Shown: piece by piece, positions 1-64,000 of the stretch
How the letters are laid out: every line of letters starts with the position of its first letter
Position numbering within the stretch: position 1 is the stretch's first letter
Assembly: GCA_973895155.1 (NCBI GenBank)
Contig: OZ316899.1
Span: 2,811,455-2,875,454, forward strand
Direction of reading: 5' to 3'
DNA from: Marsupella aquatica
Lineage: Eukaryota > Plantae > Marchantiophyta
Length of the DNA stretch: 64,000 nt
The notes under the pieces: generated by a model
The model's database searches: none
What the model was told of the DNA's origin: nothing
Seen by the model: only the letters and a program-made list of their open reading frames with translations
Translations under genes and position numbers: made by a program

Positions 1-410
1 CAATCAAAAAGGCGAGCGGATGGCAGCGTCCGTGAATTCCAAAAAGGTAAACGTGAGTGAATGGCCCGCAGTGCCATCGGCTCCTTTCTTATGGGGGTGC
101 CTGGACAAGCCCGAGCGTGAGAAGGTCAGGCCGTTTGGTCATTGATAACGAGCTGAAGTCGGCGTCTCGGTCCAAGCGTGATTCTTCTAACTGATTTTTA
201 CTCCGCTGCCGCCACCGTACCTCGGTCGTGCGTAATAATCCCTTTCCTGAACTCGTAATTATTTGGTTATCTTAACCTACTCCTAATCTAATCATAATGG
301 CAACTTGACGGCTATACGTGCTATTCTACGCTATGGCTACGGTCCTAATGACCGTATAAGTCCTAATCTACGACCTGGGTTCGGTCAAGTGACACGTTAC
401 CCGTGTCACA
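1..410 (-). repeat. Element A 3' LTR (first 410 bp only)
   Basis: Matches 9913-10322; begins TGTGAC on the minus strand immediately after the PPT. Confidence 0.95.
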
Positions 411-1319
411 TAGCTCCCTACTTAAGTGTGAAGCGTCCTCGCGAACATCATTACGCTCGTTGTCCTGATGAAAGTACCTCTTCACACGATCGTAACTAAC
501 TCGATTGGGAAAGAGGTCGCCGGCGTACGTCAATAGTTGTAGGGATCCGTTCAGGTACATCTGCTGGACAACGAAAGGTCCTAGCCAGCGTGTGTGTAAC
601 TTTCCTGGAAAGTACATGTACCTACTGTTGTACAGAAGGACAAGATCTCCCGCAGTGATGTCCACCTGGCGCAGTCCCTTGTCGTGATGTTTCTTCGTTG
701 CTTCTTGCTTAGCTGCCACGCGTTGCGATGCCCACAATCTGTGTTCTTCTAGACTATCGATCTTATATGCTCGATCGGACGAACTAGCGGCCTCCGATAG
801 TCTGTGGCGGATGCGCACCCGGGGGGTCTCGACCTCAAACTTGACGGGTACTAGCGCATGTTGTCCGAATACCAAGAAATACGGACTATGGTTTGTAGTG
901 GTCTTGAACGCCAAGTTGTACGAATAGACCGCCGCGAAAAGCTTGTCGTCCCAGTCTGTTTTGTGGGCTGCCACGGTTTTGTTGAGGATTTTCCCTACAA
1001 TGCCATTAGCCCGCTCTGCTAGTCCGTTACATTTGGGATGATAAGGAGTAGTCTTCCTGTGCTTGACGAGGTAACGGTCAGTCAGTTTTTCCACCGTTTC
1101 GTTCAAAAAATGAGTCCCGCGGTCGCTGACTAATTCCAAGGGAGGTCCGAAGCGGGTGAAGATCTGTTCGTACAGGAACCTGGCAGTGGTGGCCGCGTCA
1201 TCCTTGACCGTTGCCCGGGCCTCGACCCATTTAGTCGAGTAGTCGATAGCCAGAAGGATGTACCAGCAACGCCGACCTTGGGTTACCGGAGTGAATGGTC
1301 CGATATAATCGTGCCCCAT
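363..1319 (-). pseudogene. pol: Element A integrase core and C-terminus (frameshifted from the upstream pol ORF)
   Basis: DYIGP...AIDYSTKW...VSDRGTHF...E (DDE) and GPF motif. A 1-nt deletion near 1319 separates it from 1283-5305. The frame runs through the PPT into the LTR. Confidence 0.93.
411..423 (-). other. Polypurine tract of element A (AAGTAGGGAGCTA)
   Basis: Purine-rich tract abutting the TG start of the 3' LTR; near-identical to the PPT of B and C. Confidence 0.85.
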
Positions 1320-4300
1320 TTCTCAAACGGGGCAAGGGGAAAGATTGGAGTTAGAGGATGATTACCCGATCTGCGAGGTTTGCCTGCGCGCTGACATAAG
1401 TCACACCCTCGGATAAAATGGGCTACGTCGTGATGAAGCGTGGGCCACCAATAACCTGCGTCCAAGATTTTGTGAGCCGTGGTGACCGGGGCGAAGTGTC
1501 CTCCTGCCTCTTCCTCGTGCATAGCTCGCATGACAATGATCGTCTTGTTATAGTCTAGGCATCTGCGGATTTTCCCATCGACGCCTTCCTTATGCAGATG
1601 TCCGCGGATCATCATGTATGGTGCGGCCTTGCGGAGAAAGACCGACGCGGCCTCTTGGTTTATGTTACTTGGAATGCGGGCCGTTAAGAGGAAGGTGATT
1701 AGGTCCCCATACCATGTTGGTTGGTCCGTTTCTACGCGGAATAACTCCTCATCCGGGAATGCATCATCGACAGGTGCGTCGTCCGACTCCCCTTCGATCC
1801 TTGAGAAGAAGTCCGCATTTACGTGAGCTTTCCCTGGTCGCACCCTGACTTCGTAGTTAAATTCTTGGAGCAGCAGGACCCAACGGGCTATTCTCCCTGT
1901 TAAGTCTGCTTTGTTTACCATGTACTTCAGGCTGTCATGGTCAGTATGGAATACTACCTTATACCCCAATAGATAATGGCGAAACTTTTTACACGAGTAG
2001 ATGATTCCCAAGGCCTCCCGATCGGTGGGCAAATAGTTTTTCTCTACGGCAAACAGTTGTCGACTTGCAAAGTAAATGGGGTGGTCACGTTTTTCGTCGT
2101 CCAGTTGGCTTAGGACTGAGCCGATGCAGAACCCAGACACGTCGACATACACATGGAACTCCTTGTTCCAATCGGGGGTAGTCAGAATCGGAGCCATCAT
2201 GAGCTGGTTTTTTAGTTCGTCAAAGGCTGATTTTCGACGGGGAGTCATTTCTATGACCGCGTCTTGCTTCATCATTTCCATAAGGGGTAGGGCTATCTTA
2301 GCAAAATCCTGAATGAATCGTCGGTAGTATCCTACGCAGCCTAAGAAGGATCGCACCGCCTTCTGGTCCGCTGGGTAAGGGACGTTCATCCATGCGGCCA
2401 CCTTCTCCTGGTCCACCTCGATCCCCCGTTTGGACACTCGGTGTCCAAGTAGCACTCCTTCCGTTACCCCGAAGAAGCATTTGCCCGGGTGTAATTTCAA
2501 CCCTACTTCCCGGCACCGCTCCAAAGTCCGCCTCAGATGTTCTGGGTGCTGGGCGATTGTTCCAAAGATGGCAAAATCGTCTATGAACACCTCCAAAAAT
2601 TCTCGTAAGAAGTCATGAAAAATATTCATAATGATTTGCTGGAACATAGCCGGGGCATTGCATAAGCCAAAGGGCATCCGCCTGAACGCGTAGGTTCCCC
2701 ACTCGGTTATGAATGTGGTTTTGAGCTGGTCCGATAGTCTGATCCAAATCTGGTTATAACCTGAATATCCATCTAGGAACGTGTACACCTCATTTCGGGC
2801 TACCATGTCAAGGACCATATCCGTGTAAGGTAGCGGGTAATGGTCTTTCCGAGTAGTGTCGTTGAGCTTCCGATAGTCTTGGCATATTCGAATTTTAGGT
2901 TTACCATCAGGCCCTACCTTCTTAGGAACCACCACAATGGGGGAGACCCATTCGCTAGATAAGACGGGGTAGATGATGTCCGCCACGATCAGTTGATCCA
3001 ACTCCTCCTTTACCAAGACGGAATGTATTGGGTTTAGTCTTCGTTGCCTTTCTCGGACAGCATGAGCACCCAAGTTTAGATCGATGACGTGTTCGCCATA
3101 GGCTGGTGAAATCCCGGTTAAGTCTCGGTGACTCCATGCGAAGACGTCCTCATATTCCGATAGGAGTTCTTGGATGGCCTTTTCCTCTGGCGCTCGTAGG
3201 CCATAACCGACGTTGAATGTTCTCTCCCTCTTGGTGGTGTACCTGCCATAGGATTCCTTGCGGATTACCTCCACATGGTCTCTGGTGGCCCGGTCAAGGT
3301 GAGCTTCCAATTCCTCTAGTCTGGTGCCATCGTAGGCCACAGGTTCCCAGACTGTCGGCTGGTCCTTTGGGAGTTCCTTGGGTTCCTTTATTACGGACAG
3401 AATCTCGGGGCTCCAGGTAACCTTTTTCTTTGCGGGAGGAGTGACGGTCTGAGTAGCGTTTTCCTCGGGTATACCGGGTAAGGCCAGCCGGCCAACTGCC
3501 TTCGTAGGGCTCACCCTGCCGGGGAATGCTCCGCCCGTTGCCGCATCATCTCCTTCTGGTTTCCCGGGTGCTTCGATTTGGGCCGCTGGTCTGGGCTGGT
3601 TCAGAATATGGGCTTCTCGGACGGCATTTACCCCGAAGACTTCCTCTTCATCCAGGCGAGAGATTAACTCCACCATATTCACCTCTTCTTCTGAGATGTC
3701 CTCCTCCGAGTCATATTCTTCGGGTCCCTGGGGCGTCTCGCCCTGGTAGTCTTCTTCCTTCCAGGACACCGTCGTAGTCGGGTTACCGAATTGTAATTCC
3801 TTCCTTCCCCAGTCGGTAACGACTCGGGCACCGTATAACCAGGGTCTGCCCAGCAGTACTGGATAAGAAGAGGGTCGGACGGGTCGCATCACCAGGTAAT
3901 TTAGAAAGAACTCGAGGCCTCCAATCCACGTGGATATCTTGGTTAACGTCCCCAGTGGCATGATCCTAGCGCCGTTTGCTAACCGAATGGCGCGCGCCGT
4001 GGGTTGATAAGATGTATATCCCAACCTTACGGAAGTGTCCTCTGTCATGATGTTTACACCGGACCCACCGTCTATCAGTACAAACCGAACAGTACAGCCC
4101 GCTATCTCGATAGAGACTTCCGGCGCTCCTAAGTCCTGGTAAATCATCATACAGTCGGCTAAGGTGCTTACCCGAGGTAGCCGTCGCCTCCTCTTTCCTA
4201 TCAGCATCTCCTTGAGTTGTTGCCTATACTTCGGGTTATCCTGCAATAGTTGTCCGACAGTGGCTGTGGCTGCACAGTTCTGAACATCCTTTTTGATGTC

Positions 4301-5305
4301 GTATTGGTTAGACGGTGGGGTCGCAGATTTTACTGCTTCTGCTCCCTTGACTTCAGTTTGCAAGGCAGTCTCAACTTCCTCGGCTTCTTCGGCCGCCTTA
4401 GCATTGGCAATATCCTTCTTAATGGCTTTCTTGTGCTCTTGGGCTTCGTAGGCTTCCAATTGCTTTTTGACCAGTTCCTCTACTCGTGGGTAGAATAACT
4501 TCGGGTTATCCCGCTGGTAGTCTTCCAGCTCGTCTGGTTCCATTGGACTATTCTTGTCTGCGACCGCCTCTTTCTGCTGGGCATCCTTCCGATCTCGTTC
4601 TTTGTACTTATCCTTCTTGCGGGATGATCGGGTAGAAACGCGATAGCACTCATCGTCCGCGTGCGTTCCCGTTTGCTCGACTGCCTCTATGAGATCGATC
4701 CATTCGGTGGAGTCGTCCTGCCATTCCATTGTTACCATTTGTACTACTGCATCCATAATTGGTGGGGCCGCAGGTTGAGCAGCTTTGACGGCGCCGGCCT
4801 TCGCGGCTAGCACCAAGGGGCAGTTTGACGTGGAATGTGCTTCGGTTCGACAGACCTGGCACAATGGAAGCACTCTCCCATCCCCTTGCTTCCTTTGCTC
4901 CGTGCACTCTCGGGCAAAGTGACCAGGTTTCTCGCAATTATAGCAAACCGGGGTCCGCCAAACTCCGGGTTTAGGTGGGATACTTGGATTGCTGACCATC
5001 TGGGGGCCACGCCCATTTACCGGATACGGATAAGGGGTATGGAACCCTGGATTGTGGCCGCTTAGGGTGCGAGGTCCCGTCATACTCATCTGGAACACCG
5101 CCTCTCCTGGATCCTCGAAGAAGTACTCCATCGTGCATCCCTCTGGCTCGGACTGTCCGGGCTCCAACTCCATCTGGTGCACGCGAGTGTTCCATCTTGG
5201 ACATTCTTGCACCACATGTCCCGACTGATAACACTTGGAGCACCAAGCATGCGCTCGGATTTCCGGTGGTTTCTTCTTGTCCGGAGGTTTTTCCGCCAAG
5301 TGCAC
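1283..5305 (-). CDS. pol: Element A polyprotein: three CCHC knuckles, aspartic protease, RT, RNase H, integrase zinc finger
   Basis: CSKCYQSGHVVQEC, CYNCEKPGHFAREC, CQVCRTEAHSTSNC; protease VLIDGGSG; RT KDHYPLP...MPFGLCNAP...FIDD; RNase H YVDVSG...TDH; IN HMEEAGGHF...CDLC. Confidence 0.95.
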   Translation of the reverse strand: MHLAEKPPDKKKPPEIRAHAWCSKCYQSGHVVQECPRWNTRVHQMELEPGQSEPEGCTMEYFFEDPGEAVFQMSMTGPRTLSGHNPGFHTPYPYPVNGRGPQMVSNPSIPPKPGVWRTPVCYNCEKPGHFARECTEQRKQGDGRVLPLCQVCRTEAHSTSNCPLVLAAKAGAVKAAQPAAPPIMDAVVQMVTMEWQDDSTEWIDLIEAVEQTGTHADDECYRVSTRSSRKKDKYKERDRKDAQQKEAVADKNSPMEPDELEDYQRDNPKLFYPRVEELVKKQLEAYEAQEHKKAIKKDIANAKAAEEAEEVETALQTEVKGAEAVKSATPPSNQYDIKKDVQNCAATATVGQLLQDNPKYRQQLKEMLIGKRRRRLPRVSTLADCMMIYQDLGAPEVSIEIAGCTVRFVLIDGGSGVNIMTEDTSVRLGYTSYQPTARAIRLANGARIMPLGTLTKISTWIGGLEFFLNYLVMRPVRPSSYPVLLGRPWLYGARVVTDWGRKELQFGNPTTTVSWKEEDYQGETPQGPEEYDSEEDISEEEVNMVELISRLDEEEVFGVNAVREAHILNQPRPAAQIEAPGKPEGDDAATGGAFPGRVSPTKAVGRLALPGIPEENATQTVTPPAKKKVTWSPEILSVIKEPKELPKDQPTVWEPVAYDGTRLEELEAHLDRATRDHVEVIRKESYGRYTTKRERTFNVGYGLRAPEEKAIQELLSEYEDVFAWSHRDLTGISPAYGEHVIDLNLGAHAVRERQRRLNPIHSVLVKEELDQLIVADIIYPVLSSEWVSPIVVVPKKVGPDGKPKIRICQDYRKLNDTTRKDHYPLPYTDMVLDMVARNEVYTFLDGYSGYNQIWIRLSDQLKTTFITEWGTYAFRRMPFGLCNAPAMFQQIIMNIFHDFLREFLEVFIDDFAIFGTIAQHPEHLRRTLERCREVGLKLHPGKCFFGVTEGVLLGHRVSKRGIEVDQEKVAAWMNVPYPADQKAVRSFLGCVGYYRRFIQDFAKIALPLMEMMKQDAVIEMTPRRKSAFDELKNQLMMAPILTTPDWNKEFHVYVDVSGFCIGSVLSQLDDEKRDHPIYFASRQLFAVEKNYLPTDREALGIIYSCKKFRHYLLGYKVVFHTDHDSLKYMVNKADLTGRIARWVLLLQEFNYEVRVRPGKAHVNADFFSRIEGESDDAPVDDAFPDEELFRVETDQPTWYGDLITFLLTARIPSNINQEAASVFLRKAAPYMMIRGHLHKEGVDGKIRRCLDYNKTIIVMRAMHEEEAGGHFAPVTTAHKILDAGYWWPTLHHDVAHFIRGCDLCQRAGKPRRSGNHPLTPIFPLAPFEKWGTIISDHSLR

Positions 5306-5386
5306 CGATAGTGCCTTCAGCCGGTCTGTGATTTCGTTCAGCTTTTCTACCTCCGCAGCCTTTGGGTCCGTGGTGACGACTTTGGC

Positions 5387-6370
5387 TCACGGTTTATGTT
5401 TACTTGTATCTGACCGTGATCCCTTCTTTCTTCTGTGGTCTCGAGACTCTGACTCGGTCTCGCTGGAGGATGAGCCAGTTGACGTCGGGCTACTGGACAG
5501 GGAATTACTAGACTCTGAATCAGAGTCTGACGAAGAGCTGGTCCGGCCCTTCTTCTTATGTCGTCGTTTCTTCTTCCTCTTCTTCTCGTCGTACTCAGAG
5601 TCGGAGTCGCTGAAGGTATGATACCTCCTGCTCTTCTTATGTTTGGTCCTCCTATTAAGCTGAGAGGCGTAGTGCAATTCCCTGAAGGATTCGGCACTAT
5701 CAATTGCTTGTTGTAGAGTGGTGGTCTTCTTTTCTAGCACCGAGAACGCCATCCTCTGGGGTAGCGCGTTGACGAACCATTTCCTCAGCAGAGAGTCATC
5801 TGGCTTAGGCCGAATCTTGGCGGCAACCTTCTGGAACCGCTGCAGAAATTTGCGAAGTGAGTCATGCTTACCCATTTGCATTCGCCCGATTTTTGACAGG
5901 GCCCGAGATTCGATCCCGACGGGCCAAAATTCTTGCAAGAACGCCGTTTGGAACTGGCCCCATGTACAACCCGGGGGTTGTAAGTTATACCACGGGTGCG
6001 CTTCTCCTCGTAGTACGCCTGGAAGAATGGTTAGCTTAATGGCTTCCTCACCATTCGCCTTGGCCGTGGCCTCGAACTCAGCTATCCATTCATCAAGGTC
6101 GTCTGTGGGTCGTCCCTTAAAGGGTCGATAGTGAAACCGGGATCGCTGCGACACGTTCTGAGCCGCAGGGGGCCGCAACGCACCTGGTACCTGCGGGGCT
6201 GGTGGAACCGGTGGAGTTCCTCCCGCGATCGGTGCTTGGGTACCCATCACAACACGCGATCCTGCTTGGAAAGCCGAGCTCCCCGCTTCGCCGGTCGCGG
6301 TATTCTCTTCCAACCTTGATGCTCCGTCCGGTTGTTGTAAATACACAGAACGTGACCGGGTAAGGGGCAT
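5387..6370 (-). CDS. gag: Element A gag capsid region
   Basis: Retrotrans_gag-like segment (LRGEAHPWY...TWGQFQTAFLQEF), homologous to gag of B and C. Its TGA at 5387-5389 is in frame with ORF 1283-5305 (27 codons apart), so this is probably a single gag-pol with a nonsense lesion. Confidence 0.9.
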   Translation of the reverse strand: MPLTRSRSVYLQQPDGASRLEENTATGEAGSSAFQAGSRVVMGTQAPIAGGTPPVPPAPQVPGALRPPAAQNVSQRSRFHYRPFKGRPTDDLDEWIAEFEATAKANGEEAIKLTILPGVLRGEAHPWYNLQPPGCTWGQFQTAFLQEFWPVGIESRALSKIGRMQMGKHDSLRKFLQRFQKVAAKIRPKPDDSLLRKWFVNALPQRMAFSVLEKKTTTLQQAIDSAESFRELHYASQLNRRTKHKKSRRYHTFSDSDSEYDEKKRKKKRRHKKKGRTSSSSDSDSESSNSLSSSPTSTGSSSSETESESRDHRRKKGSRSDTSKHKP

Positions 6371-6450
6371 GCCCCTTCCTTCACGTCGAGTACAAAATCA
6401 AAAGTTACTAGCTCACTACACGGCTCCACTCGTAAGGCAAAATGAGTGCC

Positions 6451-6467
6451 CCCTCCATCTAGCGCCA
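6451..6467 (-). other. Primer-binding site of element A (TGGCGCTAGATGGAGGG; probably tRNA-Asn)
   Basis: TGG-initiated 17-mer upstream of gag, identical to the PBS of B and C. One mismatch to the plant tRNA-Asn 3' end as I recall it (tRNA identity from memory). Confidence 0.8.
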
Positions 6468-6484
6468 AAAAACCGGTCGCCGTA

Positions 6485-9400
6485 TGTCGCACCCCTACCC
6501 TGGGCCTTAAATCCGGGTTAGTGTCGTGGTGCGACCTCGACCACCAGTAGGGGTGAGGGTTCGGGCAAGGAGGTGTGTAGTGACCTTCAATAGCCCTAAG
6601 TCGGGCTAAGCCGCTATACTTACTGGTATAACACTCGCATAATTCGTACTTGTCATAGGTATATTTATTTTCCACCGCTGGAATTTTCCCTCAGTTAGTG
6701 ACCCGGACTAACTCCCGACTTGGGGCTTTTCAAGCCATCGACGTGACAGGACCTTGTGACATGCAATGAGCGGCAATCCCTACCATTAGTCCGCACCCGG
6801 TACGTCCCTTAAAATGGCGCCTTTGCCCGGACAAAGCATACACACAACACCAGTTACTCTCAGAAACATTAAGGGGAAAAGACTACATTTACTCAGCGAA
6901 GCATCAGTTTACATGGTTGACTCGACTTCAAAGGGGGTCAACAGGCCCAACGGCAGTCGATGCCCAGTCTCTACGAGGCCCTGCCTCGCACTTGCCCAGC
7001 AAGCTCGACTCTGGCTCTCACTCCTTGGTACGCTCTGACCCTACTCAGGCCGGGACTCCCCGTGCCTCGCCTTTCTTCTGCTGAGATAACTAAGCCTTCT
7101 CCCCCTTCCCATCGCGGAAGGGGAAGCCTAAATACTACCATAGCGGAAGAGAACCGGAGGATACTACCTTCCGGGGTACTACCTATTGACTAACTAACTG
7201 CTGACTACCGGTTGCGCTACACTGACCGGTTGACCATCGACTACGAGTGTGCCAACCGGAATGGCAGCGGCCAAGCCTACTGACAAACTCAAGTCCGTTG
7301 ATGGACTCAATCCTACGTTGGCTGATCCTAACTGACCGGCCCTAATTCTTCCTACTGCCGCTAATCGGTGCCTAATGACAGTCATTCTGTCGTTACGCCT
7401 AACTAAAAGATGCCGCTGACTTAACCGCTTCGCGCGGCGCCTGCTTCTACCCTTCGCTAACTACCCCTTACGTGTGTGTAGTGGTTGGACCAGGGCTGGT
7501 CCCCTTGTCGGGGCGAGACCTCGAGCCGCCTTGATCAGAGGTGGGCCCAGGTTTTCCCCGCTGGAGGACGAGCAGGGTGACGCGGTCCTGCAAAGCCTTG
7601 TTGTCCCGTAATGCTTCCTCCGCCTCGTTTGCAGCTTCGTCGGCTTCAGTCTGGAGCCGCGCCACCTCCAAGTTGAGCTGGTCGATGGCGTCGCGATGGA
7701 CCTGGTCCTGCGCTAGCAATTTATCTCGTTCGGCGGAGAGACTAGCCACCTGCTGTGCTGCCTGCAGGAATTGTTTGTTGAGGTCGGTCAGGCTGGTAAC
7801 CCGAGCCGAAGATTCTGAGCGTAATTGAAGCACGGTGTCGTCCAGCTTCTTGAGTTCGGCCTGCGCTCCGCTTAACTCCTGGGTTAGTCCGTCCCTCTGT
7901 TCGACAGTGCGGACTAAATCCTTGCGGCGGGTCGTTGCCTCCTCCTCGAGGTGCTCTACCAGCATCTAGAGACGCCCGATCTCATTCCCCTTCGCCATGA
8001 GTTCTTCTTCCAAGCGGCTGACGATCCGTGGTTGGTGCTCTAACATGAAGAAGGCTGGCTGAAAGTACGCCGAGACTTGTTGTCCGATGTATGTCGCCAA
8101 CTCCCCAGACATAGTCTGGCTAAACTTCTGGACCAGGTCGTAGGCCATGGTCCCCGGGGCTACTTGGTAGTCCTCCATCCTCTCGGGTACCGGTGGTTCC
8201 TCGGCAGGGGCAACGAGCTCCTCCGTAGTCAGCGCTGGGGAGGGGAAGGTTTCTTCAGGTGGTGGAGGGATTGGGGGTGGTTGTACTGCAGGTAGCGGAG
8301 GCTCAACGGAAGGAGGCGGTGGAATTTCCACAGGGGGCGGTTGCGGAGTATTAGTCGGGGCTTCCGGCTTGGGGTTTGTCCGAGGGACAGTAGTCCGCGT
8401 AGTCGGGGTTGCCTCCTTTGGGGCGGGGGTGACATTACCCGGGGCTGAGGTGGCCGTATTCTTTCCTCTGGCCTCCCGCCGTGCCTTGTACCAGGCGAGG
8501 ATAATGGCGATATGACTCCCCAAGTAAGTCTTTCCTCCAATAGCCATACCACCCTGAGCCCGCTTCAGCTCCCCCGAGAATCTTCGGTAGAAGAATTGGG
8601 CCCAATTTCGTCGTTTGTACTGTTCCACCTGCACTATCGTGCAGTGGGAAATCTCGGATCGTGGCTCAATCATGTGTAGGGTAGTCCGTATGAAGTTAAG
8701 CCGCTCCATACAAGTTAAGTTGGTGCATGCCCCTTGCTTGTATCCGTTGTCCGTCTTACCCTCGGGTTTGAAGTGCCACGGCGTATACTCCTTATCCCGA
8801 ATTCGGATTTCCACAGGCACCGGCCCGGTTGGTAGGCCAAAAATTTGCATTAACCGATGCTCCGTGAGTGATAAGGTCTGCCCCGAAACCTTGGTGGTTG
8901 ACGCATCAGTGTCGAAATTGGAGATGAACTCACAAATCTCCTTCGGCCCGGCGGCGCACGGCCTCCATAGTAAGTGGGCGAACCGCTCCAACTGATGCTC
9001 CTTGAGATAGTCCGCATGTTCGAGTTTCTTGATCGCGATCCAGACTACCTCGGGGACGCGGATTACCTGTAATAAGTTGGACTTCGGGTTATCCGGGGGC
9101 CGTCGGGTCTGGTTGGTCGGGGGGTTTGCCGGGGCAGGTGCAGGCGCGGCGTCGGTCCGTGTTGATTCGGGGGCCGTCGTAGTCCTTGACCGCTTACGAG
9201 GACGTTGTTCGAGTTGCGGACTAGCTCGCTCGGAACCCGAAGAACACTCCGCGTTGATTACTGGACGGACTTGGGACTGGTTCGGCGGTACTCCGGTGGT
9301 CATCGGTTGAGGCGCTGGGGTAGCCATATCCCAGTTGAAGGCGTTGGAGCTTTCCCCAAGGAACGTGAGATTACGCGCCGCTTCCCGTTGTTTGCTGATG

Positions 9401-10322
9401 TCTTCTTGGCACTTTTTGGCTGCGATCTGCTGGTCTAGGTACCCCGGAATCTTGTCGAACTCCGCTTGAGTAAGCCGCTGGTTGCCCTTCAGCTTAAAGA
9501 ACTTAGCTGGAACCTCAAGAATCGCCTCTGCTACCGATCTAAGCCCTTCCTCGCTGAGATATAGTTCGGTGATGTAGTCTCACAGCTCGTTATAGCTAGA
9601 ATCCCTGGTGATGGCTGTCCTTTCGCAATTAACCAGTGCTACCTTGGTTACCAGCTTCGCGTACCTTTGTTCGTAAGCGGCTTTCTCGGGGCAAGAGTAC
9701 CAATAAGTCTCGGAGAACTTAGCACCTACCTCGCCAAACAAGGTCCAAAATCCCAAGGCTGTGAGGGTCATACTAACCTCGTAGTCCGGTTCGTTGCGTC
9801 CACGTTCCCACCTGGCTGGTCCTTTTTTGTGGAGGCCTCGCTCGTCCTGACTAAATCTCGCCACATTCCGCTCTTCTCCCTCGATAATTTCCTCGTAAAG
9901 GTCGACTGGATTCAATCAAAAAGGCGAGCGGATGGCAGCGTCCATGAATTCCAAAAAGGTAAACGTGAGCGAATGGCCCGTAGTGCCATCGGCTCCTCTC
10001 TTATGGGGGTGCCCGGACGAGCCCGAGCGTGAGAAGGTCAGGCCGTTTGGTCATTGATAACGAGCTGAAGTCGGCGTCTCGGTCCAAGCATGATTCTTCT
10101 AACTGATTTTTACTCCGCTGCCGCCACCGTACCTCGGTCGTGCGTAATAATCCCTTTCCTGAACTCGTAATTATTCGGTTATCTTAACCTACTCCTAATC
10201 TAATCATAATGGCAACTTGACGGCTATACGTGCTATTCTACGCTATGGCTACGGTCCTAATGACCGTATAAGTCCTAATCTACGACCTGGGTTCAGTCAA
10301 GTGACACGTTACCCGTGTCACA
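6485..10322 (-). repeat. Element A 5' LTR (~3.8 kb)
   Basis: Start fixed by the match to 1-410 and the PPT junction; end fixed by the PBS. The nearest CA end is at 6485 (exact end uncertain, 6473-6485). Confidence 0.85.
7468..9915 (-). pseudogene. LTR-embedded ORF of element A (~816 codons, two in-frame stops): conserved plant-transposon-type domain, Pro-rich linker, coiled coil
   Basis: ORFs 9580-9915, 7966-9327 and 7468-7965 share one frame, interrupted only by TGA (9580-9582) and TAG (7966-7968). Motif EFISNFD...TKVSGQTLSLTEHRLMQIFGLP. Confidence 0.85.
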
Positions 10323-10747
10323 GTATGACTCAGTCAGAATGAGTCATTTTGCTATTTGTGTGTCGCATTAACTTGTGTGAAGAGTGCCCACATCAACCAA
10401 AAGGAAGGAAAGTAAGCAGGGGAGTGAGAGTTGGATGTGTCGAGCTGAGAGAGGTCTTAGCGGCTTAACCAAGCCTATTGGGGATCATTCCGGCGGCGGA
10501 ATCCAAACATACCTAACAAGACGAAGGGGAAGACAGGGGAAGGCCTAGATTAGGCCGGCTACGTATCTCATGACCCGATGAAGGATCTGTCCAGTATATG
10601 TGTGTAAAATGTTAATAGTAGTAGTAGAAGGTTAGCATCGTCCCATGCCGCTAAGCCGCGGAAACGGCCTCGCCAAGCGCGAAACCTGCGGGAATCGGCT
10701 TGAGCTGGGGGGTTTCTTGGGTTTAGAGAGCCATGGGATGCACCACA
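10323..10747 (+). repeat. Element B 5' LTR, 3'-terminal 425 bp
   Basis: Direct repeat of 21210-21637; ends CACCACA before the PBS. Confidence 0.93.
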
Positions 10748-10751
10748 TTTT

Positions 10752-10768
10752 TGGCGCTAGATGGAGGG
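10752..10768 (+). other. PBS of element B (probably tRNA-Asn)
   Basis: TGGCGCTAGATGGAGGG, 4 nt after the LTR end. Confidence 0.85.
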
Positions 10769-10816
10769 GGCATTTCTTAAGCCGTGAGATATGAAGTTAG
10801 AACGGAAGCGTAGGTA

Positions 10817-13810
10817 ATGACTGACCTTACGCCGAGGGAAGAAAGAGTGATTCAACGGGAGAGAGCTCGACTGCAGCAGCTCGCCGGGTGGCATGATGCA
10901 CAGCGACTGAGAGGGGCAGAAAGAGCTGGTAGCTCCGAAACTGGAAGTGGCGTCGAAGAAGACATACCAGAAGAAGAGTCGGTAAGGAGAAGTGAGTCTC
11001 CAACCGACATGGGGGAACCAGAGGCACGGCCAGACGAGAGGCCAGGGACCAGATTGAGCCAGCGGTCGCGCATACATTACAAGGCATTTCATGGGAGAGG
11101 AGATGAGGATCCGGACGAGTGGTTGGATGATTTCGAGGGAACCGCTGCAGCAAATGGAGAATCGGCCATCAAGATGCAGATTCTTCCCGGCCTGTTCAAG
11201 GGTGAGGCTAGGCCTTGGTACAGAGCATTAGATGTGGAAGATCAAGCCATCTGGGATATCTTCAAAACACTCTTTGTTAAGGAGTTTCGACCAATTGGAA
11301 CTTCAGAACTAGCAGTGCTGAAGTTGGGACGACTTCGGTTCAAGGAGAACAAATCCTTCAGGAAGTTCTTGCAACGCTTTCAGAAACTGGTAAGACGTAC
11401 AAAGACCAATGCATCTGAAGGTATGCAACTTCAATGGTTGGTGAATGCTTTGCCACAGAAGATGAGTTTTGCAATTAGGAAGGAGAACCCGGAGACTTTA
11501 GCCGAAGCAATTAAGGATATTCAATTATACATTAATGCAGATATCACAAGCCGGAAGAAACAGCTTAAGTCTGAGAGTTCCTCATCAGAAGAGGGATCAC
11601 CCCATAAGAAAAAAGATAAGAAGAAGAAACATTCTAAGAAGTCTAGAAGTGATAAGTCAAGCTCGGATAGTGGGAGTAGCAAGAGTGAGTCATCTTCTAG
11701 TTCTGAAGAAGAAAAAACTACCAAAAGGAAGGGCAGAAGGAGAGGGAAGACGAAAGTCAAGCTGGAGGCTAAGCCACCAGATAACATCGCAGCCCTTACC
11801 GAGCAACTTAAGGCTATCATTGCAGAGGTAAAACCGAAGAAGAAGGTAGTACAGGAGGATAGCTCTGTATGGTGTGCCTTATGTTATAAAACCGGACACC
11901 ATAAAGATGCGTGTCCTAAGCTTAATACTAATCATGTTCGGCATGTGGCCGAGATCAGACCATGTCAGGGAGAAGTAGAGTACTTTTTAGGAGATGCCGC
12001 TGATAGTGTTTTTGGCATCAGTGAGACTGGAGCACGAGACCTATCCAACAGACCTGCATCTCTATGGTCAGGGTTAAGGAACAACACAGGAGAGATGTAT
12101 CCTCGGATTATTCAGAACCCGTCAGTACCTCCTAGGCCGAATGTGCAAAGATTTGCGGCATGCTATAATTGTGGTCAACCTGGCCATTTTGCTAGAGAAT
12201 GCCCGAATGCACGCAAACAGGGTGATGGACAACCAGCTCAGCTATGTATGGGATGCCGACAGGAAGGTCATATGCTAGGGCAATGTCCTACTTGGTTGGC
12301 AGGCCTGGCCGCAAATCATAAACTTTTGCCGGTCAAGATCTTACCGCCAAGTACTACCCCCGGAGGAGTTCAAATCAACCACATCGAACTAGGATGGCAA
12401 GAGGATGCCGAGGCAGAGTTCGTACCATCTGATGATGAGGCCGAAGCCCTATCAACCTTCTCAGAGGAGGATTTAGATCATGATTGCTACCGGGTCTCTA
12501 CTCGATCTACCAGAAGGAAGGAAAGGTGGGATGGGCTGGCCAAAAATAAAGGGAAGGTTACGGAGGAAAAGATCGACTCTTCGTCAACATCAACGGAAGG
12601 AGAAGGGAGGGCTCCGGCAATACAGGTAAGCCATGAGCCCACCAGTGAACCCAATCCTTCACAAGATAGCGACTTCAATCGAGATCATCCTAAGTTGTTC
12701 TACCCCTCTATTACGGCTAGTGTTAAGGAACAACTAAGAGAATTAGAAACCCTGGAGAATACCAAAGCCATTGCCAAGGATGTAAAACGAGCAAAAGCAT
12801 TGTTTGCTTCGGAAGACCCAACAGCTGTGGAGACTAGCGTGGCAAAACTGGCCAAATCCAAGACGGAGACACCACCAGAGGAGAAGCCGATTGTTCCCTA
12901 TGACCTGGCTAAAGATGTACTAGAATCTAGAGTCTCGGCAACAGTAGGTCAACTATTGAAAAATAGCCCGTACTTCCGGAAGCAATTAAGGAAGGCTATT
13001 CTCGGCAAGCCGAGATTACCCAAGGTAGCAACCAGATCCGACGTACTAATGATAGAAGAAGATCAAGGAGCCCCAGCATTACCATTAATGATTCAAGGAG
13101 AATTATTACTACGGGTACCCATCGATGGAGGATCAGGGGTATGTATTATGATTGATTCAACAGCAAAAGGGTGGGGTCTAACACCGGAGATGACTGGAAG
13201 AGTGTTGAACATGGCCAATGGATATCAGGTCATTCCCACGGGAGTGTTAACCGGCATCAAGACAGAGATAGGAGGTATCTTCTTTAGCATTAACTATGTA
13301 GTAATGAAGCCGGTAAATCCTACGTCATTCCGGCTATTGATTGGTAGGCCATGGCTGTACCTAGCCGAGGTAATAGAAGATTGGGGTAAAAAGCAGTTCA
13401 CTTTCGGGACCCCCTCTATCACGGTATCCTGGGACACTAAGGATGACCGTAGGAAAAGCATAAGGGAAGTAGATGGGTACGACAGTGGACTGGAGTCAGC
13501 CGATGAAGTACGTTGGTTAGAATGCCTCACTGACCTAACCGAAGAAAGTGTCTTTGGACCAGAGGTACCCCCCAGCGGATTATGGCAAGAACCAATGGAA
13601 GGTGACTTGGAAGAAGAAGACGAAGAGGTCGAGGACTGCTTTACAATAGAATCCACCTTTTTAGCTGCAATTCCGGAGGAAGTAAAGGATGTAGACCAAT
13701 TGGATGAAACGGCTAAGTGGGGAGCAGTAGCAGGGACAGTGGATTTTCTGCAGGCGTTGTGGCAGAGCCGGCAGGGTTCACAACGCCATCGATCATCGGC
13801 AAGGAATTAA
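10817..13810 (+). CDS. gag: Element B ORF1: gag, three CCHC knuckles, aspartic protease
   Basis: 997-aa intact ORF; CALCYKTGHHKDAC, CYNCGQPGHFAREC, CMGCRQEGHMLGQC; protease VPIDGGSG...LLIGRPWL. Confidence 0.95.
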   Translation: MTDLTPREERVIQRERARLQQLAGWHDAQRLRGAERAGSSETGSGVEEDIPEEESVRRSESPTDMGEPEARPDERPGTRLSQRSRIHYKAFHGRGDEDPDEWLDDFEGTAAANGESAIKMQILPGLFKGEARPWYRALDVEDQAIWDIFKTLFVKEFRPIGTSELAVLKLGRLRFKENKSFRKFLQRFQKLVRRTKTNASEGMQLQWLVNALPQKMSFAIRKENPETLAEAIKDIQLYINADITSRKKQLKSESSSSEEGSPHKKKDKKKKHSKKSRSDKSSSDSGSSKSESSSSSEEEKTTKRKGRRRGKTKVKLEAKPPDNIAALTEQLKAIIAEVKPKKKVVQEDSSVWCALCYKTGHHKDACPKLNTNHVRHVAEIRPCQGEVEYFLGDAADSVFGISETGARDLSNRPASLWSGLRNNTGEMYPRIIQNPSVPPRPNVQRFAACYNCGQPGHFARECPNARKQGDGQPAQLCMGCRQEGHMLGQCPTWLAGLAANHKLLPVKILPPSTTPGGVQINHIELGWQEDAEAEFVPSDDEAEALSTFSEEDLDHDCYRVSTRSTRRKERWDGLAKNKGKVTEEKIDSSSTSTEGEGRAPAIQVSHEPTSEPNPSQDSDFNRDHPKLFYPSITASVKEQLRELETLENTKAIAKDVKRAKALFASEDPTAVETSVAKLAKSKTETPPEEKPIVPYDLAKDVLESRVSATVGQLLKNSPYFRKQLRKAILGKPRLPKVATRSDVLMIEEDQGAPALPLMIQGELLLRVPIDGGSGVCIMIDSTAKGWGLTPEMTGRVLNMANGYQVIPTGVLTGIKTEIGGIFFSINYVVMKPVNPTSFRLLIGRPWLYLAEVIEDWGKKQFTFGTPSITVSWDTKDDRRKSIREVDGYDSGLESADEVRWLECLTDLTEESVFGPEVPPSGLWQEPMEGDLEEEDEEVEDCFTIESTFLAAIPEEVKDVDQLDETAKWGAVAGTVDFLQALWQSRQGSQRHRSSARN
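13741..13787 (+). other. Putative -1 programmed ribosomal frameshift signal (G GAU UUU plus stem-loop)
   Basis: Slippery heptamer in the ORF1 frame, 5-nt spacer, stem GGCGTTGTG/CACAACGCC; conserved in element C. Confidence 0.75.
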
Positions 13811-16800
13811 ATACCAAGGGATCGGCATACAAGCCGATTACGAGGGCAGAACAAATTGAGGCCCTATTAGAAGCCGAGAGAGCACAGCGGCCTGACTCTC
13901 AGGAGCAAGAGGTGGATGAGATGGACAAACACAATCCAGAGCCAAGGCAGGAAGGGGAGCCGACCACCAATTCAAAACCGAATAGACCGGCAAGGGGACA
14001 ATCTATGGACACCAAGGAAGGGACCGACTCGGCTAGTCCAGCCGAGATTCCAGTTTATGGAGGTATGAGATTGGAGAGACTGGAAGCTGAACTGGACCCG
14101 AATTTGAAGAAGCAGATTAATATGATCCAAGCACGGCAATATCGGAAGCTCGACTTAGGAGAGGGAAGAGAACTGAACTTAGGGAGAAACCTAGCACCTG
14201 AGCTCGAGAAAGAGATCAGTGACTTATTGATTGAATTTCAGGATGTGTTTGCATGGAGTCACCAAGATCTAAAGGGAGTAGATCCAACACTAGGGGAACA
14301 TCGAATTGATCTCATGTTAGGAGCCAAATCATTTCGACAACCAATTCGAAGGATGAACCCGAAGTATTCCCTGCTGGTCAAAACAGAAATCGACAAACTA
14401 GTGGAAGCTGGATTCATCACTCCAGTCCTGCATTCAGACTGGGTGTCTCCAATTGTGATAGTTCCCAAGAAAGCTGGACCCAATGGTAAACCCAAGATCC
14501 GGGTTTGTCAGGATTACAGGAAGCTGAATGAAGCAACATTAAAAGACCATTTTCCTTTACCGTTTACTGATATGGTACTAGACATGGTAGCCAGTCATGA
14601 ACTATATTCATTCATGGATGGATACTCTGGTTATAACCAAATCAGGATTCGGCAGGAAGACCAAATCAAGACGGCCTTCATCACGGAATGGGGGATCTAT
14701 GTCTTCAATCGTATGCCGTTTGGACTCTGCAACGCACCAGCTATGTTTCAACGATTAATAGTGAACATTTTTCATGATTACTTGAGAAAGTTCATGGAAA
14801 TCTTCATTGATGACTTTGCAGTATTCGGGAAGGCATCGAAACATGCTAAATACCTCAGGAAAACCTTCATGAGATGTAGAGAGGTGGGTCTCAAGTTACA
14901 CCCAGATAAATGTTTCTTTGCAGTAACCGAGGGGGTGCTACTAGGTCACAAGGTATCAAGGAAGGGCATTGAGATTGATAAAGGTAAGCTAGCAGTATGG
15001 CTAGATATCATGCAACCTAAGAACATAAAGGATGTAAGATCCTTCTTGGGATGCATTGGTTACTATCGCCGGTTCATCAAGGATTTTGCCAAGCTAGCTT
15101 TACCATTAACCAACATGCTCAAGACAGGAGCAGACTTCGAACCCACACCCGAATGAGTCACAGCGGTGGTAGAATTGAAGCAGATGTTAGTAGAGGCCCC
15201 AGTCATGATAGCACCGGACTGGAACAAAGATTTTCATGTTTTTGTAGATGTCTCGGGCTTTTGTATCGGCTCAGTACTAAGTCAGTTGGATGAGAAAGGA
15301 AGGGACCATCCCATATACTTCGCAAGCCGTCAGCTTGCCGATGCCGAACGGAACTACTCCACCACAGAGAGAGAAGCATTAGGAGTCATTTATTCTTGTA
15401 AAAAGTTTAGGCATTATTTACTAGGGTACAAGGTAATCTTTCATACTGATCATGAAAGTTTGAAGTACCTAGTCAATAAGCCGGACCTTACAGGCAGAGT
15501 AGCAAGATGGATTTTGCTATTACAGGAGTTTGACTATGAGCTGAGGATCAAGCCGGGAAAGTTACACGCCAATGCCGACTTCTTTTCAAGGATCACAGGT
15601 AAACCTGCCACGGATTGCATCGATGATCGATTCCCCGACGAGGAGCTATTCGTTGTGGAAATAGTTGATACATGGTACCCTGAGATTTTACAATTTCTCA
15701 GCACTTCCAGATTACAGCCAGGATTAAGCCGAGAGCAAGCCGCAGTCTTTGTGCGGAAGGTCAGACAGTATCAGTGCATTAAAGGCATACTGCACAAGCA
15801 TGGAATCAACGGCACGATTCAAAGGTGTTTGGAAAAGGGAGAGGTAAAACGAGTCCTACGGGCCATGCATGGAGAGGAAGCCGGAGGACATTTTGCCCCA
15901 GTAACCACGTCTAAGAAGATATTAAATGCCGGTTACTGGTGGCCCACCTTGCACAAGGATGTCTATCAGTTTATCAAACAATGCGATCCTTGTCAACGAG
16001 CGGGAGGACCAAGGGCGTCCACCAGACATCCACTGCACCCTATTCTACCTCTGGCACCATTCGAGAAGTGGGGTATTGATTACATTGGACCTCTGAAACC
16101 ACTGACCCACCCTCGACGGAACAAGTACATAATCCTGGCTACGGATTATGCAACTAAATGGGTAGAGGCCAGACCAACAACGAAGGATGATGCAATTACT
16201 ATGGCTAGATTCATGTATGAGCAGATCTTCACCAGGTATGGAGCACCCCTAGAATTAGTTAGTGATAGAGGAACCCATTTTTTGAATGATATAATTAGTC
16301 GTTTAAATGAGCAGTATTTAGTTAAACATAGGCCTACTACTCCCTACCATCCAAAGGCAAATGGGTTGACAGAACAAGCAAACGGAATTATAGGAAAGAT
16401 ATTGAACAAGACAGTAGCTCAGAACAAACTCGATTGGGATGATAAATTGTTTGCTGCTGTTTTTGCTTACAATCTTGCCTATAAATCCACTACCGGTCAT
16501 ACACCCTTCTTCTTAACCTTTGGACAAGAAGCCCTGGTACCCATGCAACTTGAGATACCGACATTTCAAGTTACAATTGAGGAAAGAGCCTCAGCGGAGG
16601 AGAGCCTAAAGGAGCGAGAATATAGGTTAGAAGCTTTAGAGGAGGCGAGAATGATTTCAGCCGAGAGAGTAGAATATAGACAGAATATCATGAAGCAGCA
16701 GTATGATAAAAAGTTGAAAGTAGTTAGTATTCACACCGGTGATCTTGTGCTACTTTATGACAGTAGGTATAGTAGGTTTCCAGGAAAGCTTTACACTCGC

Positions 16801-16958
16801 TGGTTAGGACCCTTTAGAGTAACCATGATATTCCCCAATGGCTCCGTACAATTGGCCAACATTACGGGAGAGGTATATCCAGTTCGCATCCATTATGACC
16901 GCCTCAAGAAATACTATATGGACGAAGATGAAGTGGTTCGCGAGGACGCTTCACAATT

Positions 16959-16971
16959 AAGTGGGGAGCTA
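16959..16971 (+). other. PPT of element B
   Basis: AAGTGGGGAGCTA directly before the TGTGATG LTR start. Confidence 0.88.
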
Positions 16972-19900
16972 TGTGATGCCTAGACAGGAATCACTCGGCC
17001 AGTTAAGTGGGTAAAGCAGGAAGGCACCCTAGGAACACCTTAGTATAGGGACAAAACAAGGAAAATATAAACAATTAGGGGCAACCATGGAACCCGGGCC
17101 GAGGCCGGAGGTAAGGACGCTGAGGGTGAAAACTCGATTAGGGTTAGGGCGCGTTAAGCGTCGGCGGCTAGGAAGGATCAACGGGAAGAAGGACCGGCAG
17201 AGGAGAGGGGTAAGGAGCGCTTGTGGGAGATGGTGGCTCATTTGCGAGCACGAACTAGGCAGACGACTACGGGAGGCCAACTACTGTCAGCTGCTTAGGC
17301 AAGCACTCGGGGAGAGAGTAGATACCGACGATCGACCTAAGGAGGGTATGAGCAACGTCAATCAAGCGGCACATTTCTGGGGATGCCTGTTCGAACGGGC
17401 AACTGAGTACATCAAGACTTACGAGGACGAGGAATCAGAAAGGGCAGCTCGAGAACGGCAGGAGCTTGCTCGATTGTGGGAGCTACAGAAGACAGCTTTC
17501 TTAGGAGGCGAACTCATCAAGGACGAGTTCCTGTGGACGCCTACTTCCAATCAACTCGACGATCTTCTGTTTTGCAAAGACAGCGTCTTCGGCATCCGAG
17601 AGGCCATCAAGAACTGCAACGACATACACTGGGAATTAAAGGGTAGCATGGAAAGGTGGACCCAGGCAACGGTGCTAGGAGAAACCTCCATGGCAGCAGA
17701 GATGAAGAGGAAGGGAGCCATCAACGATGAAGCCACCCCGACAAAAAGAACGAGGTCGGCGGCACCAAAGAAGCCAGCCGAGTAGCAGAGCAGGAGGCAG
17801 GGAGAAGCCGAAGAGGAGGAGGTCGATCCCATCAAGGCCATTCCAACCAGGGATGACACCTGGAAGGGCTGGGCGGCAACCCTACCGGTGGAGGTGCAAC
17901 TACATTTTGCACGGGAGGAGGATGCATGCTTTACGGCCATGCAGACCAAGAAGTACCAAGGCTTCATGGCCGGATCCGGCTTAGAGGCCTTTGTAAGATT
18001 ACCATGGCTGAAGCCGGAGGTACCGGAGTCAGACCTATTAGAATTCGTGGGGTCATGGGAACCCGAGACCAATTGCACGAGGATATATGGGAAGGATTTC
18101 TATCTTACTCCCAAGGTAATTGCCGAAGTGTTTGGCTTGCCGATAGGCAATAAGACCAAAGTTGATACCAGGAAGACCTTGCCTGACAAGGAGTTCCGGT
18201 CGTTCCCCGGGCCATCAACGAAGAATGGCTTCTTCCGAAACACCTGCACCAACCCGCACATAGGAGAGATGATCAACTTCTTGCGGGTGACCATGCATTG
18301 TAACTTGCCGAGGGCAGAGATCGGCAAAGCACAGGTCTATCTGGCAGAAAGGCCAGACCCAAGCCGGGACTACAACGGGTACCTCCTCAACCAATTGAAG
18401 AAGATCTTAAAGGAGGAGCAGCAGGTAATCGGCATGGGGAGCGTATCGCAGCTTGGCTATCACATGCCGCTGTTGTGCCGGTATGCCAGAGGTCAGACTT
18501 TTGCCCCAGTACTTCCCCTGCAGGTAAGGGCACCCGAGGAAGCTCCAACGCCGAGGCCGTTGGCTGAGAAGCCTCAACCACCTGTTAGCCCTACGATCGA
18601 GCAGGTGTTTAGGCCCAGGAAGGAGGACTTGCCGATGCAGCAACCAGGCATGCAGAGTCTGCTGAAACTACTGGAGAAAGAAAAGAAATCGGCATCGGCA
18701 ACAACAACGGCAACGGCAACAATGCAGGACACTACTACAGAGGTAGGCCTACACCGGCTCACAAGAGAAAACCCCTTTGCTGGAGACAAGGAGAGAATCA
18801 GGCCGGAATCCAAGCCAGGTGTTCAAATGTATGTGGGAATCTCAAGCTCCGAATCTGAGGCAGAATTGCCTGAAGCTCCTACCGACGAAGAGGAGAGGGA
18901 GAAGCCGGACGTCCAAGAAGTAGAGGAGGCAGTGGAGGACTGCAGCCATGATAATTCCGGCTATGGGTCGGACCATCACGTTCCAGGAGTAAGGACTTGT
19001 GGCCAGTTTGTCCCCACACTTCCAAGGGTAGTGCGAGGGGACCCCAACCAGCAGAGTAGCCCTGAGTCTCCCCCACCAGATGTTGCTCCCCCGAGCTTTG
19101 ACGGCATAAAACAGACGGTGCAGGAATTTCAGGAGCGAATCAGGCAGGAAGAGGAGGCAGCCCTGGCTAGGGAAAAGGATTTACCAGGAGGAGATTGGCC
19201 GGAGGACATCAGGCGGCTAGCCGAAAAAGGAAGCAAACCTCTAGCCACGATTGAAGAGATCCGCAGGACGGCTTGGGAGTAGAGGCCGCGATGGGCGATG
19301 CCGATCACTTCTACTTACTCCACCTACGCTAAGAATAGAGCCATGGAGTATGGTGAGATGTGTGGGGAACTTGCGCTCGGCATCTTTGGAGAGGAGTTGG
19401 AGGTAGGACCCTTTTTCCATAGGGAGCAGTTGGAGAAGCACCAATTAGAAGAAGCGGTGGCTTTAGAGAGAAGCAAGAAGGACGAGGTCATTCGGCGGCT
19501 TAGGAGGATGGAAGCCGAGATTGAAGATCTAAGGGCGGCCAAGAAAGCCCAAGATGAACTGCGGATTAAACGGCATGAGCTGAACATCATGCAGGGGCAG
19601 TTGGACACCGCGTAGGCTGATAATCAGAATATCAAGGAAAAACTGACTCAGACGCAGGGAGAGTTGGCCGACACGATCAAAGAGAGGGAGAAGTGGAAGC
19701 AAGAGCTGAAGAATACAGAGGAGGCCCACATAACAGCCAACAGCCGGGCCATGGCGGAGACCCAAAGAAAGGAATGGGCGTTGAAGGGGGAGCTCGAGAA
19801 AATCCGCGGAGCCCTTGAGCAGAAGGAGGTCGAGTTAGGGAAATCCTATCAAGGGATTATGGCGCTGCAGCAGGAGCTTGCGTCCCTGACGGCCAGCTTC

Positions 19901-21637
19901 AAGGCCGACCTAAGGGAGAAGGACGAGATGCCCGAACAGACTTACGCCAAGATGAACCAGATGGAGTCTGTCATCATTGCAGAGCTCGACAAGGAGCTAA
20001 GAGCAACCCGGGAGGAGAGGACTACCTTGAAACAAGAACGGGAGGAAGCCCAGAAGGAACTAGAGGAGGCACGCAAGGACCTGGATGAGACCCACGAGGA
20101 GTTGGAGGAAATCACGAGGAAGATGGAGAACCTCCAGCGGCGGGCCGACAACCAAACGGAGCGGCTGAAGAAACAAGCCGCAGTATTTAAGTGCTTGTCT
20201 TCATCAGGCCCAACTCCAATTGGGGCAACCAAGTTACCAGGAGTGGTACTGGCCGAAGAAAAAGCCGCGCCACCTGCACCAGTGCCGGAAGTAAGTGGGA
20301 AGGGGAAGGGACCAGCTGCCGAACCAGAAAAGAAGAAAAAGCAGAAACCTTTAGGGTCAAGAAGTAATCCGACTCCACAAGCCATGGTGACCAAGGAGGT
20401 AGAACCAGCACCATCCTCCGGCATGAATACGGCAATAGATCCCGCTATCATCACAGGTGGGGGTGGTGCGGCCCAAGCCGAACTACTCAGTAATGAGGCC
20501 GGTATTCCAGATCCGCCTCTTGAGCAGGCCGGGGAGACCGTAGCCGAGGCTGAGGCCGTAACCGATTCCCGAACCGATGCCGACGCCGATGGTGGACCCA
20601 ATCAGGCCGATGGAGAGTTGACTCAGTCAAGGGCAGGTAATCTGTCAGAAAATGAACCTACGGCAGTGGCTGAGGAGGAAGCGTTGGGGGCGTCCATTAA
20701 GGATCCACCACCGGTGTCGTGACGGTGCAAGGGTGCCGTTCCTTTTAGGGAGGGCGGACGTGGAGGGAGGAGGCGTGAGTGGGCAGGGCGGGCGCTGATC
20801 TCCAAGTTTAAGATTAGGATCAAGACCAGGAGCGGCCCTGACACTTAGCTTAGTGGGATTGCGGTCCCACTGGTAGGAGCAACACTTGTGCTCCTGCCTT
20901 GCTGTACATAGGTAGATTCGGGCAAGTAGATTACTGTTAAGTAGATTAGGCTTACGATGCAAAGAATGGCGGATCCACTACCAGGATAAGTACCTGGGCA
21001 GCGGGGAGCTCAGGGCCTCTTCTTTAGCAAGTTTTTAGTTTGCACCAGCCGGGTTGGGATCAAGTAGTACGAGAAGCTCTCGGTTAGTCATACAGTGACC
21101 CTTGTGTATATTCATGTTTCCTCATGCATAAGAGCTGAATAGAGTTGGCCTCACGGCTTAGTTCGCAGAGCTTGTGTATGAGATGTACTGTTTGTATGGC
21201 AAGTGCATGGTATGACTCAGTCAGAATGAGTCATTTTGCTATTTGTGTGTCGCATTAACTTGTGTGAAGAGTGCCCACATCAACCAAAAGGAAGGAAAGT
21301 AAGCAGGGGAGTGAGAGTTGGATGTGTCGAGCTGAGAGAGGTCTTAGCGGCTTAACCAAGCCTATTGGGGATCATTCCGGCGGCGGAATCCAAACATACC
21401 TAACAAGACGGAGGGGAAGACAGGGGAAGGCCTAGATTAGGCCGGCTACGTATCTCATGACCCGATGAAGGATCTGTCCAGTATATGTGTGTAAAATGTT
21501 AATAGTAGTACTAGTAGAAGGTTAGCAGCGTCCCATGCCGCTAAGCCGTGGAAACGGCCTTGCCAAGCGCGAAACCTGCGGGAATCGGCTTGAGCTGGGG
21601 GGTTTCTTGGGTTTAGGGAGCCATGGGACGCACCACA
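16972..21637 (+). repeat. Element B 3' LTR (4666 bp)
   Basis: TG...CA ends; colinear with both LTRs of element C. Confidence 0.93.
17087..20722 (+). pseudogene. LTR-embedded ORF of element B (1212 codons, three in-frame TAG)
   Basis: ORFs 17087-17785, 17888-19282, 19298-19615 and 19664-20722 are all in one frame; homologous to the intact ORF at 40637-44119. Confidence 0.9.
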
Positions 21638-24600
21638 GCCGTATAACTATGCTGTTACAATATCCATTTCATGCATGGATAAGTGATGGCGTTGTGAAAA
21701 TGTAATGAGGTATCTGTAGGTAATAACATCCATTACCGGGGAGTATGTTAGGTCATAGTCCTTGCCGGGGACTTGAGTAAATCCTCTGGCCACCAGTCTA
21801 GCCTTATGCCGTGTCACATCACCTTTCGCATTTCTTTTCTTGACTAAGGTCCATTTATAGCCAATGAGATGGGCTTCAGGTTCAGCTATTGTGATTGGTC
21901 CGAATACCTGGCGAGCTATGAGGGAGTCCAGCTCTAAGTGAATGGCCTGTTTCCATTCAGGCCAGTCAGGTTGGGCCTCAGCTTCTTTGATTGTGCGGGG
22001 GTCCGGCTGTTTGTCGTCAATCTGCTGTACTATATGAAATGCAAATTGTTCGTCTATAGTAGTGTGCTCTCTGTCCCATACATGCCCAGTTCTTCCATAG
22101 TTGATTGAGATCTCGGCATTGTCTTCTAGTACATTGGGTTGACTAGGAGTTGGGTCCCTGGTGGATGTATTGGGTACAGGTGTTGGGGCAGCTCTACGCT
22201 ATCGTGGTTGTTTGTCGACAGCTCCCAATGGGCGGCCTCTCTTTGCTTTTGGGGCTGTTGTTGATGCTGGTGAGGTCTCCATTTGGATTCTGGATGGTGC
22301 ATTTGCTGCTGGGATATGAGAGCGTGTCACCTGGGCGGCATCTGTGAAGGAGTCTGGTAGATGTTCTACCATCCTTGCTAAGTGTAAAATTCGTTGTACT
22401 TCAGTGTCCGCGTGACTGTCCCTGGGGTCGTTCCAGAACCCGACATCAATTTGCCAAGTCAGTTGGGAGTTTTTCTCTGTGTCGTGTTGCTTCGTATGTA
22501 GGCTTGGGAATATATCTTCATAAAAGTGGCAATCTACAGAGCGTGCTTTGAAGACATCAGAGGTTGTAGGTTCCATATACCTGATAATGGAAAGTTGAGT
22601 TAAAGCCTATGTATATCCCTGGGTGTCTCTGGGGGCCCATCTTGGTTCTCTTAGGTCCCAGGGTGGGTACCATTACCTTTCAGCCGAATGTTCTCAGGTG
22701 AGAGACATTTGGTATGGTCCCTAGTGCTAGATGATGTGGGGTAGAGGAATTAAAGGATGATGGCCTGTAGCTGAGTAGTGCAGCAGAGCGGAGAATGGCA
22801 TGGCCCCAGGCAGTTGTTGGTAGATTCGACTGCATTAGGAGGGGCCGGGCAATCATCTATAATCGTTCGATCAGGGATTCAGCTATTCCGTTCTGAAAAT
22901 GAACATGGGGCACTGGGTACTGTACATCTATGCCGGCAGCCTGGCAGAAATCTTCAAACGGTTTGGAGGTAAATTCTCCGGCATTGTCCACTCTGAGTGT
23001 TTTGATCTGGTGTTCGGGAAATTGTGCTCTCAGTTTTAGTATGTGCGCTAGAAGTCGGGAAAATACCAGGTTTCTTGTGGATAATAAAGATATTTGACTC
23101 CATTTGGTTGATGCGTCTAGGACCGCCAGGAAAAATTGGAATGGGCCGCTGGGAGGATCAATCGGCCCACATACATCACCGTGTATGCACTCCAGGAAGT
23201 GGGGAATTTGGCGCTCAGTTGTGGGTGGTGAGGGACGGATTATGAGCTTGCCCTGTGAGCAAGCTAAACAAGGGGCTTTTATGGACGTGGGGTGGACCGT
23301 TTCCGGTATGCCGTGGGTTTCTCTGATAAGTTTCTGGAACATTGTTGTGCCAGGGTGGCCTAGTCGCCTGTGCCAGATCTTGGTGAGTGTGCCCTGGGGT
23401 GTTGTAGTGTGAAAGCTATGGATTTCAGTAGTGTAACAACCGGGGGGTGATGCTCTCAGGATCTCTCTGATCTTGATATTTGGTGGTTCCCCCGAGGTGA
23501 TGTACAGGACTTCTCATCCTTGTTGGGTGCCCGTCTTAATATGTAGCTTGTTGGCGCGGATATCCCCAAAACTTAGTAAGTTCCTGGTTGCCTTGGGGGC
23601 GAATATCGCAGACTCCACATGGATTATTGTTCCACGGGGTAGGGTGACCAATGCTGGTCCAAATCCCTCTTCCAATTGGTGCTGGCCCATAATCGTTGTA
23701 AGTTTTCTTTGTGATGGTATAATTTGCTTGAAGTATTCTTTGTGCTTGAAAATGGAATGTGATGTACCACTGTCTACTATGCAGTGAGAAAAATTGTCTT
23801 TTATATTAGAATCAGGTGTGATGTTTAATGTGACCATATGTATAGATGGTATGATCTCTGTAGATTCTAAAAAGGTCCCGTACGTCTCAGGTTCATTTTG
23901 TTCAATGCTCTTCTTATATAATTGTACAAGGTGTATAGGGGCACGACAGAATTTTTGAATGTGGCCCTTAGTGCCGCAACGGAAACATATAGGGGGGTTT
24001 TCGTATTTATCTCTTTGAGCGCTTTGCTGATGAGGTATCCTCGGTCGGGGTTGAGAATTGTCTCTTTGCCCATTGTTTCTGGAGTTGTATCCATTGTTTT
24101 GATATCTTCCCCTGGATCTGCCTCTGAAAGAGTTGTTTCTGCCCCCGCGTCCTCTGGAGGGACCTCCTCAACCTCTATTTGTGTTTCTCCCCTGAAGCTG
24201 CCTCGGCCGCGGTAAGATATTCCCTCTCCCCTTTGAGTTGTCACGTAATGAGATTCTGTGTTTGTGACTGGAGGGAGGGTGCCGGGGGGTCATTTTGGGA
24301 GTTCTGTAATAGCAATAGCTGATGCTTCTCAGCTAGGAGCATATGTGCGATCAATTTAGAGTATTTGGTGAATCGTATGTTGTGGTATTGAGTGGAGAGG
24401 ATGAGATTGGTAGAGTGGAGGGTGGATAGCGTTTTCTCGATCTGTTCTTCATCATTTACAGGGTGGCGACATATGGCCAATTGTGATACTATCCAGAATA
24501 ATTCACAGTTGTAGTCTGTGATCGTCTTATGGTCTTGGACTGTAAGATTGATCCAATCGTGTCTGGCTGCAGGCAGGTATATGGTGCGGGTGTGATCGAA

Positions 24601-24861
24601 GCGGGATTGAAGTTCTTCCCAGAGGATCCTCAGATTGTATTCGTTCATGTACTGCCGCTTCAAGGAGTCGCTCAAATGGTGTCTGATTAGTATCAATGCC
24701 TGCGCCTTTTGCTGGAGAGTTAGGCCATTGTCAGTTATTACAATATCCTGTAGATTCTTTGAAGTTAAATGAGCTTCCGTATCAAGCGACCAGGACAAGT
24801 AATTGGCGCCATCGATGCTGAGTGGTTGAAATAAAAGTTTCTCCATGGAATTCGTTGACAT
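21638..24861 (-). pseudogene. pol: Element D gag-pol remnant (gag, CCHC, protease, integrase, N-terminal RT)
   Basis: Fragments 24241-24861 (gag), CFRCGTKGHIQKFC near 23941-23988, 23514-23837 (CIVDSGTSHS), 22857-23342 (IN), 22199-22576, and RT motifs down to 21638, ending at VTA*LYG. Multiple stops and frameshifts. Confidence 0.88.
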
Positions 24862-24954
24862 TTTCTGGATAATTTGTTATTGATAAACTCAATTGGTGAA
24901 GTTGAAGGAATTGAGGATAGACTTTCAAATTGTGTTTGGCAAATTTGGAGTTTC

Positions 24955-27900
24955 TGTCACGTCGTCAGCCTTGGCCTTACTCCGGGCTTCAGCTTAAACA
25001 GGCACACCCTTTGTCAAAATGAGGGTTCGGGCAGGGAGGGAGGCACGGAATGCACCCAACTTACGTAAAATAGTGCTAAGTGCGCCTATCATCATATACG
25101 GACACCTCCTAGGTATGGTTTGTGTTCCGCCGCCGGAACGTACCTCAATCGATAGTAGGATCGACCCTGGCTTAAGGGCTTCTAAGCCTTCGTATTGTCC
25201 GCCTTCGATCCGGATTTTGATGATATGGGTGCTCAACCCGGGCTCGCAACCACGTACACGCAAGATGCACCCCGTGCACTACTTGGGTAGTGCGTTTGGC
25301 CAAGCGTTGGCACCTATACACGAGATTCACACACATACATAAGCACAAGCATAAAATCTCAATTTACACGAAAGAAATAACGGGAAGGGATTTTACTCCA
25401 TAAGAGACATATGCGTACACTTAGTTGACCCGAATGCTCTGGAGTGAACAAGTTCGAGGCCGAGGGTGTACACTACAACGGAGCCCGGCTCCACACTCGC
25501 CCAACGAGCTTAGTCTTACACCCTCCCCTTGGTACTCTTTCACTCCCAGAGGTCGGGACTCCCCGCACATACCGCGGATGTCCAACACTGAGACTAAAAA
25601 CCCCCCTTGCCTCTACCGAGGGGTGCACTAAATACTAAGGGCCGAGGAATGGAGTGTCCTCCCGCTCAAAGATTCGCTGACTTAGGTCCTAACTAATCTG
25701 ACTGTCAGGCCGCAAAACGGCTGTGTCTTATTAGAAGATCCTAACCTACGCAGGCTGGACAGCATGGCGGTGCTGCTTTAACTAGGGCAGGTTCCTGTCC
25801 CCATAGCCTGATTTAGCTATTCCTAAACCTATTCTATTCCTACTCCGCCGCTAATGCCTGGCACGCTTGCCAGAGCCGTCCGAGTGGGAGCGGCCATCCC
25901 GCTACTTACGAAGTCTGTCGTTGTCCGCCTTGAGGAGCTGGACCTGGTCTAGCAGAGATTTGTTCTCTCGCTTCATCGCGTCCATCTCCTCCGCTGCCTC
26001 CTAGCATGCCTCCTCTAGCTGCTGGGCGTCGCTTGTCAGCTTGCCCACCACCTGGTCCTGCTTCTTGGCTTTGGTTTGGAGCCGTGCTACTTCGGCCTGT
26101 AGCGTGGCTATCTCCGCAGTGTCCCGCTGGGCCCGTTCTTTGGCCTCCTCCAGGTCTTTCGGCCAGATGATAGTTTGATTCTTCAAACTATCAATCTGGT
26201 TCCGGAGTTGTGCAATCTCGGCCTCGTTCCTAGCTTTGGCTTGTTCGGCTAGGGCGGTAAGGGCGTGTGCCTTTGCTAACAACTCATCGGCGGCTGCAAC
26301 TTTGGGTCGTAGTTGCAGAAGTTTAGCCTCTTGAGCCGCAACTTCGTTCTTTAAGTATACGGACTCCACCCGGTACCGCTCTATCCTCTGATGGGCCTCT
26401 GACTGGGCCCGACCTGCCTTTACTACGGCAACCAACTCCTGATTGAAGAAATAGGCTACCTTCCGGGCCATGAACTCCCCGGTATCCCGGGAAATTTGAT
26501 GAGAGAAATCTCCCAGAAGCCTGTTCAGAAATGTACCCGGTACAAAGAGTTCCGGGTGGTCCAGGTTGTGCCTGTCCGGATTTGGGCACGGGCAGAAGTC
26601 AACACGCGCGGGGGCCGGGGTAGTGACATCCAGCCCTGGAGATATAGTGTTGGAAGGGGTTGGAGTGTCCTCCTCTAGCAATGTCCGGTCCTCCGGAATA
26701 GCCACAGGTGGGTCTTCGGGAGACCCGGGCTCGAGTAAGGCCTCCGCTGTCCCGATTTTTGTACTTGGCCCGGCCTGGTTGATCGCATCTACGGTTGCGA
26801 TTACCGACCCATCTGGTACCTCATCGGCCACGGCTACAGCTACTTGTGGAGGTGGGGTGGGTGAAGCCTGCGTGGCCGCTGGACTTTGGGCCTCGGGTTG
26901 GGGCCGTCTCTCCAAGGCCGGGAAAACCCACCTAGCTGGGACCAGCTTTGTTACGTTGACACGGGGAAGGGTTCATCGATCAAACCGAGCGTACCACTCA
27001 AGAATGATCTCGATGTGGCTAGAAAAATACGCCTTCCCGCCAATGTATAGCGTCTTTCTTTGCCGCTCCATCTCTTCATGGAATTTCTTAGCGAAGTACG
27101 ACGCCCACTTCCTAGGTCGATAGTTCTCGACCTGGATAACCTGGGCAGCGGAGATCTCCCCCCAGGGTTCCATCATGTGGAGGGGGTACCTTTGGAACTC
27201 CAGTCGCTCAGCTATCTCGGGGATGAGGCAGGTCCTCATCACGAACCCATTGTCCACTGATCCCTCGGAGGGAAAACTTGAGGATTGGTACTTGGCTCCC
27301 TTGCCCTCGAGAGCCCGTGATTCAACTCGGTGGTCACCTTCGGGTAACCCGAAGATCATCTTGAGCCGTTCTTTCGTGAGGGACATATTCCTTCCCCGCA
27401 GCTGAGTATGTTGACGTGCGTCGTCATAATTCTTGACAAATTCCGTCATGTCCTCCCCGTAGTACCTGCAAGTGTTCTAGGGGAGAGAGGCAAGCTGCTC
27501 TAATCCCTGAGTTTTCAGGTACACCGCATGTTTGGGATGGAGGATGTTTTTATGCACGTTTCCCCCATGCGGTGCATTGTCACCTTGGCCGCGGCTACCG
27601 TGGCCATTGGTAACCCGGATGCAGCAGCAGGTTCCTTCCTCTTCTTCCCCCGTGATTGGCTCGGGGAGGGTGACACCTCCCCATCCTCTCGATCAGGCAT
27701 AGGTAGTGCTACCACCATTAGTATTGGGCCCAGGGCGGCCACGGTCACCGTGTTGTCTGCTGGAGCCGCTCCTTGGGTCCGGACATGGGGAGGGGACGAT
27801 GTAGTGTTGGCCCCCTGAGTGTTCGCTCCTCTGGGCCGCCTGAGCAAGGGTGGGGTAGCCTCATCATCGTCGCTAAGGTCCCCAGCGTTGATGACGGAGC

Positions 27901-28952
27901 GTACTTGTACTGGCGGGGCGATTGGCGGTGGGGGTTGGCTAGGCTGAGGCTGAGACTGAGGCTGAGCCTGAGTTTGCGTTGGCGCGGGTACAGGTATGGG
28001 GTCGACTGGGCCGGCACCGGCGGTTGAGGGTCTAGTTCCCATGAAGCTCTGTAGGTGCTGGTAGAAGTTCTCCGAAGCAAGTGCAGATGGCCTTGTCAAA
28101 CGGGTAGTGCTGGACTCGCTGTTGATGATAGCCGGAACCTGAGCAGGGATGTGGTTGAAGTGATGCCGTTGCAAGTCGATTGTACCCGGGATATCGAAGA
28201 CCTCGTCCGGAAGCCGAAGCAATGCTTCCCAGAAACCAATATATTTGTCTCTGTTGAAGAAGTACCCTGATACCTTTGCTGGTCGGTAAAGCTCGCTCTA
28301 AGACGGGTAGTCAAAGTTAAGGATATAGTGGTGTCATCCTGCTAGGTGGATGGCTCTCTCGTACTCGCGTTTGATTTTGTATCGGCGCGGGTTGGCGTGT
28401 TTCAATGAGTCGGCCAAGTGTCTTCCGGTAGATAGGAACTGCGTCCAGAATCGAATGGCCGAACTAGAGAGGATCGTGTGTGACATTAAGAGGAGATAGC
28501 AGTGGCGACTAAGAGAAAACGAGAGAGCTGGGGTTGAAGCTGGCGCGTGGACTGATGGACTGGTGCACTACAAAGGGTCGGCTCCCCTTTTATACCTTGA
28601 GGGCTCATCGATCACCCAACGTCTCCTCGTTGCTTATAGGCTGAACCGTTCACGCTTGTAGTGTACCGGCCACTCTGCCGGTCTAAGTCAGCGCGTGTCA
28701 GTGGCCGCTTCCCTAAGTTCATTATACAAACCCGAGGGAGGGGCCCCTCCATGCTCGCAACCCGGGCGTGCGAATGGCAACACGCCGCCAGTCCGAACAT
28801 GAATTCCCCTTATTGACTAATGATTTCCTACTCATAATGGTTACCTAAATACTGTCGTTATGCTAATAATAGCGGCCTAAGATACCCCTAACGCGCATGC
28901 TAAGTGCAGTTTAGACCAAATTACTCATTACTCGCGTACCGGCGGCGTCACA
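24955..28952 (-). mobile_element. Solo LTR E (3998 bp), Gypsy giant-LTR family related to A
   Basis: Minus-strand termini TGTGAC...GTGACA; perfect 5-bp TSD GTTTC at 24950-24954 and 28953-28957; no gag/pol inside. Confidence 0.92.
25902..28314 (-). pseudogene. ORF embedded in solo LTR E (~800 codons, stops and frameshifts), homologous to the LTR ORFs of A, B and C
   Basis: Fragments 28096-28314, 27515-28222, 26973-27449 and 26001-26915 (last two in frame, continuing to a TAG at 25902-25904). Motif EFVKNYD...TQLRGRNMSLTKERLKMIFGLP; C-terminal coiled coil. 5' start uncertain. Confidence 0.85.
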
Positions 28953-29137
28953 GTTTCTTATCTCATTGTCTGATTTTGTATCCAATTCGCTTCAATCATT
29001 GACATGCAGTCTCGCGGGATGATTTCGGCCACCGCTGCTCCTTCGTCTGCCTTTAATCCTGCCCTTAATGATAGAAAAAAAAGTCTTGCTATGGAGGAGA
29101 AAATGTAATCCCTAAAAAAATTGATTCAAATCCAGCA

Positions 29138-29151
29138 TCGTGCTGATAACG
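29138..29151 (-). other. PBS of element D, complementary to the anticodon arm of tRNA-Ile (half-tRNA priming)
   Basis: Plus strand reads TCGTGCTGATAACG, matching the tRNA-Ile anticodon arm TCGTGCT(A/I)ATAACG as I recall it; abuts the LTR end. Confidence 0.7.
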
Positions 29152-29309
29152 TGTTGTGAGGTATAGAACAACTGATACTTCATTCCCTTCCATATCCTTA
29201 CATATAGGCTATCCAATAGCTAGGCGGTTAGACAGTTAGTGTGGTCTAACCTGAGTAGACGTAAACCTAGTTAACCTCATGTATGGTCTGGTTAACTCGG
29301 GTTACAACA
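29152..29309 (-). repeat. Element D 5' LTR (158 bp)
   Basis: TGTTG...CAACA terminal inverted repeats; lies between the PBS and the Gypsy F RT sequence. Confidence 0.8.
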
Positions 29310-31603
29310 AAAGGGTGTTTGTACAAGGAGAGGGATCAAACACTTAGAGGAGATGGCCTAAGACAGTTTGTGTGGGAGCACTTACAAGATGTGGGAGCTA
29401 TTCTACAAAGACTCAAGGAAGTAGGAGTAACTCTATCTGGAGAGAAGTCAGCTTTCGGGTTACAAGAGATCATGGTAGTAGGGCAAGTTTGTGGCCCTTA
29501 TGGAAGAAGACCATGTGAAGCAAAAGTGGATGCCATCAAGGACATGGAGAACTACAGAACTACCTCAGAGGTAAGGAGATTTCTTGGGGCCTGCATCTTC
29601 TACAGAATATGGATACCACATTTTGCTCACATTGCATAACCTCTCTATGATCTTCTAAGGAAGAATGTGAGGTTTGTATGGAGTGTAGGCCATACAAAGG
29701 CTATGCAACAATTGAAAGAAGCTTTGACTAGCTCACCGGTGTTACAACCTCTGAAGTACAATGGTATTGACCCAATAATTGTGACCATTGACTCAAGTCC
29801 TCATGCATCTGGATGGCAGTTGGACAAGATGAGGAAGGACAAAGGTTTGCCGCACGGTTTGGGGCAAAAATATTTACAGAAAGACAGAGGCATTATCCTC
29901 AAGTAAAATGAGAGTTGTGGAGTGCGAAGGTAGCACTTCGCCAAGAAAGAGACTATTTGATAGGAGCAAATGTAATACTAGAGACAGATTGCCTACCCTT
30001 GTTGGGAATGATAGCCAATTGTGATACTCCAGATATTGCAATGCTTCGATTGATAGCATTCATCAGAATGTTTAATCCTGAGTTAAAGCACATTGCTGGG
30101 AGAGATAATCCAGTAGCTTATATGCTTTCCCGAGCTCGCTATAGGGATGAGGAGGACCAGGGAATGTGCCTTCATAGTACATATGGAGAAGATGAAGGGG
30201 AATTGAGGTTTGAAGAGGAAGCTTATTCTGGGGAATTGTTGCAGATAAGACGTTACCTTGCCACGTTGCAGAAAGATTCAACATGGAGTAAGCAAGACTT
30301 CAACAGAATTTGGAAGAAGTCTTACCAATTCATGATTAGAGATGGATCCCTTTGGAAGCATCCAAAGAAGAAGGGGCACATACTTCTAAGAGTCATTGGT
30401 AGAGAAGAAGAGAAACACAAAATTTTACATGACTTGCATGATTCTGACGTGGCAGGACATAAGGGGAGAGAAGCTACTTATGAAAGGATTTGAAGGCTAT
30501 ATTGGTGGCCAGGGATGTATGTAGATGTAAGTAAGTATGTGGAAACTTGCAAAGTGTGTCAACTCTACTCGAAGGTGAAGCATAGAGATGGACTAAAACC
30601 CACGTACCCTCTTTCCCTACACTACCAATCGGTTGTAGGTGTGGTACACATGCCGAGGGGAGTAAGAGGAGCCAAGTATCTTGTCTTGGCTATTGAGGAC
30701 CTCTCCTCCTACATTGAAGGTAGAGCCTTGACAACAAATAAGACCGAGGCGATATGCAGATTTGTATTAGAGGACATCATTGCAAGGTATGGATGCTTTG
30801 ATCGCATGAGGGCAGACAGAGGGGAGCTCAATGCAGAGGAAGCAGTTGCATTTTTCAGGAAGTTTAGGGTGAATCTCAAATTGACAACTGCTTACAATCC
30901 TAAAGGTAATGGCAAGAGTGAGAGGGGACACCAACCAATTGTGAATGCCTTGATTAAGGCATGCAAGGGGAGAATCTCACTTTGGCCAAATTTCCTTCCC
31001 CTAGCACTTATGGCACATAGAACAACTTGCACATCGGTAACAGGATATGCACCTTCAGAGTTGATCAATGGTCAACTTCCACTCATGCCAATAGAAGAAG
31101 ACATTAATAGTTGGAGGGCAATAGAGTGGGAGGATGATATATCTCAAGAGGATTTGATTCTTCGTCGCATAGAGCAGTTTGATCACACTCCTACAAAGAT
31201 CCAAGGCGCCATTAAACAATTGAAGCAAAAGAGAATGGCTAACAAATCCCGCTTTGACAAGACCCATCGATTGTGACCCAAGACAATCCAAGAAGAGGAT
31301 TGGGTCTTAGTCTCTGAAGGCGGTCTCAGACAAGATCACTCCTCGATCAAGAAATTTGCACATCGTTGGAGGGGCCCATTTGTGGTAGTTACTACTCACC
31401 CAAATTCCACTTACACTCTTTGTGAGTTGGATGGAGCAATTCATCGTGTGCCTTATGCAGGAAAAAGGGTGAAAATATTCAAAAGGCGAACATGTTTTTT
31501 AGAGGAAGAGGCCATCGATTCAGACCAAGAAGAGGAAGAGGAAGAAGAAGAAGAAGAAGATGAAGAACCTGAAAAGCAAGAGGAAGAAATATTCATTGAG
31601 TGA
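29310..31603 (+). pseudogene. pol: Element F pol remnant (RT end, RNase H, integrase, acidic tail)
   Basis: Fragments 29283-29639, 29667-29906, 29915-30493, 30515-31276 and 31382-31603, with stops and frameshifts. Confidence 0.88.
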
Positions 31604-31610
31604 AGTAAGA

Positions 31611-31826
31611 GATTAGTAGGGGTGACTATTAAGTGTGGTGCAGACTACAAGATGCACAAGATTAGTAGGGGTGAGTATTAAGTGTGGTGCAGACTACAAG
31701 ATGCACAAGATTAGTAGGAGTGACTATTAAGTATGGTGCAGACTACAAGATGCACAAGATTAGTAGGGATGACTATTAAGTGTGGTGCAGACCGGAGGCT
31801 GCATAGGTTTAGTAGGGGTGATATAT
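31611..31826 (+). repeat. 49-bp tandem repeat (4 units plus a partial), each unit containing the PPT-like motif
   Basis: Unit GATTAGTAGGGGTGACTATTAAGTGTGGTGCAGACTACAAGATGCACAA at 31611, 31660, 31709 and 31758. Confidence 0.95.
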
Positions 31827-32329
31827 TGTGGGGATTCTTTGTTTAATAAGTTCTTCCTAAGTATAGCTTAGTAGTATAGGATAGTAGTTTGAATTCTTAT
31901 ATTATATGCAGTCTATAGTGTGCATGCTATAGTGCACGACCTACAGTGTGCATGCTACAGTGTATGATCTACAGTGTGCATGCTACAGTGTACGGTCTAT
32001 AGAGTGCATGCTACAGTACACGGTGTACAGTATGCATGCTACAGTGTAAGATCTAAAGTGTGCATGCTACAGTGCAAGACCTACAGTGTGCATGCTACAG
32101 TGTACGATCTACAGTGTGCATGCTATAGTATACTGCCTACAGTTGCTCCACTCATGTAACTATAGTACTAGCACACTTACTTGCCTTGGATGTGTGACAC
32201 ATGGCTTTCATCCGTGTACCATGCTTGATCCGTGTGCTTGAGGTGTGAGCACTATAAATAAAGAGGAGAGGGGCTCTCTTCCCTCACTCCCCATCTTTCA
32301 TCAATTAAGTGTGAAGCCTTAAGAATCCA
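31827..32329 (+). repeat. Putative 3' LTR of element F
   Basis: Follows the PPT, starts with TG, has TATA-like CTATAAATA near 32252 and a partial inverted terminus. The partner LTR is not in the window. Confidence 0.55.
31913..32143. repeat. Minisatellite: 8 x 28 bp higher-order unit of two 14-bp subunits (CTACAGTGTGCATG / CTACAGTGTATGAT)
   Basis: Unit starts at 31913, 31941, 31969 and so on to 32109. Confidence 0.93.
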
Positions 32330-32358
32330 TTGGACTTGGTGACCTCCTCTATGAATAT

Positions 32359-32660
32359 AACCCTTATGAAGTAGACCCACTCATACACGCTTGCTTAGAG
32401 CTTTGGCTTGGCCAGAGATATTTTGTATGAGTTGGACTTTCAAAAAGTATTATCATTTGATGGGAGATGGTTATTAAGTCCTAAAGAGTTGCAAAGTGCT
32501 CAACAATACCTTAACATCATATGCTCCTTTTGGGTGAAACCCTTATGAAGTAGACCCATGCATGCACGCTGGCTTGGAGCTTAGCTCAGTCAGTGGTAAT
32601 TTGTATGTGTTGGACCTTCAGATAGTGTTTTCATTCAAAAGAAGATAAACTTATTAAGAT
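32359..32660. repeat. Diverged ~120-bp direct repeat pair (179-bp period)
   Basis: AACCCTTATGAAGTAGACCCA at 32359 and 32538, with continuing partial similarity. Confidence 0.7.
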
Positions 32661-33939
32661 AAATAGCTGCATATATATACTTAGAGTTAACTCAATGCAT
32701 AGTATTTATTTGAAATGAATGATCTTTTCGTTGAATGATTCTAGATCTTGTCATTAGAATAAATATTAGTTGGATGGAATATTTGATAGTACGATAATGC
32801 CCAGACCAGTACCTGTTCTTCCTCTCCCTAATCCTTTCCTTATTAGAATTCATGTACTCCAAAAAGAGATAATGCGTCAGAATATGACTTTTCACTAGCA
32901 TTTGCAACTGCGGTGTTAAATTCAATAGAGCCAATTGTATACCCTTATGTAGTTTATGGGCAGGATTGGGTTTGGGGGTATTTACATAAGACAGGAAACA
33001 GGAAAACAGGAAACCCAAAACAGGAACCGATGACAGGAAACAGGAAACCGAATACACCAAACTTAAACCAAAAATACCGGAAACTTTTATGTTGTTAAGC
33101 AAGAACTTGACACCCAAAACGGGGTGTTTAGAAGATTGTAGTCAAGTCCAAAAAAAAGATGTAGAATAGCAACAGGCGCTCGAATACTAAGCCAAGGGGA
33201 ACGGTACATTTGAACCTGGGTTATACTAAAAAGCATAGGCACGCACCAGGCGCTGCCATTGTAATTGTACAGAATGGAGCTCTAAACAAGAAACTTGGGC
33301 GCCTCCGTCGGACCGGTGAAGATACTAGCGCCGGGCGCTAGTTATATCGCTCAGTCAGACGGAGGCCGACGTGATAAATACGACGAAACCACCGGGACCA
33401 TCGGACCAACGTTTAGGGTTTTACATCCAAAAGAGCCAACTCCAACCAATTTGCATAATTGAACGCCACCCCAAAATCCACAAAGTCTTGCGATACAATT
33501 TTTTTTTAGTAAGATGGTAGTGCCAGGCGCTTACAAAAGATCAAAGTGATCTGCATAACCACACCGTAAACGGAAGGTATGAAAGTTTCAAAAAGCTACG
33601 CGCATCCGACGCCTCTCGCTTAAAATGGCCAAACAGTAAACTAGTGCTAGGCACTTCACCAAACTCCACACAAACGATAACCAAAATGGCTACATCTAAC
33701 GACAAGATTTCTAAATTCCAGTCGAGTCCCAACAAAGTCTTCATCACATTCGGAAAAACTTGAGCGCTATGGGCACCATAGTCTTAGAGACCAACGCTAG
33801 CGCCGGGGGCGCTAGTCCGCTCATTAGTCGATGAGCCACATTCATCGTTCACTCCAGCATTAGATCAGGCTCTATCTGGAACGAAACCGTGCTCACGGTT
33901 TCTCACAAATACCATCGACGGAACTCGCTCATCACCGGT

Positions 33940-34811
33940 TCAGGGAAACACGCCAGGAATGGTCATGTTCTGGAAATCAACACGGCCAAGTTCTTCCTGT
34001 TTCCTCATCTCATCCTCCCGAGTTGGACTGTAAGGAGGAGGTGGCCAGTGAATCGTAAACCGCTCTGCAAATCTCCTAGGCGGAGAATCCCTCAGCCATG
34101 GGATCAGATTGTCACCAAGACTAATGGCTTCGTCTTGGGAGAGATTAAAACGGTTGTGGAAAGCACTTGTCTCCGACCATTCAGGCTGCTCAGTTTCTGG
34201 AACCAAGCCCTCCTCCAAAATGATTGTGGTGTGTCTTTGAAAAGAGGCCATGGAGATTCTCCTCGGGTTATTCATGGTAAGACACCTCTAGGCAGTGGAT
34301 GGCAGATTCAAAGATATAGTTGTCAATACGACCCCGGTCAGCGAAAGAGCTTGAAGATTATCGAAAGTGGGAACAGAAACCACTAAAGCAATAGCGAAAC
34401 TAGGCAGTCGGGATTTAATCTCCCAAGTATTATAAGCAAACCCGTTCGACCTGGATATGCCCATCGTAATGAGGGAGGGGGTGGACGTTGCATCCTCAAA
34501 GTCCCCAAACTACCCTTCAACATGGAACGGTCACTCCCATCTCACATGATAGTTGCGATGTTTATCTTCGTCTCCATTCAAAAATGGTCGACCAAAACCA
34601 GTATTGGAATCCCGAAATGTTTCTGGCATCCAAAGTCCCGTTGTGACATGAAGTGGCCGTTTGGATGAGAAAAATCCGGTACCAGCTCACATGCAAGTCG
34701 TGATAGGCCAAACGAACTTAGAACGGGACAAAAGATTACCTCAAAACTTCCACTGACGTCATCCAGAGCGTACGAGAGAATCATTGTAAGATTGCCTTGA
34801 CCGTCATACAA
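33940..34811 (-). pseudogene. Degenerate ORF of unknown function (~290 codons)
   Basis: ORFs 34578-34811 and 33940-34275 can be joined by a frame switch near 34580 and a few TGA/TAG stops. Begins right after the palindrome at 34818. No recognisable motif. Confidence 0.45.
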
Positions 34812-35613
34812 TTATAGTAGCGCCCGGCGCTAATATTACAGTATTAAAATGTTTACGTTAATAACAGAAGGAACAAACAAAACAGTTGTCGCTGACATGT
34901 GGAAAACACTTAACGGACAATGTTTCCGAAATATGTTTTAGTAGCGCCAGGCGCTAGCATAATTCAATTGAGAAATAGACCCAACATAAACGGAGTTGCA
35001 GGTCAATTGTTTCCGACCACTCGGAATGTCCAGTCTTAGGAAGTAAACTGACCCTCAAAAATGGACAAAACGAAATTGAAAAATATGCGGGTATATGATC
35101 ATGGACATTAAATTATGGTAGCACCATGCGCTACCATAAAAACATTGCAATATAGAGAACATAATAGAATAAAGATACACCACAAAAGTATCCAATGTAA
35201 CGAATATATTTGAATAAATGATGTTTGCAGGTTACATAACAGTAGCGCCCGGTGCTAGTATAACTTCAGTGTATATAAATCCCAAAATACCCTTTCGAGG
35301 CAAATCAATCTGAGAATTCTGATTCACTTGACTCGGACCTATCGGTGGATTCTGCCTCCATGTCTAAAAATTCGTTCTCGGCCATATCATCAACACATCG
35401 ACTACGAATAAATTTTCTATCAGACCCTCTCCTTAATCTCAAACCTTTATGCTCCCAATGGAGGGTCCGCACACTATCAGCTCGTCTAGCAATATTCTCA
35501 GCATAGGAAGGTAGTACAAATGGTTTCTCGGGAGTTTTAATATATCGCCTAGCTACTTTCCTTCTGAGTTGGAAACGCCGGCGAAGATTCCAGTCTGACC
35601 TGAGGACGAGAAG

Positions 35614-35623
35614 TTTAGGGTTT
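35614..35623 (-). promoter_or_regulatory. Telo-box (AAACCCTAAA); second copy at 33412-33421
   Basis: Exact plant telo-box in intergenic spacers, same orientation as the cassette genes. A ~100-codon open frame without ATG follows at about 35600-35308. Confidence 0.35.
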
Positions 35624-35733
35624 TATGTCAACGCCAAGAATATTTTAAAAAATGAAAAAAACCAGAAATCGAAGAGAGAATAAGGTAATCTACTAAAAAA
35701 CCGGGTTTGCTTAAGAGCTTACTCGGAAGCTTC

Positions 35734-38700
35734 TTACTCAGAAGAGTCTCCGCTGTCACTCCCTCCATTAGATCCTGGATCTTCTCCGGTAAGAGACACT
35801 TTGGGACTGTTAGGATCCTCCTCTTCTTCCCCCTCTTCTGTCTCATCCTCATCTTCAGAATCAAAATTTAAGACAGACTTCAGTTTGTCTCTCTTTCGTT
35901 TTGAAATTGAAGACTTTGGAGGGGCTTTGGGCTCAGACTCTTTTGGAGTAAGAAGATCCAGAAATACCTTAGAAGCGGTTTCAACAAACTCCTTCCTATT
36001 CTCGAGTCCAATTACAAATTGACCACAATATCACCTGCAACAAATGTACTCCCCAAACCTACAGCCCAATCCAGAACAATATCTCCTGGACACGTAATTA
36101 GTTCCAACACAGACTGCATGAATCCTGGATGTAGTCTGGCATTCCCGACAAATTCAAGCTCTGGAGTTGTATCAACCTTTGCGAAGGGAAGTCCAATCAG
36201 ATTTGTAATGGAAGGATCCTCTGTTTTTGAAAGGGGTTTGAACTTAGGATCTTTTGGGACTTTCACCTTGGATGATATCCGCAAAAATACATCCAAACGT
36301 AAAGTGAATACCTGAAAAGGGAACAAAATAGAGGAAGGACCCTTAGATTACAATAGCGTCGGGCGCTAGCAAATAATCCACAAAATCATGTTGAATAGTT
36401 TACCTGAAATAAGGTCAAATAAAAAAAGAAAGTAATAGATAATATGAATAGCGCCGGGCGCTAGCAAAAGGATCAACAAAATTACCTATAAATCAGACTT
36501 TGCTTTGTACATTGGGAACCCCATGACGACATTATGTGTACATAGACACTGGAATTTCTTGGACTCCTGACAAGCGGAGATGACCTGCAAAATTTGATCA
36601 TACTCCCCCGTATGGAGGATCGCAATAATTCCGTCATCCGACAAAAAAGGATCCATTTCCCGGAAAAAGGATCGGGCTAGGGTACAGTCGGGGACGTTCC
36701 ATTTAGGGACCTTTCTGTCAAGCAAAGTCGGTTTTAGTCCAATTGGCAAGTAAATAAAACCAGCGTCAACACCAAAAGGTCTTTGCTTCCCACCCCTCAC
36801 CACTCCTTTCAGCCGGCATCCAGATTTGATCAGGTCTTTCCCCCACTTTTCGACATCATTTACCCATTCTGGCTTCTCCTCCTTATTAAACACACTGTCC
36901 ACAAGTTCACTGACACTAGTCTCAACGAAACAATGACGAGACGACTTGGCTTTAAAATCCCCAACATCACGTTGGAGCCCAGTGGCAGCCTGAGAATCGC
37001 GTTCTGATTGTCCAGCATCTCGAGTCCTTCTGCTTTTCTTTTTTGTACTCGTCGCATCGACTGGGACAATCAATTTCCCAGAATTAACTGGTGTAAGTGG
37101 ATCTGGCAAAGCGCCAGTATTTTCTTCTGAAGCTTCTGGAGTAACCTTTGTATCATCTGTGCCATCTGCATCTGACTTCTTTTGACCTATGAACATATTG
37201 CAAAGAATGTGGGATTAGGGCCTTCAAGCAAACACTGATGAAGATTGAATCACAAGAATGGCAGCGCCGGGCGCTAGCAAACATTTGAAAAAAATATTGA
37301 AAACTTACGTTTCTTTCCGGATCGCGTGGAGGCACTTGGCACTGCAGTGTCTATTTTAACTTTCCCTCGTGGCTTGCGGCTCCTATCTACTTGGACAACT
37401 ACTGTCTCACAGATTGTCTGTAACTCCGTAGAAGATTTATTGACGTCGCTAAGGAGACCTTGCTTCATCTCAGAAACAATGTTGGGAAGGATCTGCGACT
37501 TTGCAAGTTTCAGAAACCAATCCTTCTCCACTTCATCAAAGGGTGAATCCCACTTGTCTGTGTCAAGGTACCATGGGCAGTGAATTCTTTCCCACTCGGA
37601 CATTTCCCTTGGGGGTAGTTTACCCTCGGTAGGATACATCGAGTATAAGTCACAAACAAGATCTCCCTCCTTTACAGTAATCCAGTTGTGAAATGCGGCT
37701 GGATACGCCCAAAGAGCATCTGGGGAATGAATTTCCATCCAAATGTAGAAACGATACAAATACCTCTTGGCCCTCTTCTGATTTTTCTTGGTAGATACCT
37801 CTTTATCAGGTATTTTGATGGCCACATGGTGTTGAAGAACTTTGCCTTCACAAGATCCCCATACCTTCGGAATTCACTTGAAATTACTTCAATCAGATTT
37901 TCTACCGAGTCACACCCTGACTGGGCAAGCCTATCAACCGGTAGCATTTCAATCGCTGCGGAAATTGCCGAGTGTAGCATCCCAATTGCAATTCCCTCAA
38001 CGGTATTCCATGTTTTCCATGTGTGGCACCACTGCTTCACTGGATCATCGTTCACACTCGAAGGGTGGAAGAATTGTTTTCTCAACTCTGGAGTACAGTG
38101 AGCAACGAGCAATGTACACCTCAATTTTGGATCAAGCGCCGAAATTGCAGTGAAGAGTCTGGCACGGTCCATAGTGCAAACAACCGAATCTGGTTTTTTC
38201 TCTCGCTTGTTTTTCTCTGTCAAAACATACATCTCTGAACAGGTACCTAGAAAATTTTCAAACTCAGGACTAAGAAGAGGAGTGATTTTGGACATTTTCG
38301 TGGACCAATCTTTAGTAGATTCTTTCAACATGAGCGATTGCCGCTTTGTGATGTCATCAGCCGACCAAGGATTACCTTGACTTGCTGCGAGTGCCATGTC
38401 CATCTTGAACTGGTTAGTGTAAGCTTTAATTTTGTTTTCGCATAAAATATAGACTAGAGCTTCCAGAGGCATTTTTCTTGTGTACCAAGAATATTTTCGA
38501 GTCTTCTGTTTGATATACTCAAACTTTGCATAATTGGCGCTGTCAATGATAGACTTGTAGTGCTCTAGATCGTGAGAAAGAATCCTCCGGATTCTGTCTG
38601 CGTCAAGGATCCACGACGGTTCAACAACGGCATGCCCTAACCTGCAATACGCCAGGTTTTCAATTATTAGCGTCGGGCGCTAGCTTAACTTAAACACTCA

Positions 38701-39571
38701 ATTAGCCTATAAACACTGTATTATTCTATAAACACTCCATAAACACTATATTTATGTAATAACCAAGTATTGCGGAAATTGTTAATTACAAGCTAGGGCA
38801 AAAAATGTACTGGTTCACAGTGTGCATAGCCGCCTCAATCTGAATTTGCAAAGCTTTGTCACCCTTGAAAATTGTGCAGAGAACTCTGGGATGATACTTG
38901 ACGTTGTCAGGATTTTCCTTTGTGACCATCGTCCACGAGTAAAGTCGATGAGTCCCGTCAAACATTGAGAACATTTTGTCTTTCAAGATCATAAAGGCAG
39001 GATCTGCCTCGCACTCCAACTCAAACTTCTCGTTCTCAGCAACCCAAATTGCATCCCAACTCTCCTTGATCTCTTCAGTGCAGATTTGCTCCACACCATC
39101 CGAATCGGTCGGCTGTACAAAAAACCGCATTCCTATCCTGGGATTGTATCCACTACTTCGGAATGAGTCTTTCAATTTCTCAATTGACGCACTCTCCTTC
39201 TGTAACATCCGAACAGCCTCCATGTGGACCAGGCGACAAAGCGGAATCCGTGGAGGTTCCTTCTCATTCCCCCGAAAATCTTTCCCAAACGACATAATAT
39301 GTTTGGAGATGACTTCATCCATTCCAAGTCCTACCTCGTTGCCCTCTCCCAAAGCGTAATCGGTCATGCCATCAGTCTCCATTCTGCCCCTTCTTGGCTT
39401 CTGGCTCGGGAGTGTTGTGTTTGACAAAGGAATCGCTCCGCTTGATCTTGTAACACGACGCGAATAGAATGCCCCAGAGAATGAAGATTGTGTACTCTCG
39501 CAATGACCCTAATCTCCCTCCGGAACCATGGTATACCCTCTTGGAGAGCTTGGAGCGCTTGAAGGTTGCAT
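35734..39571 (-). pseudogene. ParB/Srx-like plus beta-class N4/N6 DNA-methyltransferase-like fusion gene; 4 exons, ~1125 codons, 2 nonsense and 2 frameshift lesions
   Basis: Model: ATG 39571; exons 39571-38811, 38641-37309, 37186-36486, 36311-35734; GT-AG introns with consistent phases (2, 1, 0). TAG at 39509-39511 and 36486-36488; 1-nt deletions near 37825 and 36025. ParB-like IPLCRL...R...IEKLKDSF...G...FDGTHRL. MTase-like PGDIVLDWAVGLGST..AG and CGQFVIGLE. Confidence 0.8.
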
Positions 39572-40017
39572 CGTGGAGCCCCAAAGTTTGCGAAGGTGCT
39601 TGTACGACACAGAGCCAGTGTCTATTCTCACGCTCTGAACAAATTACCATACAAAAAGAACAAGCAGGAAACCTTTAAAACTTGGGTGGTTTACATCATG
39701 GGAGGTAGATCGATGCGGAAGAAAAGGATCTCACTCACCAATCATGACAAGGACAAGTGGCCAATACTGTTTAGAATGAGTATATGTAACGCCTCTTTTT
39801 AACTGGGGTAAGGGAGGAGCGATGATCCGTAGGCTATTCTTAAGGAAGTCAACTGCAAAAAGCGTGAAACAATGAGTACGTTCATGCACTTTACCGTTAG
39901 ATATAACCATTGGGATAATACAAGTCATTCCTTTCAATACTAGCGCCAGGCGCTAGCATTCAAAAACCACTAAAATAACATCATTAACACTGATGTCAGC
40001 CATGATATTATGTCAGC

Positions 40018-40296
40018 TGTTGTAGTGTATACTCCTTGGCCTTGGGCTCGTTTGTTCACGAGGTGTCGGGTCAACCAATCGTAAAGTGTATGATCATAAA
40101 TGAATGAAATCCTTTCTCCTTAATTCCTTCGTGTAAATCAAGATTTCTGTTATGTATGAATGCATGTATGAGTCTTGTGTGCAAGTATCAACGTCGGGCC
40201 GAACACGTTATGTCAACTGTGCACGGGGTGCCGGATACGGGTACGGGGTTGCGAGCCCGGGTTGAGCCTTTGTACTAATGGATCCGGATCGAAGGC
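40018..40296 (+). repeat. LTR fragment G, left part (E-family LTR 3' end) split by element C
   Basis: Reverse complement resembles 25201-25480 (e.g. GCCTTCGATCCGGAT, GCTCAACCCGGGCTCGCAACC, CACCCCGTGCAC). Confidence 0.75.
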
Positions 40297-43200
40297 TGTG
40301 ATGCCTAGCCAGGAATCACTGGGCTAGTTTAAGGGGGAAAGGGAAGTGTACCCTAGAAACACCTTAGTATAGTTACATAAATAAGGAAAATATAAACAAT
40401 TAAGGGTGACTATGGAACCCGAGCCGAGGCCGGAAGTAAGGACGCCAGGGGAGAGAACACGATTAGGGTTAGGGCACGCTAAGTGCCAGCGGCTAGGGGT
40501 AACCAACGGGAGGGAGAACCAGAGGAGGAGAGGGGTAAGGACCGCTCGCGAGGAATAGTAGCTCATTTGCAAGCACGAACTGAGCAGGCGACTACAGGCG
40601 GCCAACTACTGTCAACTGCTTAGGCAAGCGCTCAGCGTGGGGACAGATACCGACTATCAACTCAAGAAGGGTATGAGAAACGTCAATCAAGCGGCACATT
40701 TTTGGGGATGCCTGTTCGAACGGGCAACTGGGTACATTGGGACTTACGAGGACGCAGAATCGGAGAGAGTAGCTCGAGAATGGCTGGAGCTCGCCCGATT
40801 GTGGGAGCTGCAAAAAGCTACCTTCTTAGGAGGAGAACTCATCAAGGCTGAATTCCTGTGGACACCTACTGGCAACGAGCTAGACGACCTGCTGTTTTGC
40901 GAAGACAGAGTTGTCGGCATCCGAGAAGCCATCAAACGCTGCAACGACATACACTGGGAGTTGAAGGGTAGCACGGAGGGGTGGACAAAGGCAACCGTGC
41001 TAGGAGAGACATCCACGACAGCCGAGATGAAGAGGAAGGGGAACAACAATGAAGAGGCCACCCCGGCAAAAAGAACGCGGTCGGCGGCACCAAAGAAGCC
41101 AGCAAAACAACAAAGCAGGAGGCAAAGAGAAGCCGAGGAGGAGGAGGTCGACCCCATCAATGCCATTCCAACAAACGATGACACCTGGAAAGGCTGGGCG
41201 GCGACCCTACCGGAGGAAGTGCAATTACACTTTGCACGGGAGGAGGATGCATGCTTTACAGCCATGCAGACCAAGAAGTACCAAGGCTTCATGGCCGGAT
41301 CCGGCTTGGAAGCCTTCGTAAGATTACCATGGCTGAAGCCGGAGGTGCCGGACTCAGACTTGTTAGAATTCGTGGGATCATGGGAACCCGAGACCAATTC
41401 CACGAGGGTGTATGGGAAGGATTTCTATCTCACTCCCCGGGTGATTGCTGAAGTGTTTGGCTTGCCGATGGGTAATAAGACCAAGGTTGATACCAGGAAG
41501 ACCTTACCTGACAAGGAGTTTCGGTCGATCCCAGGACCATCAACAAAGAATGGCTTCTTCCGGAACACCTGCACCAACCCGCACATCGGAGAGATGATCG
41601 ATTTCTTGCGGGTGACCATGCACTGTAACTTGCCGAGGGCAGAGATCGGCAAGGCTCAGGTCTACCTGGCAGAAAGGCCAGACCCAAGCCGGGATTACAA
41701 CGGGTACCTCCTCAACCAACTGAAGAAGATCTTGAAGGAGGAACAGCAGGTGATCGGCGTGGGAAGTGTGTCCCGGCTTGGCTATCACATGCCACTGTTG
41801 TGCCGGTATGCCAGAAGTCAAATCTTTGCCCCAGTACTTCCCCTATCGACAAGAGCACCGGAGGAGGTCCCGGAGCAGAGGCCGACACCAGAGAAGCCCA
41901 ACCAGCCCGACAGTCCGACAATCGAGCAGGTGTTTAGACCAAGGAAAGAAGACTTGCCAATGCAGCAACCAGGCATGCAGAATCTGCTGAAATTGCTGGA
42001 GAAGGAAAGGAGAAGGGTTCCGGCAATGGCAACAAAACCGGCACCGATACAGGACGCTGCCCGAGAAGCCGATCTAAGCCGGCTTACAAGGGAAAACCCC
42101 TTTACTGGAGTCAAGGAGAGAGGGAGGCCGAAACACGAGCCGGGAGTTCAGATGTATGTAGGAGCCTCAAGTCCCAAAGCCGAGGAAAAGCAGGCCGTAG
42201 CTCCCAGCCACGACAAGGAGAACAAGAGATCAACACGGAAGCCGGAGGAGGAACCAAGACCGGTGAGAGGTGAAGCCGTGTTCACAACAAAACCAGGAGA
42301 ACAGCGGGAGAAGCCGGTAGTCCAAGCCGAGGAGGAGGCGGTAGAGGACTACAGCAATGATGACTTCGGCTACGGGTCGGATCATCATGTTCCAGGAGTA
42401 AGGACCTGTGGTCAGTTCATCCCCACGCTCCCAAGAGTAGTTCGAGGAGACCCAAGCCAGCAGAGCAGCCCCGAGTCTCCCCCACCAGATGTCGCTCCCC
42501 CGAGCTTTGACGGCATAAAACAGACGGCGCAGGAATTTCAGGAGCGAATCAGGGAGGAAGAGGAGGCAGCCCTGGCTAGGGAAAAGGATTTACGAGGAGG
42601 AGAATGGCCAGAGGACATCAGGCGGCTTGCAGAAAAACAAAGCAACCCTCTTGCCACCGTAGAAGAAATCCGCAAGACGGCTTGGGAGCAGAGGCCGCGG
42701 TGGTTGATGCCGATGACTTCTAGTTACTCCACCTATGCTAAGGATAGAGCCATGGAGTACGGGGAAATGTGTGGAGTGCTGGCGCTCAGCATCTTTGGGG
42801 AGGAGTTGGAGCAAGGACCCTTTTTCCAGAGGGAGATGTTGGAGAAGCGCCAATTAGAAGAAGCGGTGGCTTTGGAAAGAAGCAAGAAGGACGAGGTCAT
42901 CCGTCGGCTTAGGGCAAGAGAAGCCAAAATCAAAGACCTGGGGGCGGCCAAGAAAGCCCAAGATGAGTTGCGGATTAAGCGGCATGAGCTAAATATCATG
43001 CAAGGCCAATTGGATACCGCACAGTCTGATAATCGGATTATCGAGAATAAACTGACTCAAACCCAAGGAGAGTTGGCCGATGCGATCAAGGAGCGGGAGA
43101 AGTGGAAGCGAAAGCTGAGGGATGCAGAGGAGGCACACATAACGGCCAACAACCGGGCCATGGCGGAGACCCAGAGAAGGGAAAGGGCATTGAAGGGGGA

Positions 43201-45021
43201 GCTCGAGGTTATCCGCGGAGCCCTTGAGAAGAAGGAGGCCGAGTTAGGGAAATCCTATCAAGGGATTATTGCGCTGCAGCAGGAGCTTGCGTCCCTGACG
43301 GCCAGCTTCAAAGCCGACCTGCGTGAGAAGGACAATATGCTCGATCAGACTTACGCCAAGATGAACCAGATGGAGTGTGTCATCATTGCAGAGCTCGACA
43401 AGGAGTTAAGAGCGACCCAGGAGGAGAGAGCTACGTTTAAAAAGGAATTGGAGGAAGCCCAGAAGGAGCTGGAGGAGGCGCGCAAGGACCTGGACAAAGT
43501 GCAGGAGGAGTTGGAGGAAAGCACGCGGAAGCTAGAGAACTTACAACGACGAGCCGACAACCAAACGGAGCGGTTGAAGAAACAAGCCGCAGTATTTAAG
43601 TGCTTGGCTTCATCAGGGCCAACTCAAATTGAGGCCACTAAGTTACCAGGAGTGGTACTGGCTGAAGGACAAACCGCGCCATTTGCACCAGTGCTGGAAG
43701 TAAGTGAGAAGGGGAAGGGGCCAGCTGCCAAACCAGAAAAGAAGAAGAAACGGAAACCTTCAGGGTCAAGGAGTAATACGGCTCCACAGGCCGTGGTGAC
43801 CATGGAGATAAACCCAGCACCGACCTCAGGCAAGATTACGGCAGAGGATCCAACTACCCTAGAAGGGGATGACAAAGCCAAGGCCAGGATACTCGGTAAA
43901 GCCGAGGTACCCAATCTGCCACTTAAGTGTGCAGGGGAGGCCGTAGCCGAGGTTGATGTTGAAGCCGATACCGTAGCCGATGCCGGGGGTGGACCCAGTC
44001 AGGCTGATGGAGAGTTGACTGAGTCAAGGACAGGTAATCTATCAGAGAACGAACCTATGGCAGTGGCTGAGGAGGAAGCATTGGGGGCGTCCACTGAGGG
44101 ACAGACACCGCTGCCATGACGGTGGTGGAGGGCCGCTCCTTTCAAGGAGGGCGGACGTGGAGGGAGGAGGCGTGAGTGGGCAGGGCGGGCTCAGATCTCT
44201 AAGTTTAGGATTAGGATCAGGACCAGGAGGCGGCCCTGACACTTAGCTTAGTGGGATTGCGGTTCCACTGGTAAGAGCAACACTTGTACTCCTGCCTCGC
44301 TGTACATAGGTAGATTCAGTTAGGTAGATTAGGCTTACGCTGCAAAGAATTAGGCGGATCCACTACCAGGATAAGTACCTGGGCAGTGGGGAGCTCAGAG
44401 CCTCTTCTTTAGCAAGTTTTTAGTTGCACCAGCCGGGCTGGGATCAAGCAGTAAGAGAAGCTCTCGGTTAGTCATACAATGACCCTTGTGTATATTCATG
44501 TTTCCTCATGCCTAAGAGCTGAATAGAGTTGGCCTCACGGCTTAGTTCGCAGAGCTTGTGTATGAGATGTACTGTTTGTATGGCAAGTGCATGGTATGAC
44601 TCAATCAGAAGGAGTCATTTTGCTATTTGTGTGTCGCATTAACTTGTGTGAAGAGTGCCCACATCAACTAATAGATGAAGGAAAGTAAGCAAGGGAGTGA
44701 GAGTTGGATGTGTCGAGCTGAAAGAGGTCTTAGCGGCTTAACCAAGCCTATTGGGGATCATTCCGGCGGCGGAATCCAAATATACCTAACAAGAAGGAGG
44801 GGAAGACAAGGGAAGGCCTAGATTAGGCCAGCTACGTATCTCATGACCCGATGAAGGATCTGTCCAGTATATGTGTGTAAAATGTTAATAGTAGTAGTAG
44901 AGGGAGGTTAGCAGCGTCCCATGCCACTAAGCCGTGAAAACGGCCTCGCCAAGCGTGAAACTGCGGGAATCGGCTTGTGAAGGGGGTTTCTGGGGTTTAG
45001 GGAGCCATGGGACGCACCACA
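40297..45021 (+). repeat. Element C 5' LTR (4725 bp)
   Basis: Colinear with 51215-52001 plus 58890-62854 and with 16972-21637; followed by the PBS. Confidence 0.96.
40637..44119 (+). CDS. Intact LTR-embedded ORF (1160 codons): conserved plant-transposon-type domain, Pro/Glu-rich region, long coiled coil
   Basis: Uninterrupted frame inside the 5' LTR; first ATG near 40672. The ancestral ATG at 40392 is cut off by TAG-TAG (TGG-TGG in B). Confidence 0.88.
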   Translation: MGTDTDYQLKKGMRNVNQAAHFWGCLFERATGYIGTYEDAESERVAREWLELARLWELQKATFLGGELIKAEFLWTPTGNELDDLLFCEDRVVGIREAIKRCNDIHWELKGSTEGWTKATVLGETSTTAEMKRKGNNNEEATPAKRTRSAAPKKPAKQQSRRQREAEEEEVDPINAIPTNDDTWKGWAATLPEEVQLHFAREEDACFTAMQTKKYQGFMAGSGLEAFVRLPWLKPEVPDSDLLEFVGSWEPETNSTRVYGKDFYLTPRVIAEVFGLPMGNKTKVDTRKTLPDKEFRSIPGPSTKNGFFRNTCTNPHIGEMIDFLRVTMHCNLPRAEIGKAQVYLAERPDPSRDYNGYLLNQLKKILKEEQQVIGVGSVSRLGYHMPLLCRYARSQIFAPVLPLSTRAPEEVPEQRPTPEKPNQPDSPTIEQVFRPRKEDLPMQQPGMQNLLKLLEKERRRVPAMATKPAPIQDAAREADLSRLTRENPFTGVKERGRPKHEPGVQMYVGASSPKAEEKQAVAPSHDKENKRSTRKPEEEPRPVRGEAVFTTKPGEQREKPVVQAEEEAVEDYSNDDFGYGSDHHVPGVRTCGQFIPTLPRVVRGDPSQQSSPESPPPDVAPPSFDGIKQTAQEFQERIREEEEAALAREKDLRGGEWPEDIRRLAEKQSNPLATVEEIRKTAWEQRPRWLMPMTSSYSTYAKDRAMEYGEMCGVLALSIFGEELEQGPFFQREMLEKRQLEEAVALERSKKDEVIRRLRAREAKIKDLGAAKKAQDELRIKRHELNIMQGQLDTAQSDNRIIENKLTQTQGELADAIKEREKWKRKLRDAEEAHITANNRAMAETQRRERALKGELEVIRGALEKKEAELGKSYQGIIALQQELASLTASFKADLREKDNMLDQTYAKMNQMECVIIAELDKELRATQEERATFKKELEEAQKELEEARKDLDKVQEELEESTRKLENLQRRADNQTERLKKQAAVFKCLASSGPTQIEATKLPGVVLAEGQTAPFAPVLEVSEKGKGPAAKPEKKKKRKPSGSRSNTAPQAVVTMEINPAPTSGKITAEDPTTLEGDDKAKARILGKAEVPNLPLKCAGEAVAEVDVEADTVADAGGGPSQADGELTESRTGNLSENEPMAVAEEEALGASTEGQTPLP

Positions 45022-45025
45022 TTTT

Positions 45026-45042
45026 TGGCGCTAGATGGAGGG
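45026..45042 (+). other. PBS of element C (probably tRNA-Asn)
   Basis: TGGCGCTAGATGGAGGG after CACCACA-TTTT. Confidence 0.85.
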
Positions 45043-45090
45043 GGCATTTCTTAAGCCGTGAGATATGAAGTTAGGAAAGAAGCGTAGGTA

Positions 45091-48053
45091 ATGACTGAAT
45101 CTACGCCAAGGGAGGAAAGAGCGATTCAACGGGAGAGAGCTCGTCTGCAGCAGGTCACCGGGTGGCATGATACACAGCGACTGAGAGGGGCAAAAAGAGC
45201 TGGTAGCTTCGAAGATGGAAGTGGCGTCGAAGACGACATACCAGAAGAAGAGTCGGTAGGAAGAAACGAGTACCCAACCGACATGGGGGAACCAGAGGCA
45301 CGGCCAGACGAGAGGCCAGGGACCAGACTGAGCCAACGGTTGCGCATTCATTACAAGGCATTTCATGGGAGAGGAGATGAGAATCCGGACGAATGGTTGG
45401 ATGATTTCGAGGGAACCGCTGCAGCAAATGGAGAATCGGCCATCAAGATGCAGATTCTTCCCGGCCTGTTCAAGGGTGAGGCTAGGCCTTGGTATAGAGC
45501 ATTGGATGTGGAAGATCAACCCATCTGGGATACCTTCAAAACACTATTTGTTAAGGAGTTTCGACCCATTGGAACTTCAGAACTAGCAGTGCTGAAGTTG
45601 GGACGACTTCGGTTCAAGGAGAACAAATCCTTCAGGAAGTTCTTGCAACGCTTTCAGAAACTGGTAAGACGTACAAAGACAATGCATCTGAAGGTATGCA
45701 ACTTCAATGGTTGGTGAATGCTTTGCCACAGAAGATGAGTTTTGCAATTAGGAAGGAGAACCCAGAGACTTTAGCCGAGGCAATTAAAGATATTCAATTA
45801 TACATTAATGCAGATATCACAAGCCAGAAGAAACAGCTTAAGTCTGAGAGTTCCTCATCGGAGGAAGGATCACCCCATAAGAAAAAGGATAATAAAAAGA
45901 AACACTCTAAGAAGTCAAGAAGTAATAACTCAAGCTCGGATAGTGGAAGTAGCAAGAGTGAGTCATCCTCTAGTTCTGAAGAAGAAAAAACTAGGAAAAG
46001 GAGGGGCAAAAGAAGAGGGAAGACGAAAGTCAAGCTGGAGGCTAAACCACCAGATAACATTGTAGCCCTTACCGAGCAACTTAAAGCTATAATAGCAGAG
46101 GTAAAACCAAAGAAGAAGGTAGTGCAGGAGGATAGCTCTGTATGGTGTGCCTTATGTTATAAAACCGGATACCATAAAGATGCATGTCCTAAGCTCAATA
46201 CTAGTCATGTTCGGCATGTGGCTGAAGTCAGACCAAGTCAGGGAGAAGTAGAGTACTTTCTAGGAGATGCCGCTGATAGTGTTTTCGGCATCAGTGAGAC
46301 TGGAGCACGAGACCTATCCAACCGACCTGCATCTCTCTGGTTAGGATTAAGGAACAATCCAGGAGAGATGTATCCTCGGATTATTCAGAATCCGTCAGTA
46401 CCTCCTAGGCCGAATGTGCAAAGATTTGCGGCATGCTATAATTGTGGTCAACCTGGCCATTTTGCTAGAGAATGCCCGAATGCACGCAAATAAGGTGATG
46501 GACAGCCAGCTCAGCTATGTATGGGATGCCGACAGGAGGGTCACATGCTAGGACAATGTCCTACTTGGTTGGCGGGATTGGCCGCAAATCATAAGCTCTT
46601 GCCGGTCAAGGTCTTGCCGCCAGGTACTACCCCAGGAGGAGTTCAAATCAACCATATCGAACTCGGATGGCAAGTGGATGCCGAGGCAGAATTTGGACCA
46701 TCTGATGATGAGACCGAGGCCCTATCAACATTTTCAGAAGAGGATATGGATTGTGATTGCTACCGGGTCTCTACTCGATCAACCAGAAGGAAGGAAAGGT
46801 GGGATGGGCTGGCCAAAAATAAAGGGAAGGTTCAGGAAGAAAAGATCGACTCTTCGTCAACATCAACGGAAGGAGAAAGAAGGGCACCGTCAACACAAGC
46901 AAGCCATGAGCCCACCAGTGAGCCCAATCCTTCACAGGACAGCAACTTCAATCGAGACCACCCTAAGTTGTTCTACCCATCTATCACGGCTAGTATTAAG
47001 GAACAACTGCGAGAATTAGAAACCCTGGAGAATACTGAAGCCATAGCCAAGGATATGAAACGAGCAAAAGCATTGTTTGCTTCGGAAGATCCAACGGCTG
47101 TGGGGACTAGCGTGACACCACTGGAGAAGCCGATAGTTCCCTATGACCTGGCTAAAGATGTACTAGAATCTAGAGTCTCGGCAACAGTAGGTCAACTATT
47201 GAAAAATAGCCCGTACTTCCGGAAGCAGTTAAGAAAAGCGATCCTCGGCAAGCCAAGATTACCCAAGGTAGCGACCAGATCCGACGTACTAATGATAGAA
47301 GAAGATCAAGGAGCCCCAGCATTACCATTAGTGATTCAAGGAGAAATATTACTACGGGTACCCATCGATGGAGGATCAGGGGTATGTATTATGATTGATT
47401 CAACAGCAAAGGGGTGGGGTCTAACACCGGAAATGACTGGAAGAGTGTTGAACATGGCCAATGGGTATCAGGTCATTCCCACGGGAGTGTTAACCGGCAT
47501 CAAGACAGAGATAGGAGGTATCTTCTTTAGCATTAACTATGTAGTAATGAAGCCGGTAAATCCTACGTCATTCCGGCTATTGATTGGTAGGCCGTGGCTA
47601 TACCTAGCCAAGGTAATAGAGGATTGGGGTAAGAAGGAGTTCACTTTTGGGACCCCCTCTATCACGGTATCCTGGGATACCAAGGATGACCGCAGAAGAA
47701 AGATCAAGGAGGTAGACGGGTACGATAGTGGACTGGAATCAGCCGATGAGGTACGATGGTTAGAATGCCTCGCTGACCAAACCGAAGAAAGTGTCTTTGG
47801 ACCAGAGGTATCCCCCAACGGACTATGGCAAGAACCTATGGAGAATGACTTGGAGGATTGTGAAGACGAAGCCGAGGACTGCTTTGCCATAGAGTCCACT
47901 TTTTTAGCTGCAATTCCGGAGGAAGCACAAGAAGTAAGCCAATTGGATGAAACGGCTAAGGGGGGAGCTATACCCGTGATGGTGGATTTTCCTCAGGCGT
48001 TGTGGCAGAGCCGGCAGGATCCACAACGCCGTCTATCATTGGCAAGCAATTAA
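45091..48053 (+). pseudogene. gag: Element C ORF1 gag-protease (1-nt deletion near 45680, TAA at 46491-46493)
   Basis: Fragments 45091-45717, 45696-46493 and 46521-48053 are colinear with the intact B ORF1. Confidence 0.93.
47984..48030 (+). other. Putative -1 frameshift signal of element C
   Basis: G GAT TTT in the ORF1 frame, 5-nt spacer, 10-bp stem GGCGTTGTGG/CCACAACGCC. Confidence 0.75.
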
Positions 48054-51000
48054 ATACCAAGGGATCGGCATACAAGCCGATTACGAGGGCAGAACAAATT
48101 GAGGCCCTAATAGAAGCCGGGAGAGCACAGCGGCCTGACCCTCAGGAGGAAGAGGTGGAAGAGATGCACAGACACAATCCAGAGCCGAGGCAGGAAGGGA
48201 AGCCGACTACCAATTCAAAACCGAATAGACCGGCAAGGAGACAATCTATGGGCACCAAGGGAGAAACCGACTCGGCTAGTACAGCCGAGATTCCAGTTTA
48301 TGGAGGTATGAGACTGGAGAGGCTGGAAGCCGAGCTGGACCCGAATTTGAAGAAGCAGATTAATATGATCCAAGCACGGCAATATCGGAAGCTTGACTTA
48401 GGAGAAGGAAGGGAACTGAACTTAGGGAGAGACCTAGCACCTGAGCTTGAGAAAGAAATCAATGACTTACTGATTGAATTTCAGGATGTGTTCGCATGGA
48501 GTCACCAAGATCTAAAGGGAGTAGATCCAACATTAGGGGAACATCGAATTGATCTCATGTTAGGAGCCAAATCATTCAGACAACCAATTCGAAGGATGAA
48601 TCCTAAGTATTCCCTGATGGTCAAAACAGAAATCGACAAATTAGTGGAAGCCGGATTCATCACTCCAGTCCTGCATTCAGACTGGGTGTCTCCAATTGTG
48701 ATAGTACCTAAGAAAGCTGGACCCGATGGTCAACCCAAGATCCGCGTTTGTCAGGATTATAGAAAGTTGAATGAGGCTACGTTGAAAGATCATTTTCCTT
48801 TACCCTTTACTGATATGGTGTTAGACATGGTAGCCAGTCATGAACTATATTCATTCATGGATGGGTACTCTGGTTATAACCAAATCAGGATTAGGCAGGA
48901 GGACCAAATCAAGACGGCCTTCATCACGGAATGGGGGATCTATGTCTTCAATCGTATGCCGTTTGGACTCTGTAACGCACCAGCTATGTTTCAACGATTG
49001 ATGGTGAACATTTTCCATGATTACTTGAGAAAGTTCATGGAAATCTTCATTGATGACTTTGCAGTATTCGGGAAGGCATCGAAACATGCTAAATACCTAA
49101 GGAAAACCTTCATGAGATGCAGAGAGGTAGGTCTCAAGTTACATCCAGATAAATGTTTCTTTGGGGTAACAAAAGGTGTGCTACTAGGTCACAAGGTATC
49201 AAAGAAGGGCATTGAGATTGACAAGGGTAAGCTAGCAGTATGGCTTGACATCATGCAACCTAAGAACATAAAGGATGTAAGATCCTTCTTGGGTTGCATT
49301 GGGTATTATCGCCGGTTTATTAAAGATTTTGCCAAACTAGCTTTACCATTAACCAACATGCTCAAGGCAGGCGCAGACTTTGAACCCACACCAGAAAGAG
49401 TAACAGCTGTGGTGGAATTAAAGCAAAAGTTAGTGGAAGCCCCAGTCATGATAGCACCAGACTGGAACAAGGAATTTCATGTCTTTGTAGATGTCTCAGG
49501 CTTCTGTATCGGCTCAGTACTAAGTCAGTTGGATGAGAAAGGGAGGGACCATCCCATATACTTTGCAAGCCGTCAGCTTGCCGATGCCGAACGGAACTAC
49601 TCCACCACAGAAAGAGAAGCATTAGGAGTCATTTATTCATGTAAAAAGTTTAGGCATTATTTGCTAGGGTACAAGGTAATCTTTCATACCAATCATGAAA
49701 GTTTGAAGTACCTAGTAAATAAGCCGGACCTTACAGGCAGGGTAGCAAGATGGATTTTGCTATTACAGGAGTTTGACTACGAGTTAAAGATCAAACCGGG
49801 GAAGCTACACGCCAATGCCGACTTCTTTTCAAGGATCACAGGTGAACCTGCCATGGATTGCATCGATGATCGATTCCCCGACGAGGAGCTATTCGTTGTG
49901 GAAATAGCTGATACATGGTACTCGGAGATTTTGCAATTTCTCAGCACGACCAGATTACAGCCAGGGCTAACCCGAGAACAAGCCGCAATCTTTCTGCGGA
50001 AGGTCAGACAGTATCAGTACATTAAGGGTGTACTACACAGGTATGGAATCAACGGCACTTTTCAAAGGTGTTTAGAAAAGGGAGAGGTAAAACGAGTCTT
50101 ACGGGCTATGCATGGAGAAGAGGCCGGAGGATATTTTGCTCCAGTAACCACTTCTAAAAAAATATTAAATGCCGGTTACTGGTGGCCCACCTTGCACAAG
50201 GATGTCTATCAGTTCATCAAACAATGTGATCCCTGTCAGCGAGCAGGAGGACCAAGGGCGTCTACAAGACATCCACTGCACCCTATTCTACCTCTGGCAC
50301 CATTTGAGAAGTGGGGTATTGATTACATTGGACCGCTGAAACCATTAACCCATCCTCGGAGAAACAAGTATATAATCCTGGCCACGGATTATGCAACTAA
50401 GTGGGTGGAGGCCAGACCGACAACGAAGGATGATGCAATTACTACAGCTCGATTTCTGTATGAGCAGATCTTCACCAGGTATGGAGCACCCCTAGAATTA
50501 GTTAGTGATAGAGGAACCCATTTTCTGAATGATATAATTAGTCGTTTAAATGAGCAGTATTTAGTTAGACATAGGCCTACTACTCCTTACCACCCAAAGG
50601 CAAATGGATTGACAGAACGAACCAATGGGATTATAGGAAAGATATTGAACAAGATAGTAGCTCAGAACAAACTCAATTGGGATGATAAATTGTTTGCTGC
50701 TGTTTTTGCTTACAATTTAGCCTATAAATCCACCACTGGACATACACCCTTTTTCTTAACCTTTGGACAAGAAGCTCTGGTACCCATGCAACTTGAGATA
50801 CCGACATTTCAAGTTACAATTGAGGAAAGAGTCTCAGAGGAGGAAAGCCTGAAAGAGCGAGAATATAGATTAGAAGCTTTAGAGGAGGCAAGAATGATTT
50901 CAGCCGAGAGAGTAGAATATAGACAGAATACCATGAAGCAGCAGTATGATAAAAAGTTGAAAGTAGTTAGTATTCACATAGGAGATCTTGTATTACTTTA

Positions 51001-51226
51001 TGACAGTAGGTATAGTAGGTTTCCAGGGAAGCTTTACACTCGCTGGTTAGGACCTTTCAGGGTATCAAAGAAGTTCCCCAACGGCTCTGTGCAATTGGCC
51101 AACATTACCAGAGAGGTGTACCCAGTTCGTATTCACTACGACCGCCTCAAGAAATACTATATGGACAAAGATGAAGTTGTTCGCGAGGACGCTTCACAAT
51201 TAAGTGGGGAGCTATGTGATGCCTAG
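48002..51226 (+). CDS. pol: Element C ORF2: intact RT, RNase H, integrase
   Basis: 1074-aa open frame with FIDD, FVDVSG, WGIDYIGP, SDRGTHF and GPF motifs; stop lies inside the 3' LTR. Confidence 0.95.
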   Translation: MAEPAGSTTPSIIGKQLNTKGSAYKPITRAEQIEALIEAGRAQRPDPQEEEVEEMHRHNPEPRQEGKPTTNSKPNRPARRQSMGTKGETDSASTAEIPVYGGMRLERLEAELDPNLKKQINMIQARQYRKLDLGEGRELNLGRDLAPELEKEINDLLIEFQDVFAWSHQDLKGVDPTLGEHRIDLMLGAKSFRQPIRRMNPKYSLMVKTEIDKLVEAGFITPVLHSDWVSPIVIVPKKAGPDGQPKIRVCQDYRKLNEATLKDHFPLPFTDMVLDMVASHELYSFMDGYSGYNQIRIRQEDQIKTAFITEWGIYVFNRMPFGLCNAPAMFQRLMVNIFHDYLRKFMEIFIDDFAVFGKASKHAKYLRKTFMRCREVGLKLHPDKCFFGVTKGVLLGHKVSKKGIEIDKGKLAVWLDIMQPKNIKDVRSFLGCIGYYRRFIKDFAKLALPLTNMLKAGADFEPTPERVTAVVELKQKLVEAPVMIAPDWNKEFHVFVDVSGFCIGSVLSQLDEKGRDHPIYFASRQLADAERNYSTTEREALGVIYSCKKFRHYLLGYKVIFHTNHESLKYLVNKPDLTGRVARWILLLQEFDYELKIKPGKLHANADFFSRITGEPAMDCIDDRFPDEELFVVEIADTWYSEILQFLSTTRLQPGLTREQAAIFLRKVRQYQYIKGVLHRYGINGTFQRCLEKGEVKRVLRAMHGEEAGGYFAPVTTSKKILNAGYWWPTLHKDVYQFIKQCDPCQRAGGPRASTRHPLHPILPLAPFEKWGIDYIGPLKPLTHPRRNKYIILATDYATKWVEARPTTKDDAITTARFLYEQIFTRYGAPLELVSDRGTHFLNDIISRLNEQYLVRHRPTTPYHPKANGLTERTNGIIGKILNKIVAQNKLNWDDKLFAAVFAYNLAYKSTTGHTPFFLTFGQEALVPMQLEIPTFQVTIEERVSEEESLKEREYRLEALEEARMISAERVEYRQNTMKQQYDKKLKVVSIHIGDLVLLYDSRYSRFPGKLYTRWLGPFRVSKKFPNGSVQLANITREVYPVRIHYDRLKKYYMDKDEVVREDASQLSGELCDA
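51202..51214 (+). other. PPT of element C
   Basis: AAGTGGGGAGCTA before TGTGATG. Confidence 0.88.
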
Positions 51227-52001
51227 CCAGGAATCACTGGGCTAGTTTAAGGGGAAAAGGGAAGTGTACCCTAGAAACACCTTAGTATAGTTACATAAAT
51301 AAGGAAAATATAAACAATTAAGGGTGACTATGGAACCCGAGCCGAGGCCGGAAGTAAGGACGCCAGGGGAGAGAACACGATTAGGGTTAGGGCACGCTAA
51401 GTGCCAGCGGCTAGGGGTAACCAACGGGAGGGAGAACCAGAGGAGGAGAGGGGTAAGGACCGCTCGCGAGGAATAGTAGCTCATTTGCAAGCACGAACTG
51501 AGCAGGCGACTACGGGCGGCCAACTACTGTCAACTGCTTAGGCAAGCGCTCAGCGTGGGAACAGATACCGACTATCAACTCGAGAAGGGTATGAGCAACG
51601 TCAATCAAGCGGCACATTTTTGGGGATGCCTGTTCGAACGGGCAACTGAGTACATTGGGACTTACGAGGACGCAGAATCGGAGAGAGCAGCTTGAGAATG
51701 GCTGGAGCTCGCCCGATTGTGGGAGTTGCAGAAAGCTGCCTTCTTAGGAGGAGAACTCATCAAGGCTGAATTCCTGTGGACGCCTACTGGCAACGAGCTA
51801 GACGACCTGTTGTTTTGCGAAGACAGAGTCGTCGGCATCCGAGAAGCCATCAAACGCTGCAACGACATACACTGGGAGTTGAAGGGTAGCACGGAGGGGT
51901 GGACAAAGGCAACCGTGCTAGGAGAGACATCCACGATAGCCGAGATGAAGAGGAAGGGGAACAACAACGAAGAGGCCACCCCGGCAAAAAGAACGCGGTC
52001 G

Positions 52002-52332
52002 TGTTGAACTAAGATGTCATTCGCAACGACCATACAACCATGACTTATTCCATGCACACGTAGTCGACACAATCTCTACGTGGTTCACCTCTTCTCCAAG
52101 GCTACGTCCACACGAACACTCAAGCTTTACTTCAAGAGTAAACGAACACACATGCTCTCCCTCTTCCTCAAGTTGCTCCGTTACAAAAATGAGTAAGCAC
52201 CACTCACCAGCGGCTTACACTAGCCCATATACAAGGTCACACATGACTAACCTAACCTCAGCTAAGACCCTAACTGTGGTTAGCCTAAGTGCCGTAACCT
52301 TTGAGTCACAAGACTAAGAGCAATCCTTAACA
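52002..52332 (-). repeat. Element H 3' LTR
   Basis: TGTT...AACA; direct repeat of 58559-58889. Confidence 0.97.
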
Positions 52333-52536
52333 AACTCCCCCTTGACTCTAGTCTTGGGGACTGCAATTTCTGCTATCCATATGAGATACTCAGCGGGAAA
52401 TTCTAGACAATCACCTAAAACCATAGGTGTCCCCCTAAAAACCATTTAAGGTTAACTAAGAGTTAACTAGAATTAAGCCGTAGCCATAACAGGATTGAGT
52501 AACTCATATACAGAAATCACATCTTGTTAAGTTACT

Positions 52537-55500
52537 CTACTTGTGCTGCAAATGCAAAACCTGCAAAGTAGCACGGTGTCTTGAGTAACTCTCCAAAGGA
52601 ATCACTTTGGTAAAAGCATCAGCCGGGTTGAGTTTTCCATCGATCTTGACTAGCTTAAACATTTTATCAGACACTGCTTGCCTAATAAAATGGTACCTAA
52701 TGTCAATGTGCTTCACCCTGCTATCCATCACCTGGTTAATAGCTAGGTGAAGCGCACTCTGGCTGTCACAATGAAGAGCCATTTTTCCATGCTCCAATCC
52801 CATCTCAATGACCAGCTTATCCAACCAAATTGCTTCCTTTGCTGCTTCTGCTGCTGCAACATATTCTGCTTCTGTAGTAGACTGAGATACACACTTCTGC
52901 AAGGTAGATCTCCAACTTATGCATCCTCCTCCAAGAGTAAACACATACCCAGTCGTTGACCTCCTTGTTTCCAGACAGCCTCCGTAGTCAGAATCTACAT
53001 AGCCAACCAATGATTTGGTTTTGTTTGATTTACTATCAAACAACAAACCATAGTCTATTGTGCCTTTAAGATACCTGAGAATCCATTTCACAGCCTCCCA
53101 ATGTACCTTCCCTGGATTTGACATGAATCTACTCACTTTGCCCATTGCTAGGGCTAGATCAGGCCTGGTACATGTCATCAAATACATTAGACTGCCCACT
53201 GCCTTCTCATAAGGAACCTTAGTCATCAAGCCTCTCTCCACTGGATCCGTGGGGCAGAAAGCTGATGATAACTTGAAATGTGGAGCCAAAGGAATACTTA
53301 CTGGCTTACAATTTTCCATGTTGAATCTTGCAAGTACCTTACCTTTTCAGCATACTTGCCTTGATTCAGCCACAATTGTCCAGTTTCAAAGTTCCTTGTA
53401 ATCTCCATACCTAAGATCCTTTTGGCTTTCCCAAGATCCTTCATTCAAAATTCAGAACTCAATTTTGCTTTGAGTTTGTCAACCTCAGTTTGATCCTTAG
53501 CCGCAATCAACATGTCATCCACATAGAGCACCAAAATGAGCAAACCAAACACACCATTCTTGACTGATTTCGTATACACACAAGGGTCATACACCATCCT
53601 AGTGAATCCTTGTGCAAGCATGAAATCATCAAACCGCTTGTTCCACTGTCGAGGAGCTTGCTTCAATCCATAGAAGGACTCAAGCAACCTGCAAACTAAA
53701 CTCTCTTGGCCCTTCTTCACAAAGCCCAGTGGTTGCCTCATGAAAATTTGTTCTTCCAAGGTGCCATAGAGAAAAGCAGTAACAACATCCATTTGATCTA
53801 ACACCAGATCAAAAAACACAACAAGTTGACACAAAATTCGTATCGTGGAATACTTGGCAACTGGAGAGAAGACCTCATTGTAATCCACTCCCTTCTCTTG
53901 AGTGAATCCCTTGGCAACAAGCCTTGCCTTGTATATCTTGTCTCCTCCATCTGAAGAGTTGTCCTTCAGCTTGTAAATCCACTTGCTATCCACCACTTGT
54001 TGATCACTTGGCAGCTGCACCAGCTCCCATGTTCTGTTGTCACTTAAAGATTGCAACTCCCTCTGCATCGCTGCATTCCATTCATCTTTCTCGTCTGAAA
54101 TGCACGCCTCATGATAAGAAGAAGGTTCTCCTTCTTCCAAGATTAGTGCTCTATCATCATCTTCAGGTGCAATGTCAACATCATCTAACCTTGATGAATC
54201 TGTCCATTGTCCATACCTTGTAGGAGCTCGAGTAGTACGTCTCGATTTTCTAGCTGATGATTCTGGTTGATCTTGTTCTGTTGGTTGAATTTGAGGTATT
54301 CCAACAACAACCTGCTCCTCTTGTTCCAATACCGGAACCAGCTCCATTCTCGGAGCACCTCCTTCATTTATGTCATGAAAACTCTCATGACCAATCTCCC
54401 CCACAACATGGTCCAGGATAGGAGATTTACCTTTGTCAGTACGGGAAGCCTGAGCATCCTCCCCCTCCTTTGATGATCTGGATTCATTAAAGGATACATC
54501 TCTACTGACAAGCAATGTACAAGCTTTTGGATCCCATAGCCTGTAACCTTTCACACCTGGTTGATAACCAAGAAAAAGACACTTCTTGGAAGTAGAATCT
54601 AGTTTAGATCGATTTTGTTTAGGTGTGAGAGCATATGCATCACTTCCAAAGACTCTCAAAACCTGATAGTCTGCGTGCCGTCCATACCTCATTTCAAATG
54701 GCGTCTTGAAATTGATTGCACTTGAAGGAGAAAGATTTACCAAATAAGTTGTCGTATTTATAGCTTCAGCCCAAAATTCATGCGGTAAACCTGATTGGCT
54801 CAACATACTTCTCGATCGCTCCAATAGTGTTCGGTTTAGCCGCTCACAAACACCATTCTGTTGAGGAGTATAAACTGTCGTGAGATGACGAGTAATCCCT
54901 TGCTCTGCACAATATAGTTCAAATTCACTTGAACTGTACTCCCCGCCGTTATCTGATCGCAGATATCTCACCTTTGATCCAGTCTGATTCTCAATTTGGA
55001 CTTTTCACTTCTTAAAAGTGCCAAAAACTTCAGACTTGGCGTGTAGAAATGTGATCCACACATACCGTGAGTAATCATCAATGAACGTGACATAGTACAA
55101 TTTTCCAGAAAGTGAGGGAGTTGGGGCTGGACCCCACACATCACTATGTACATATTCAAGTATAGCTTTGGTATTGTGAGTTCCAACACCAAAGGTTCTC
55201 CTGTGCTGCTTCCCAAGCACACAGTGTTCACAAAAATCTAGCTTAGTAGATTCCAAATTAGAAAGAAGTCCTTTCCTGCGAAGTACCGCCAAACCCGTTT
55301 CACTCATGTGTCCTAATCTGCAGTGCCACAACTGAGTCATCTCGCATTGAGATCTAGTTACATTGGCTTCTTCACAAATCACGTTGCCCTCCAACAGGTA
55401 TAGATTCCTGTGCCGCTTACCCTTCATGACAACCTTGCCTCCGGTTGACACTTGAAGAATACCATCAGCAGAACTCCACCGACATCCATTTGCTTCCAGC

Positions 55501-56696
55501 ATTCCAAGAGAAATCAAGTTCTTTTTCATGTCAGGTATGTGTCTGACATTACTCACTGTTCGCACAACTCCATCAAACATCCGAATTTTCACGGATCCAA
55601 TTCCAATAATTTGACAAGGATGATCATTCCCCATCAACACGGAACCGGTTGATACTGAGTAAGAACTAAAAAACTCTTTCATACAACAAATATGATAGGT
55701 ACAAGCACAGTCTAAAATCCATTCATCACCGTTGTTACTGGATGAAATGCAAAGGGCAACATCTTGACTTCACAAGATTTCATCATCAAGCAAGTCAATC
55801 ATATCAACATCAGTGGCTGCGTTCGCTGATGGTTGATGTGTCTGCTTGACTCGACAGTCTCGTTTCATGTGGCCAGGCTTGTTACATTTCCAGCATATAA
55901 TTGGTTTCCTTTCTAGAGATTTCTCTCTAGACCTGGATCTAGACTTAGACCGAGCCTTCTCCTTGCCTCTATTCCGTGAGGGGTACGTTTGTGAAAAGGA
56001 CCTATTTTTGCTAGTCATCCGCTGTTGAGTCCTCCCACGGTTCACATTCAATGCACTGCCAGATGAAGATGGTGTTTGGGTATGACCCAGTTTCTTCTGT
56101 GCATCATCTGACAGCAACGAGCTTACCACCTCATCATATGAAATAGTTTTGAGGTCTCTATACAAGAGAACCTGCTTCAAACCTTGATACGATGGGGGTA
56201 AGGAGCTGAGAAGAAGCAATGCCTTATCTTCATCTTCCACTCCCTTGCCAAGATTTGATAAATCTACAGCCAGGCTGTCGAATTCATCCAAGTGATCTCG
56301 AAGCTTGCCTCCTTCTTTTAGCCTCAAGCTCATCAAGAGAGACTTCTTGTACAACTGATCTGAGGCATCCTCTCGGTAGTACTTCTCTCTGAGGGCCTTG
56401 AATAAGGATACGCAATCCTTATAGTCGTCCAGCTTCTTAATGATATGCGGCTTCAGATACAGCATAACCGCATTCACAGCAATCACTTGCTCTTGCCTCC
56501 ATTTCCTCAATGGGATCTCTTCCTCACTGCTAGACTCCTCCCGAGTCGATAGCAGATGATCTAGGCCCATAGCACGAAGAATTCCCTTAACCTGCTTCTC
56601 CCATAGCAAATAATCTGTGCGCCCATCATATTTTTCCACCTCAAACTTGACACCTCCAAACTTGGATGCCATCGTTGTCCTCCCAACGTTCTCCAC
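52537..56696 (-). pseudogene. pol: Element H gag-pol with nonsense and frameshift lesions
   Basis: 55770-56696 gag (CWKCNKPGHMKRDC), WILDCAC protease, 55005-55682 GAG-pre-integrase, 53445-54971 IN-RT (SDNGGEY, KARLVAKGF, YVDDM), 52537-53319 RNase H (CDSQSA, KHIDIRYHF). Stops at 55770 and 55005; frame break near 53445. Confidence 0.95.
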
Positions 56697-58544
56697 GTGC
56701 TATTGCTGTGCTGCTCCCTATATGCTTTTTCCTTCCTTCCTTCTCGTTGACTCAAATCCAAATCACGAAAAAATATCGTTTTTCACAACTTTCCAAAAAA
56801 CTTGAAACTTGTCACTGCCACGTAGCCCACCAGCCTAGCAAGCCAATGCTGAAATCCAAAATTGAAATCGAGTTCCGACGAAAAACTTTTTCACGTTTCG
56901 GTCGGGGTGGGTAAAACTCAAAAAATTCTCCCCTGTTTTGACCACCTCGGGGAATAAGAAAAATTTTAAGTACCACCCGTCGTCAGAAATGCAAATCGAG
57001 TGGTGCACCGCGTTGCTAGCTTCAGTGGCTACGTCCTCGCCAAAAAAGATCCGAAAAAGTTACCATTCGGACCTTGGAATCTTCAACTAAAGGCCGAAAA
57101 ACAGCTCTCTGTTTTTTCGGAATATTCCTTGGACTGTGCGGCAGGTCTCACAGGGGGCCGTTCCCCCTGTCGGAGCGGTTAAATTGCCGGGTGACCGGGC
57201 CCGGGATGTCGTTTAACCAATGGGAAGAGAGAATGAGAATTAAAATTTGGACCTTAAGGGGGTGCTAAGCCCCTTAGTAAAAATACAGCCTTAAAAGGCG
57301 CACACACGTCGCCCATACGCGTGACGGGCCAGGCGGAGTATGGCGTGAGGGAGGCGCAAATACGCGCTCCTATACGCGCGCCAAGGAGGGCACGAGGCCC
57401 TATGGAGCATTAATGAGGGGGGTATGCCAAGGGTCGCGAGGCGTGGGAGGATAACCGCTGACGAAGGGGGAGGGAGAGGTAAAATGGCTCGCGAGGGGGG
57501 GAAGGTTGGGCAGGCGAGTGCCAAGTGTGGGCACGAGGCCCTATGAACCGTTAATAGCCCACAAGGGAGGAGGAGGCGCATGGCAAGGCGAGGCGAGAGG
57601 GGAGGTGGGGCACGATGCCCTATGGAGGATTTAAGAGGGGGGGTGAGGTGTCGCAAAGGCAGGAGGGAGGGAGGAGGCGTGATAGGCTCAGGAGGGGGGG
57701 GGCGTATACAGGGTGTATACTCGCGCCCAAGGGGGGGTGGTGGCTTATACAGGGCGGCAGGGGTATACAAGTGCCCCCCAAAACCCCTAAAAGCCAAAAA
57801 AAAAAAATTTAAAAATGCCTCAAACAAAAATGTCGGGAACACACCTTGTCGCCGCCTTTTCCAACAAGAAAAGTGATCACCGCCGACGGGAAAAAGTTGC
57901 CAAATTTCACCGGCGCCGTCAGCAGCACCAGAAAGGGAAAAAATTTCCGTCACGTTGCCTTCACTCCGCGTCAAGTGCCAATCCCGGACTCAAAATGACC
58001 GCCTCACCGCGATCTCTCCTTTAAGCCGTAGCACTTCACGAATCTTCCTCTGAGTCGGACGTAACGACAAGAAACCCCGCTTCAGTCAAAAGAAGACTTC
58101 ATAGCCGGTCAGAAACTCAGAACGGCTCTTTTGCTCGGAACGTCGCACTCGCTACACCTTCGATAGTAGACCAGCTACCAAAACGATCAGCTTTGCCCGA
58201 TCTACGATTTGAGCTATAGTATGTGACGCCTCGCGCACCACTAAGCTCACACCGTCGGGAAAACGATCTTAGTTCCCCCCCAAAAGAACCGTCGAAGAAA
58301 ACCGTCGAACACGAATCACAAAAAATCCAGAACGACGGAAACGTGAATTCCTCCGCACCACGAACTCCGTTCAGAGATTTCTTTGCACCGTCGGAAAGCC
58401 CTTGCCCCGATCTATTCGTTGAGCCCAACACCTCCAAGTTCCATGCGATAGATCTCCGTGAAATCCACCAACTCTAACCGCTGGAAAAACCGTCACCAAC
58501 ACGTCACGAAAATTTTGATCACCTCAATGTCACCTCCCAGGCTT

Positions 58545-58556
58545 GCTCTGATACCA
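58545..58556 (-). other. PBS of element H (tRNA-iMet)
   Basis: TGGTATCAGAGC, 2 nt from the LTR end. Confidence 0.95.
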
Positions 58557-58558
58557 AT

Positions 58559-58889
58559 TGTTGAACTAAGACGTCATTCGCAACGACCATACAACCATGA
58601 CTTATTCCATGCACACGTAGTCGACACAATCTCTACGTGGTTCACCTCTTCTCCAAGGCTACGTCCACACGAACACTCAAGCTTTACTTCAAGAGTAAAC
58701 GAACACACATGCTCTCCCTCTTCCTCAAGTTGCTCCATTACAAAAATGAGTAAGCACCACTCACCAGCGGCTTACACTAGCCCATATACAAGGTCACACA
58801 CGACTAACCTAACCTCAGCTAAGACCCTAACTGTGGTTAGCCTAAGTGCCGTAACCTTTGAGTCACAAGACTAAGAGCAATCCTTAACA
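58559..58889 (-). repeat. Element H 5' LTR
   Basis: Direct repeat of 52002-52332. Confidence 0.97.
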
Positions 58890-61800
58890 GGTCGGCGGCA
58901 CCAAAGAAGCCAGCAGAACAACAGAGCAGGAGGGAAAGAGAAGCCGAGGAGGAGGAGGTTGACCCCATCAATGCCATTCCAACAAACGATGACACCTGGA
59001 AAGGCTGGGCGGCGACCCTACCGGAGGAAGTGCAATTACACTTTGCACGGGAGGAGGATGCATGCTTTATAGCCATGCAGACCAAGAAGTACCAAGGCTT
59101 CATGGCCGGATCCCGCTTGGAAGTCTTCGTAAGATTACCATGGTTGAAGCCGGAGGTGCCAGACTCAGACTTGTTAGAATTCGTGGGATCATGGGAACCC
59201 GAGACCAATTCCACGAGGGTGTATGGGAAGGATTTCTATCTCACTCCCCGGGTGATTGCTGAAGTGTTTGGCTTGCCGATGGGTAATAAGACCAAGGTTG
59301 ATACCAGGAAGATCTTACCTGACAAGGAGTTTTGGTCGTTCCCAGGACCATCAACAAAGAATGGCTTCTTCCGGAACACCTGCACCAACCCGCACATCGG
59401 AGAGATGATCGATTTCTTGCGGGTGACCATGCACTGTAACTTGCCGAGGGCAGGGATCGGCAAGGCTCAGGTCTACCTGGCAGAAAGGCCAGACCCAAGC
59501 CGGGATTACAACGGGTACCTCCTCAACCAACTGAAGAAGATCTTGAAGGAGGAACAACAGGTGATCGGCGTGGGAAGCGTGTCCCGGCTTGGCTATCACA
59601 TGCCGCTGTTGTGCCGGTATGCCATAAGTCAAATCTTTGCCCCAGTACTTCCCCTATCGACAAGAGCACCGGAGGAGGTCCCGGAGCAAAGGCCGGCACC
59701 AGAGAAGCCCAACCAGCCCGACAGTCCGACGATCGAGCAGGTGTTTAGACCAAGGAAAGAAGACTTGTTGATGCAGCAATCAGGCATGCAGAATCTGCTG
59801 AAATTGCTGGAGAAGGAAAGGAGAAGGGTTCCGGCAACGGCAACAAAACCGACACCGATACAGGACGCTGCCCCAGAAGCCGACCTAAGCCGGCTTACAA
59901 GGGAAAACCCCTTTACTGGAGTCAAGGAGAGAGGGAGGCCGGAACACGAGCCGGGAGTCCGGATGTATGTAGGAGCCTCAAGTCCCGAAGCCGAGGAAAA
60001 GCAAGCCGTAGCTCCCAGCCACGACAAGGAGAACAAGAGATCAACACGGAAGCCGGAGGAGGAACCAAGACCGGTGAGAGGTGAAGCCGTGTTCACAACA
60101 AAACCAGGAGAACAGCGGGAGAAGCCGGTAGTCCAAGCCGAGGAGGAGGCGGTAGAGGACTACAACAATGATGACTCCGGCTACGGGTCGAATCATCATG
60201 TTCCAGGAGTAAGGACCTGAGGCCGGTTCATCCCCACGCTCCCAAGAGTAGTTCGAGGAGACCCAAGCCAGCAGAGCAGCCCCGAGTCTCCCCCACCAGA
60301 TGTCGCTCCCCCGAGCTTTGACGGCATAAAATAGACGGCGCAAGAATTTCAGGAGCAAATCAGGGAGGAAGAGGAGGCAGCCCTGGCTAGGGAAAAGGAT
60401 TTACGAGGAGGAGAATGGCCAGAGGACATCAGGCGGCTTGCAGAAAAAAAAAGCAACCCTCTTGCCACCGTAGAAGAAATCCGCAAGACGGCTTGGGAGC
60501 ACAGGCCGCGGTGGTTGATGCCGATGACTTCTAGTTACTCCACCTATGCTAAGGATAGAGCCATGGAGTACGGGGAAATGTGTGGAGAGCTGACGCTCAG
60601 CATCTTTGGGGAGGAGTTGGAGCAAGGACCCTTTTTCCAGAGGGAGATGTTGGAGAAGCGCCAATTAGAAGAAGCGGTGGCTTTGGAAAGAAGCAAGAAG
60701 GACGAGGTCATCCGTCGGCTTAGGGCAAGAGAAGCCAAAATCAAAGACCTGGGGGCGGCCAAAGAAAGCCCAAGATGAGCTGCGGATTAAGCGACATGAG
60801 CTAAATATCATGCAAGGCCAATTGGATACCGCAGTCTGATAATCGGATTATCGAGAATAACCTGACTCGAACCCAAGGAGAGTTGGCCGATGCGATCAAG
60901 GAGCGGGAGAAGTGGAAGCGAGAGCTGAGGGATGCAGAGGAGACCCACATAACGGCCAACAACCGGGTCATGGCGGAGACCCAGAGAAGGGAAAGGGCAT
61001 TGAAGGGGGAGCTCGAGGTTATCCGCGGAGCCCTTGAGAAGAAGGAGGCCGAGTTAGGGAAATCCTATCAAGGGATTATTGCGCTGCAGCAGGAGCTTGC
61101 GTCCCTGACGGCCAACTTCAAAGCCGACCTGCGTGAGAAGGACAATATGCTCGATCAGACTTACGCCAAGATGAACCAAATGGAGTCTGTCATCATTGCA
61201 GAGCTCGACAAGGAGTTAAGAGCGACCCAGGAGGAGAGAGCTGCGTTTAAAAAGGAATTGGAAGAAGCCCAGAAGGAGTTGGAGGACGCGCGCAAGGACC
61301 TGGACGAAGTGCAGGAGGAGTTGGAGGAAAGCACACGGAAGCTAGAGAACTTACAATGACGAGCCGACAACCAAACGGAGTGGCTGAAGAAACAAGCCGC
61401 AGTATTTAAGTGCTTGGCTTCATCAGGGCCAACTCAAATTGAGGCCACTAAGTTACCAGGAGTGGTACTGGCCGAAGGACAAACCGCGCCATTTGCACCA
61501 GTGCTGGAAGTAAGTGAGAAGGGGAAGGGGCCAGCTGCCGAACCAGAAAAGAAGAAGAAACGGAAACCTTCAGGGTCAAGGAGTAATACGGCTCCACAGG
61601 CCGTGGTGACCATGGAGATAAACCCAGCACCGACCTCAGGCAAGATTACGGCAGAGGATCCAACTACCCTAGAAGGGGATGACAAAGCCAAGGCCAGGAT
61701 ACTCGGTAAAGCCGAGGTACCCAATCTGCCACGTACTTAAGTGTGTAGGGGAGGCCGTAGCCGAGGCTGAGGCTGTAGCCGAGGCTGATGTTGAAGTCGA

Positions 61801-62859
61801 TATCGTAGCCGATGCCGGGGGTGGACCCAGTCAGGCCGATGGAGAGTTGACTCAGTCGAGGACAGGTAATCTGTCAGAGAACGAACCTACGGCAGTGGCT
61901 GAGGAGGAAGCATTGGGGGCGTCCACTGAGGGACAGACACCACTGCCATGACGGTGGTGGAGGGCCGCTCCTTTCAAGGAGGGCGGACGTGGAGGGAGGA
62001 GGCGTGAGTGGGCAGGGCGGGCTCAGATCTCTAAGTTTAGGATTAGGATCAGGACCAGGAGGCGGCCCTGACACTTAGCTTAGTGGGATTGCGGTTCCAC
62101 TGGTAAGAGCAACACTTGTACTCCTACCTCGCTGTACATAGGTAGATTCAGTTAGGTAGATTAGGCTTACGCTGCAAAGAATTAGGCGGATCCACTACCA
62201 GGATAAGTACCTGGGCAGCGGGGAGCTCAGGGCCTCTTCTTTAGCAAGTTTTTAGTTGCACCAGCCGGGCTCGGATCAAGTAGTAAGAGAAGCTCTCGGT
62301 TAGTCATACAATGACCCTTGTGTATATTCATGTTTCCTCATGCCTAAGAGCTGAATAGAGTTGGCCTCACGGCTTAGTTCGCAGAGCTTGTGTATGAGAT
62401 GTACTGTTTGTATGGCAAGTGCATGGTATGACTCAGTCAGAAGGAGTCATTTTGCTATTTGTGTGTCGCATTAACTTGTGTGAAGAGTGCCCACATCAAC
62501 TAATAGATGAAGGAAAGTAAGCAAGGGAGTGAGAGTTGGATGTGTCGAGCTGAGAGAGGTCTTAGCGGCTTAACCAAGCCTATTGGGGATCATTCCGGCG
62601 GCGGAATCCAAATATACCTAACAAGAAGGAGGGGAAGACAAGGGAAGGCCTAGATTAGGCCGGCTACGTATCTCATGACCCGATGAAGGATCTGTCCAGT
62701 ATATGTGTGTAAAATGTTAATAGTAGTAGTAGAGGGAGGTTAGCAACGTCCCATGCCACTAAGCCGCGAAAACGGCCTCGCCAAGCGCGAAACCTGCGGG
62801 AATCGGCTTGTGAAGGGGGTTTCTGGGGTTTAGGGAGCCATGGGACGCACCACAAAGGC

Positions 62860-63103
62860 GGTAACACGAAGGCTTAGAATTCCGTGAGCCGGGGTTGACC
62901 CCATGTCAACTAAGGTACGTTCCGGCGGTGGAACACAAACTATACCTAGGAGGTGTCTGTACATAACAGTAAGCGCACTTAGCGCTAGTTTACATGAGTT
63001 AGGAGCATTCTGTGCATCCCTCCCTGCCCAAACCCTCATATTTACGAAGGATGTGCCTGTCTAAGCCAAAGCCCAGGTTAAGGCCTAGGCTGACGACGTG
63101 ACA
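62860..63103 (+). repeat. LTR fragment G, right part, ending GCTGACGACGTGACA
   Basis: Reverse complement resembles 24955-25200 of solo LTR E. Confidence 0.8.
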
Positions 63104-64000
63104 CTTTTGCTGCTATTGAGTGAGCTCCCTACCAAACCAGCAATTGATTGGAGTGCCGTGACTCCTGGTGTGGTTGTGGTGGACAACCGTGTTGGTGTTT
63201 TTACATTGGTTGGCCCTAGTGGCACGGTGTATGTGCCACCACGTGTATTGTTGGATTCAGATGCACTGTCTAGGGATTGGGCTTGAAGAAGGCTGATGTG
63301 GAGCCTTGCCCATTTCAAAGTCATACATCTCTTGGTGTACAAGAGAAGGCACAACACATGATGCGGAAAATCTCACTATGAGGTTAAATCCCCACCGTAT
63401 TGGAGATGATTTTGCCTTGAAGGTGAGAGTCGTTGTCACACCTGCAGAGTCTTATGATGTTTTGGTAGGAGGAGCCGTCCTTTACCTTATGGGCTTTGTG
63501 TTGAATTACTGGCAGGAGATCGTTCACTATCAACCAGGATGGCAGTCTGCTGGTGGTAGGAAGTGTGAGCTGCCAATACACTACTTCTTACATTGGACTG
63601 AGCCGTCACTAGAGAAGGTGATCAGTTTGTCAACTTGTGCCGGAGCTATCACCTGGCCAGGTGAGCTCTTGGAGGGTGATGCCCATGCTACAAACAACCT
63701 TGTATCAGAGGAGTTGCATAGCTTTTCAGGTGACCATGACATTCCTATTGTACCACAGGTATGGGGTTCCACTCATGAGTTATAGCAGCATGCTGATTTG
63801 TATGTACAGGCAACATGGAGTGAACCATTTGCCCCTTTAAAGAGCCACGTGTGGTAGATGGCATTCCCAATTTGAATAATGTGTCCCTGTTGGACATCAC
63901 TCTCATTTTGTGGACATACCCTGCTAAGGGTATTCGGTTGTTGGAGTTGTTACATGACATGAGCATTGGTTTAGCTATTGTTTTACATTTTGGTATTAGA
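63104..64000 (+). pseudogene. Old Gypsy-type polyprotein remnant: retropepsin-like region followed by a possible C5-methyltransferase motif I
   Basis: PPRVLLDSDA (degenerate DSG motif) and YDVLVGGAVL; the last 72 nt translate GIRLLELLHDMSIGLAIVLHFGIR. Confidence 0.55.

Follow-up and report, generated by a model that had tools for sequence, protein, structure and literature searches.

Gene structure and decay of the window copy

The window, i.e. the entire 64-kb stretch of DNA analyzed, contains a minus-strand gene accompanied by many copies of a short palindrome, TAGCGCCNGGCGCTA, located in its introns and on both sides of its coding sequence (Table 1). Three parts are encoded by the gene: a putative ParB/sulfiredoxin-fold domain, a helical domain of ~450 aa, and an N6/N4 methyltransferase-like domain. 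The window copy is a pseudogene: its coding sequence is interrupted by two premature stops, and its reading frame is shifted at two points. An in-frame TAG (39509-39511) lies in exon 1, six codons past the candidate ATG, and the true start is uncertain. Furthermore, the frame of the helical domain is shifted by a 1-nt deletion near 37808, where most other copies in the public runs carry an extra G, and the last codon of exon 4 is TAG in the window and CAG in homologues. As a pseudogene, the window copy could be a target of the encoded system only in trans.

The copy number of the family is high, with hundreds of unitigs, 90-99% alike, recovered from four public runs of two organisms. In none of the four runs, which have the character of DNA unitigs, were exons joined across the predicted introns. 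No terminal inverted repeats of the window element were found, which leaves its ends undefined. The downstream ORF at 33943-34287 had no homologues, and the other small ORFs of the cassette region had no Pfam match. Some palindrome copies were originally described as sitting just upstream of minus-strand ORFs; the ORFs concerned (34578-34811 and ~33.5-33.9 kb) are without homologues and at best putative genes.

Table 1. Coordinates of palindrome copies and gene parts in the window (strand "." for unstranded features; palindromes compared with TAGCGCCNGGCGCTA)
Feature	Position	Strand	Remarks
Palindrome, perfect	39941..39955	.	~410 nt upstream of the gene's first candidate ATG
Exon 1	38811..39529	-	ParB/Srx-fold domain (predicted) with DGNHR-type motif (here FDGTHRL)
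Intron 1	38642..38810	-	GT..AG, 169 nt
Palindrome, 1 mismatch	38668..38682	.	Intron 1, ~25 nt upstream of its 3' splice site
Exons 2-3	37309..38641	-	Treated as one block; helical domain
Intron 2	37187..37308	-	122 nt
Palindrome, 1 mismatch	37262..37276	.	Intron 2, ~31 nt past the donor
Exon 4	36486..37186	-	First half of methyltransferase-like domain
Intron unit A	36404..36485	-	82 nt; acceptor abuts donor of unit B
Palindrome, perfect	36449..36463	.	Intron unit A, 21 nt past the donor
Intron unit B	36312..36403	-	92 nt
Palindrome, 1 mismatch	36354..36368	.	Intron unit B
Exon 5	35734..36311	-	Motif I VLDWAVGLGST, then frameshift near 36029, acidic tail, stop
Palindrome, 1 mismatch	35243..35257	.	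Downstream spacer
Palindrome, 2 mismatches	35119..35133	.	Downstream spacer
Palindrome, perfect	34942..34956	.	
Palindrome, perfect	34818..34832	.	
Palindrome, indel variant	33798..33814	.	TAGCGCC-GGG-GGCGCTA, 3-nt spacer
Palindrome, decayed, 2 mismatches	33518..33532	.	
Palindrome, perfect	33326..33340	.	
Palindrome, decayed, 3 mismatches	33167..33181	.	Leftmost trace of the array

Distribution of the palindrome within the window

Matches to the palindrome with at most two mismatches numbered 11 in the 64-kb window against 0.13 expected from shuffled sequence (largest count in any shuffle, 1). All 11 were located between 33326 and 39955, and at this threshold none occurred in the remaining 57 kb. 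Allowing three mismatches yielded 14 matches against 1.47 expected, 13 of them inside 33167-39955; the sole match outside, at position 3967, is in line with chance. These 13 matches, counting the indel variant at 33798, agree with the original prediction of about 14 copies confined to the cassette. The predicted avoidance of exons, with one palindrome per intron unit, also holds in the gene model. Coding exons contain no copies, and non-coding DNA, representing only ~12% of the gene span, nevertheless holds all four in-gene palindromes (38668, 37262, 36449, and 36354), one in each of the four intron units.

Six of the 11 half-site substitutions among the window copies were C>T or G>A at CpG or CCG, consistent with the CG-to-TG-type decay noted from the sequence at the outset. 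The flanks of the copies had been described as unrelated, which is accurate beyond ~9 nt from the core but not closer in: each half-site shows a base bias (W-T-R-S) at positions -4 to -1, and a stretch of ~33 nt around the motif (repeat family D7) is common to three intron copies. The site is therefore longer than 15 bp. A 300-bp duplication was considered as the source of the pairs spaced 124 nt apart at 34.8-35.3 kb and was rejected, since only ~33 nt around the motif align.

The D7 stretch, along with the two tandem intron units separated by a zero-length exon, could be read as the trace of a short palindromic mobile element, such as a MITE or introner, whose repeated insertion created the introns. 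The MITE alternative, named as a possible refutation of the original prediction, fails because the copies have no shared flanks, their similarity ending within the ~9 nt given above; neither terminal repeats nor target duplications were seen. In addition, the introns are old, given that the positions of intron 1 and of the methyltransferase intron are common to homologues whose ParB cores are down to 47% identical, and the motif at these same positions varies in sequence by subfamily. An origin of the copies by insertion is barely credible and can be regarded as largely refuted.

Palindromes across related loci

The comparison loci were mostly short metagenome contigs, with L005 and L007 originating from Riccia sorocarpa. 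The position of intron 1 is common to the window, L001-L004, L006, and L009-L011. Homologues with 50-80% identity in the ParB-like part retain the palindrome of the window in the corresponding intron. It was found in intron 1 of L001, L002, and L004 (61-80% identity in the ParB core), where it is the only block of the intron that can be aligned among these loci and the window; L002 carries two copies in intron 1 and one upstream. The retention at homologous positions of otherwise unalignable introns upholds the view that the motif itself is selected and tied to the gene family. L003, which is 61% identical in the ParB core, is an exception in that intron 1 has no palindrome and the only copy lies upstream. 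The intron-1 variants TAGCGTCGGGCGCTA of the window and L001 were evaluated as a shared ancestral state, which was rejected: read along the sense strand, one is the mirror image of the other, and they therefore represent independent C>T changes.

In homologues that share this architecture but are more distant, the two Riccia sorocarpa loci among them, arrays of different palindromes are present, e.g. GCTAACGG-NN-CCGTTAGC, CCAGCGA-NNN-TCGCTGG, and TTCCGGCGAG-N-CTCGCCGGAA. In L006, GCTAACGGNNCCGTTAGC is present 12 times (0.01 expected), once in intron 1, and the L006 intron homologous to the window intron with the palindrome at 36449 carries the L006 palindrome at the same place. In Riccia sorocarpa, CCAGCGANNNTCGCTGG occurs 30 times in L007 (0.02 expected) and TTCCGGCGAGNCTCGCCGGAA 10 times in L005 (0 expected), the latter array being directly upstream of its ParB-like gene. 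Further subfamily-specific palindromes were present in L009, L010, L011, L015, and L020. According to the ParB-domain tree, palindrome type follows protein phylogeny: L009 and L011 form a well-supported clade with one palindrome type, and L005 and L007 form another in which the half-sites are one base apart. Co-varying motifs in divergent subfamilies, proposed as a check of the original prediction, were thus found. These patterns support co-evolution of the cis sites with a factor encoded by the element, most likely the ParB-methyltransferase-like protein. Moss-type metagenomes contributed approximately 70 ParB-like loci of still greater distance, in which palindromes were not repeated and neither a helical nor a methyltransferase domain could be detected. 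These loci mark the limit of the palindrome-gene association, and, because they lack such arrays, palindrome arrays do not characterize these contigs in general.

The same comparisons bear on two explanations in which no protein of the element would recognize the sites. Host transcription factors or chromatin proteins might bind palindromes that the element captured as promoter or enhancer modules, as many transcription-factor sites look like such GC-rich palindromes with CG and a copy is located ahead of the gene start. This is most unlikely, however, as two elements of a single genome (L005 and L007) have different palindromes, the type of palindrome follows the tree of the element's own protein, and copies with at most two mismatches do not occur elsewhere in the window. 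Alternatively, the palindromes could act as pre-mRNA hairpins or DNA cruciforms affecting splicing, transcript stability, or small RNAs, with no need for a sequence-specific DNA-binding protein. Their dyad symmetry is perfect, they are found close to the splice sites of short introns (21-34 nt past donors and ~25 nt before one acceptor), and one L002 copy shows a symmetric double change (AAGCGCC..GGCGCTT). Against such a role, arrays are also present upstream and downstream of genes; with a spacer of only 1-3 nt, a hairpin would be forced to open its central pairs; and C>T changes confined to a single arm are tolerated on either strand, the one in intron 1 giving an A-C mismatch in the sense transcript of the window. 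Sequence identity within subfamilies would also be unexplained, since a structural role requires pairing only. A purely structural function is accordingly very unlikely.

Predicted protein domains

Comparison of an AlphaFold model of the N-terminal domain (mf64419fd5f01) with the PDB returned ParB-CDP 6sdk as the best match (probability 0.97), followed by Srx, KorB, Noc, and PadC; the model is of moderate quality (pLDDT 64), and the PDB E-values were 0.07-1. Structural neighbours in AFDB included ParB/Srx proteins, DGQHR-domain proteins, and DndB clusters. A ParB/sulfiredoxin fold can be assigned to this domain with moderate confidence. In the ParB-domain alignment, D-G-x-H-R (FDGNHRL) is invariant, the only variation being N to T in the window copy. 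The CTP-binding arginine patch GERRxRA is absent from the alignment, its slot being occupied by DGNHR. No HTH was detected, helical folds being easily missed by fold search. The term parS-like, applied to the palindromes in the original prediction, should consequently be taken as analogy only, as the protein has the DGNHR motif of DndB type in place of GERRxRA and no detected HTH. The DGQHR and DndB models of Pfam and NCBIfam gave no HMM-level match to the ParB-like part. Sequence searches of the PDB, whether by individual pieces or by the ParB profile, produced nothing meaningful; a galectin match (E=0.04) was dismissed as chance. Furthermore, the scanned ORFs of 33-40 kb, which belong to a truncated, decayed element, had no Pfam match to a ParA ATPase.

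The helical domain (456 aa, pLDDT 84) had no significant fold match in the PDB, AFDB clusters, VIA-align wide, or Atlas. Pfam and NCBIfam searches with all window ORF pieces yielded only a weak match to PF01555 (E=0.06), while a Riccia homologue matched the same model at E=1e-5 with 26.0 bits (cut-off 26.7). The SAM-binding motif I is at the C-terminal end, following motif IV, an order known from beta-class methyltransferases. The motif IV slot, placed by motif pattern and not by structural superposition, reads YLPI in exon 4 of the window rather than DPPY, and among five aligned members it is YLPI, YLPT, ALPT, DIPT, or DLPT, never (D/S/N)PP(Y/F/W). With (D/Y/A)(I/L)P(T/I) in all five, the degenerate motif would fit a binding role better than a catalytic one. 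No Pfam match to a 2OG oxygenase or a SET domain was obtained for any window piece or homologue scanned.

Candidate binding protein and proposed mechanism

On balance, we consider it probable, with modest confidence, that the palindromes are cis recognition sites of an accessory system borne by a transposon and are bound by the ParB-methyltransferase-like protein. The proposal builds on observed enrichment, exclusion from exons, conservation in homologous introns, change of palindrome with protein subfamily, and domain folds. Pointing the other way, no DNA-binding module could be recognized in the protein, and L003 lacks the intron-1 palindrome. The cassette is part of a high-copy family of plant DNA transposons and encodes a three-part protein in which a DGQHR/DndB-type ParB/sulfiredoxin fold is combined with a helical domain of orphan status and a methyltransferase-like domain that is catalytically degenerate. 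A dimer of this protein may bind CG-containing palindromes with the half-site WTRS-TAGCGCC. The palindromes would have accumulated wherever coding constraint permits, and the element's own copies would therefore be densely occupied. The system would most likely act on silencing, opposing or modulating it, or serve in autoregulation of the element, in the manner of VANC in Arabidopsis VANDALs. That the target is DNA, and that it is read by this protein and not by the transposase, is what we infer.

A transposase or another factor of the element might instead bind the palindromes, with the ParB-methyltransferase-like protein doing something else; the main candidate would be a Mutator-type transposase with an N-terminal WRKY/FAR1 zinc finger. 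The co-variation described above cannot separate two proteins encoded on one element, and a transposase would co-vary with the sites equally well. Transposase sites are mostly terminal or subterminal, and one site in every intron is unlike this usual arrangement. The array of L007, however, is ~15.5 kb long and covers a neighbouring minus-strand gene whose product has a SWIM finger match (E=0.0017) and weak Atlas neighbours among FAR1, WRKY, DBD_Tnp_Mut, MULE, and ZSWIM. There is also the AtMu1 transposase, which a 2026 preprint reports to activate cognate copies in a sequence-specific manner. By comparison, the array of L005 directly adjoins its ParB-like gene, and no transposase was found in the window, L001, L002, L004, or L006 despite the presence of sites, these sequences being partial. 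Red-algal inverted-repeat arrays likewise occur beside the ParB-like gene PAG3 across Plavaka families (bioRxiv 10.1101/2025.02.11.637652). Taken over all of this evidence, recognition by a transposase is possible but unlikely, and the ParB-methyltransferase-like protein is retained as the preferred binder.

Comparison with known systems

To our knowledge, VANC in Arabidopsis VANDALs is the only transposon self-recognition system to have been worked out experimentally. If the proposal is true, the liverwort family would represent a second such system, unrelated to VANC and derived from bacterial-type ParB and methyltransferase folds. VANC motifs are concentrated in the non-coding DNA of VANDALs, whether intronic, intergenic, or terminal, their density matters, and protein and motif diverge together (PMC5735166; PMC10398659). 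The two systems are thus alike in having subfamily-specific non-coding motifs that co-diverge with a protein, which for VANC is an accessory protein of the Mutator superfamily. They differ in the sites, VANC motifs being 9-nt, asymmetric (YAGTATTAY-type), and arranged in tandem arrays of one orientation, while those of the liverwort family are dyad-symmetric palindromes of 15-23 bp. They also differ in host (Arabidopsis for VANDALs, bryophyte-type plants here) and in protein, VANC having a MAIN/plant-mobile-domain-like fold (PMC13547354) rather than ParB-fold, orphan helical, and methyltransferase-like domains.

Another parallel is found in red algae, where Plavaka, Mutator, and Zisupton elements carry a PAG2/PAG3 accessory cassette, the ParB-like protein PAG3 is transposon-borne and located beside tandem arrays of inverted repeats, and its binding to its own transposon was proposed by the authors (bioRxiv 10.1101/2025.02.11.637652). 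A search of the literature on ParB with Mutator-like elements in plants returned no description of a palindrome-ParB-methyltransferase system, but calling the system undescribed, as was done originally, was too strong, since this 2025 preprint advances the same idea for red-algal ParB-like genes next to inverted-repeat arrays. Compared by description only, the red-algal and liverwort cassettes share a ParB-like protein, adjacent inverted-repeat arrays, and a PF01555 domain. In red algae, the ParB-like and 2OG oxygenase parts (PAG3) and the methylase and SET parts (PAG2) belong to separate genes, while the liverwort family combines ParB-like and methylase-like parts in a single polypeptide that has a large insert of helical structure and a degenerate methylase motif IV; intron sites and co-variation across subfamilies are unreported for PAG2/PAG3 (bioRxiv 10.1101/2025.02.11.637652). 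A link between the liverwort family and the PAG genes of red algae is possible. A wider scenario, which we regard as doubtful, would have a portable module of bacterial ancestry serving plant and algal transposons and moving between superfamilies. Here, a nucleotide-dependent ParB-fold clamp joined to a dead methyltransferase that reads CG palindromes would load at seeded parS-like sites, spread, and shield the element from silencing, protein and sites being re-coded in each lineage.

Among bacterial systems, ParB-parS, KorB-OB, and Noc-NBS resemble the liverwort family in the ParB/Srx fold and in having several palindromes of ~16 bp on the same replicon as the protein's gene. ParB-parS differs in that the present protein is without GERRxRA, a detectable HTH, or an observed ParA, and belongs to a eukaryotic nuclear transposon; moreover, sites here are spaced every 0.1-1.4 kb, compared with few loading sites in ParB-parS. 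DndB and DGQHR-domain proteins share a ParB fold with DG(Q/N)HR and linkage to an enzyme domain of DNA-modification type. Here, by contrast, the gene is eukaryotic and intron-bearing, its methyltransferase domain is a fused pseudo-enzyme, and no Pfam or NCBIfam match exists at the sequence level.

As several natural protein-palindrome pairs are available, specificity is directly testable by swaps of sites and proteins, and the pairs form a natural series for the re-coding of a DNA-binding protein together with its sites. The methyltransferase-like domain, kept throughout the family with a degenerate catalytic motif, is a possible reader of CG sites and as such of interest to epigenetics. The family occurs in liverwort-type plants, with relatives in metagenomes and other public assemblies.

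Palindrome array in the window

With at most two mismatches, TAGCGCCNGGCGCTA (half-site TAGCGCC) matched 11 times in the whole window compared with 0.13 expected from dinucleotide-preserving shuffles, and 11 of 11 matches lie within 33326-39955. Allowing three mismatches yielded 14 matches against 1.47 expected, of which 13 fall in 33167-39955, in agreement with the original prediction of about 14 copies in 6.8 kb and none noticed elsewhere; the sole outsider, at 3967, is the number that chance predicts. The copy at 33798 has a spacer of 3 nt, not 1. The flanks had been described as unrelated, and similarity between copies indeed stops at or before about 9 nt from the core, but the site extends beyond 15 bp, the four positions outside TAGCGCC being biased W-T-R-S across 24 half-sites. 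Decay of the CG-to-TG kind, said to be frequent, accounts for six of the 11 half-site substitutions (C>T or G>A, at CpG or CCG).

Gene model and copy number

At about 43% GC, the cassette region forms a low-GC island flanked by retrotransposon sequences. A five-block minus-strand gene was predicted from stop-to-stop frames and GT..AG sites. As had been claimed, each of the four predicted intron units contains exactly one palindrome and the exons none, even though introns account for just about 12% of the gene's length. The last two units, 82 and 92 nt long, stand in tandem (36312-36485), the acceptor ..TTTCAG being followed immediately by the donor GTAAAC; some other copies in public runs carry a shorter, different stretch here. 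Four lesions make the window copy a pseudogene. Most other copies among public-run unitigs have an extra G after 37808, and the frameshift there is therefore private to the window copy. Hundreds of unitigs 90-99% alike were present in four runs from two organisms, indicating a high-copy family.

Predicted gene features, lesions, palindromes of divergent loci and surrounding repeats
Feature	Position	Strand	Detail
Exon 1 (predicted)	at least 39529-38811	-	
Intron 1 (predicted)	38810-38642	-	
Exons 2-3 (predicted)	38641-37309	-	
Intron 2 (predicted)	37308-37187	-	
Exon 4 (predicted)	37186-36486	-	
Intron unit A (predicted)	36485-36404	-	
Intron unit B (predicted)	36403-36312	-	abuts unit A directly, no exon between
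Exon 5 (predicted)	36311-35734	-	
Lesion 1	39509-39511		in-frame TAG
Lesion 2	near 37808		frameshift
Lesion 3	last codon of exon 4		TAG; CAG in homologues
Lesion 4	near 36029		frameshift
L006 (metagenome contig)			GCTAACGGNNCCGTTAGC, 12 copies (0.01 expected); ParB core 47% identical
L007 (Riccia sorocarpa)	across 15.5 kb		CCAGCGANNNTCGCTGG, 30 copies (0.02 expected); 0 in next 7.6 kb
L005 (Riccia sorocarpa)	just upstream of gene		TTCCGGCGAGNCTCGCCGGAA, 10 copies (0 expected)
L005, second family	14334-17087		CCAGCGGAC-C-CCGCTGG, six copies and three variants
L009	intron 1		two copies
L010	intron 1		TTGTTAGCGA-GT-TTGCTAACAA
L011	intron 1		degenerate CGGCGA-GGG-TCGCCG type
L015			GGTGCCN-GTAA-NGGCACC, five copies
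L020			GCATTCGG-YG-CCGAATGC, three copies
Ty3/gypsy pol fragment	29300-32160		degraded, with stops; RT, RNase H, integrase
49-nt tandem repeats	31561-31854		
14/28-nt tandem array	31883-32162		
ACAGGAAAC-type short direct repeats	32985-33060		cluster
GGCCTA-NNN-TAGGCC	10542, 21429, 44815, 62647		

Palindromes in related loci

Sequence-library searches with the encoded protein returned almost no matches, and protein databases yielded four close matches for the ParB piece, one for the methyltransferase piece and 47 remote ones for the helical piece; the gene family is thus rare in these databases. In three homologous loci (L001, L004 and L002; ParB-core identity 80%, 67% and 61%, respectively), the corresponding first intron holds the window's palindrome, some 25-65 nt ahead of the 3' splice site; L002 has an additional copy in the intron and one upstream. 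When nine sequences of this intron were aligned, nothing but the palindrome formed an alignable block. Within this close clade L003 is the exception, with one palindrome upstream and none in intron 1. In one intron copy of L002 (1199-1213) both arms have changed symmetrically (AAGCGCC G GGCGCTT), leaving the dyad intact; this could be a chance event, a product of templated repair inside the palindrome or a hint that pairing is constrained.

Distant relatives keep the three-domain order yet bear palindromes of their own. Those of L006 sit upstream, in intron 1, in the gap preceding the methyltransferase exon, and in the methyltransferase intron, the last about 22 nt past the donor, which matches the position of the window copy at 36449. 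A metagenome scan with a ParB profile gave five further palindrome-bearing cases (L009, L010, L011, L015 and L020). The ParB-domain tree groups L009 with L011 and L005 with L007, each pair a well-supported clade with related palindromes, and TAGCG-type sites mark the window clade; all half-sites have CG 3-4 bases from the centre. Co-variation of motif with divergent subfamilies, which the original prediction had proposed to look for, was thus borne out, since L005, L006 and L007 each have their own palindrome and type tracks the tree. About 70 more distant ParB-like loci, with neither helical nor methyltransferase domain detected, had no repeated palindromes; these loci are the negative control and set the boundary of the association. 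The assembly of the Riccia loci, GCA_046195345.1, is assigned to Riccia sorocarpa in PMC11923412. The second family in L005, downstream of the ParB-methyltransferase gene, resembles the L007 type and for this reason may come from another subfamily, as an adjacent or nested element.

Domains of the encoded protein

The N-terminal domain has an invariant core, F-x-x-x-D-G-x-H-R...W, reading FDGNHRL in most aligned homologues. Its AlphaFold model (mf64419fd5f01, pLDDT 64) matched ParB-CDP, sulfiredoxin, KorB, Noc and PadC in the PDB, and ParB/Srx and DGQHR-domain proteins in AFDB, supporting a predicted ParB fold of the DGQHR/DndB kind; the GERR CTP-binding motif is absent from this domain. Nearest in the Atlas (38789-39508) were fungal DUF3723 clusters (score 0.96), alongside ParB_N and DndB clusters. 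Fungal Starship elements carry DUF3723 genes as accessory genes, which hints at a wider connection of ParB-fold proteins with giant transposons. Among the top 30 AFDB neighbours, nine uncharacterised proteins have A0A388 accessions, presumably from Chara braunii; one of the nine is annotated Helitron helicase-like and another, of 1005 aa, DNA methylase N-4/N-6. ParB-fold accessory genes may be widespread in streptophyte transposons.

The middle domain, intact in L006 (P0008, 456 aa), gave a confident all-helical model (pLDDT 84, pTM 0.80) for which fold searches found no match. The C-terminal domain carries methyltransferase motif I (VLDWAVGLGST); its match to PF01555 has E=0.06 for the window copy and E=1e-5 for a Riccia homologue. 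The slot for the beta-class DPPY reads YLPI, YLPT, ALPT, DIPT or DLPT, degenerate in five of five aligned members, suggesting a conserved pseudo-enzyme.

Candidate reader and known systems

Conserved in place amid decaying introns, excluded from exons and re-coded in step with the element's protein phylogeny, the palindromes point to cis sites for an element-encoded trans factor whose specificity shifts over time; action through RNA or DNA structure, host-factor binding and MITE origin are less likely. Judging from their dyad symmetry, the factor would probably bind double-stranded DNA as a dimer. The original prediction that a cassette protein recognises its own element gains partial support from this re-coding. 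The main rival reader is the element's transposase: a neighbouring gene in L007 has a SWIM finger, and its weak Atlas neighbours are of FAR1, MULE and ZSWIM-like kinds. The ParB/helical/pseudo-methyltransferase protein is favoured as candidate reader because its gene accompanies the sites in every locus, the L005 array adjoins its 5' end, a dead methyltransferase would plausibly read a short CG palindrome, and inverted-repeat arrays are reported beside the ParB-like PAG3 across red-algal Plavaka families (bioRxiv 10.1101/2025.02.11.637652).

In Arabidopsis, VANC21 binds YAGTATTAY motifs in VANDAL21 introns, intergenic and terminal DNA, and protein and motifs co-evolve (PMC5735166). The VANC fold (PMC13547354) differs from the ParB/helical/methyltransferase-like protein, so the palindrome system is analogous, not homologous. 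By analogy with VANC21 only, its purpose may be anti-silencing, autoregulation or recruitment for transposition. The system was only partly undescribed, as the Bostrychia preprint had reported ParB-like and PF01555 genes carried by transposons together with inverted-repeat arrays, and had proposed self-binding (bioRxiv 10.1101/2025.02.11.637652); a description of the palindrome system was not found in literature on ParB with Mutator-like elements in plants. New are the fusion of ParB-like and degenerate methyltransferase domains in one architecture, its presence in bryophyte-type plants, a palindrome in every intron, and explicit protein-palindrome co-variation that spans seven or more palindrome types.

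Surroundings of the cassette

The Ty3/gypsy pol fragment is followed by the two tandem arrays. The ACAGGAAAC-type cluster, which borders the first decayed palindrome on its left side, may mark the edge of the element. GGCCTA-NNN-TAGGCC, occurring four times, apparently once per long-terminal-repeat copy, is unrelated to the TAGCGCCNGGCGCTA array.

Follow-up and report, generated by a model that had tools for sequence, protein, structure and literature searches.

The minus-strand gene found within the window, the whole stretch of 64,000 nt that was analysed, is very likely a pseudogenised copy of an accessory gene of a multi-copy land-plant DNA transposon. The intact protein of this family has ~1100-1200 aa and consists of a ParB/Srx domain, a conserved middle region of ~350 aa, a low-complexity linker, a methylase-like domain and an acidic tail. 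The window copy itself is dead and truncated, and is without functional consequence.

Exon structure and decay of the window gene

The original prediction described four minus-strand exons with GT-AG boundaries, joining into 1125 codons once two deletions and two TAGs were repaired. This model was reproduced by a scripted rebuild. All introns were gt..ag, the phases agreed throughout, and the reading frame comprised 1125 codons with one N inserted for each of the two frameshifts (37808/37809 and 36028/36029). Codon 21 (39511-39509) and codon 932 (36488-36486) were in-frame TAGs, and the terminal TAA was at 35736-35734. The motifs quoted with the model, DGTHR, PGDIVLDWAVGLGST and CGQFVIGLE after the frameshift, were all found. 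The features of the gene and its surroundings are listed below.

39941..39955, no strand: upstream palindrome TAGCGCCAGGCGCTA, ~370 nt 5' of the first ATG
38811..39571, minus strand: exon 1, N-terminal extension and ParB/Srx domain, with the TAG at 39511-39509 (exon model)
38815..39343, minus strand: predicted ParB/Srx-fold domain, 176 aa, DGTHR at 38959-38945 (AF2 model and fold matches)
38642..38810, minus strand: intron 1, gt..ag, 169 nt, palindrome at 38668-38682 (exon model)
37309..38641, minus strand: exon 2, coding for the conserved middle region, one nucleotide deleted between 37809 and 37808 (exon model)
37187..37308, minus strand: intron 2, gt..ag, 122 nt, palindrome at 37262-37276 (exon model)
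36486..37186, minus strand: exon 3, basic/acidic linker and first half of the methylase-like domain, with the TAG at 36488-36486 (alignment with Riccia copies and P0005)
36312..36485, minus strand: intron 3, 174 nt (exon model and repeat search)
35734..36311, minus strand: exon 4, motif I PGDIVLDWAVGLGST at ~36090-36046, deletion at 36029/36028, CGQFVIGLE, acidic tail and TAA
35386..35541, minus strand: candidate further coding segment TPEKPFVLPSYAENIARR...VDDMAE, within the open frame 35622-35308
33167..35257, no strand: downstream non-coding field with eight intact or decayed palindromes (33167, 33326, 33518, 33798, 34818, 34942, 35119 and 35243)

In public runs of the same organisms, the contigs of other copies carried one extra base exactly at both frameshift sites (in exon 2, an extra G behind 37808), and both frameshifts were therefore assigned as deletions in the window copy. 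The second TAG ends exon 3, and there the homologue P0005 continues with Q and then V. Reading CAG from the P0005 protein, codon 932 was presumably a CAG directly before the donor gt.

The claim that the exons belong to one gene was upheld by comparison with P0158, an intact 1207-aa Riccia sorocarpa protein that served as the reference for collinearity. Residues 77-614 of the X-masked conceptual protein were collinear with residues 150-661 of P0158 (E=9e-64), exon 2 corresponding to residues 325-661, and residues 727-1071 were collinear with 839-1191 (E=2e-23). Chance ORFs were ruled out by this collinearity of the exon pieces with an intact homologue. Exon 1 matched the homologues P0001-P0004 with E=1e-45 to 1e-90, and its N-terminal extension was conserved in P0001.

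The position of intron 1 was conserved in the loci L002-L004 and L006 and in the Riccia locus L007, and at the place of intron 3 L007 also had an intron (13301-13379). Positions 1 and 3 are common to the window gene and the liverwort copies. For intron 2, no counterpart was present at the same place in Riccia P0158. Intron 3 is composed of two ~95-nt tandem halves (spacing 95). In each half, GTAA is accompanied by a palindrome (at 36449-36463 in one, at 36354-36368 in the other) and by a pyrimidine tract that closes with CAG. No splice joints were observed at the predicted junctions in the four runs holding this stretch; these runs were DNA-like and covered the introns. The candidate segment 35386..35541 gave weak matches to P0169 (E=0.001), to an ORF of L007 at 13965-14282 (E=0.002), and to P0168 and P0165, and some Riccia gene models splice the equivalent segment onto the C-terminus.

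The N-terminal ParB/Srx-like domain

The N-terminal region had been predicted to resemble ParB/Srx from its motif, and structural modelling bore this out. With an alignment of 67 sequences the AF2 model of the domain reached a pLDDT of 93.7, compared with 41 for an alignment of six. In a Foldseek search of the PDB, ~45 of the 47 top matches were to ParB, Noc, KorB, PadC, Srx or SbnI, and the top matches of the AFDB, BFVD and Atlas fold searches were nearly all ParB/Srx proteins. VIA against Caulobacter ParB gave Z 7.9 with an rmsd of 2.5 A over 96 residues. The window motif FDGTHRL corresponds to a conserved D-G-N/T-H-R site in the intact protein; G130, N131 and H132 were nearly invariant across the 67 sequences. 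In the AF2 model, this DGTHR-type motif follows the strand 125-129 and opens the helix 131-143. Based on the model, the N-terminal domain is confidently predicted to have the ParB/Srx fold.

Sequence searches of the domain against Pfam, NCBIfam and PDB gave nothing significant. Of the two Pfam comparisons suggested with the original prediction, ParBc (PF02195) gave no match at E<=1 for the window piece and the 67 family members; the other is given with the C-terminal domain below. Weak Pfam matches among the 67 members were to DndB in three (0.066) and to DUF1015 in three. The best sequence matches of the ParB-like domain, galectin-8 (E=0.17) and eL24 (0.43), were taken as chance.

Canonical ParB reads parS by a helix-turn-helix (HTH), acts as a CTP-dependent clamp and has ParA as its partner. 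No HTH was detected in the present family, and the region after the ParB/Srx domain matched no known family. Likewise, the middle region had no match in Pfam, NCBIfam, a PDB profile search or Atlas features.

The C-terminal methylase-like domain

The predicted likeness of the C-terminus to beta-class methyltransferases was recovered with the family profile, which matched CcrM (E=3.7e-6) and DpnA (5e-4) in the PDB and phage DNA-methylase PHROGs down to 4e-9. The CcrM match consisted of two collinear stretches, profile positions 117-176 and 271-317, the first of which falls in the exon 3 part. On the window exon 4 piece alone, Pfam N6_N4_Mtase (PF01555) gave E=0.062 and 13.7 bits against a gathering threshold of 26.7; this weak match is the second of the suggested Pfam comparisons. 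The Riccia proteins P0158, P0156 and P0159 scored 23.7-26.2 bits, just below the 26.7-bit threshold, and a precomputed PF01555 match was found on four Riccia copies. Against methylase models, only the C-terminal ~60 aa were significant.

Motif I (FxGxG), the SAM-binding motif, is retained: Riccia has GDIVIDFAGGWGAT and the window GDIVLDWAVGLGST. It is C-terminal, after the catalytic region, which is the permuted order. These matches show the domain to be homologous to, and descended from, N6A/N4C DNA methyltransferases of the permuted beta class. The UniRef name 'Trimethylguanosine synthase', given to some Riccia copies, was rejected on the basis of the matches to PF01555 and to phage DNA methylases and of the C-terminal motif I.

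The catalytic motif IV, (D/S/N)PP(Y/F/W), was absent from the aligned Riccia and window-lineage copies. Its position is occupied by DLPTG, DLPSG, DMPSG or DLSSR in Riccia and by YLPIG or YLPTG in the window lineage (YLPIG at 36752-36738 in the window), the register relative to DPPY being read by eye from the alignment, with the CcrM match starting just after it. Methylase catalysis is doubtful because DPPY is replaced by DLPTG or YLPIG. This loss speaks against methylation but would leave room for an altered chemistry. For the predicted role as a DNA-binding or DNA-marking gene, it is the marking that becomes doubtful, with neither DPPY nor SPPY at motif IV. The degenerate motif also warns against annotating such proteins as an active DNA methylase or, as in UniRef for some Riccia copies, as a trimethylguanosine synthase.

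Copies, range and selection

A profile of the ParB domain gave 337 representative matches. The sources of 20 were looked up, and all 20 were Riccia sorocarpa, Adiantum capillus-veneris, A. nelumboides or samples without a species name. In Riccia, 26 gene models were located on at least seven sequence records, and variant contigs of 90-99% identity numbered in the hundreds in the runs of the window's organisms. Multiple copies of the family occur in a liverwort, in ferns and in the window genome, and both Riccia and the window's organisms have numerous broken and fragmentary ones. A metagenome scan for the family returned only two short loci.

Identity at codon positions 1, 2 and 3 was 0.82, 0.86 and 0.46, respectively. 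The dN was 0.17-0.19; dS was saturated, and the codon-position identities were hence used instead of dN/dS. These identities indicate that the family evolved under purifying selection. A recent transfer from a bacterium or phage was rejected, as the liverwort and the window lineage share intron positions and ferns have the family too. The prokaryotic origin put forward with the original prediction would in any event not be a recent one.

Linkage to a MULE-like gene

The three Riccia loci L007, L008 and L009 have in common a divergent upstream gene (65-69% aa identity), a MULE-like ORF arranged head-to-head with the accessory gene. The Atlas neighbours of this partner gene were MULE/ZSWIM RNaseH-like clusters (0.89-0.91) and unnamed clusters (0.94-0.96). 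No Pfam MULE domain was found in it, with nothing at E<=0.1, and its classification as a putative MULE-like transposase is drawn from language-model neighbours only. In L007, an inverted 17-mer was present at 2141 and 16019 with no matching TSD; the search of the Riccia element ends gave inverted motifs, but neither a clear TIR nor a clear TSD.

The original prediction also had the gene travelling on a mobile element. This was supported by the MULE-like gene beside it in the three Riccia loci and by its multi-copy state, but not by the window copy: no transposase gene was present within the 64-kb window, and the ends of the element were not found there.

Palindromes in non-coding DNA

The palindrome TAGCGCC-N-GGCGCTA was present in 13 copies in the window, all within 33167-39955 and all in non-coding DNA (introns and flanks), with seven near-exact matches against 0.01 expected. 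Every intron of the gene contains it. The homologue L001 (57% aa identity) has the same palindrome upstream and in intron 1; between L001 and the window, only coding DNA aligned. Other palindromes were found in Riccia, in arrays of 5 to 12 copies. These arrays were downstream of the accessory gene in all three loci, and also between or beside both genes. The GC-rich palindromes are lineage-specific and confined to non-coding DNA. Rfam indicated no known RNA within 33000-40400.

Proposed role of the protein and its palindromes

The palindromes probably serve as sites bound by a protein that the element encodes. They would be cis sites, and their most likely reader, in dimeric form, would be the ParB-like accessory protein. 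The protein would load on, bridge or mark the DNA of its own element, with the outcome that transposition is assisted or host silencing countered, while the methylase-like half would be a SAM-binding or DNA-binding module and not a classical methylase. Tentatively, the ParB/methylase-like protein may be a land-plant transposon self-recognition factor, which would bind its own palindromes, those in introns included, spread or bridge from them as ParB does from parS, and either shield the element from silencing or assemble a transposition complex. Its methylase fold would have been repurposed, being non-catalytic or of novel chemistry, and co-evolution of palindrome and protein would have led to mutually exclusive lineages. 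Small and defined as they are, the palindromes make binding or methylation of the element by its own protein directly testable.

The palindromes could instead be sites of the MULE-like transposase, comparable to subterminal repeats, with the ParB-methylase-like protein in an unrelated accessory role. This is a possible reading of the Riccia arrays, which flank both genes and extend downstream of the transposase gene (L007 4064-4358, L008 2852-3840), and a Cys/His-rich N-terminal region read in the sequence of the transposase-like ORF would suit sequence-specific binding. In bacteria, however, palindromes accompany ParB-type proteins, and the red-algal Plavaka elements also have inverted-repeat arrays beside a ParB-like gene. 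Furthermore, the window fragment, which has no transposase, has retained its palindromes around the ParB gene.

It is unlikely that the protein is an active N6-adenine/N4-cytosine methyltransferase, targeted to the palindromes by its ParB-like part and placing a self-mark on the transposon. At the motif IV position, neither the first proline nor the aromatic residue of established beta-class enzymes is present, whereas Marchantia DN4MT1 retains TSPPY, and the significance against methylase models is limited to the short C-terminal stretch. Conservation of motif I and the following acidic strand would fit such an enzyme, as would the long purifying selection on the family and the same function proposed for algal TE proteins.

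A further explanation, quite improbable, is that the palindromes are not protein sites but represent a tiny hairpin element that moves or duplicates itself and may make or lengthen introns. It draws on the tandem ~95-nt units of intron 3, each with splice-site-like ends and a palindrome, on the lineage-specific intron 2, and on the palindrome being 20-33 nt from GTAA in intron 2 and in both halves of intron 3. However, the palindromes occur equally in the intergenic flanks, there are no target-site duplications, and the shared flanks are T-rich sequence only. Lineages also differ in the palindrome at equivalent places, which fits co-evolution with a reader protein.

Finally, a domesticated host gene of prokaryotic origin (as DN4MT1 and N4CMT), lying in repeat DNA by chance and recently decayed, can practically be dismissed, for although the conserved introns and long-term purifying selection would suit it, the family is multi-copy with many broken or fragmentary copies in Riccia and the window's organisms, shows linkage in three loci with a transposase-like gene and lacks the canonical catalytic motif.

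Relation to known systems

Accessory genes of transposons that combine ParB and methylase parts have already been published for brown, red and green algae, and the present gene is a land-plant example of this known kind, not a new kind. In Ectocarpus, Sola1-1_Ec32 has an accessory gene of 1104 aa with ParB-like and N4C/N6A DNA-methyltransferase domains, and its protein was proposed to bind and modify its own element (Genome Biol 2025;26:320, PMC12477816). The present family shares the two-domain layout, a similar size (1104 vs ~1125-1207 aa), the probable state of DNA-transposon cargo and, in Riccia, the orientation opposite to the putative transposase gene. It differs in its putative carrier, MULE-like and not Sola1, in its land-plant host and in the intronic palindromes described here. 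The ParB-plus-methylase module is thereby extended to land plants (liverworts, ferns and the window genome), together with MULE-like linkage and lineage-specific palindromes.

In red-algal Plavaka elements, PAG2 combines PF01555 with SET, and PAG3 a ParB-like domain with a 2OG oxygenase (Petroll et al. 2025; bioRxiv 10.1101/2025.02.11.637652). The present family, itself probably TE cargo, likewise joins a ParB-like domain to a nucleic-acid-modifying domain and has inverted-repeat arrays by the ParB-like gene, and such cargo moves between TE superfamilies; however, the methylase and ParB-like parts are fused here and belong there to separate proteins with other partner domains. Marchantia DN4MT1a/b are host genes expressed in sperm that lie in tandem and retain TSPPY (bioRxiv 10.1101/2021.02.12.428880). 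The present family is likewise a relative of beta-class amino-methyltransferases in a bryophyte lineage, but the kinship with domesticated DN4MT1 and N4CMT that had been suggested is a misfit: the family is repeated, TE-linked and ParB-fused, has no TSPPY, and is represented in the window by a broken gene.

The VANDAL elements (MULE) of Arabidopsis encode the anti-silencing protein VANC, which targets short motifs in non-coding element DNA, a function shown experimentally. To our knowledge, transposon genes for self-recognition or self-marking are rare, and VANDAL/VANC is the only experimentally shown case. A MULE-type element (a putative one here), an accessory protein and lineage-specific short motifs in non-coding DNA are features of both systems and suggest self-recognition. 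VANC, however, has neither sequence nor fold in common with the present protein, its motifs are of another type than GC-rich palindromes, and its function comes from experiment, whereas here it is proposed.

Phage and prophage fusions of ParB_N and N6_N4_Mtase, along with CcrM (6pbd) and DpnA (5hek), provide the counterparts of the N-terminal ParB/Srx fold and the C-terminal permuted methylase with motif I. Unlike the phage fusions, the present family has no Pfam ParBc match, has DPPY replaced, places ~600 aa (middle region and linker) between the two domains and contains spliceosomal introns.

Exon structure and decay of the window copy

The region from 39571 to 35734 on the minus strand contained long open pieces, with the frame changing between them. 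The original prediction had joined these into four exons with GT-AG boundaries and consistent phases, giving 1125 codons once two 1-nt deletions and two TAGs were repaired. This model was reproduced by script, with the following features.

39571-38811, minus strand, exon 1
38641-37309, minus strand, exon 2
37186-36486, minus strand, exon 3
36311-35734, minus strand, exon 4
codon 21, minus strand, in-frame TAG
codon 932, minus strand, in-frame TAG
35736-35734, minus strand, TAA stop

All introns were of the gt..ag type and their phases were consistent (intron 1, CA|G; intron 2, C|GT; intron 3, phase 0). The 1125-codon frame includes one N inserted for each of the two frameshifts. Contigs from four public runs showed one extra base in other copies behind both 37808 and 36028/36029, which marks both frameshifts as deletions confined to the window copy or its close kin. 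The TAG at codon 932 is the final codon of exon 3, where the homologue P0005 has Q followed by V. This fits a CAG codon read through into the donor gt, the CAG being deduced from that protein. The TAG at codon 21 lies in an N-terminal extension that is conserved in another homologue, P0001, and was for this reason also regarded as a true nonsense mutation. The window locus is a dead fragment.

The exons belong to one repeated gene family

Short metagenomic and Logan contigs carried exon 1 homologues at 57-73% identity; exon 2-like coding sequence came next, after an intron that sat where intron 1 of the window copy does but varied in length. The X-masked window protein was collinear with P0158, an intact 1207-aa homologue from Riccia sorocarpa, over residues 77-614 (150-661 in P0158; E=9e-64) and 727-1071 (839-1191; E=2e-23). 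The possibility that the exons derive from unrelated genes was examined, and this collinearity, together with the exon 1-exon 2 order kept on the homologous contigs, argued for a single gene. Intron positions 1 and 3 were common to Riccia, while no Riccia intron was found at the position of intron 2.

The ParB-like domain profile matched 337 representative proteins. Sources were looked up for 20 of these, and those named were the liverwort R. sorocarpa and the ferns Adiantum nelumboides and A. capillus-veneris. In Riccia, 26 gene models, many of them fragments, were spread over at least seven sequence records, and public runs of two organisms yielded 332 to 1393 contigs at 90-99% identity over the window stretch. 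The gene family is thus multi-copy. Compared with the homologous contig L002, the window copy was identical at 0.82 of first, 0.86 of second and 0.46 of third codon positions, with dN of 0.17-0.19 and saturated dS. Judged from these values, the protein was functional for most of its history.

The N-terminal domain is predicted to have a ParB/Srx fold

Searches of Pfam, NCBIfam and PDB sequences gave no significant match for the N-terminal domain, and Pfam ParBc membership was not supported by sequence for the window piece or 67 family members. The ParB/Srx assignment originally proposed was instead supported at the level of the predicted fold. AlphaFold2, using a 67-sequence alignment, modelled the domain with a pLDDT of 93.7, and nearly all top Foldseek matches belonged to the ParB/Srx superfamily (ParB with CDP or CTP, Noc, KorB, PadC, sulfiredoxin and SbnI). 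The outcome was the same against PDB, AFDB clusters, BFVD and ESM Atlas, with modest E-values of 0.025 (PDB) and 0.002 (AFDB). A second-look structural aligner matched Caulobacter ParB with Z 7.9 and rmsd 2.5 Å over 96 residues. The nearly invariant G-N-H(-R) of the alignment was placed at a strand-to-helix turn in the model, where we read it as taking the place of ParB GERR or sulfiredoxin GCHR. Among the AFDB cluster matches, several uncharacterised proteins, one of them under the name eIF5B, fitted the domain as well as bacterial ParB proteins did (A7RT40, A0A7M7N1A7, A0A8B6HLU8, A0A1X7UY26 and A0A388JYA0); proteins with a ParB/Srx domain but no ParB name may thus form a larger group.

The C-terminal domain is methyltransferase-like with a degenerate catalytic motif

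The window C-terminal piece alone matched Pfam N6_N4_Mtase no better than at E=0.062, and intact Riccia copies scored 23.7-26.2 bits, just under the threshold of 26.7; precomputed PF01555 matches were present on four Riccia copies. The family profile matched CcrM (E=3.7e-6, in two collinear stretches), DpnA (5e-4) and phage DNA-methylase PHROGs (best 4e-9), in agreement with the methyltransferase-like C-terminus first noted. The domain order was that of beta-class amino-methyltransferases, with a catalytic-lobe remnant followed by motif I near the C-terminus. At the position expected for DPPY or SPPY (motif IV), Riccia copies had DLPTG, DMPSG or DLSSR and the window lineage YLPIG or YLPTG. Neither set keeps the first proline or the aromatic residue, and classical N6A or N4C methylation by this domain therefore seems unlikely. 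In contrast, Marchantia DN4MT1, cited in the original prediction, keeps TSPPY (bioRxiv 10.1101/2021.02.12.428880). The UniRef automatic name 'Trimethylguanosine synthase', attached to the Riccia copies P0156, P0158, P0159 and P0163-P0165 among others, looks wrong, since PF01555 and phage DNA methylases are what the domain matches. The conserved middle region (~350 aa) and a low-complexity linker had no match in Pfam, NCBIfam, a PDB profile search or Atlas features.

Palindromes surround the gene and occupy its introns

In the window, GCTAGCGCCCGRCGCT occurred seven times at no more than one mismatch, against 0.01 expected. Including decayed copies, 13 copies of TAGCGCC-N-GGCGCTA were found, all within 33167-39955, and none at up to two mismatches elsewhere in the 64 kb. 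All 13 were non-coding: eight lay downstream and one upstream, and the introns carried the rest, two in intron 3 and one each in introns 1 and 2. Among the changes in most variant copies were C-to-T or G-to-A at CG sites, which may reflect methylation of a dead copy.

At the homologous locus L001 (57% amino acid identity), the window palindrome recurred upstream of the gene and at two places in intron 1, even though coding DNA alone aligned. Other palindromes were seen at L003 (GCCAGCG-AAA-CGCTGGC, upstream) and at the Riccia loci: L007 carried nine copies of TTCCGGCGAG-NNN-CTCGCCGGAA between genes and eight of TCCAGCGGA-CNC-CCGCTGGA downstream, L008 twelve of CGGCGGA-N-TCCGCCG, and L009 palindromes of the CCGGCGG and CCAGCGG types. 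Position was conserved while sequence was lineage-specific, which points to the palindromes as putative cis sites co-evolving with a reader protein.

Probable carrier element

At three Riccia loci, two ORFs (417 and 635 aa) lay upstream of the gene in divergent orientation; between loci they were 65-69% and 41-51% identical, respectively. The 417-aa ORF had a Cys/His-rich region, a C-terminal ...GFMADMAEAGWIAVRNVF segment and no Pfam match. Its Atlas neighbours included MULE and ZSWIM RNaseH-like transposase clusters at 0.89-0.91, with unnamed eukaryotic clusters higher at 0.94-0.96. With moderate confidence, it was assigned as a divergent MULE-type transposase. Clear element ends were sought at the Riccia loci and not found. 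The proposal that the gene travels on a plant mobile element was supported by its conserved linkage to the MULE-like ORF in Riccia. Around the window copy, the 64 kb contained no relative of either ORF.

On its lower-coordinate side, the window copy is flanked by the following.

29283-31276, gypsy-type fragment

Two tandem-repeat blocks (31561-32162; five 49-nt units, then nine 14/28-nt units) lay 3' of the gypsy-type integrase fragment and a short distance left of the palindrome-bearing stretch. A 1160-aa ORF at 40637-44119 (plus strand) had a long coiled coil as its C-terminal half and matched no Pfam family.

Relation to known elements

In Ectocarpus, Sola1-1_Ec32 carries a 1104-aa gene with ParB-like and N4C/N6A methylase domains on the strand opposite the transposase (Genome Biol 2025;26:320, PMC12477816). 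Plavaka elements of the Bostrychia genome carry cargo genes with PF01555+SET and ParB-like+2OG domains, tandem inverted-repeat arrays adjoin the ParB-like gene, and an analogy with VANDAL has been drawn for this cargo (Petroll et al. 2025, bioRxiv 10.1101/2025.02.11.637652). Given these algal analogues, the land-plant gene belongs to an already published kind; in the literature searched, no report of a TE-borne ParB-methylase gene in land plants was found. Three features set this member apart: a carrier that is MULE-like, in bryophytes and probably also in ferns, the degenerate catalytic motif and the palindromes within the gene's own introns. Taken as a whole, the intron-bearing fusion gene of the original prediction was confirmed as an observation and its interpretation supported, with caveats on catalysis and on origin.

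Intron 3, a possible last exon and chimeric gene models

Intron 3 (36312-36485) comprised two tandem halves of ~95 nt. Each started with GTAA and carried the palindrome and a pyrimidine tract with CAG at its end. As each half is intron-like, a zero-length 'exon' would lie between the two units. The region was variable, the stretch between 36317 and 36450 being replaced in some other copies. Past the main gene's stop codon lay a short stretch of conserved coding sequence (..YRLPxYAE....VDDEA..acidic/Ser tail), at 35308-35622 in the window and 13965-14282 in L007. Some Riccia gene models splice this stretch on, and it could therefore serve as an alternative last exon. Two further gene models joined family pieces to other sequences, P0123 of A. 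nelumboides to a retrotransposon gag and P0185 of Riccia (L009, 13013-17351) to a peroxidase; both probably reflect chimeric annotation of DNA rich in repeats.

Follow-up and report, generated by a model that had tools for sequence, protein, structure and literature searches.

The window analysed here is a 64,000-nucleotide stretch of contig OZ316899.1 of the liverwort Marsupella aquatica, which self-comparison showed to be dense in transposable elements. One of these, element C (40297-62854; forward strand unless stated), lies between two copies of the target-site duplication (TSD) AAGGC (40292..40296 and 62855..62859). Its 5' LTR (40297..45021) is 4,725 bp long with TG..CA termini and is followed by the PBS TGGCGCTAGATGGAGGGG (45026..45043), putatively tRNA-Asn-like, as an Athila PBS would be. 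Gag, zinc knuckle, protease region, RT, RNase H and integrase follow in gypsy order (45091..51226), and a conserved PPT module, TTCGCGAGGACGC..AAGTGGGGAGCTA (51180..51214), is found directly at the end of pol. The pol frame itself crosses the PPT and stops about 10 bp within the 3' LTR in C (51215-51226), as it does in a sister element, B (16972-16983). The 3' LTR is in two parts (51215..52001 and 58895..62854), separated by a nested Ty1/copia element on the minus strand (52002..58889; 331-bp LTRs, TSD GGTCG), and differs from the 5' LTR at 105 of 4,723 aligned sites (2.2%). With LTRs, PBS, PPT, TSD, gag and the RT-RNase H-integrase order, C is a Ty3/gypsy element; no archaeal RNase H was matched in its pol by Pfam at E<=0.05.

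The TSD, the TG..CA ends, the PBS and PPT, and the rejoined flanks of C, which give an empty site matching the LTR end of family D, establish that the 4.7-kb repeat is a true LTR. The same empty site was also met as a loose end at 40296 (run X3, one of four runs among the rows listed). The LTR limits that an earlier note had drawn from AAGGC, the PBS at 45026 and the PPT were borne out, the PPT ending at 51214. That note had deemed a segmental duplication unlikely, and it can now be excluded, given that sister element B has the same LTR elsewhere, next to a PBS and a PPT of its own. A segmental or tandem duplication around a short true LTR, for which no support was found, is thus exceedingly improbable: the repeat is bracketed by TSD, TG..CA, PBS and PPT in C and likewise in B, the 4-kb solo LTR of family D is flanked by a TSD of its own, and a related metagenome locus (L001) has matching inverted termini.

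An intact ORF of 1,148 amino acids (40673..44119) lies in the 5' LTR, in a stop-free frame of 1,185 codons (shuffles reached 335 at most; n = 300). The earlier note had described a 1,160-codon ORF (40637-44119); it does lie wholly inside the LTR, but its start is to be moved to the ATG at 40673, because element B has GAG in place of the GTG at 40637, the 37 codons ahead of the ATG are neutral (omega 1.05) and homologs begin at a Met aligned with this ATG. The copy predicted for the 3' LTR is present but carries four stops, three frameshifting indels and the copia insertion, so that two gene copies per insertion holds at integration and not for the present state of C. Since insertion, the 5' copy has acquired 36 polarised substitutions and no stops and the 3' copy 52 substitutions, with its four stops and frameshifts, an uneven decay that could be due to chance or to selection on this insertion.

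Selection was assessed with a kappa-aware codon model by comparing the ORF of C with that in the 3' LTR of B (16972-21637). The earlier note had proposed dN/dS as a test, a value near 1 to count against the gene; omega was 0.29 over the whole ORF (p 1e-31), indicating purifying selection, and 0.105 for pol. By part, omega was 0.21 (aa 1-125), 0.11 (aa 176-400), 0.35 (aa 401-660) and 0.20 (aa 661-990). Differences at the three codon positions numbered 127/108/268, and all four indels in the ORF were in frame, whereas 9 of 10 non-coding indels were not multiples of three. For the two LTRs of C, a pair expected to be neutral, ORF omega was 0.67 (p 0.08), with 28/26/32 differences by codon position. 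We are nearly certain that the accessory gene within the LTR is real. A non-functional or passive insert, either a captured host gene or a low-complexity open frame, would account for the neutral C-terminal 158 codons (omega 1.13) and for the broken state of most of the window's copies (those of B, A and D, and the 3' one of C). Yet the breaks fit post-insertion decay, and strong selection on aa 1-990, retention across families at 25% identity and throughout a deep pol clade, and a confident fold make such an insert highly improbable.

Three other families in the window also have a homolog of the ORF in their LTRs. The 3' LTR of B (16972..21637; 4,666 bp) carries the same ORF at 79% amino acid identity with three stops; synonymous divergence between B and C is 0.43 in the ORF and 0.29 in pol. 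Broken homologs with 25 to 28% identity are present in the minus-strand 5' LTR of the distant family A (ORF 9771-7468; LTR 6487..10322, about 3.8 kb with an approximate 3' end; PBS 6467) and in the minus-strand solo LTR of family D (24955..28952; 3,998 bp, TSD GAAAC), which also has a TATA box and a CT-rich leader. In element A, the PBS (6468-6487, minus strand) seems 13 to 18 bp off the LTR end (GCGACA), farther than in C and B. Other features of the window are a decayed copia element split by solo LTR D (21643-24950, minus strand), a separate decayed gypsy RT-integrase fragment (29300-31276), short tandem-like repeats with 84- to 112-bp spacing (31610-32635), several fragmented ORFs (36486-39382, minus strand) and a strong enrichment of AGCGCC/GCGCTA in the 29- to 40-kb interval.

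The nearest named relatives of C pol are from Calypogeia fissa (70% identity) and Riccia sorocarpa (59%); the nearest angiosperm matches are 46 to 49% identical. A profile search with the ORF returned 86 homologs, and of 20 that were looked up 7 bore a species name (6 Calypogeia and 1 Riccia); the entries from these two genera are labelled unnamed or hypothetical proteins. The layout of relatives was read from 80 metagenome loci that were retrieved with pol. In four close relatives (L001, L002, L003 and L077), PPT|TG comes just after pol, and an ORF homolog 436 to 770 bp beyond; both inverted LTR ends and the PBS are seen in L001, and LTR residence in the other three was judged from PPT|TG only. 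In locus L017 (5' LTR unseen), the homolog (554 aa) instead follows pol and precedes the conserved PPT module. By pol, C, A and Calypogeia rows cluster together, as would be expected of a liverwort host. In a rooted pol tree (17 rows, a subset of 25), the six LTR-resident elements tested and two Riccia rows together formed a clade (99/98) that is sister to that of L017; a grouping of L017 with C and A was rejected in the pol tree test. Angiosperm matches formed a separate clade on a long branch (rows without REXdb references), and by pol phylogeny the C type is a separate, bryophyte-associated clade.

Angiosperm Athila elements are described, in the accessible parts of the published accounts, as carrying internal extra ORFs bearing Transposase_32/PF20167 (PMC6317226, PMC11728184, PMC7264820). 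Element C resembles them in its gypsy order, the lack of a matched archaeal RNase H, the 5-bp TSD that REXdb gives for Athila (along with a tRNA-Asp or tRNA-Asn PBS) and an extra sense ORF, homologs of which, that of L017 included, match PF20167 below the cut-off. The Athila layout itself is present in L017. In contrast, the extra ORF that REXdb places between pol and the 3' LTR is absent from that interval in C, where the PPT directly follows pol, the internal region is gag-pol only and the ORF comes after the PPT within the LTR. Membership in Tat/Ogre/Retand was rejected on their archaeal RNase H, unmatched by Pfam in the pol of C, and membership in Phygy or Selgy on their 4-bp TSD, C and D having TSDs of 5 bp. 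The ORF likely came from an internal Athila-like position, in line with the move into the LTR suggested in the earlier note. Since L017 has an internal homolog and its clade is sister to that of the six LTR-resident elements, and since angiosperm Athila ORFs are internal, a single relocation would be the simplest reading, L017 being the one internal example in the tree. An Athila-type extra ORF between pol and PPT would have been enclosed once by the LTR, in the ancestor of the clade, after which the PPT module would stand in front of the gene.

A TATA-like TATAAA (40391..40396), conserved in B, is a candidate promoter upstream of the ORF. Of 8 LTRs checked, 6 have a TATA[AT]A box ahead of the ATG, followed in D, L002 and L003 by a CT-rich leader. 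The leader of C has a splice-donor-like GGTAAGG (40534..40540), also conserved in B and taken as a lead only, and the pre-ORF leaders of L001, L002 and L003 have the splice-donor-like AGTGGTGAGG; such sites might let gag-pol RNA bypass the ORF and the poly(A) site. After the stop there is a TGTA cluster (44489..44580), presumably like plant poly(A) signals; we take the region upstream of the ORF to resemble a plant promoter and the post-stop tract a poly(A) region. No TATA[AT]A was found between stop and LTR end in C, A and D (0 of 3), where TGTA clusters and a shared hairpin lie instead. This hairpin, TTCCRGCGGYGGAA (44761..44774; also at 62920), is common to the LTRs of C, B, A and D and to host fragment E, is followed by ATACCTA and is kept 180 to 260 bp before the LTR end in families the other non-coding DNA of which barely aligns; it had no Rfam match and is a candidate packaging or dimerisation element.

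With a TATA upstream of the ORF and none after its stop, the ORF may sit downstream of the element's own promoter, in a long R, and need no separate subgenomic promoter. We put at roughly even the chances that genomic RNA begins at the upstream site (long R) or that this site is for the ORF alone (U3). A U3 location, sag-like, in which the ORF has its own upstream promoter and genomic RNA starts at a TATA-less post-stop site, falls slightly short of an even chance. It would dispense with a 4-kb R and with a poly(A) site ahead of gag, and relocation out of the pol-PPT interval would naturally yield it, but it leaves to be explained why D, L002 and L003 have a canonical TATA and a CT-rich leader ahead of the ATG and why C, A and D lack a post-stop TATA[AT]A. 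The divergence between B and C, 15 to 25% over much of the ORF and only 3 to 5% in the non-coding DNA 3' of it (44297-44896), could mark a short-R strand transfer; the internal region is only 2 to 14% divergent throughout, however, and the step may reflect fast evolution of the ORF and not a crossover. The upstream TATA-like site and downstream poly(A)-like tract would make each LTR, solo LTRs included, a promoter-ORF-terminator unit yielding an mRNA of about 4 kb. Expression of gag-pol would then depend on a second start or on read-through combined with splicing.

The ORF product has a conserved N-terminal helical domain (aa 1-115; 40673..41017), also present in the A, D and Calypogeia homologs; a core (aa 173-388; 41189..41836) in the most constrained part, predicted to adopt a VANC21/DUF1985/PMD/Transposase_32-like fold; a charged, proline-poor, likely coiled-coil region (aa 661-990; 42653..43642); and a basic, NLS-like KKKKRK stretch (43739..43756). 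No transmembrane segment, as expected of an env-like protein, was found (best 19-residue Kyte-Doolittle mean, 0.87). The sole solved structural match of the core was VANC21 (PDB 9lnk), at 10% identity, and the core is predicted to have the DUF1985/VANC21 fold characteristic of VANC proteins. By Pfam, the protein of C matched neither DUF1985 (at E<=10) nor PF10536 (PMD); one distant homolog matched DUF1985 below the cut-off.

MMTV sag and HIV nef are protein genes in or overlapping U3 and, like the ORF of C, are duplicated along with the LTR. The ORF of C is far larger (3.4 kb), its product is soluble and likely nuclear, and it belongs to a plant retrotransposon clade and possibly to R rather than U3. 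The earlier note proposed no function; the predicted fold speaks for a DNA-binding factor of VANC/PMD type and not for a protein like sag or nef. As far as the source texts extend, VANC21 is the anti-silencing protein of VANDAL21 and lowers repressive marks in trans (PMC5735166, PMC13547354), and PMD proteins comprise MAIN, MAIL1 and MAIL2 together with PMD-A, which, like the ORF of C, is gypsy-encoded (PMC5418596; bioRxiv 10.1101/2024.09.27.615353). An Atlas lead and the published PMD-DUF1985 structural link, in the portion available, place the core of C in the same superfamily; PMDs are described there from angiosperms and outside LTRs, whereas the ORF of C is within one. VANDAL21 of Arabidopsis is a MuDR DNA transposon and C a gypsy retrotransposon; the protein of C has an extra N-terminal domain, its DNA binding and demethylation are predicted only, and no tandem-repeat target array like that of the VANC21 system was found in C.

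Candidate target words were sought by synonymous-codon shuffling, the top 5-mer having to recur across independent coding parts. Three of three relatives, L001 and L003 (CCGGA core) and L017 (ATTGG), passed this concordance test, compared with 0 of 19 control elements; C and A failed it. Among 6-mers, AAGCCG or AGCCGA ranks first in the C ORF and in the pol of both C and B, and a Markov test of word enrichment did not separate C from controls. Family-specific target words are thus suggestive for the clade and, by the 5-mer test, undemonstrated in C. Relatives L001 (1-7517), L002 (1-3314) and L003 (1-5193) are saturated with TCCGGA/CCGGA (12 to 24 CCGG per kb; 1.5 to 2.7 per kb in copia and other DNA of the window) and have short tandem arrays before the TATA box.

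Because the core is predicted to fold like VANC, the protein likely helps the element to evade silencing, and we give anti-silencing, as the most likely function of the ORF, somewhat better than an even chance. Once in the nucleus, the protein would form oligomers via its coiled coil and recognise a short DNA word specific to the family; acting in trans, it would reduce repressive marks on the family's copies, as VANC21 does on VANDAL21. A real LTR gene whose protein serves replication or targeting instead, for example a coiled-coil chromatin tether steering integration into LTRs of the family or a protein that transactivates the element's promoter, is distinctly less probable. Members of this fold class bind DNA or chromatin, the coiled-coil region is constrained as the N-terminal domain is (omega 0.20), and family members nest in each other's LTRs (A in the 5' LTR of B, C in a D-like LTR); nesting is expected wherever transposable elements are dense, though, and in this window extends to copia elements, the one match with a solved structure is to an anti-silencing factor, and word enrichment through the coding regions of relatives fits a mark-protecting binder. 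By a narrow balance we favour the reading that C is a Ty3/gypsy element with a purifying-selected LTR gene for a VANC/PMD-fold DNA-binding protein that would protect its family from host silencing.

The element type and the domain superfamily are already known. A literature search of limited coverage found neither an LTR-resident gene position across a plant clade nor a retrotransposon accessory gene with a VANC-like fold. Such a gene would be overlooked, or wrongly annotated as one of the host, by LTR finders and extra-ORF surveys restricted to the internal region. An ORF located in R would also raise the question of how the element expresses and reverse-transcribes a 15-kb RNA in which a poly(A) site precedes gag. 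The structural link to VANC21 gives the long-unexplained extra ORFs of Athila type (Transposase_32/PMD class) a testable function. Solo LTRs are normally dead ends of host-driven deletion, and here a plant retrotransposon clade keeps a gene within its LTR, beyond removal by solo-LTR formation. As a tentative and rather unlikely extension, the LTR of this bryophyte gypsy clade may be a self-contained anti-silencing cassette, with a VANC-fold gene in a roughly 4-kb R between promoter and poly(A) site; solo LTRs would then keep supplying the protein, sequence-specific in its action, in trans, and VANC-like systems would exist in retrotransposons and predate the VANCs of dicots.
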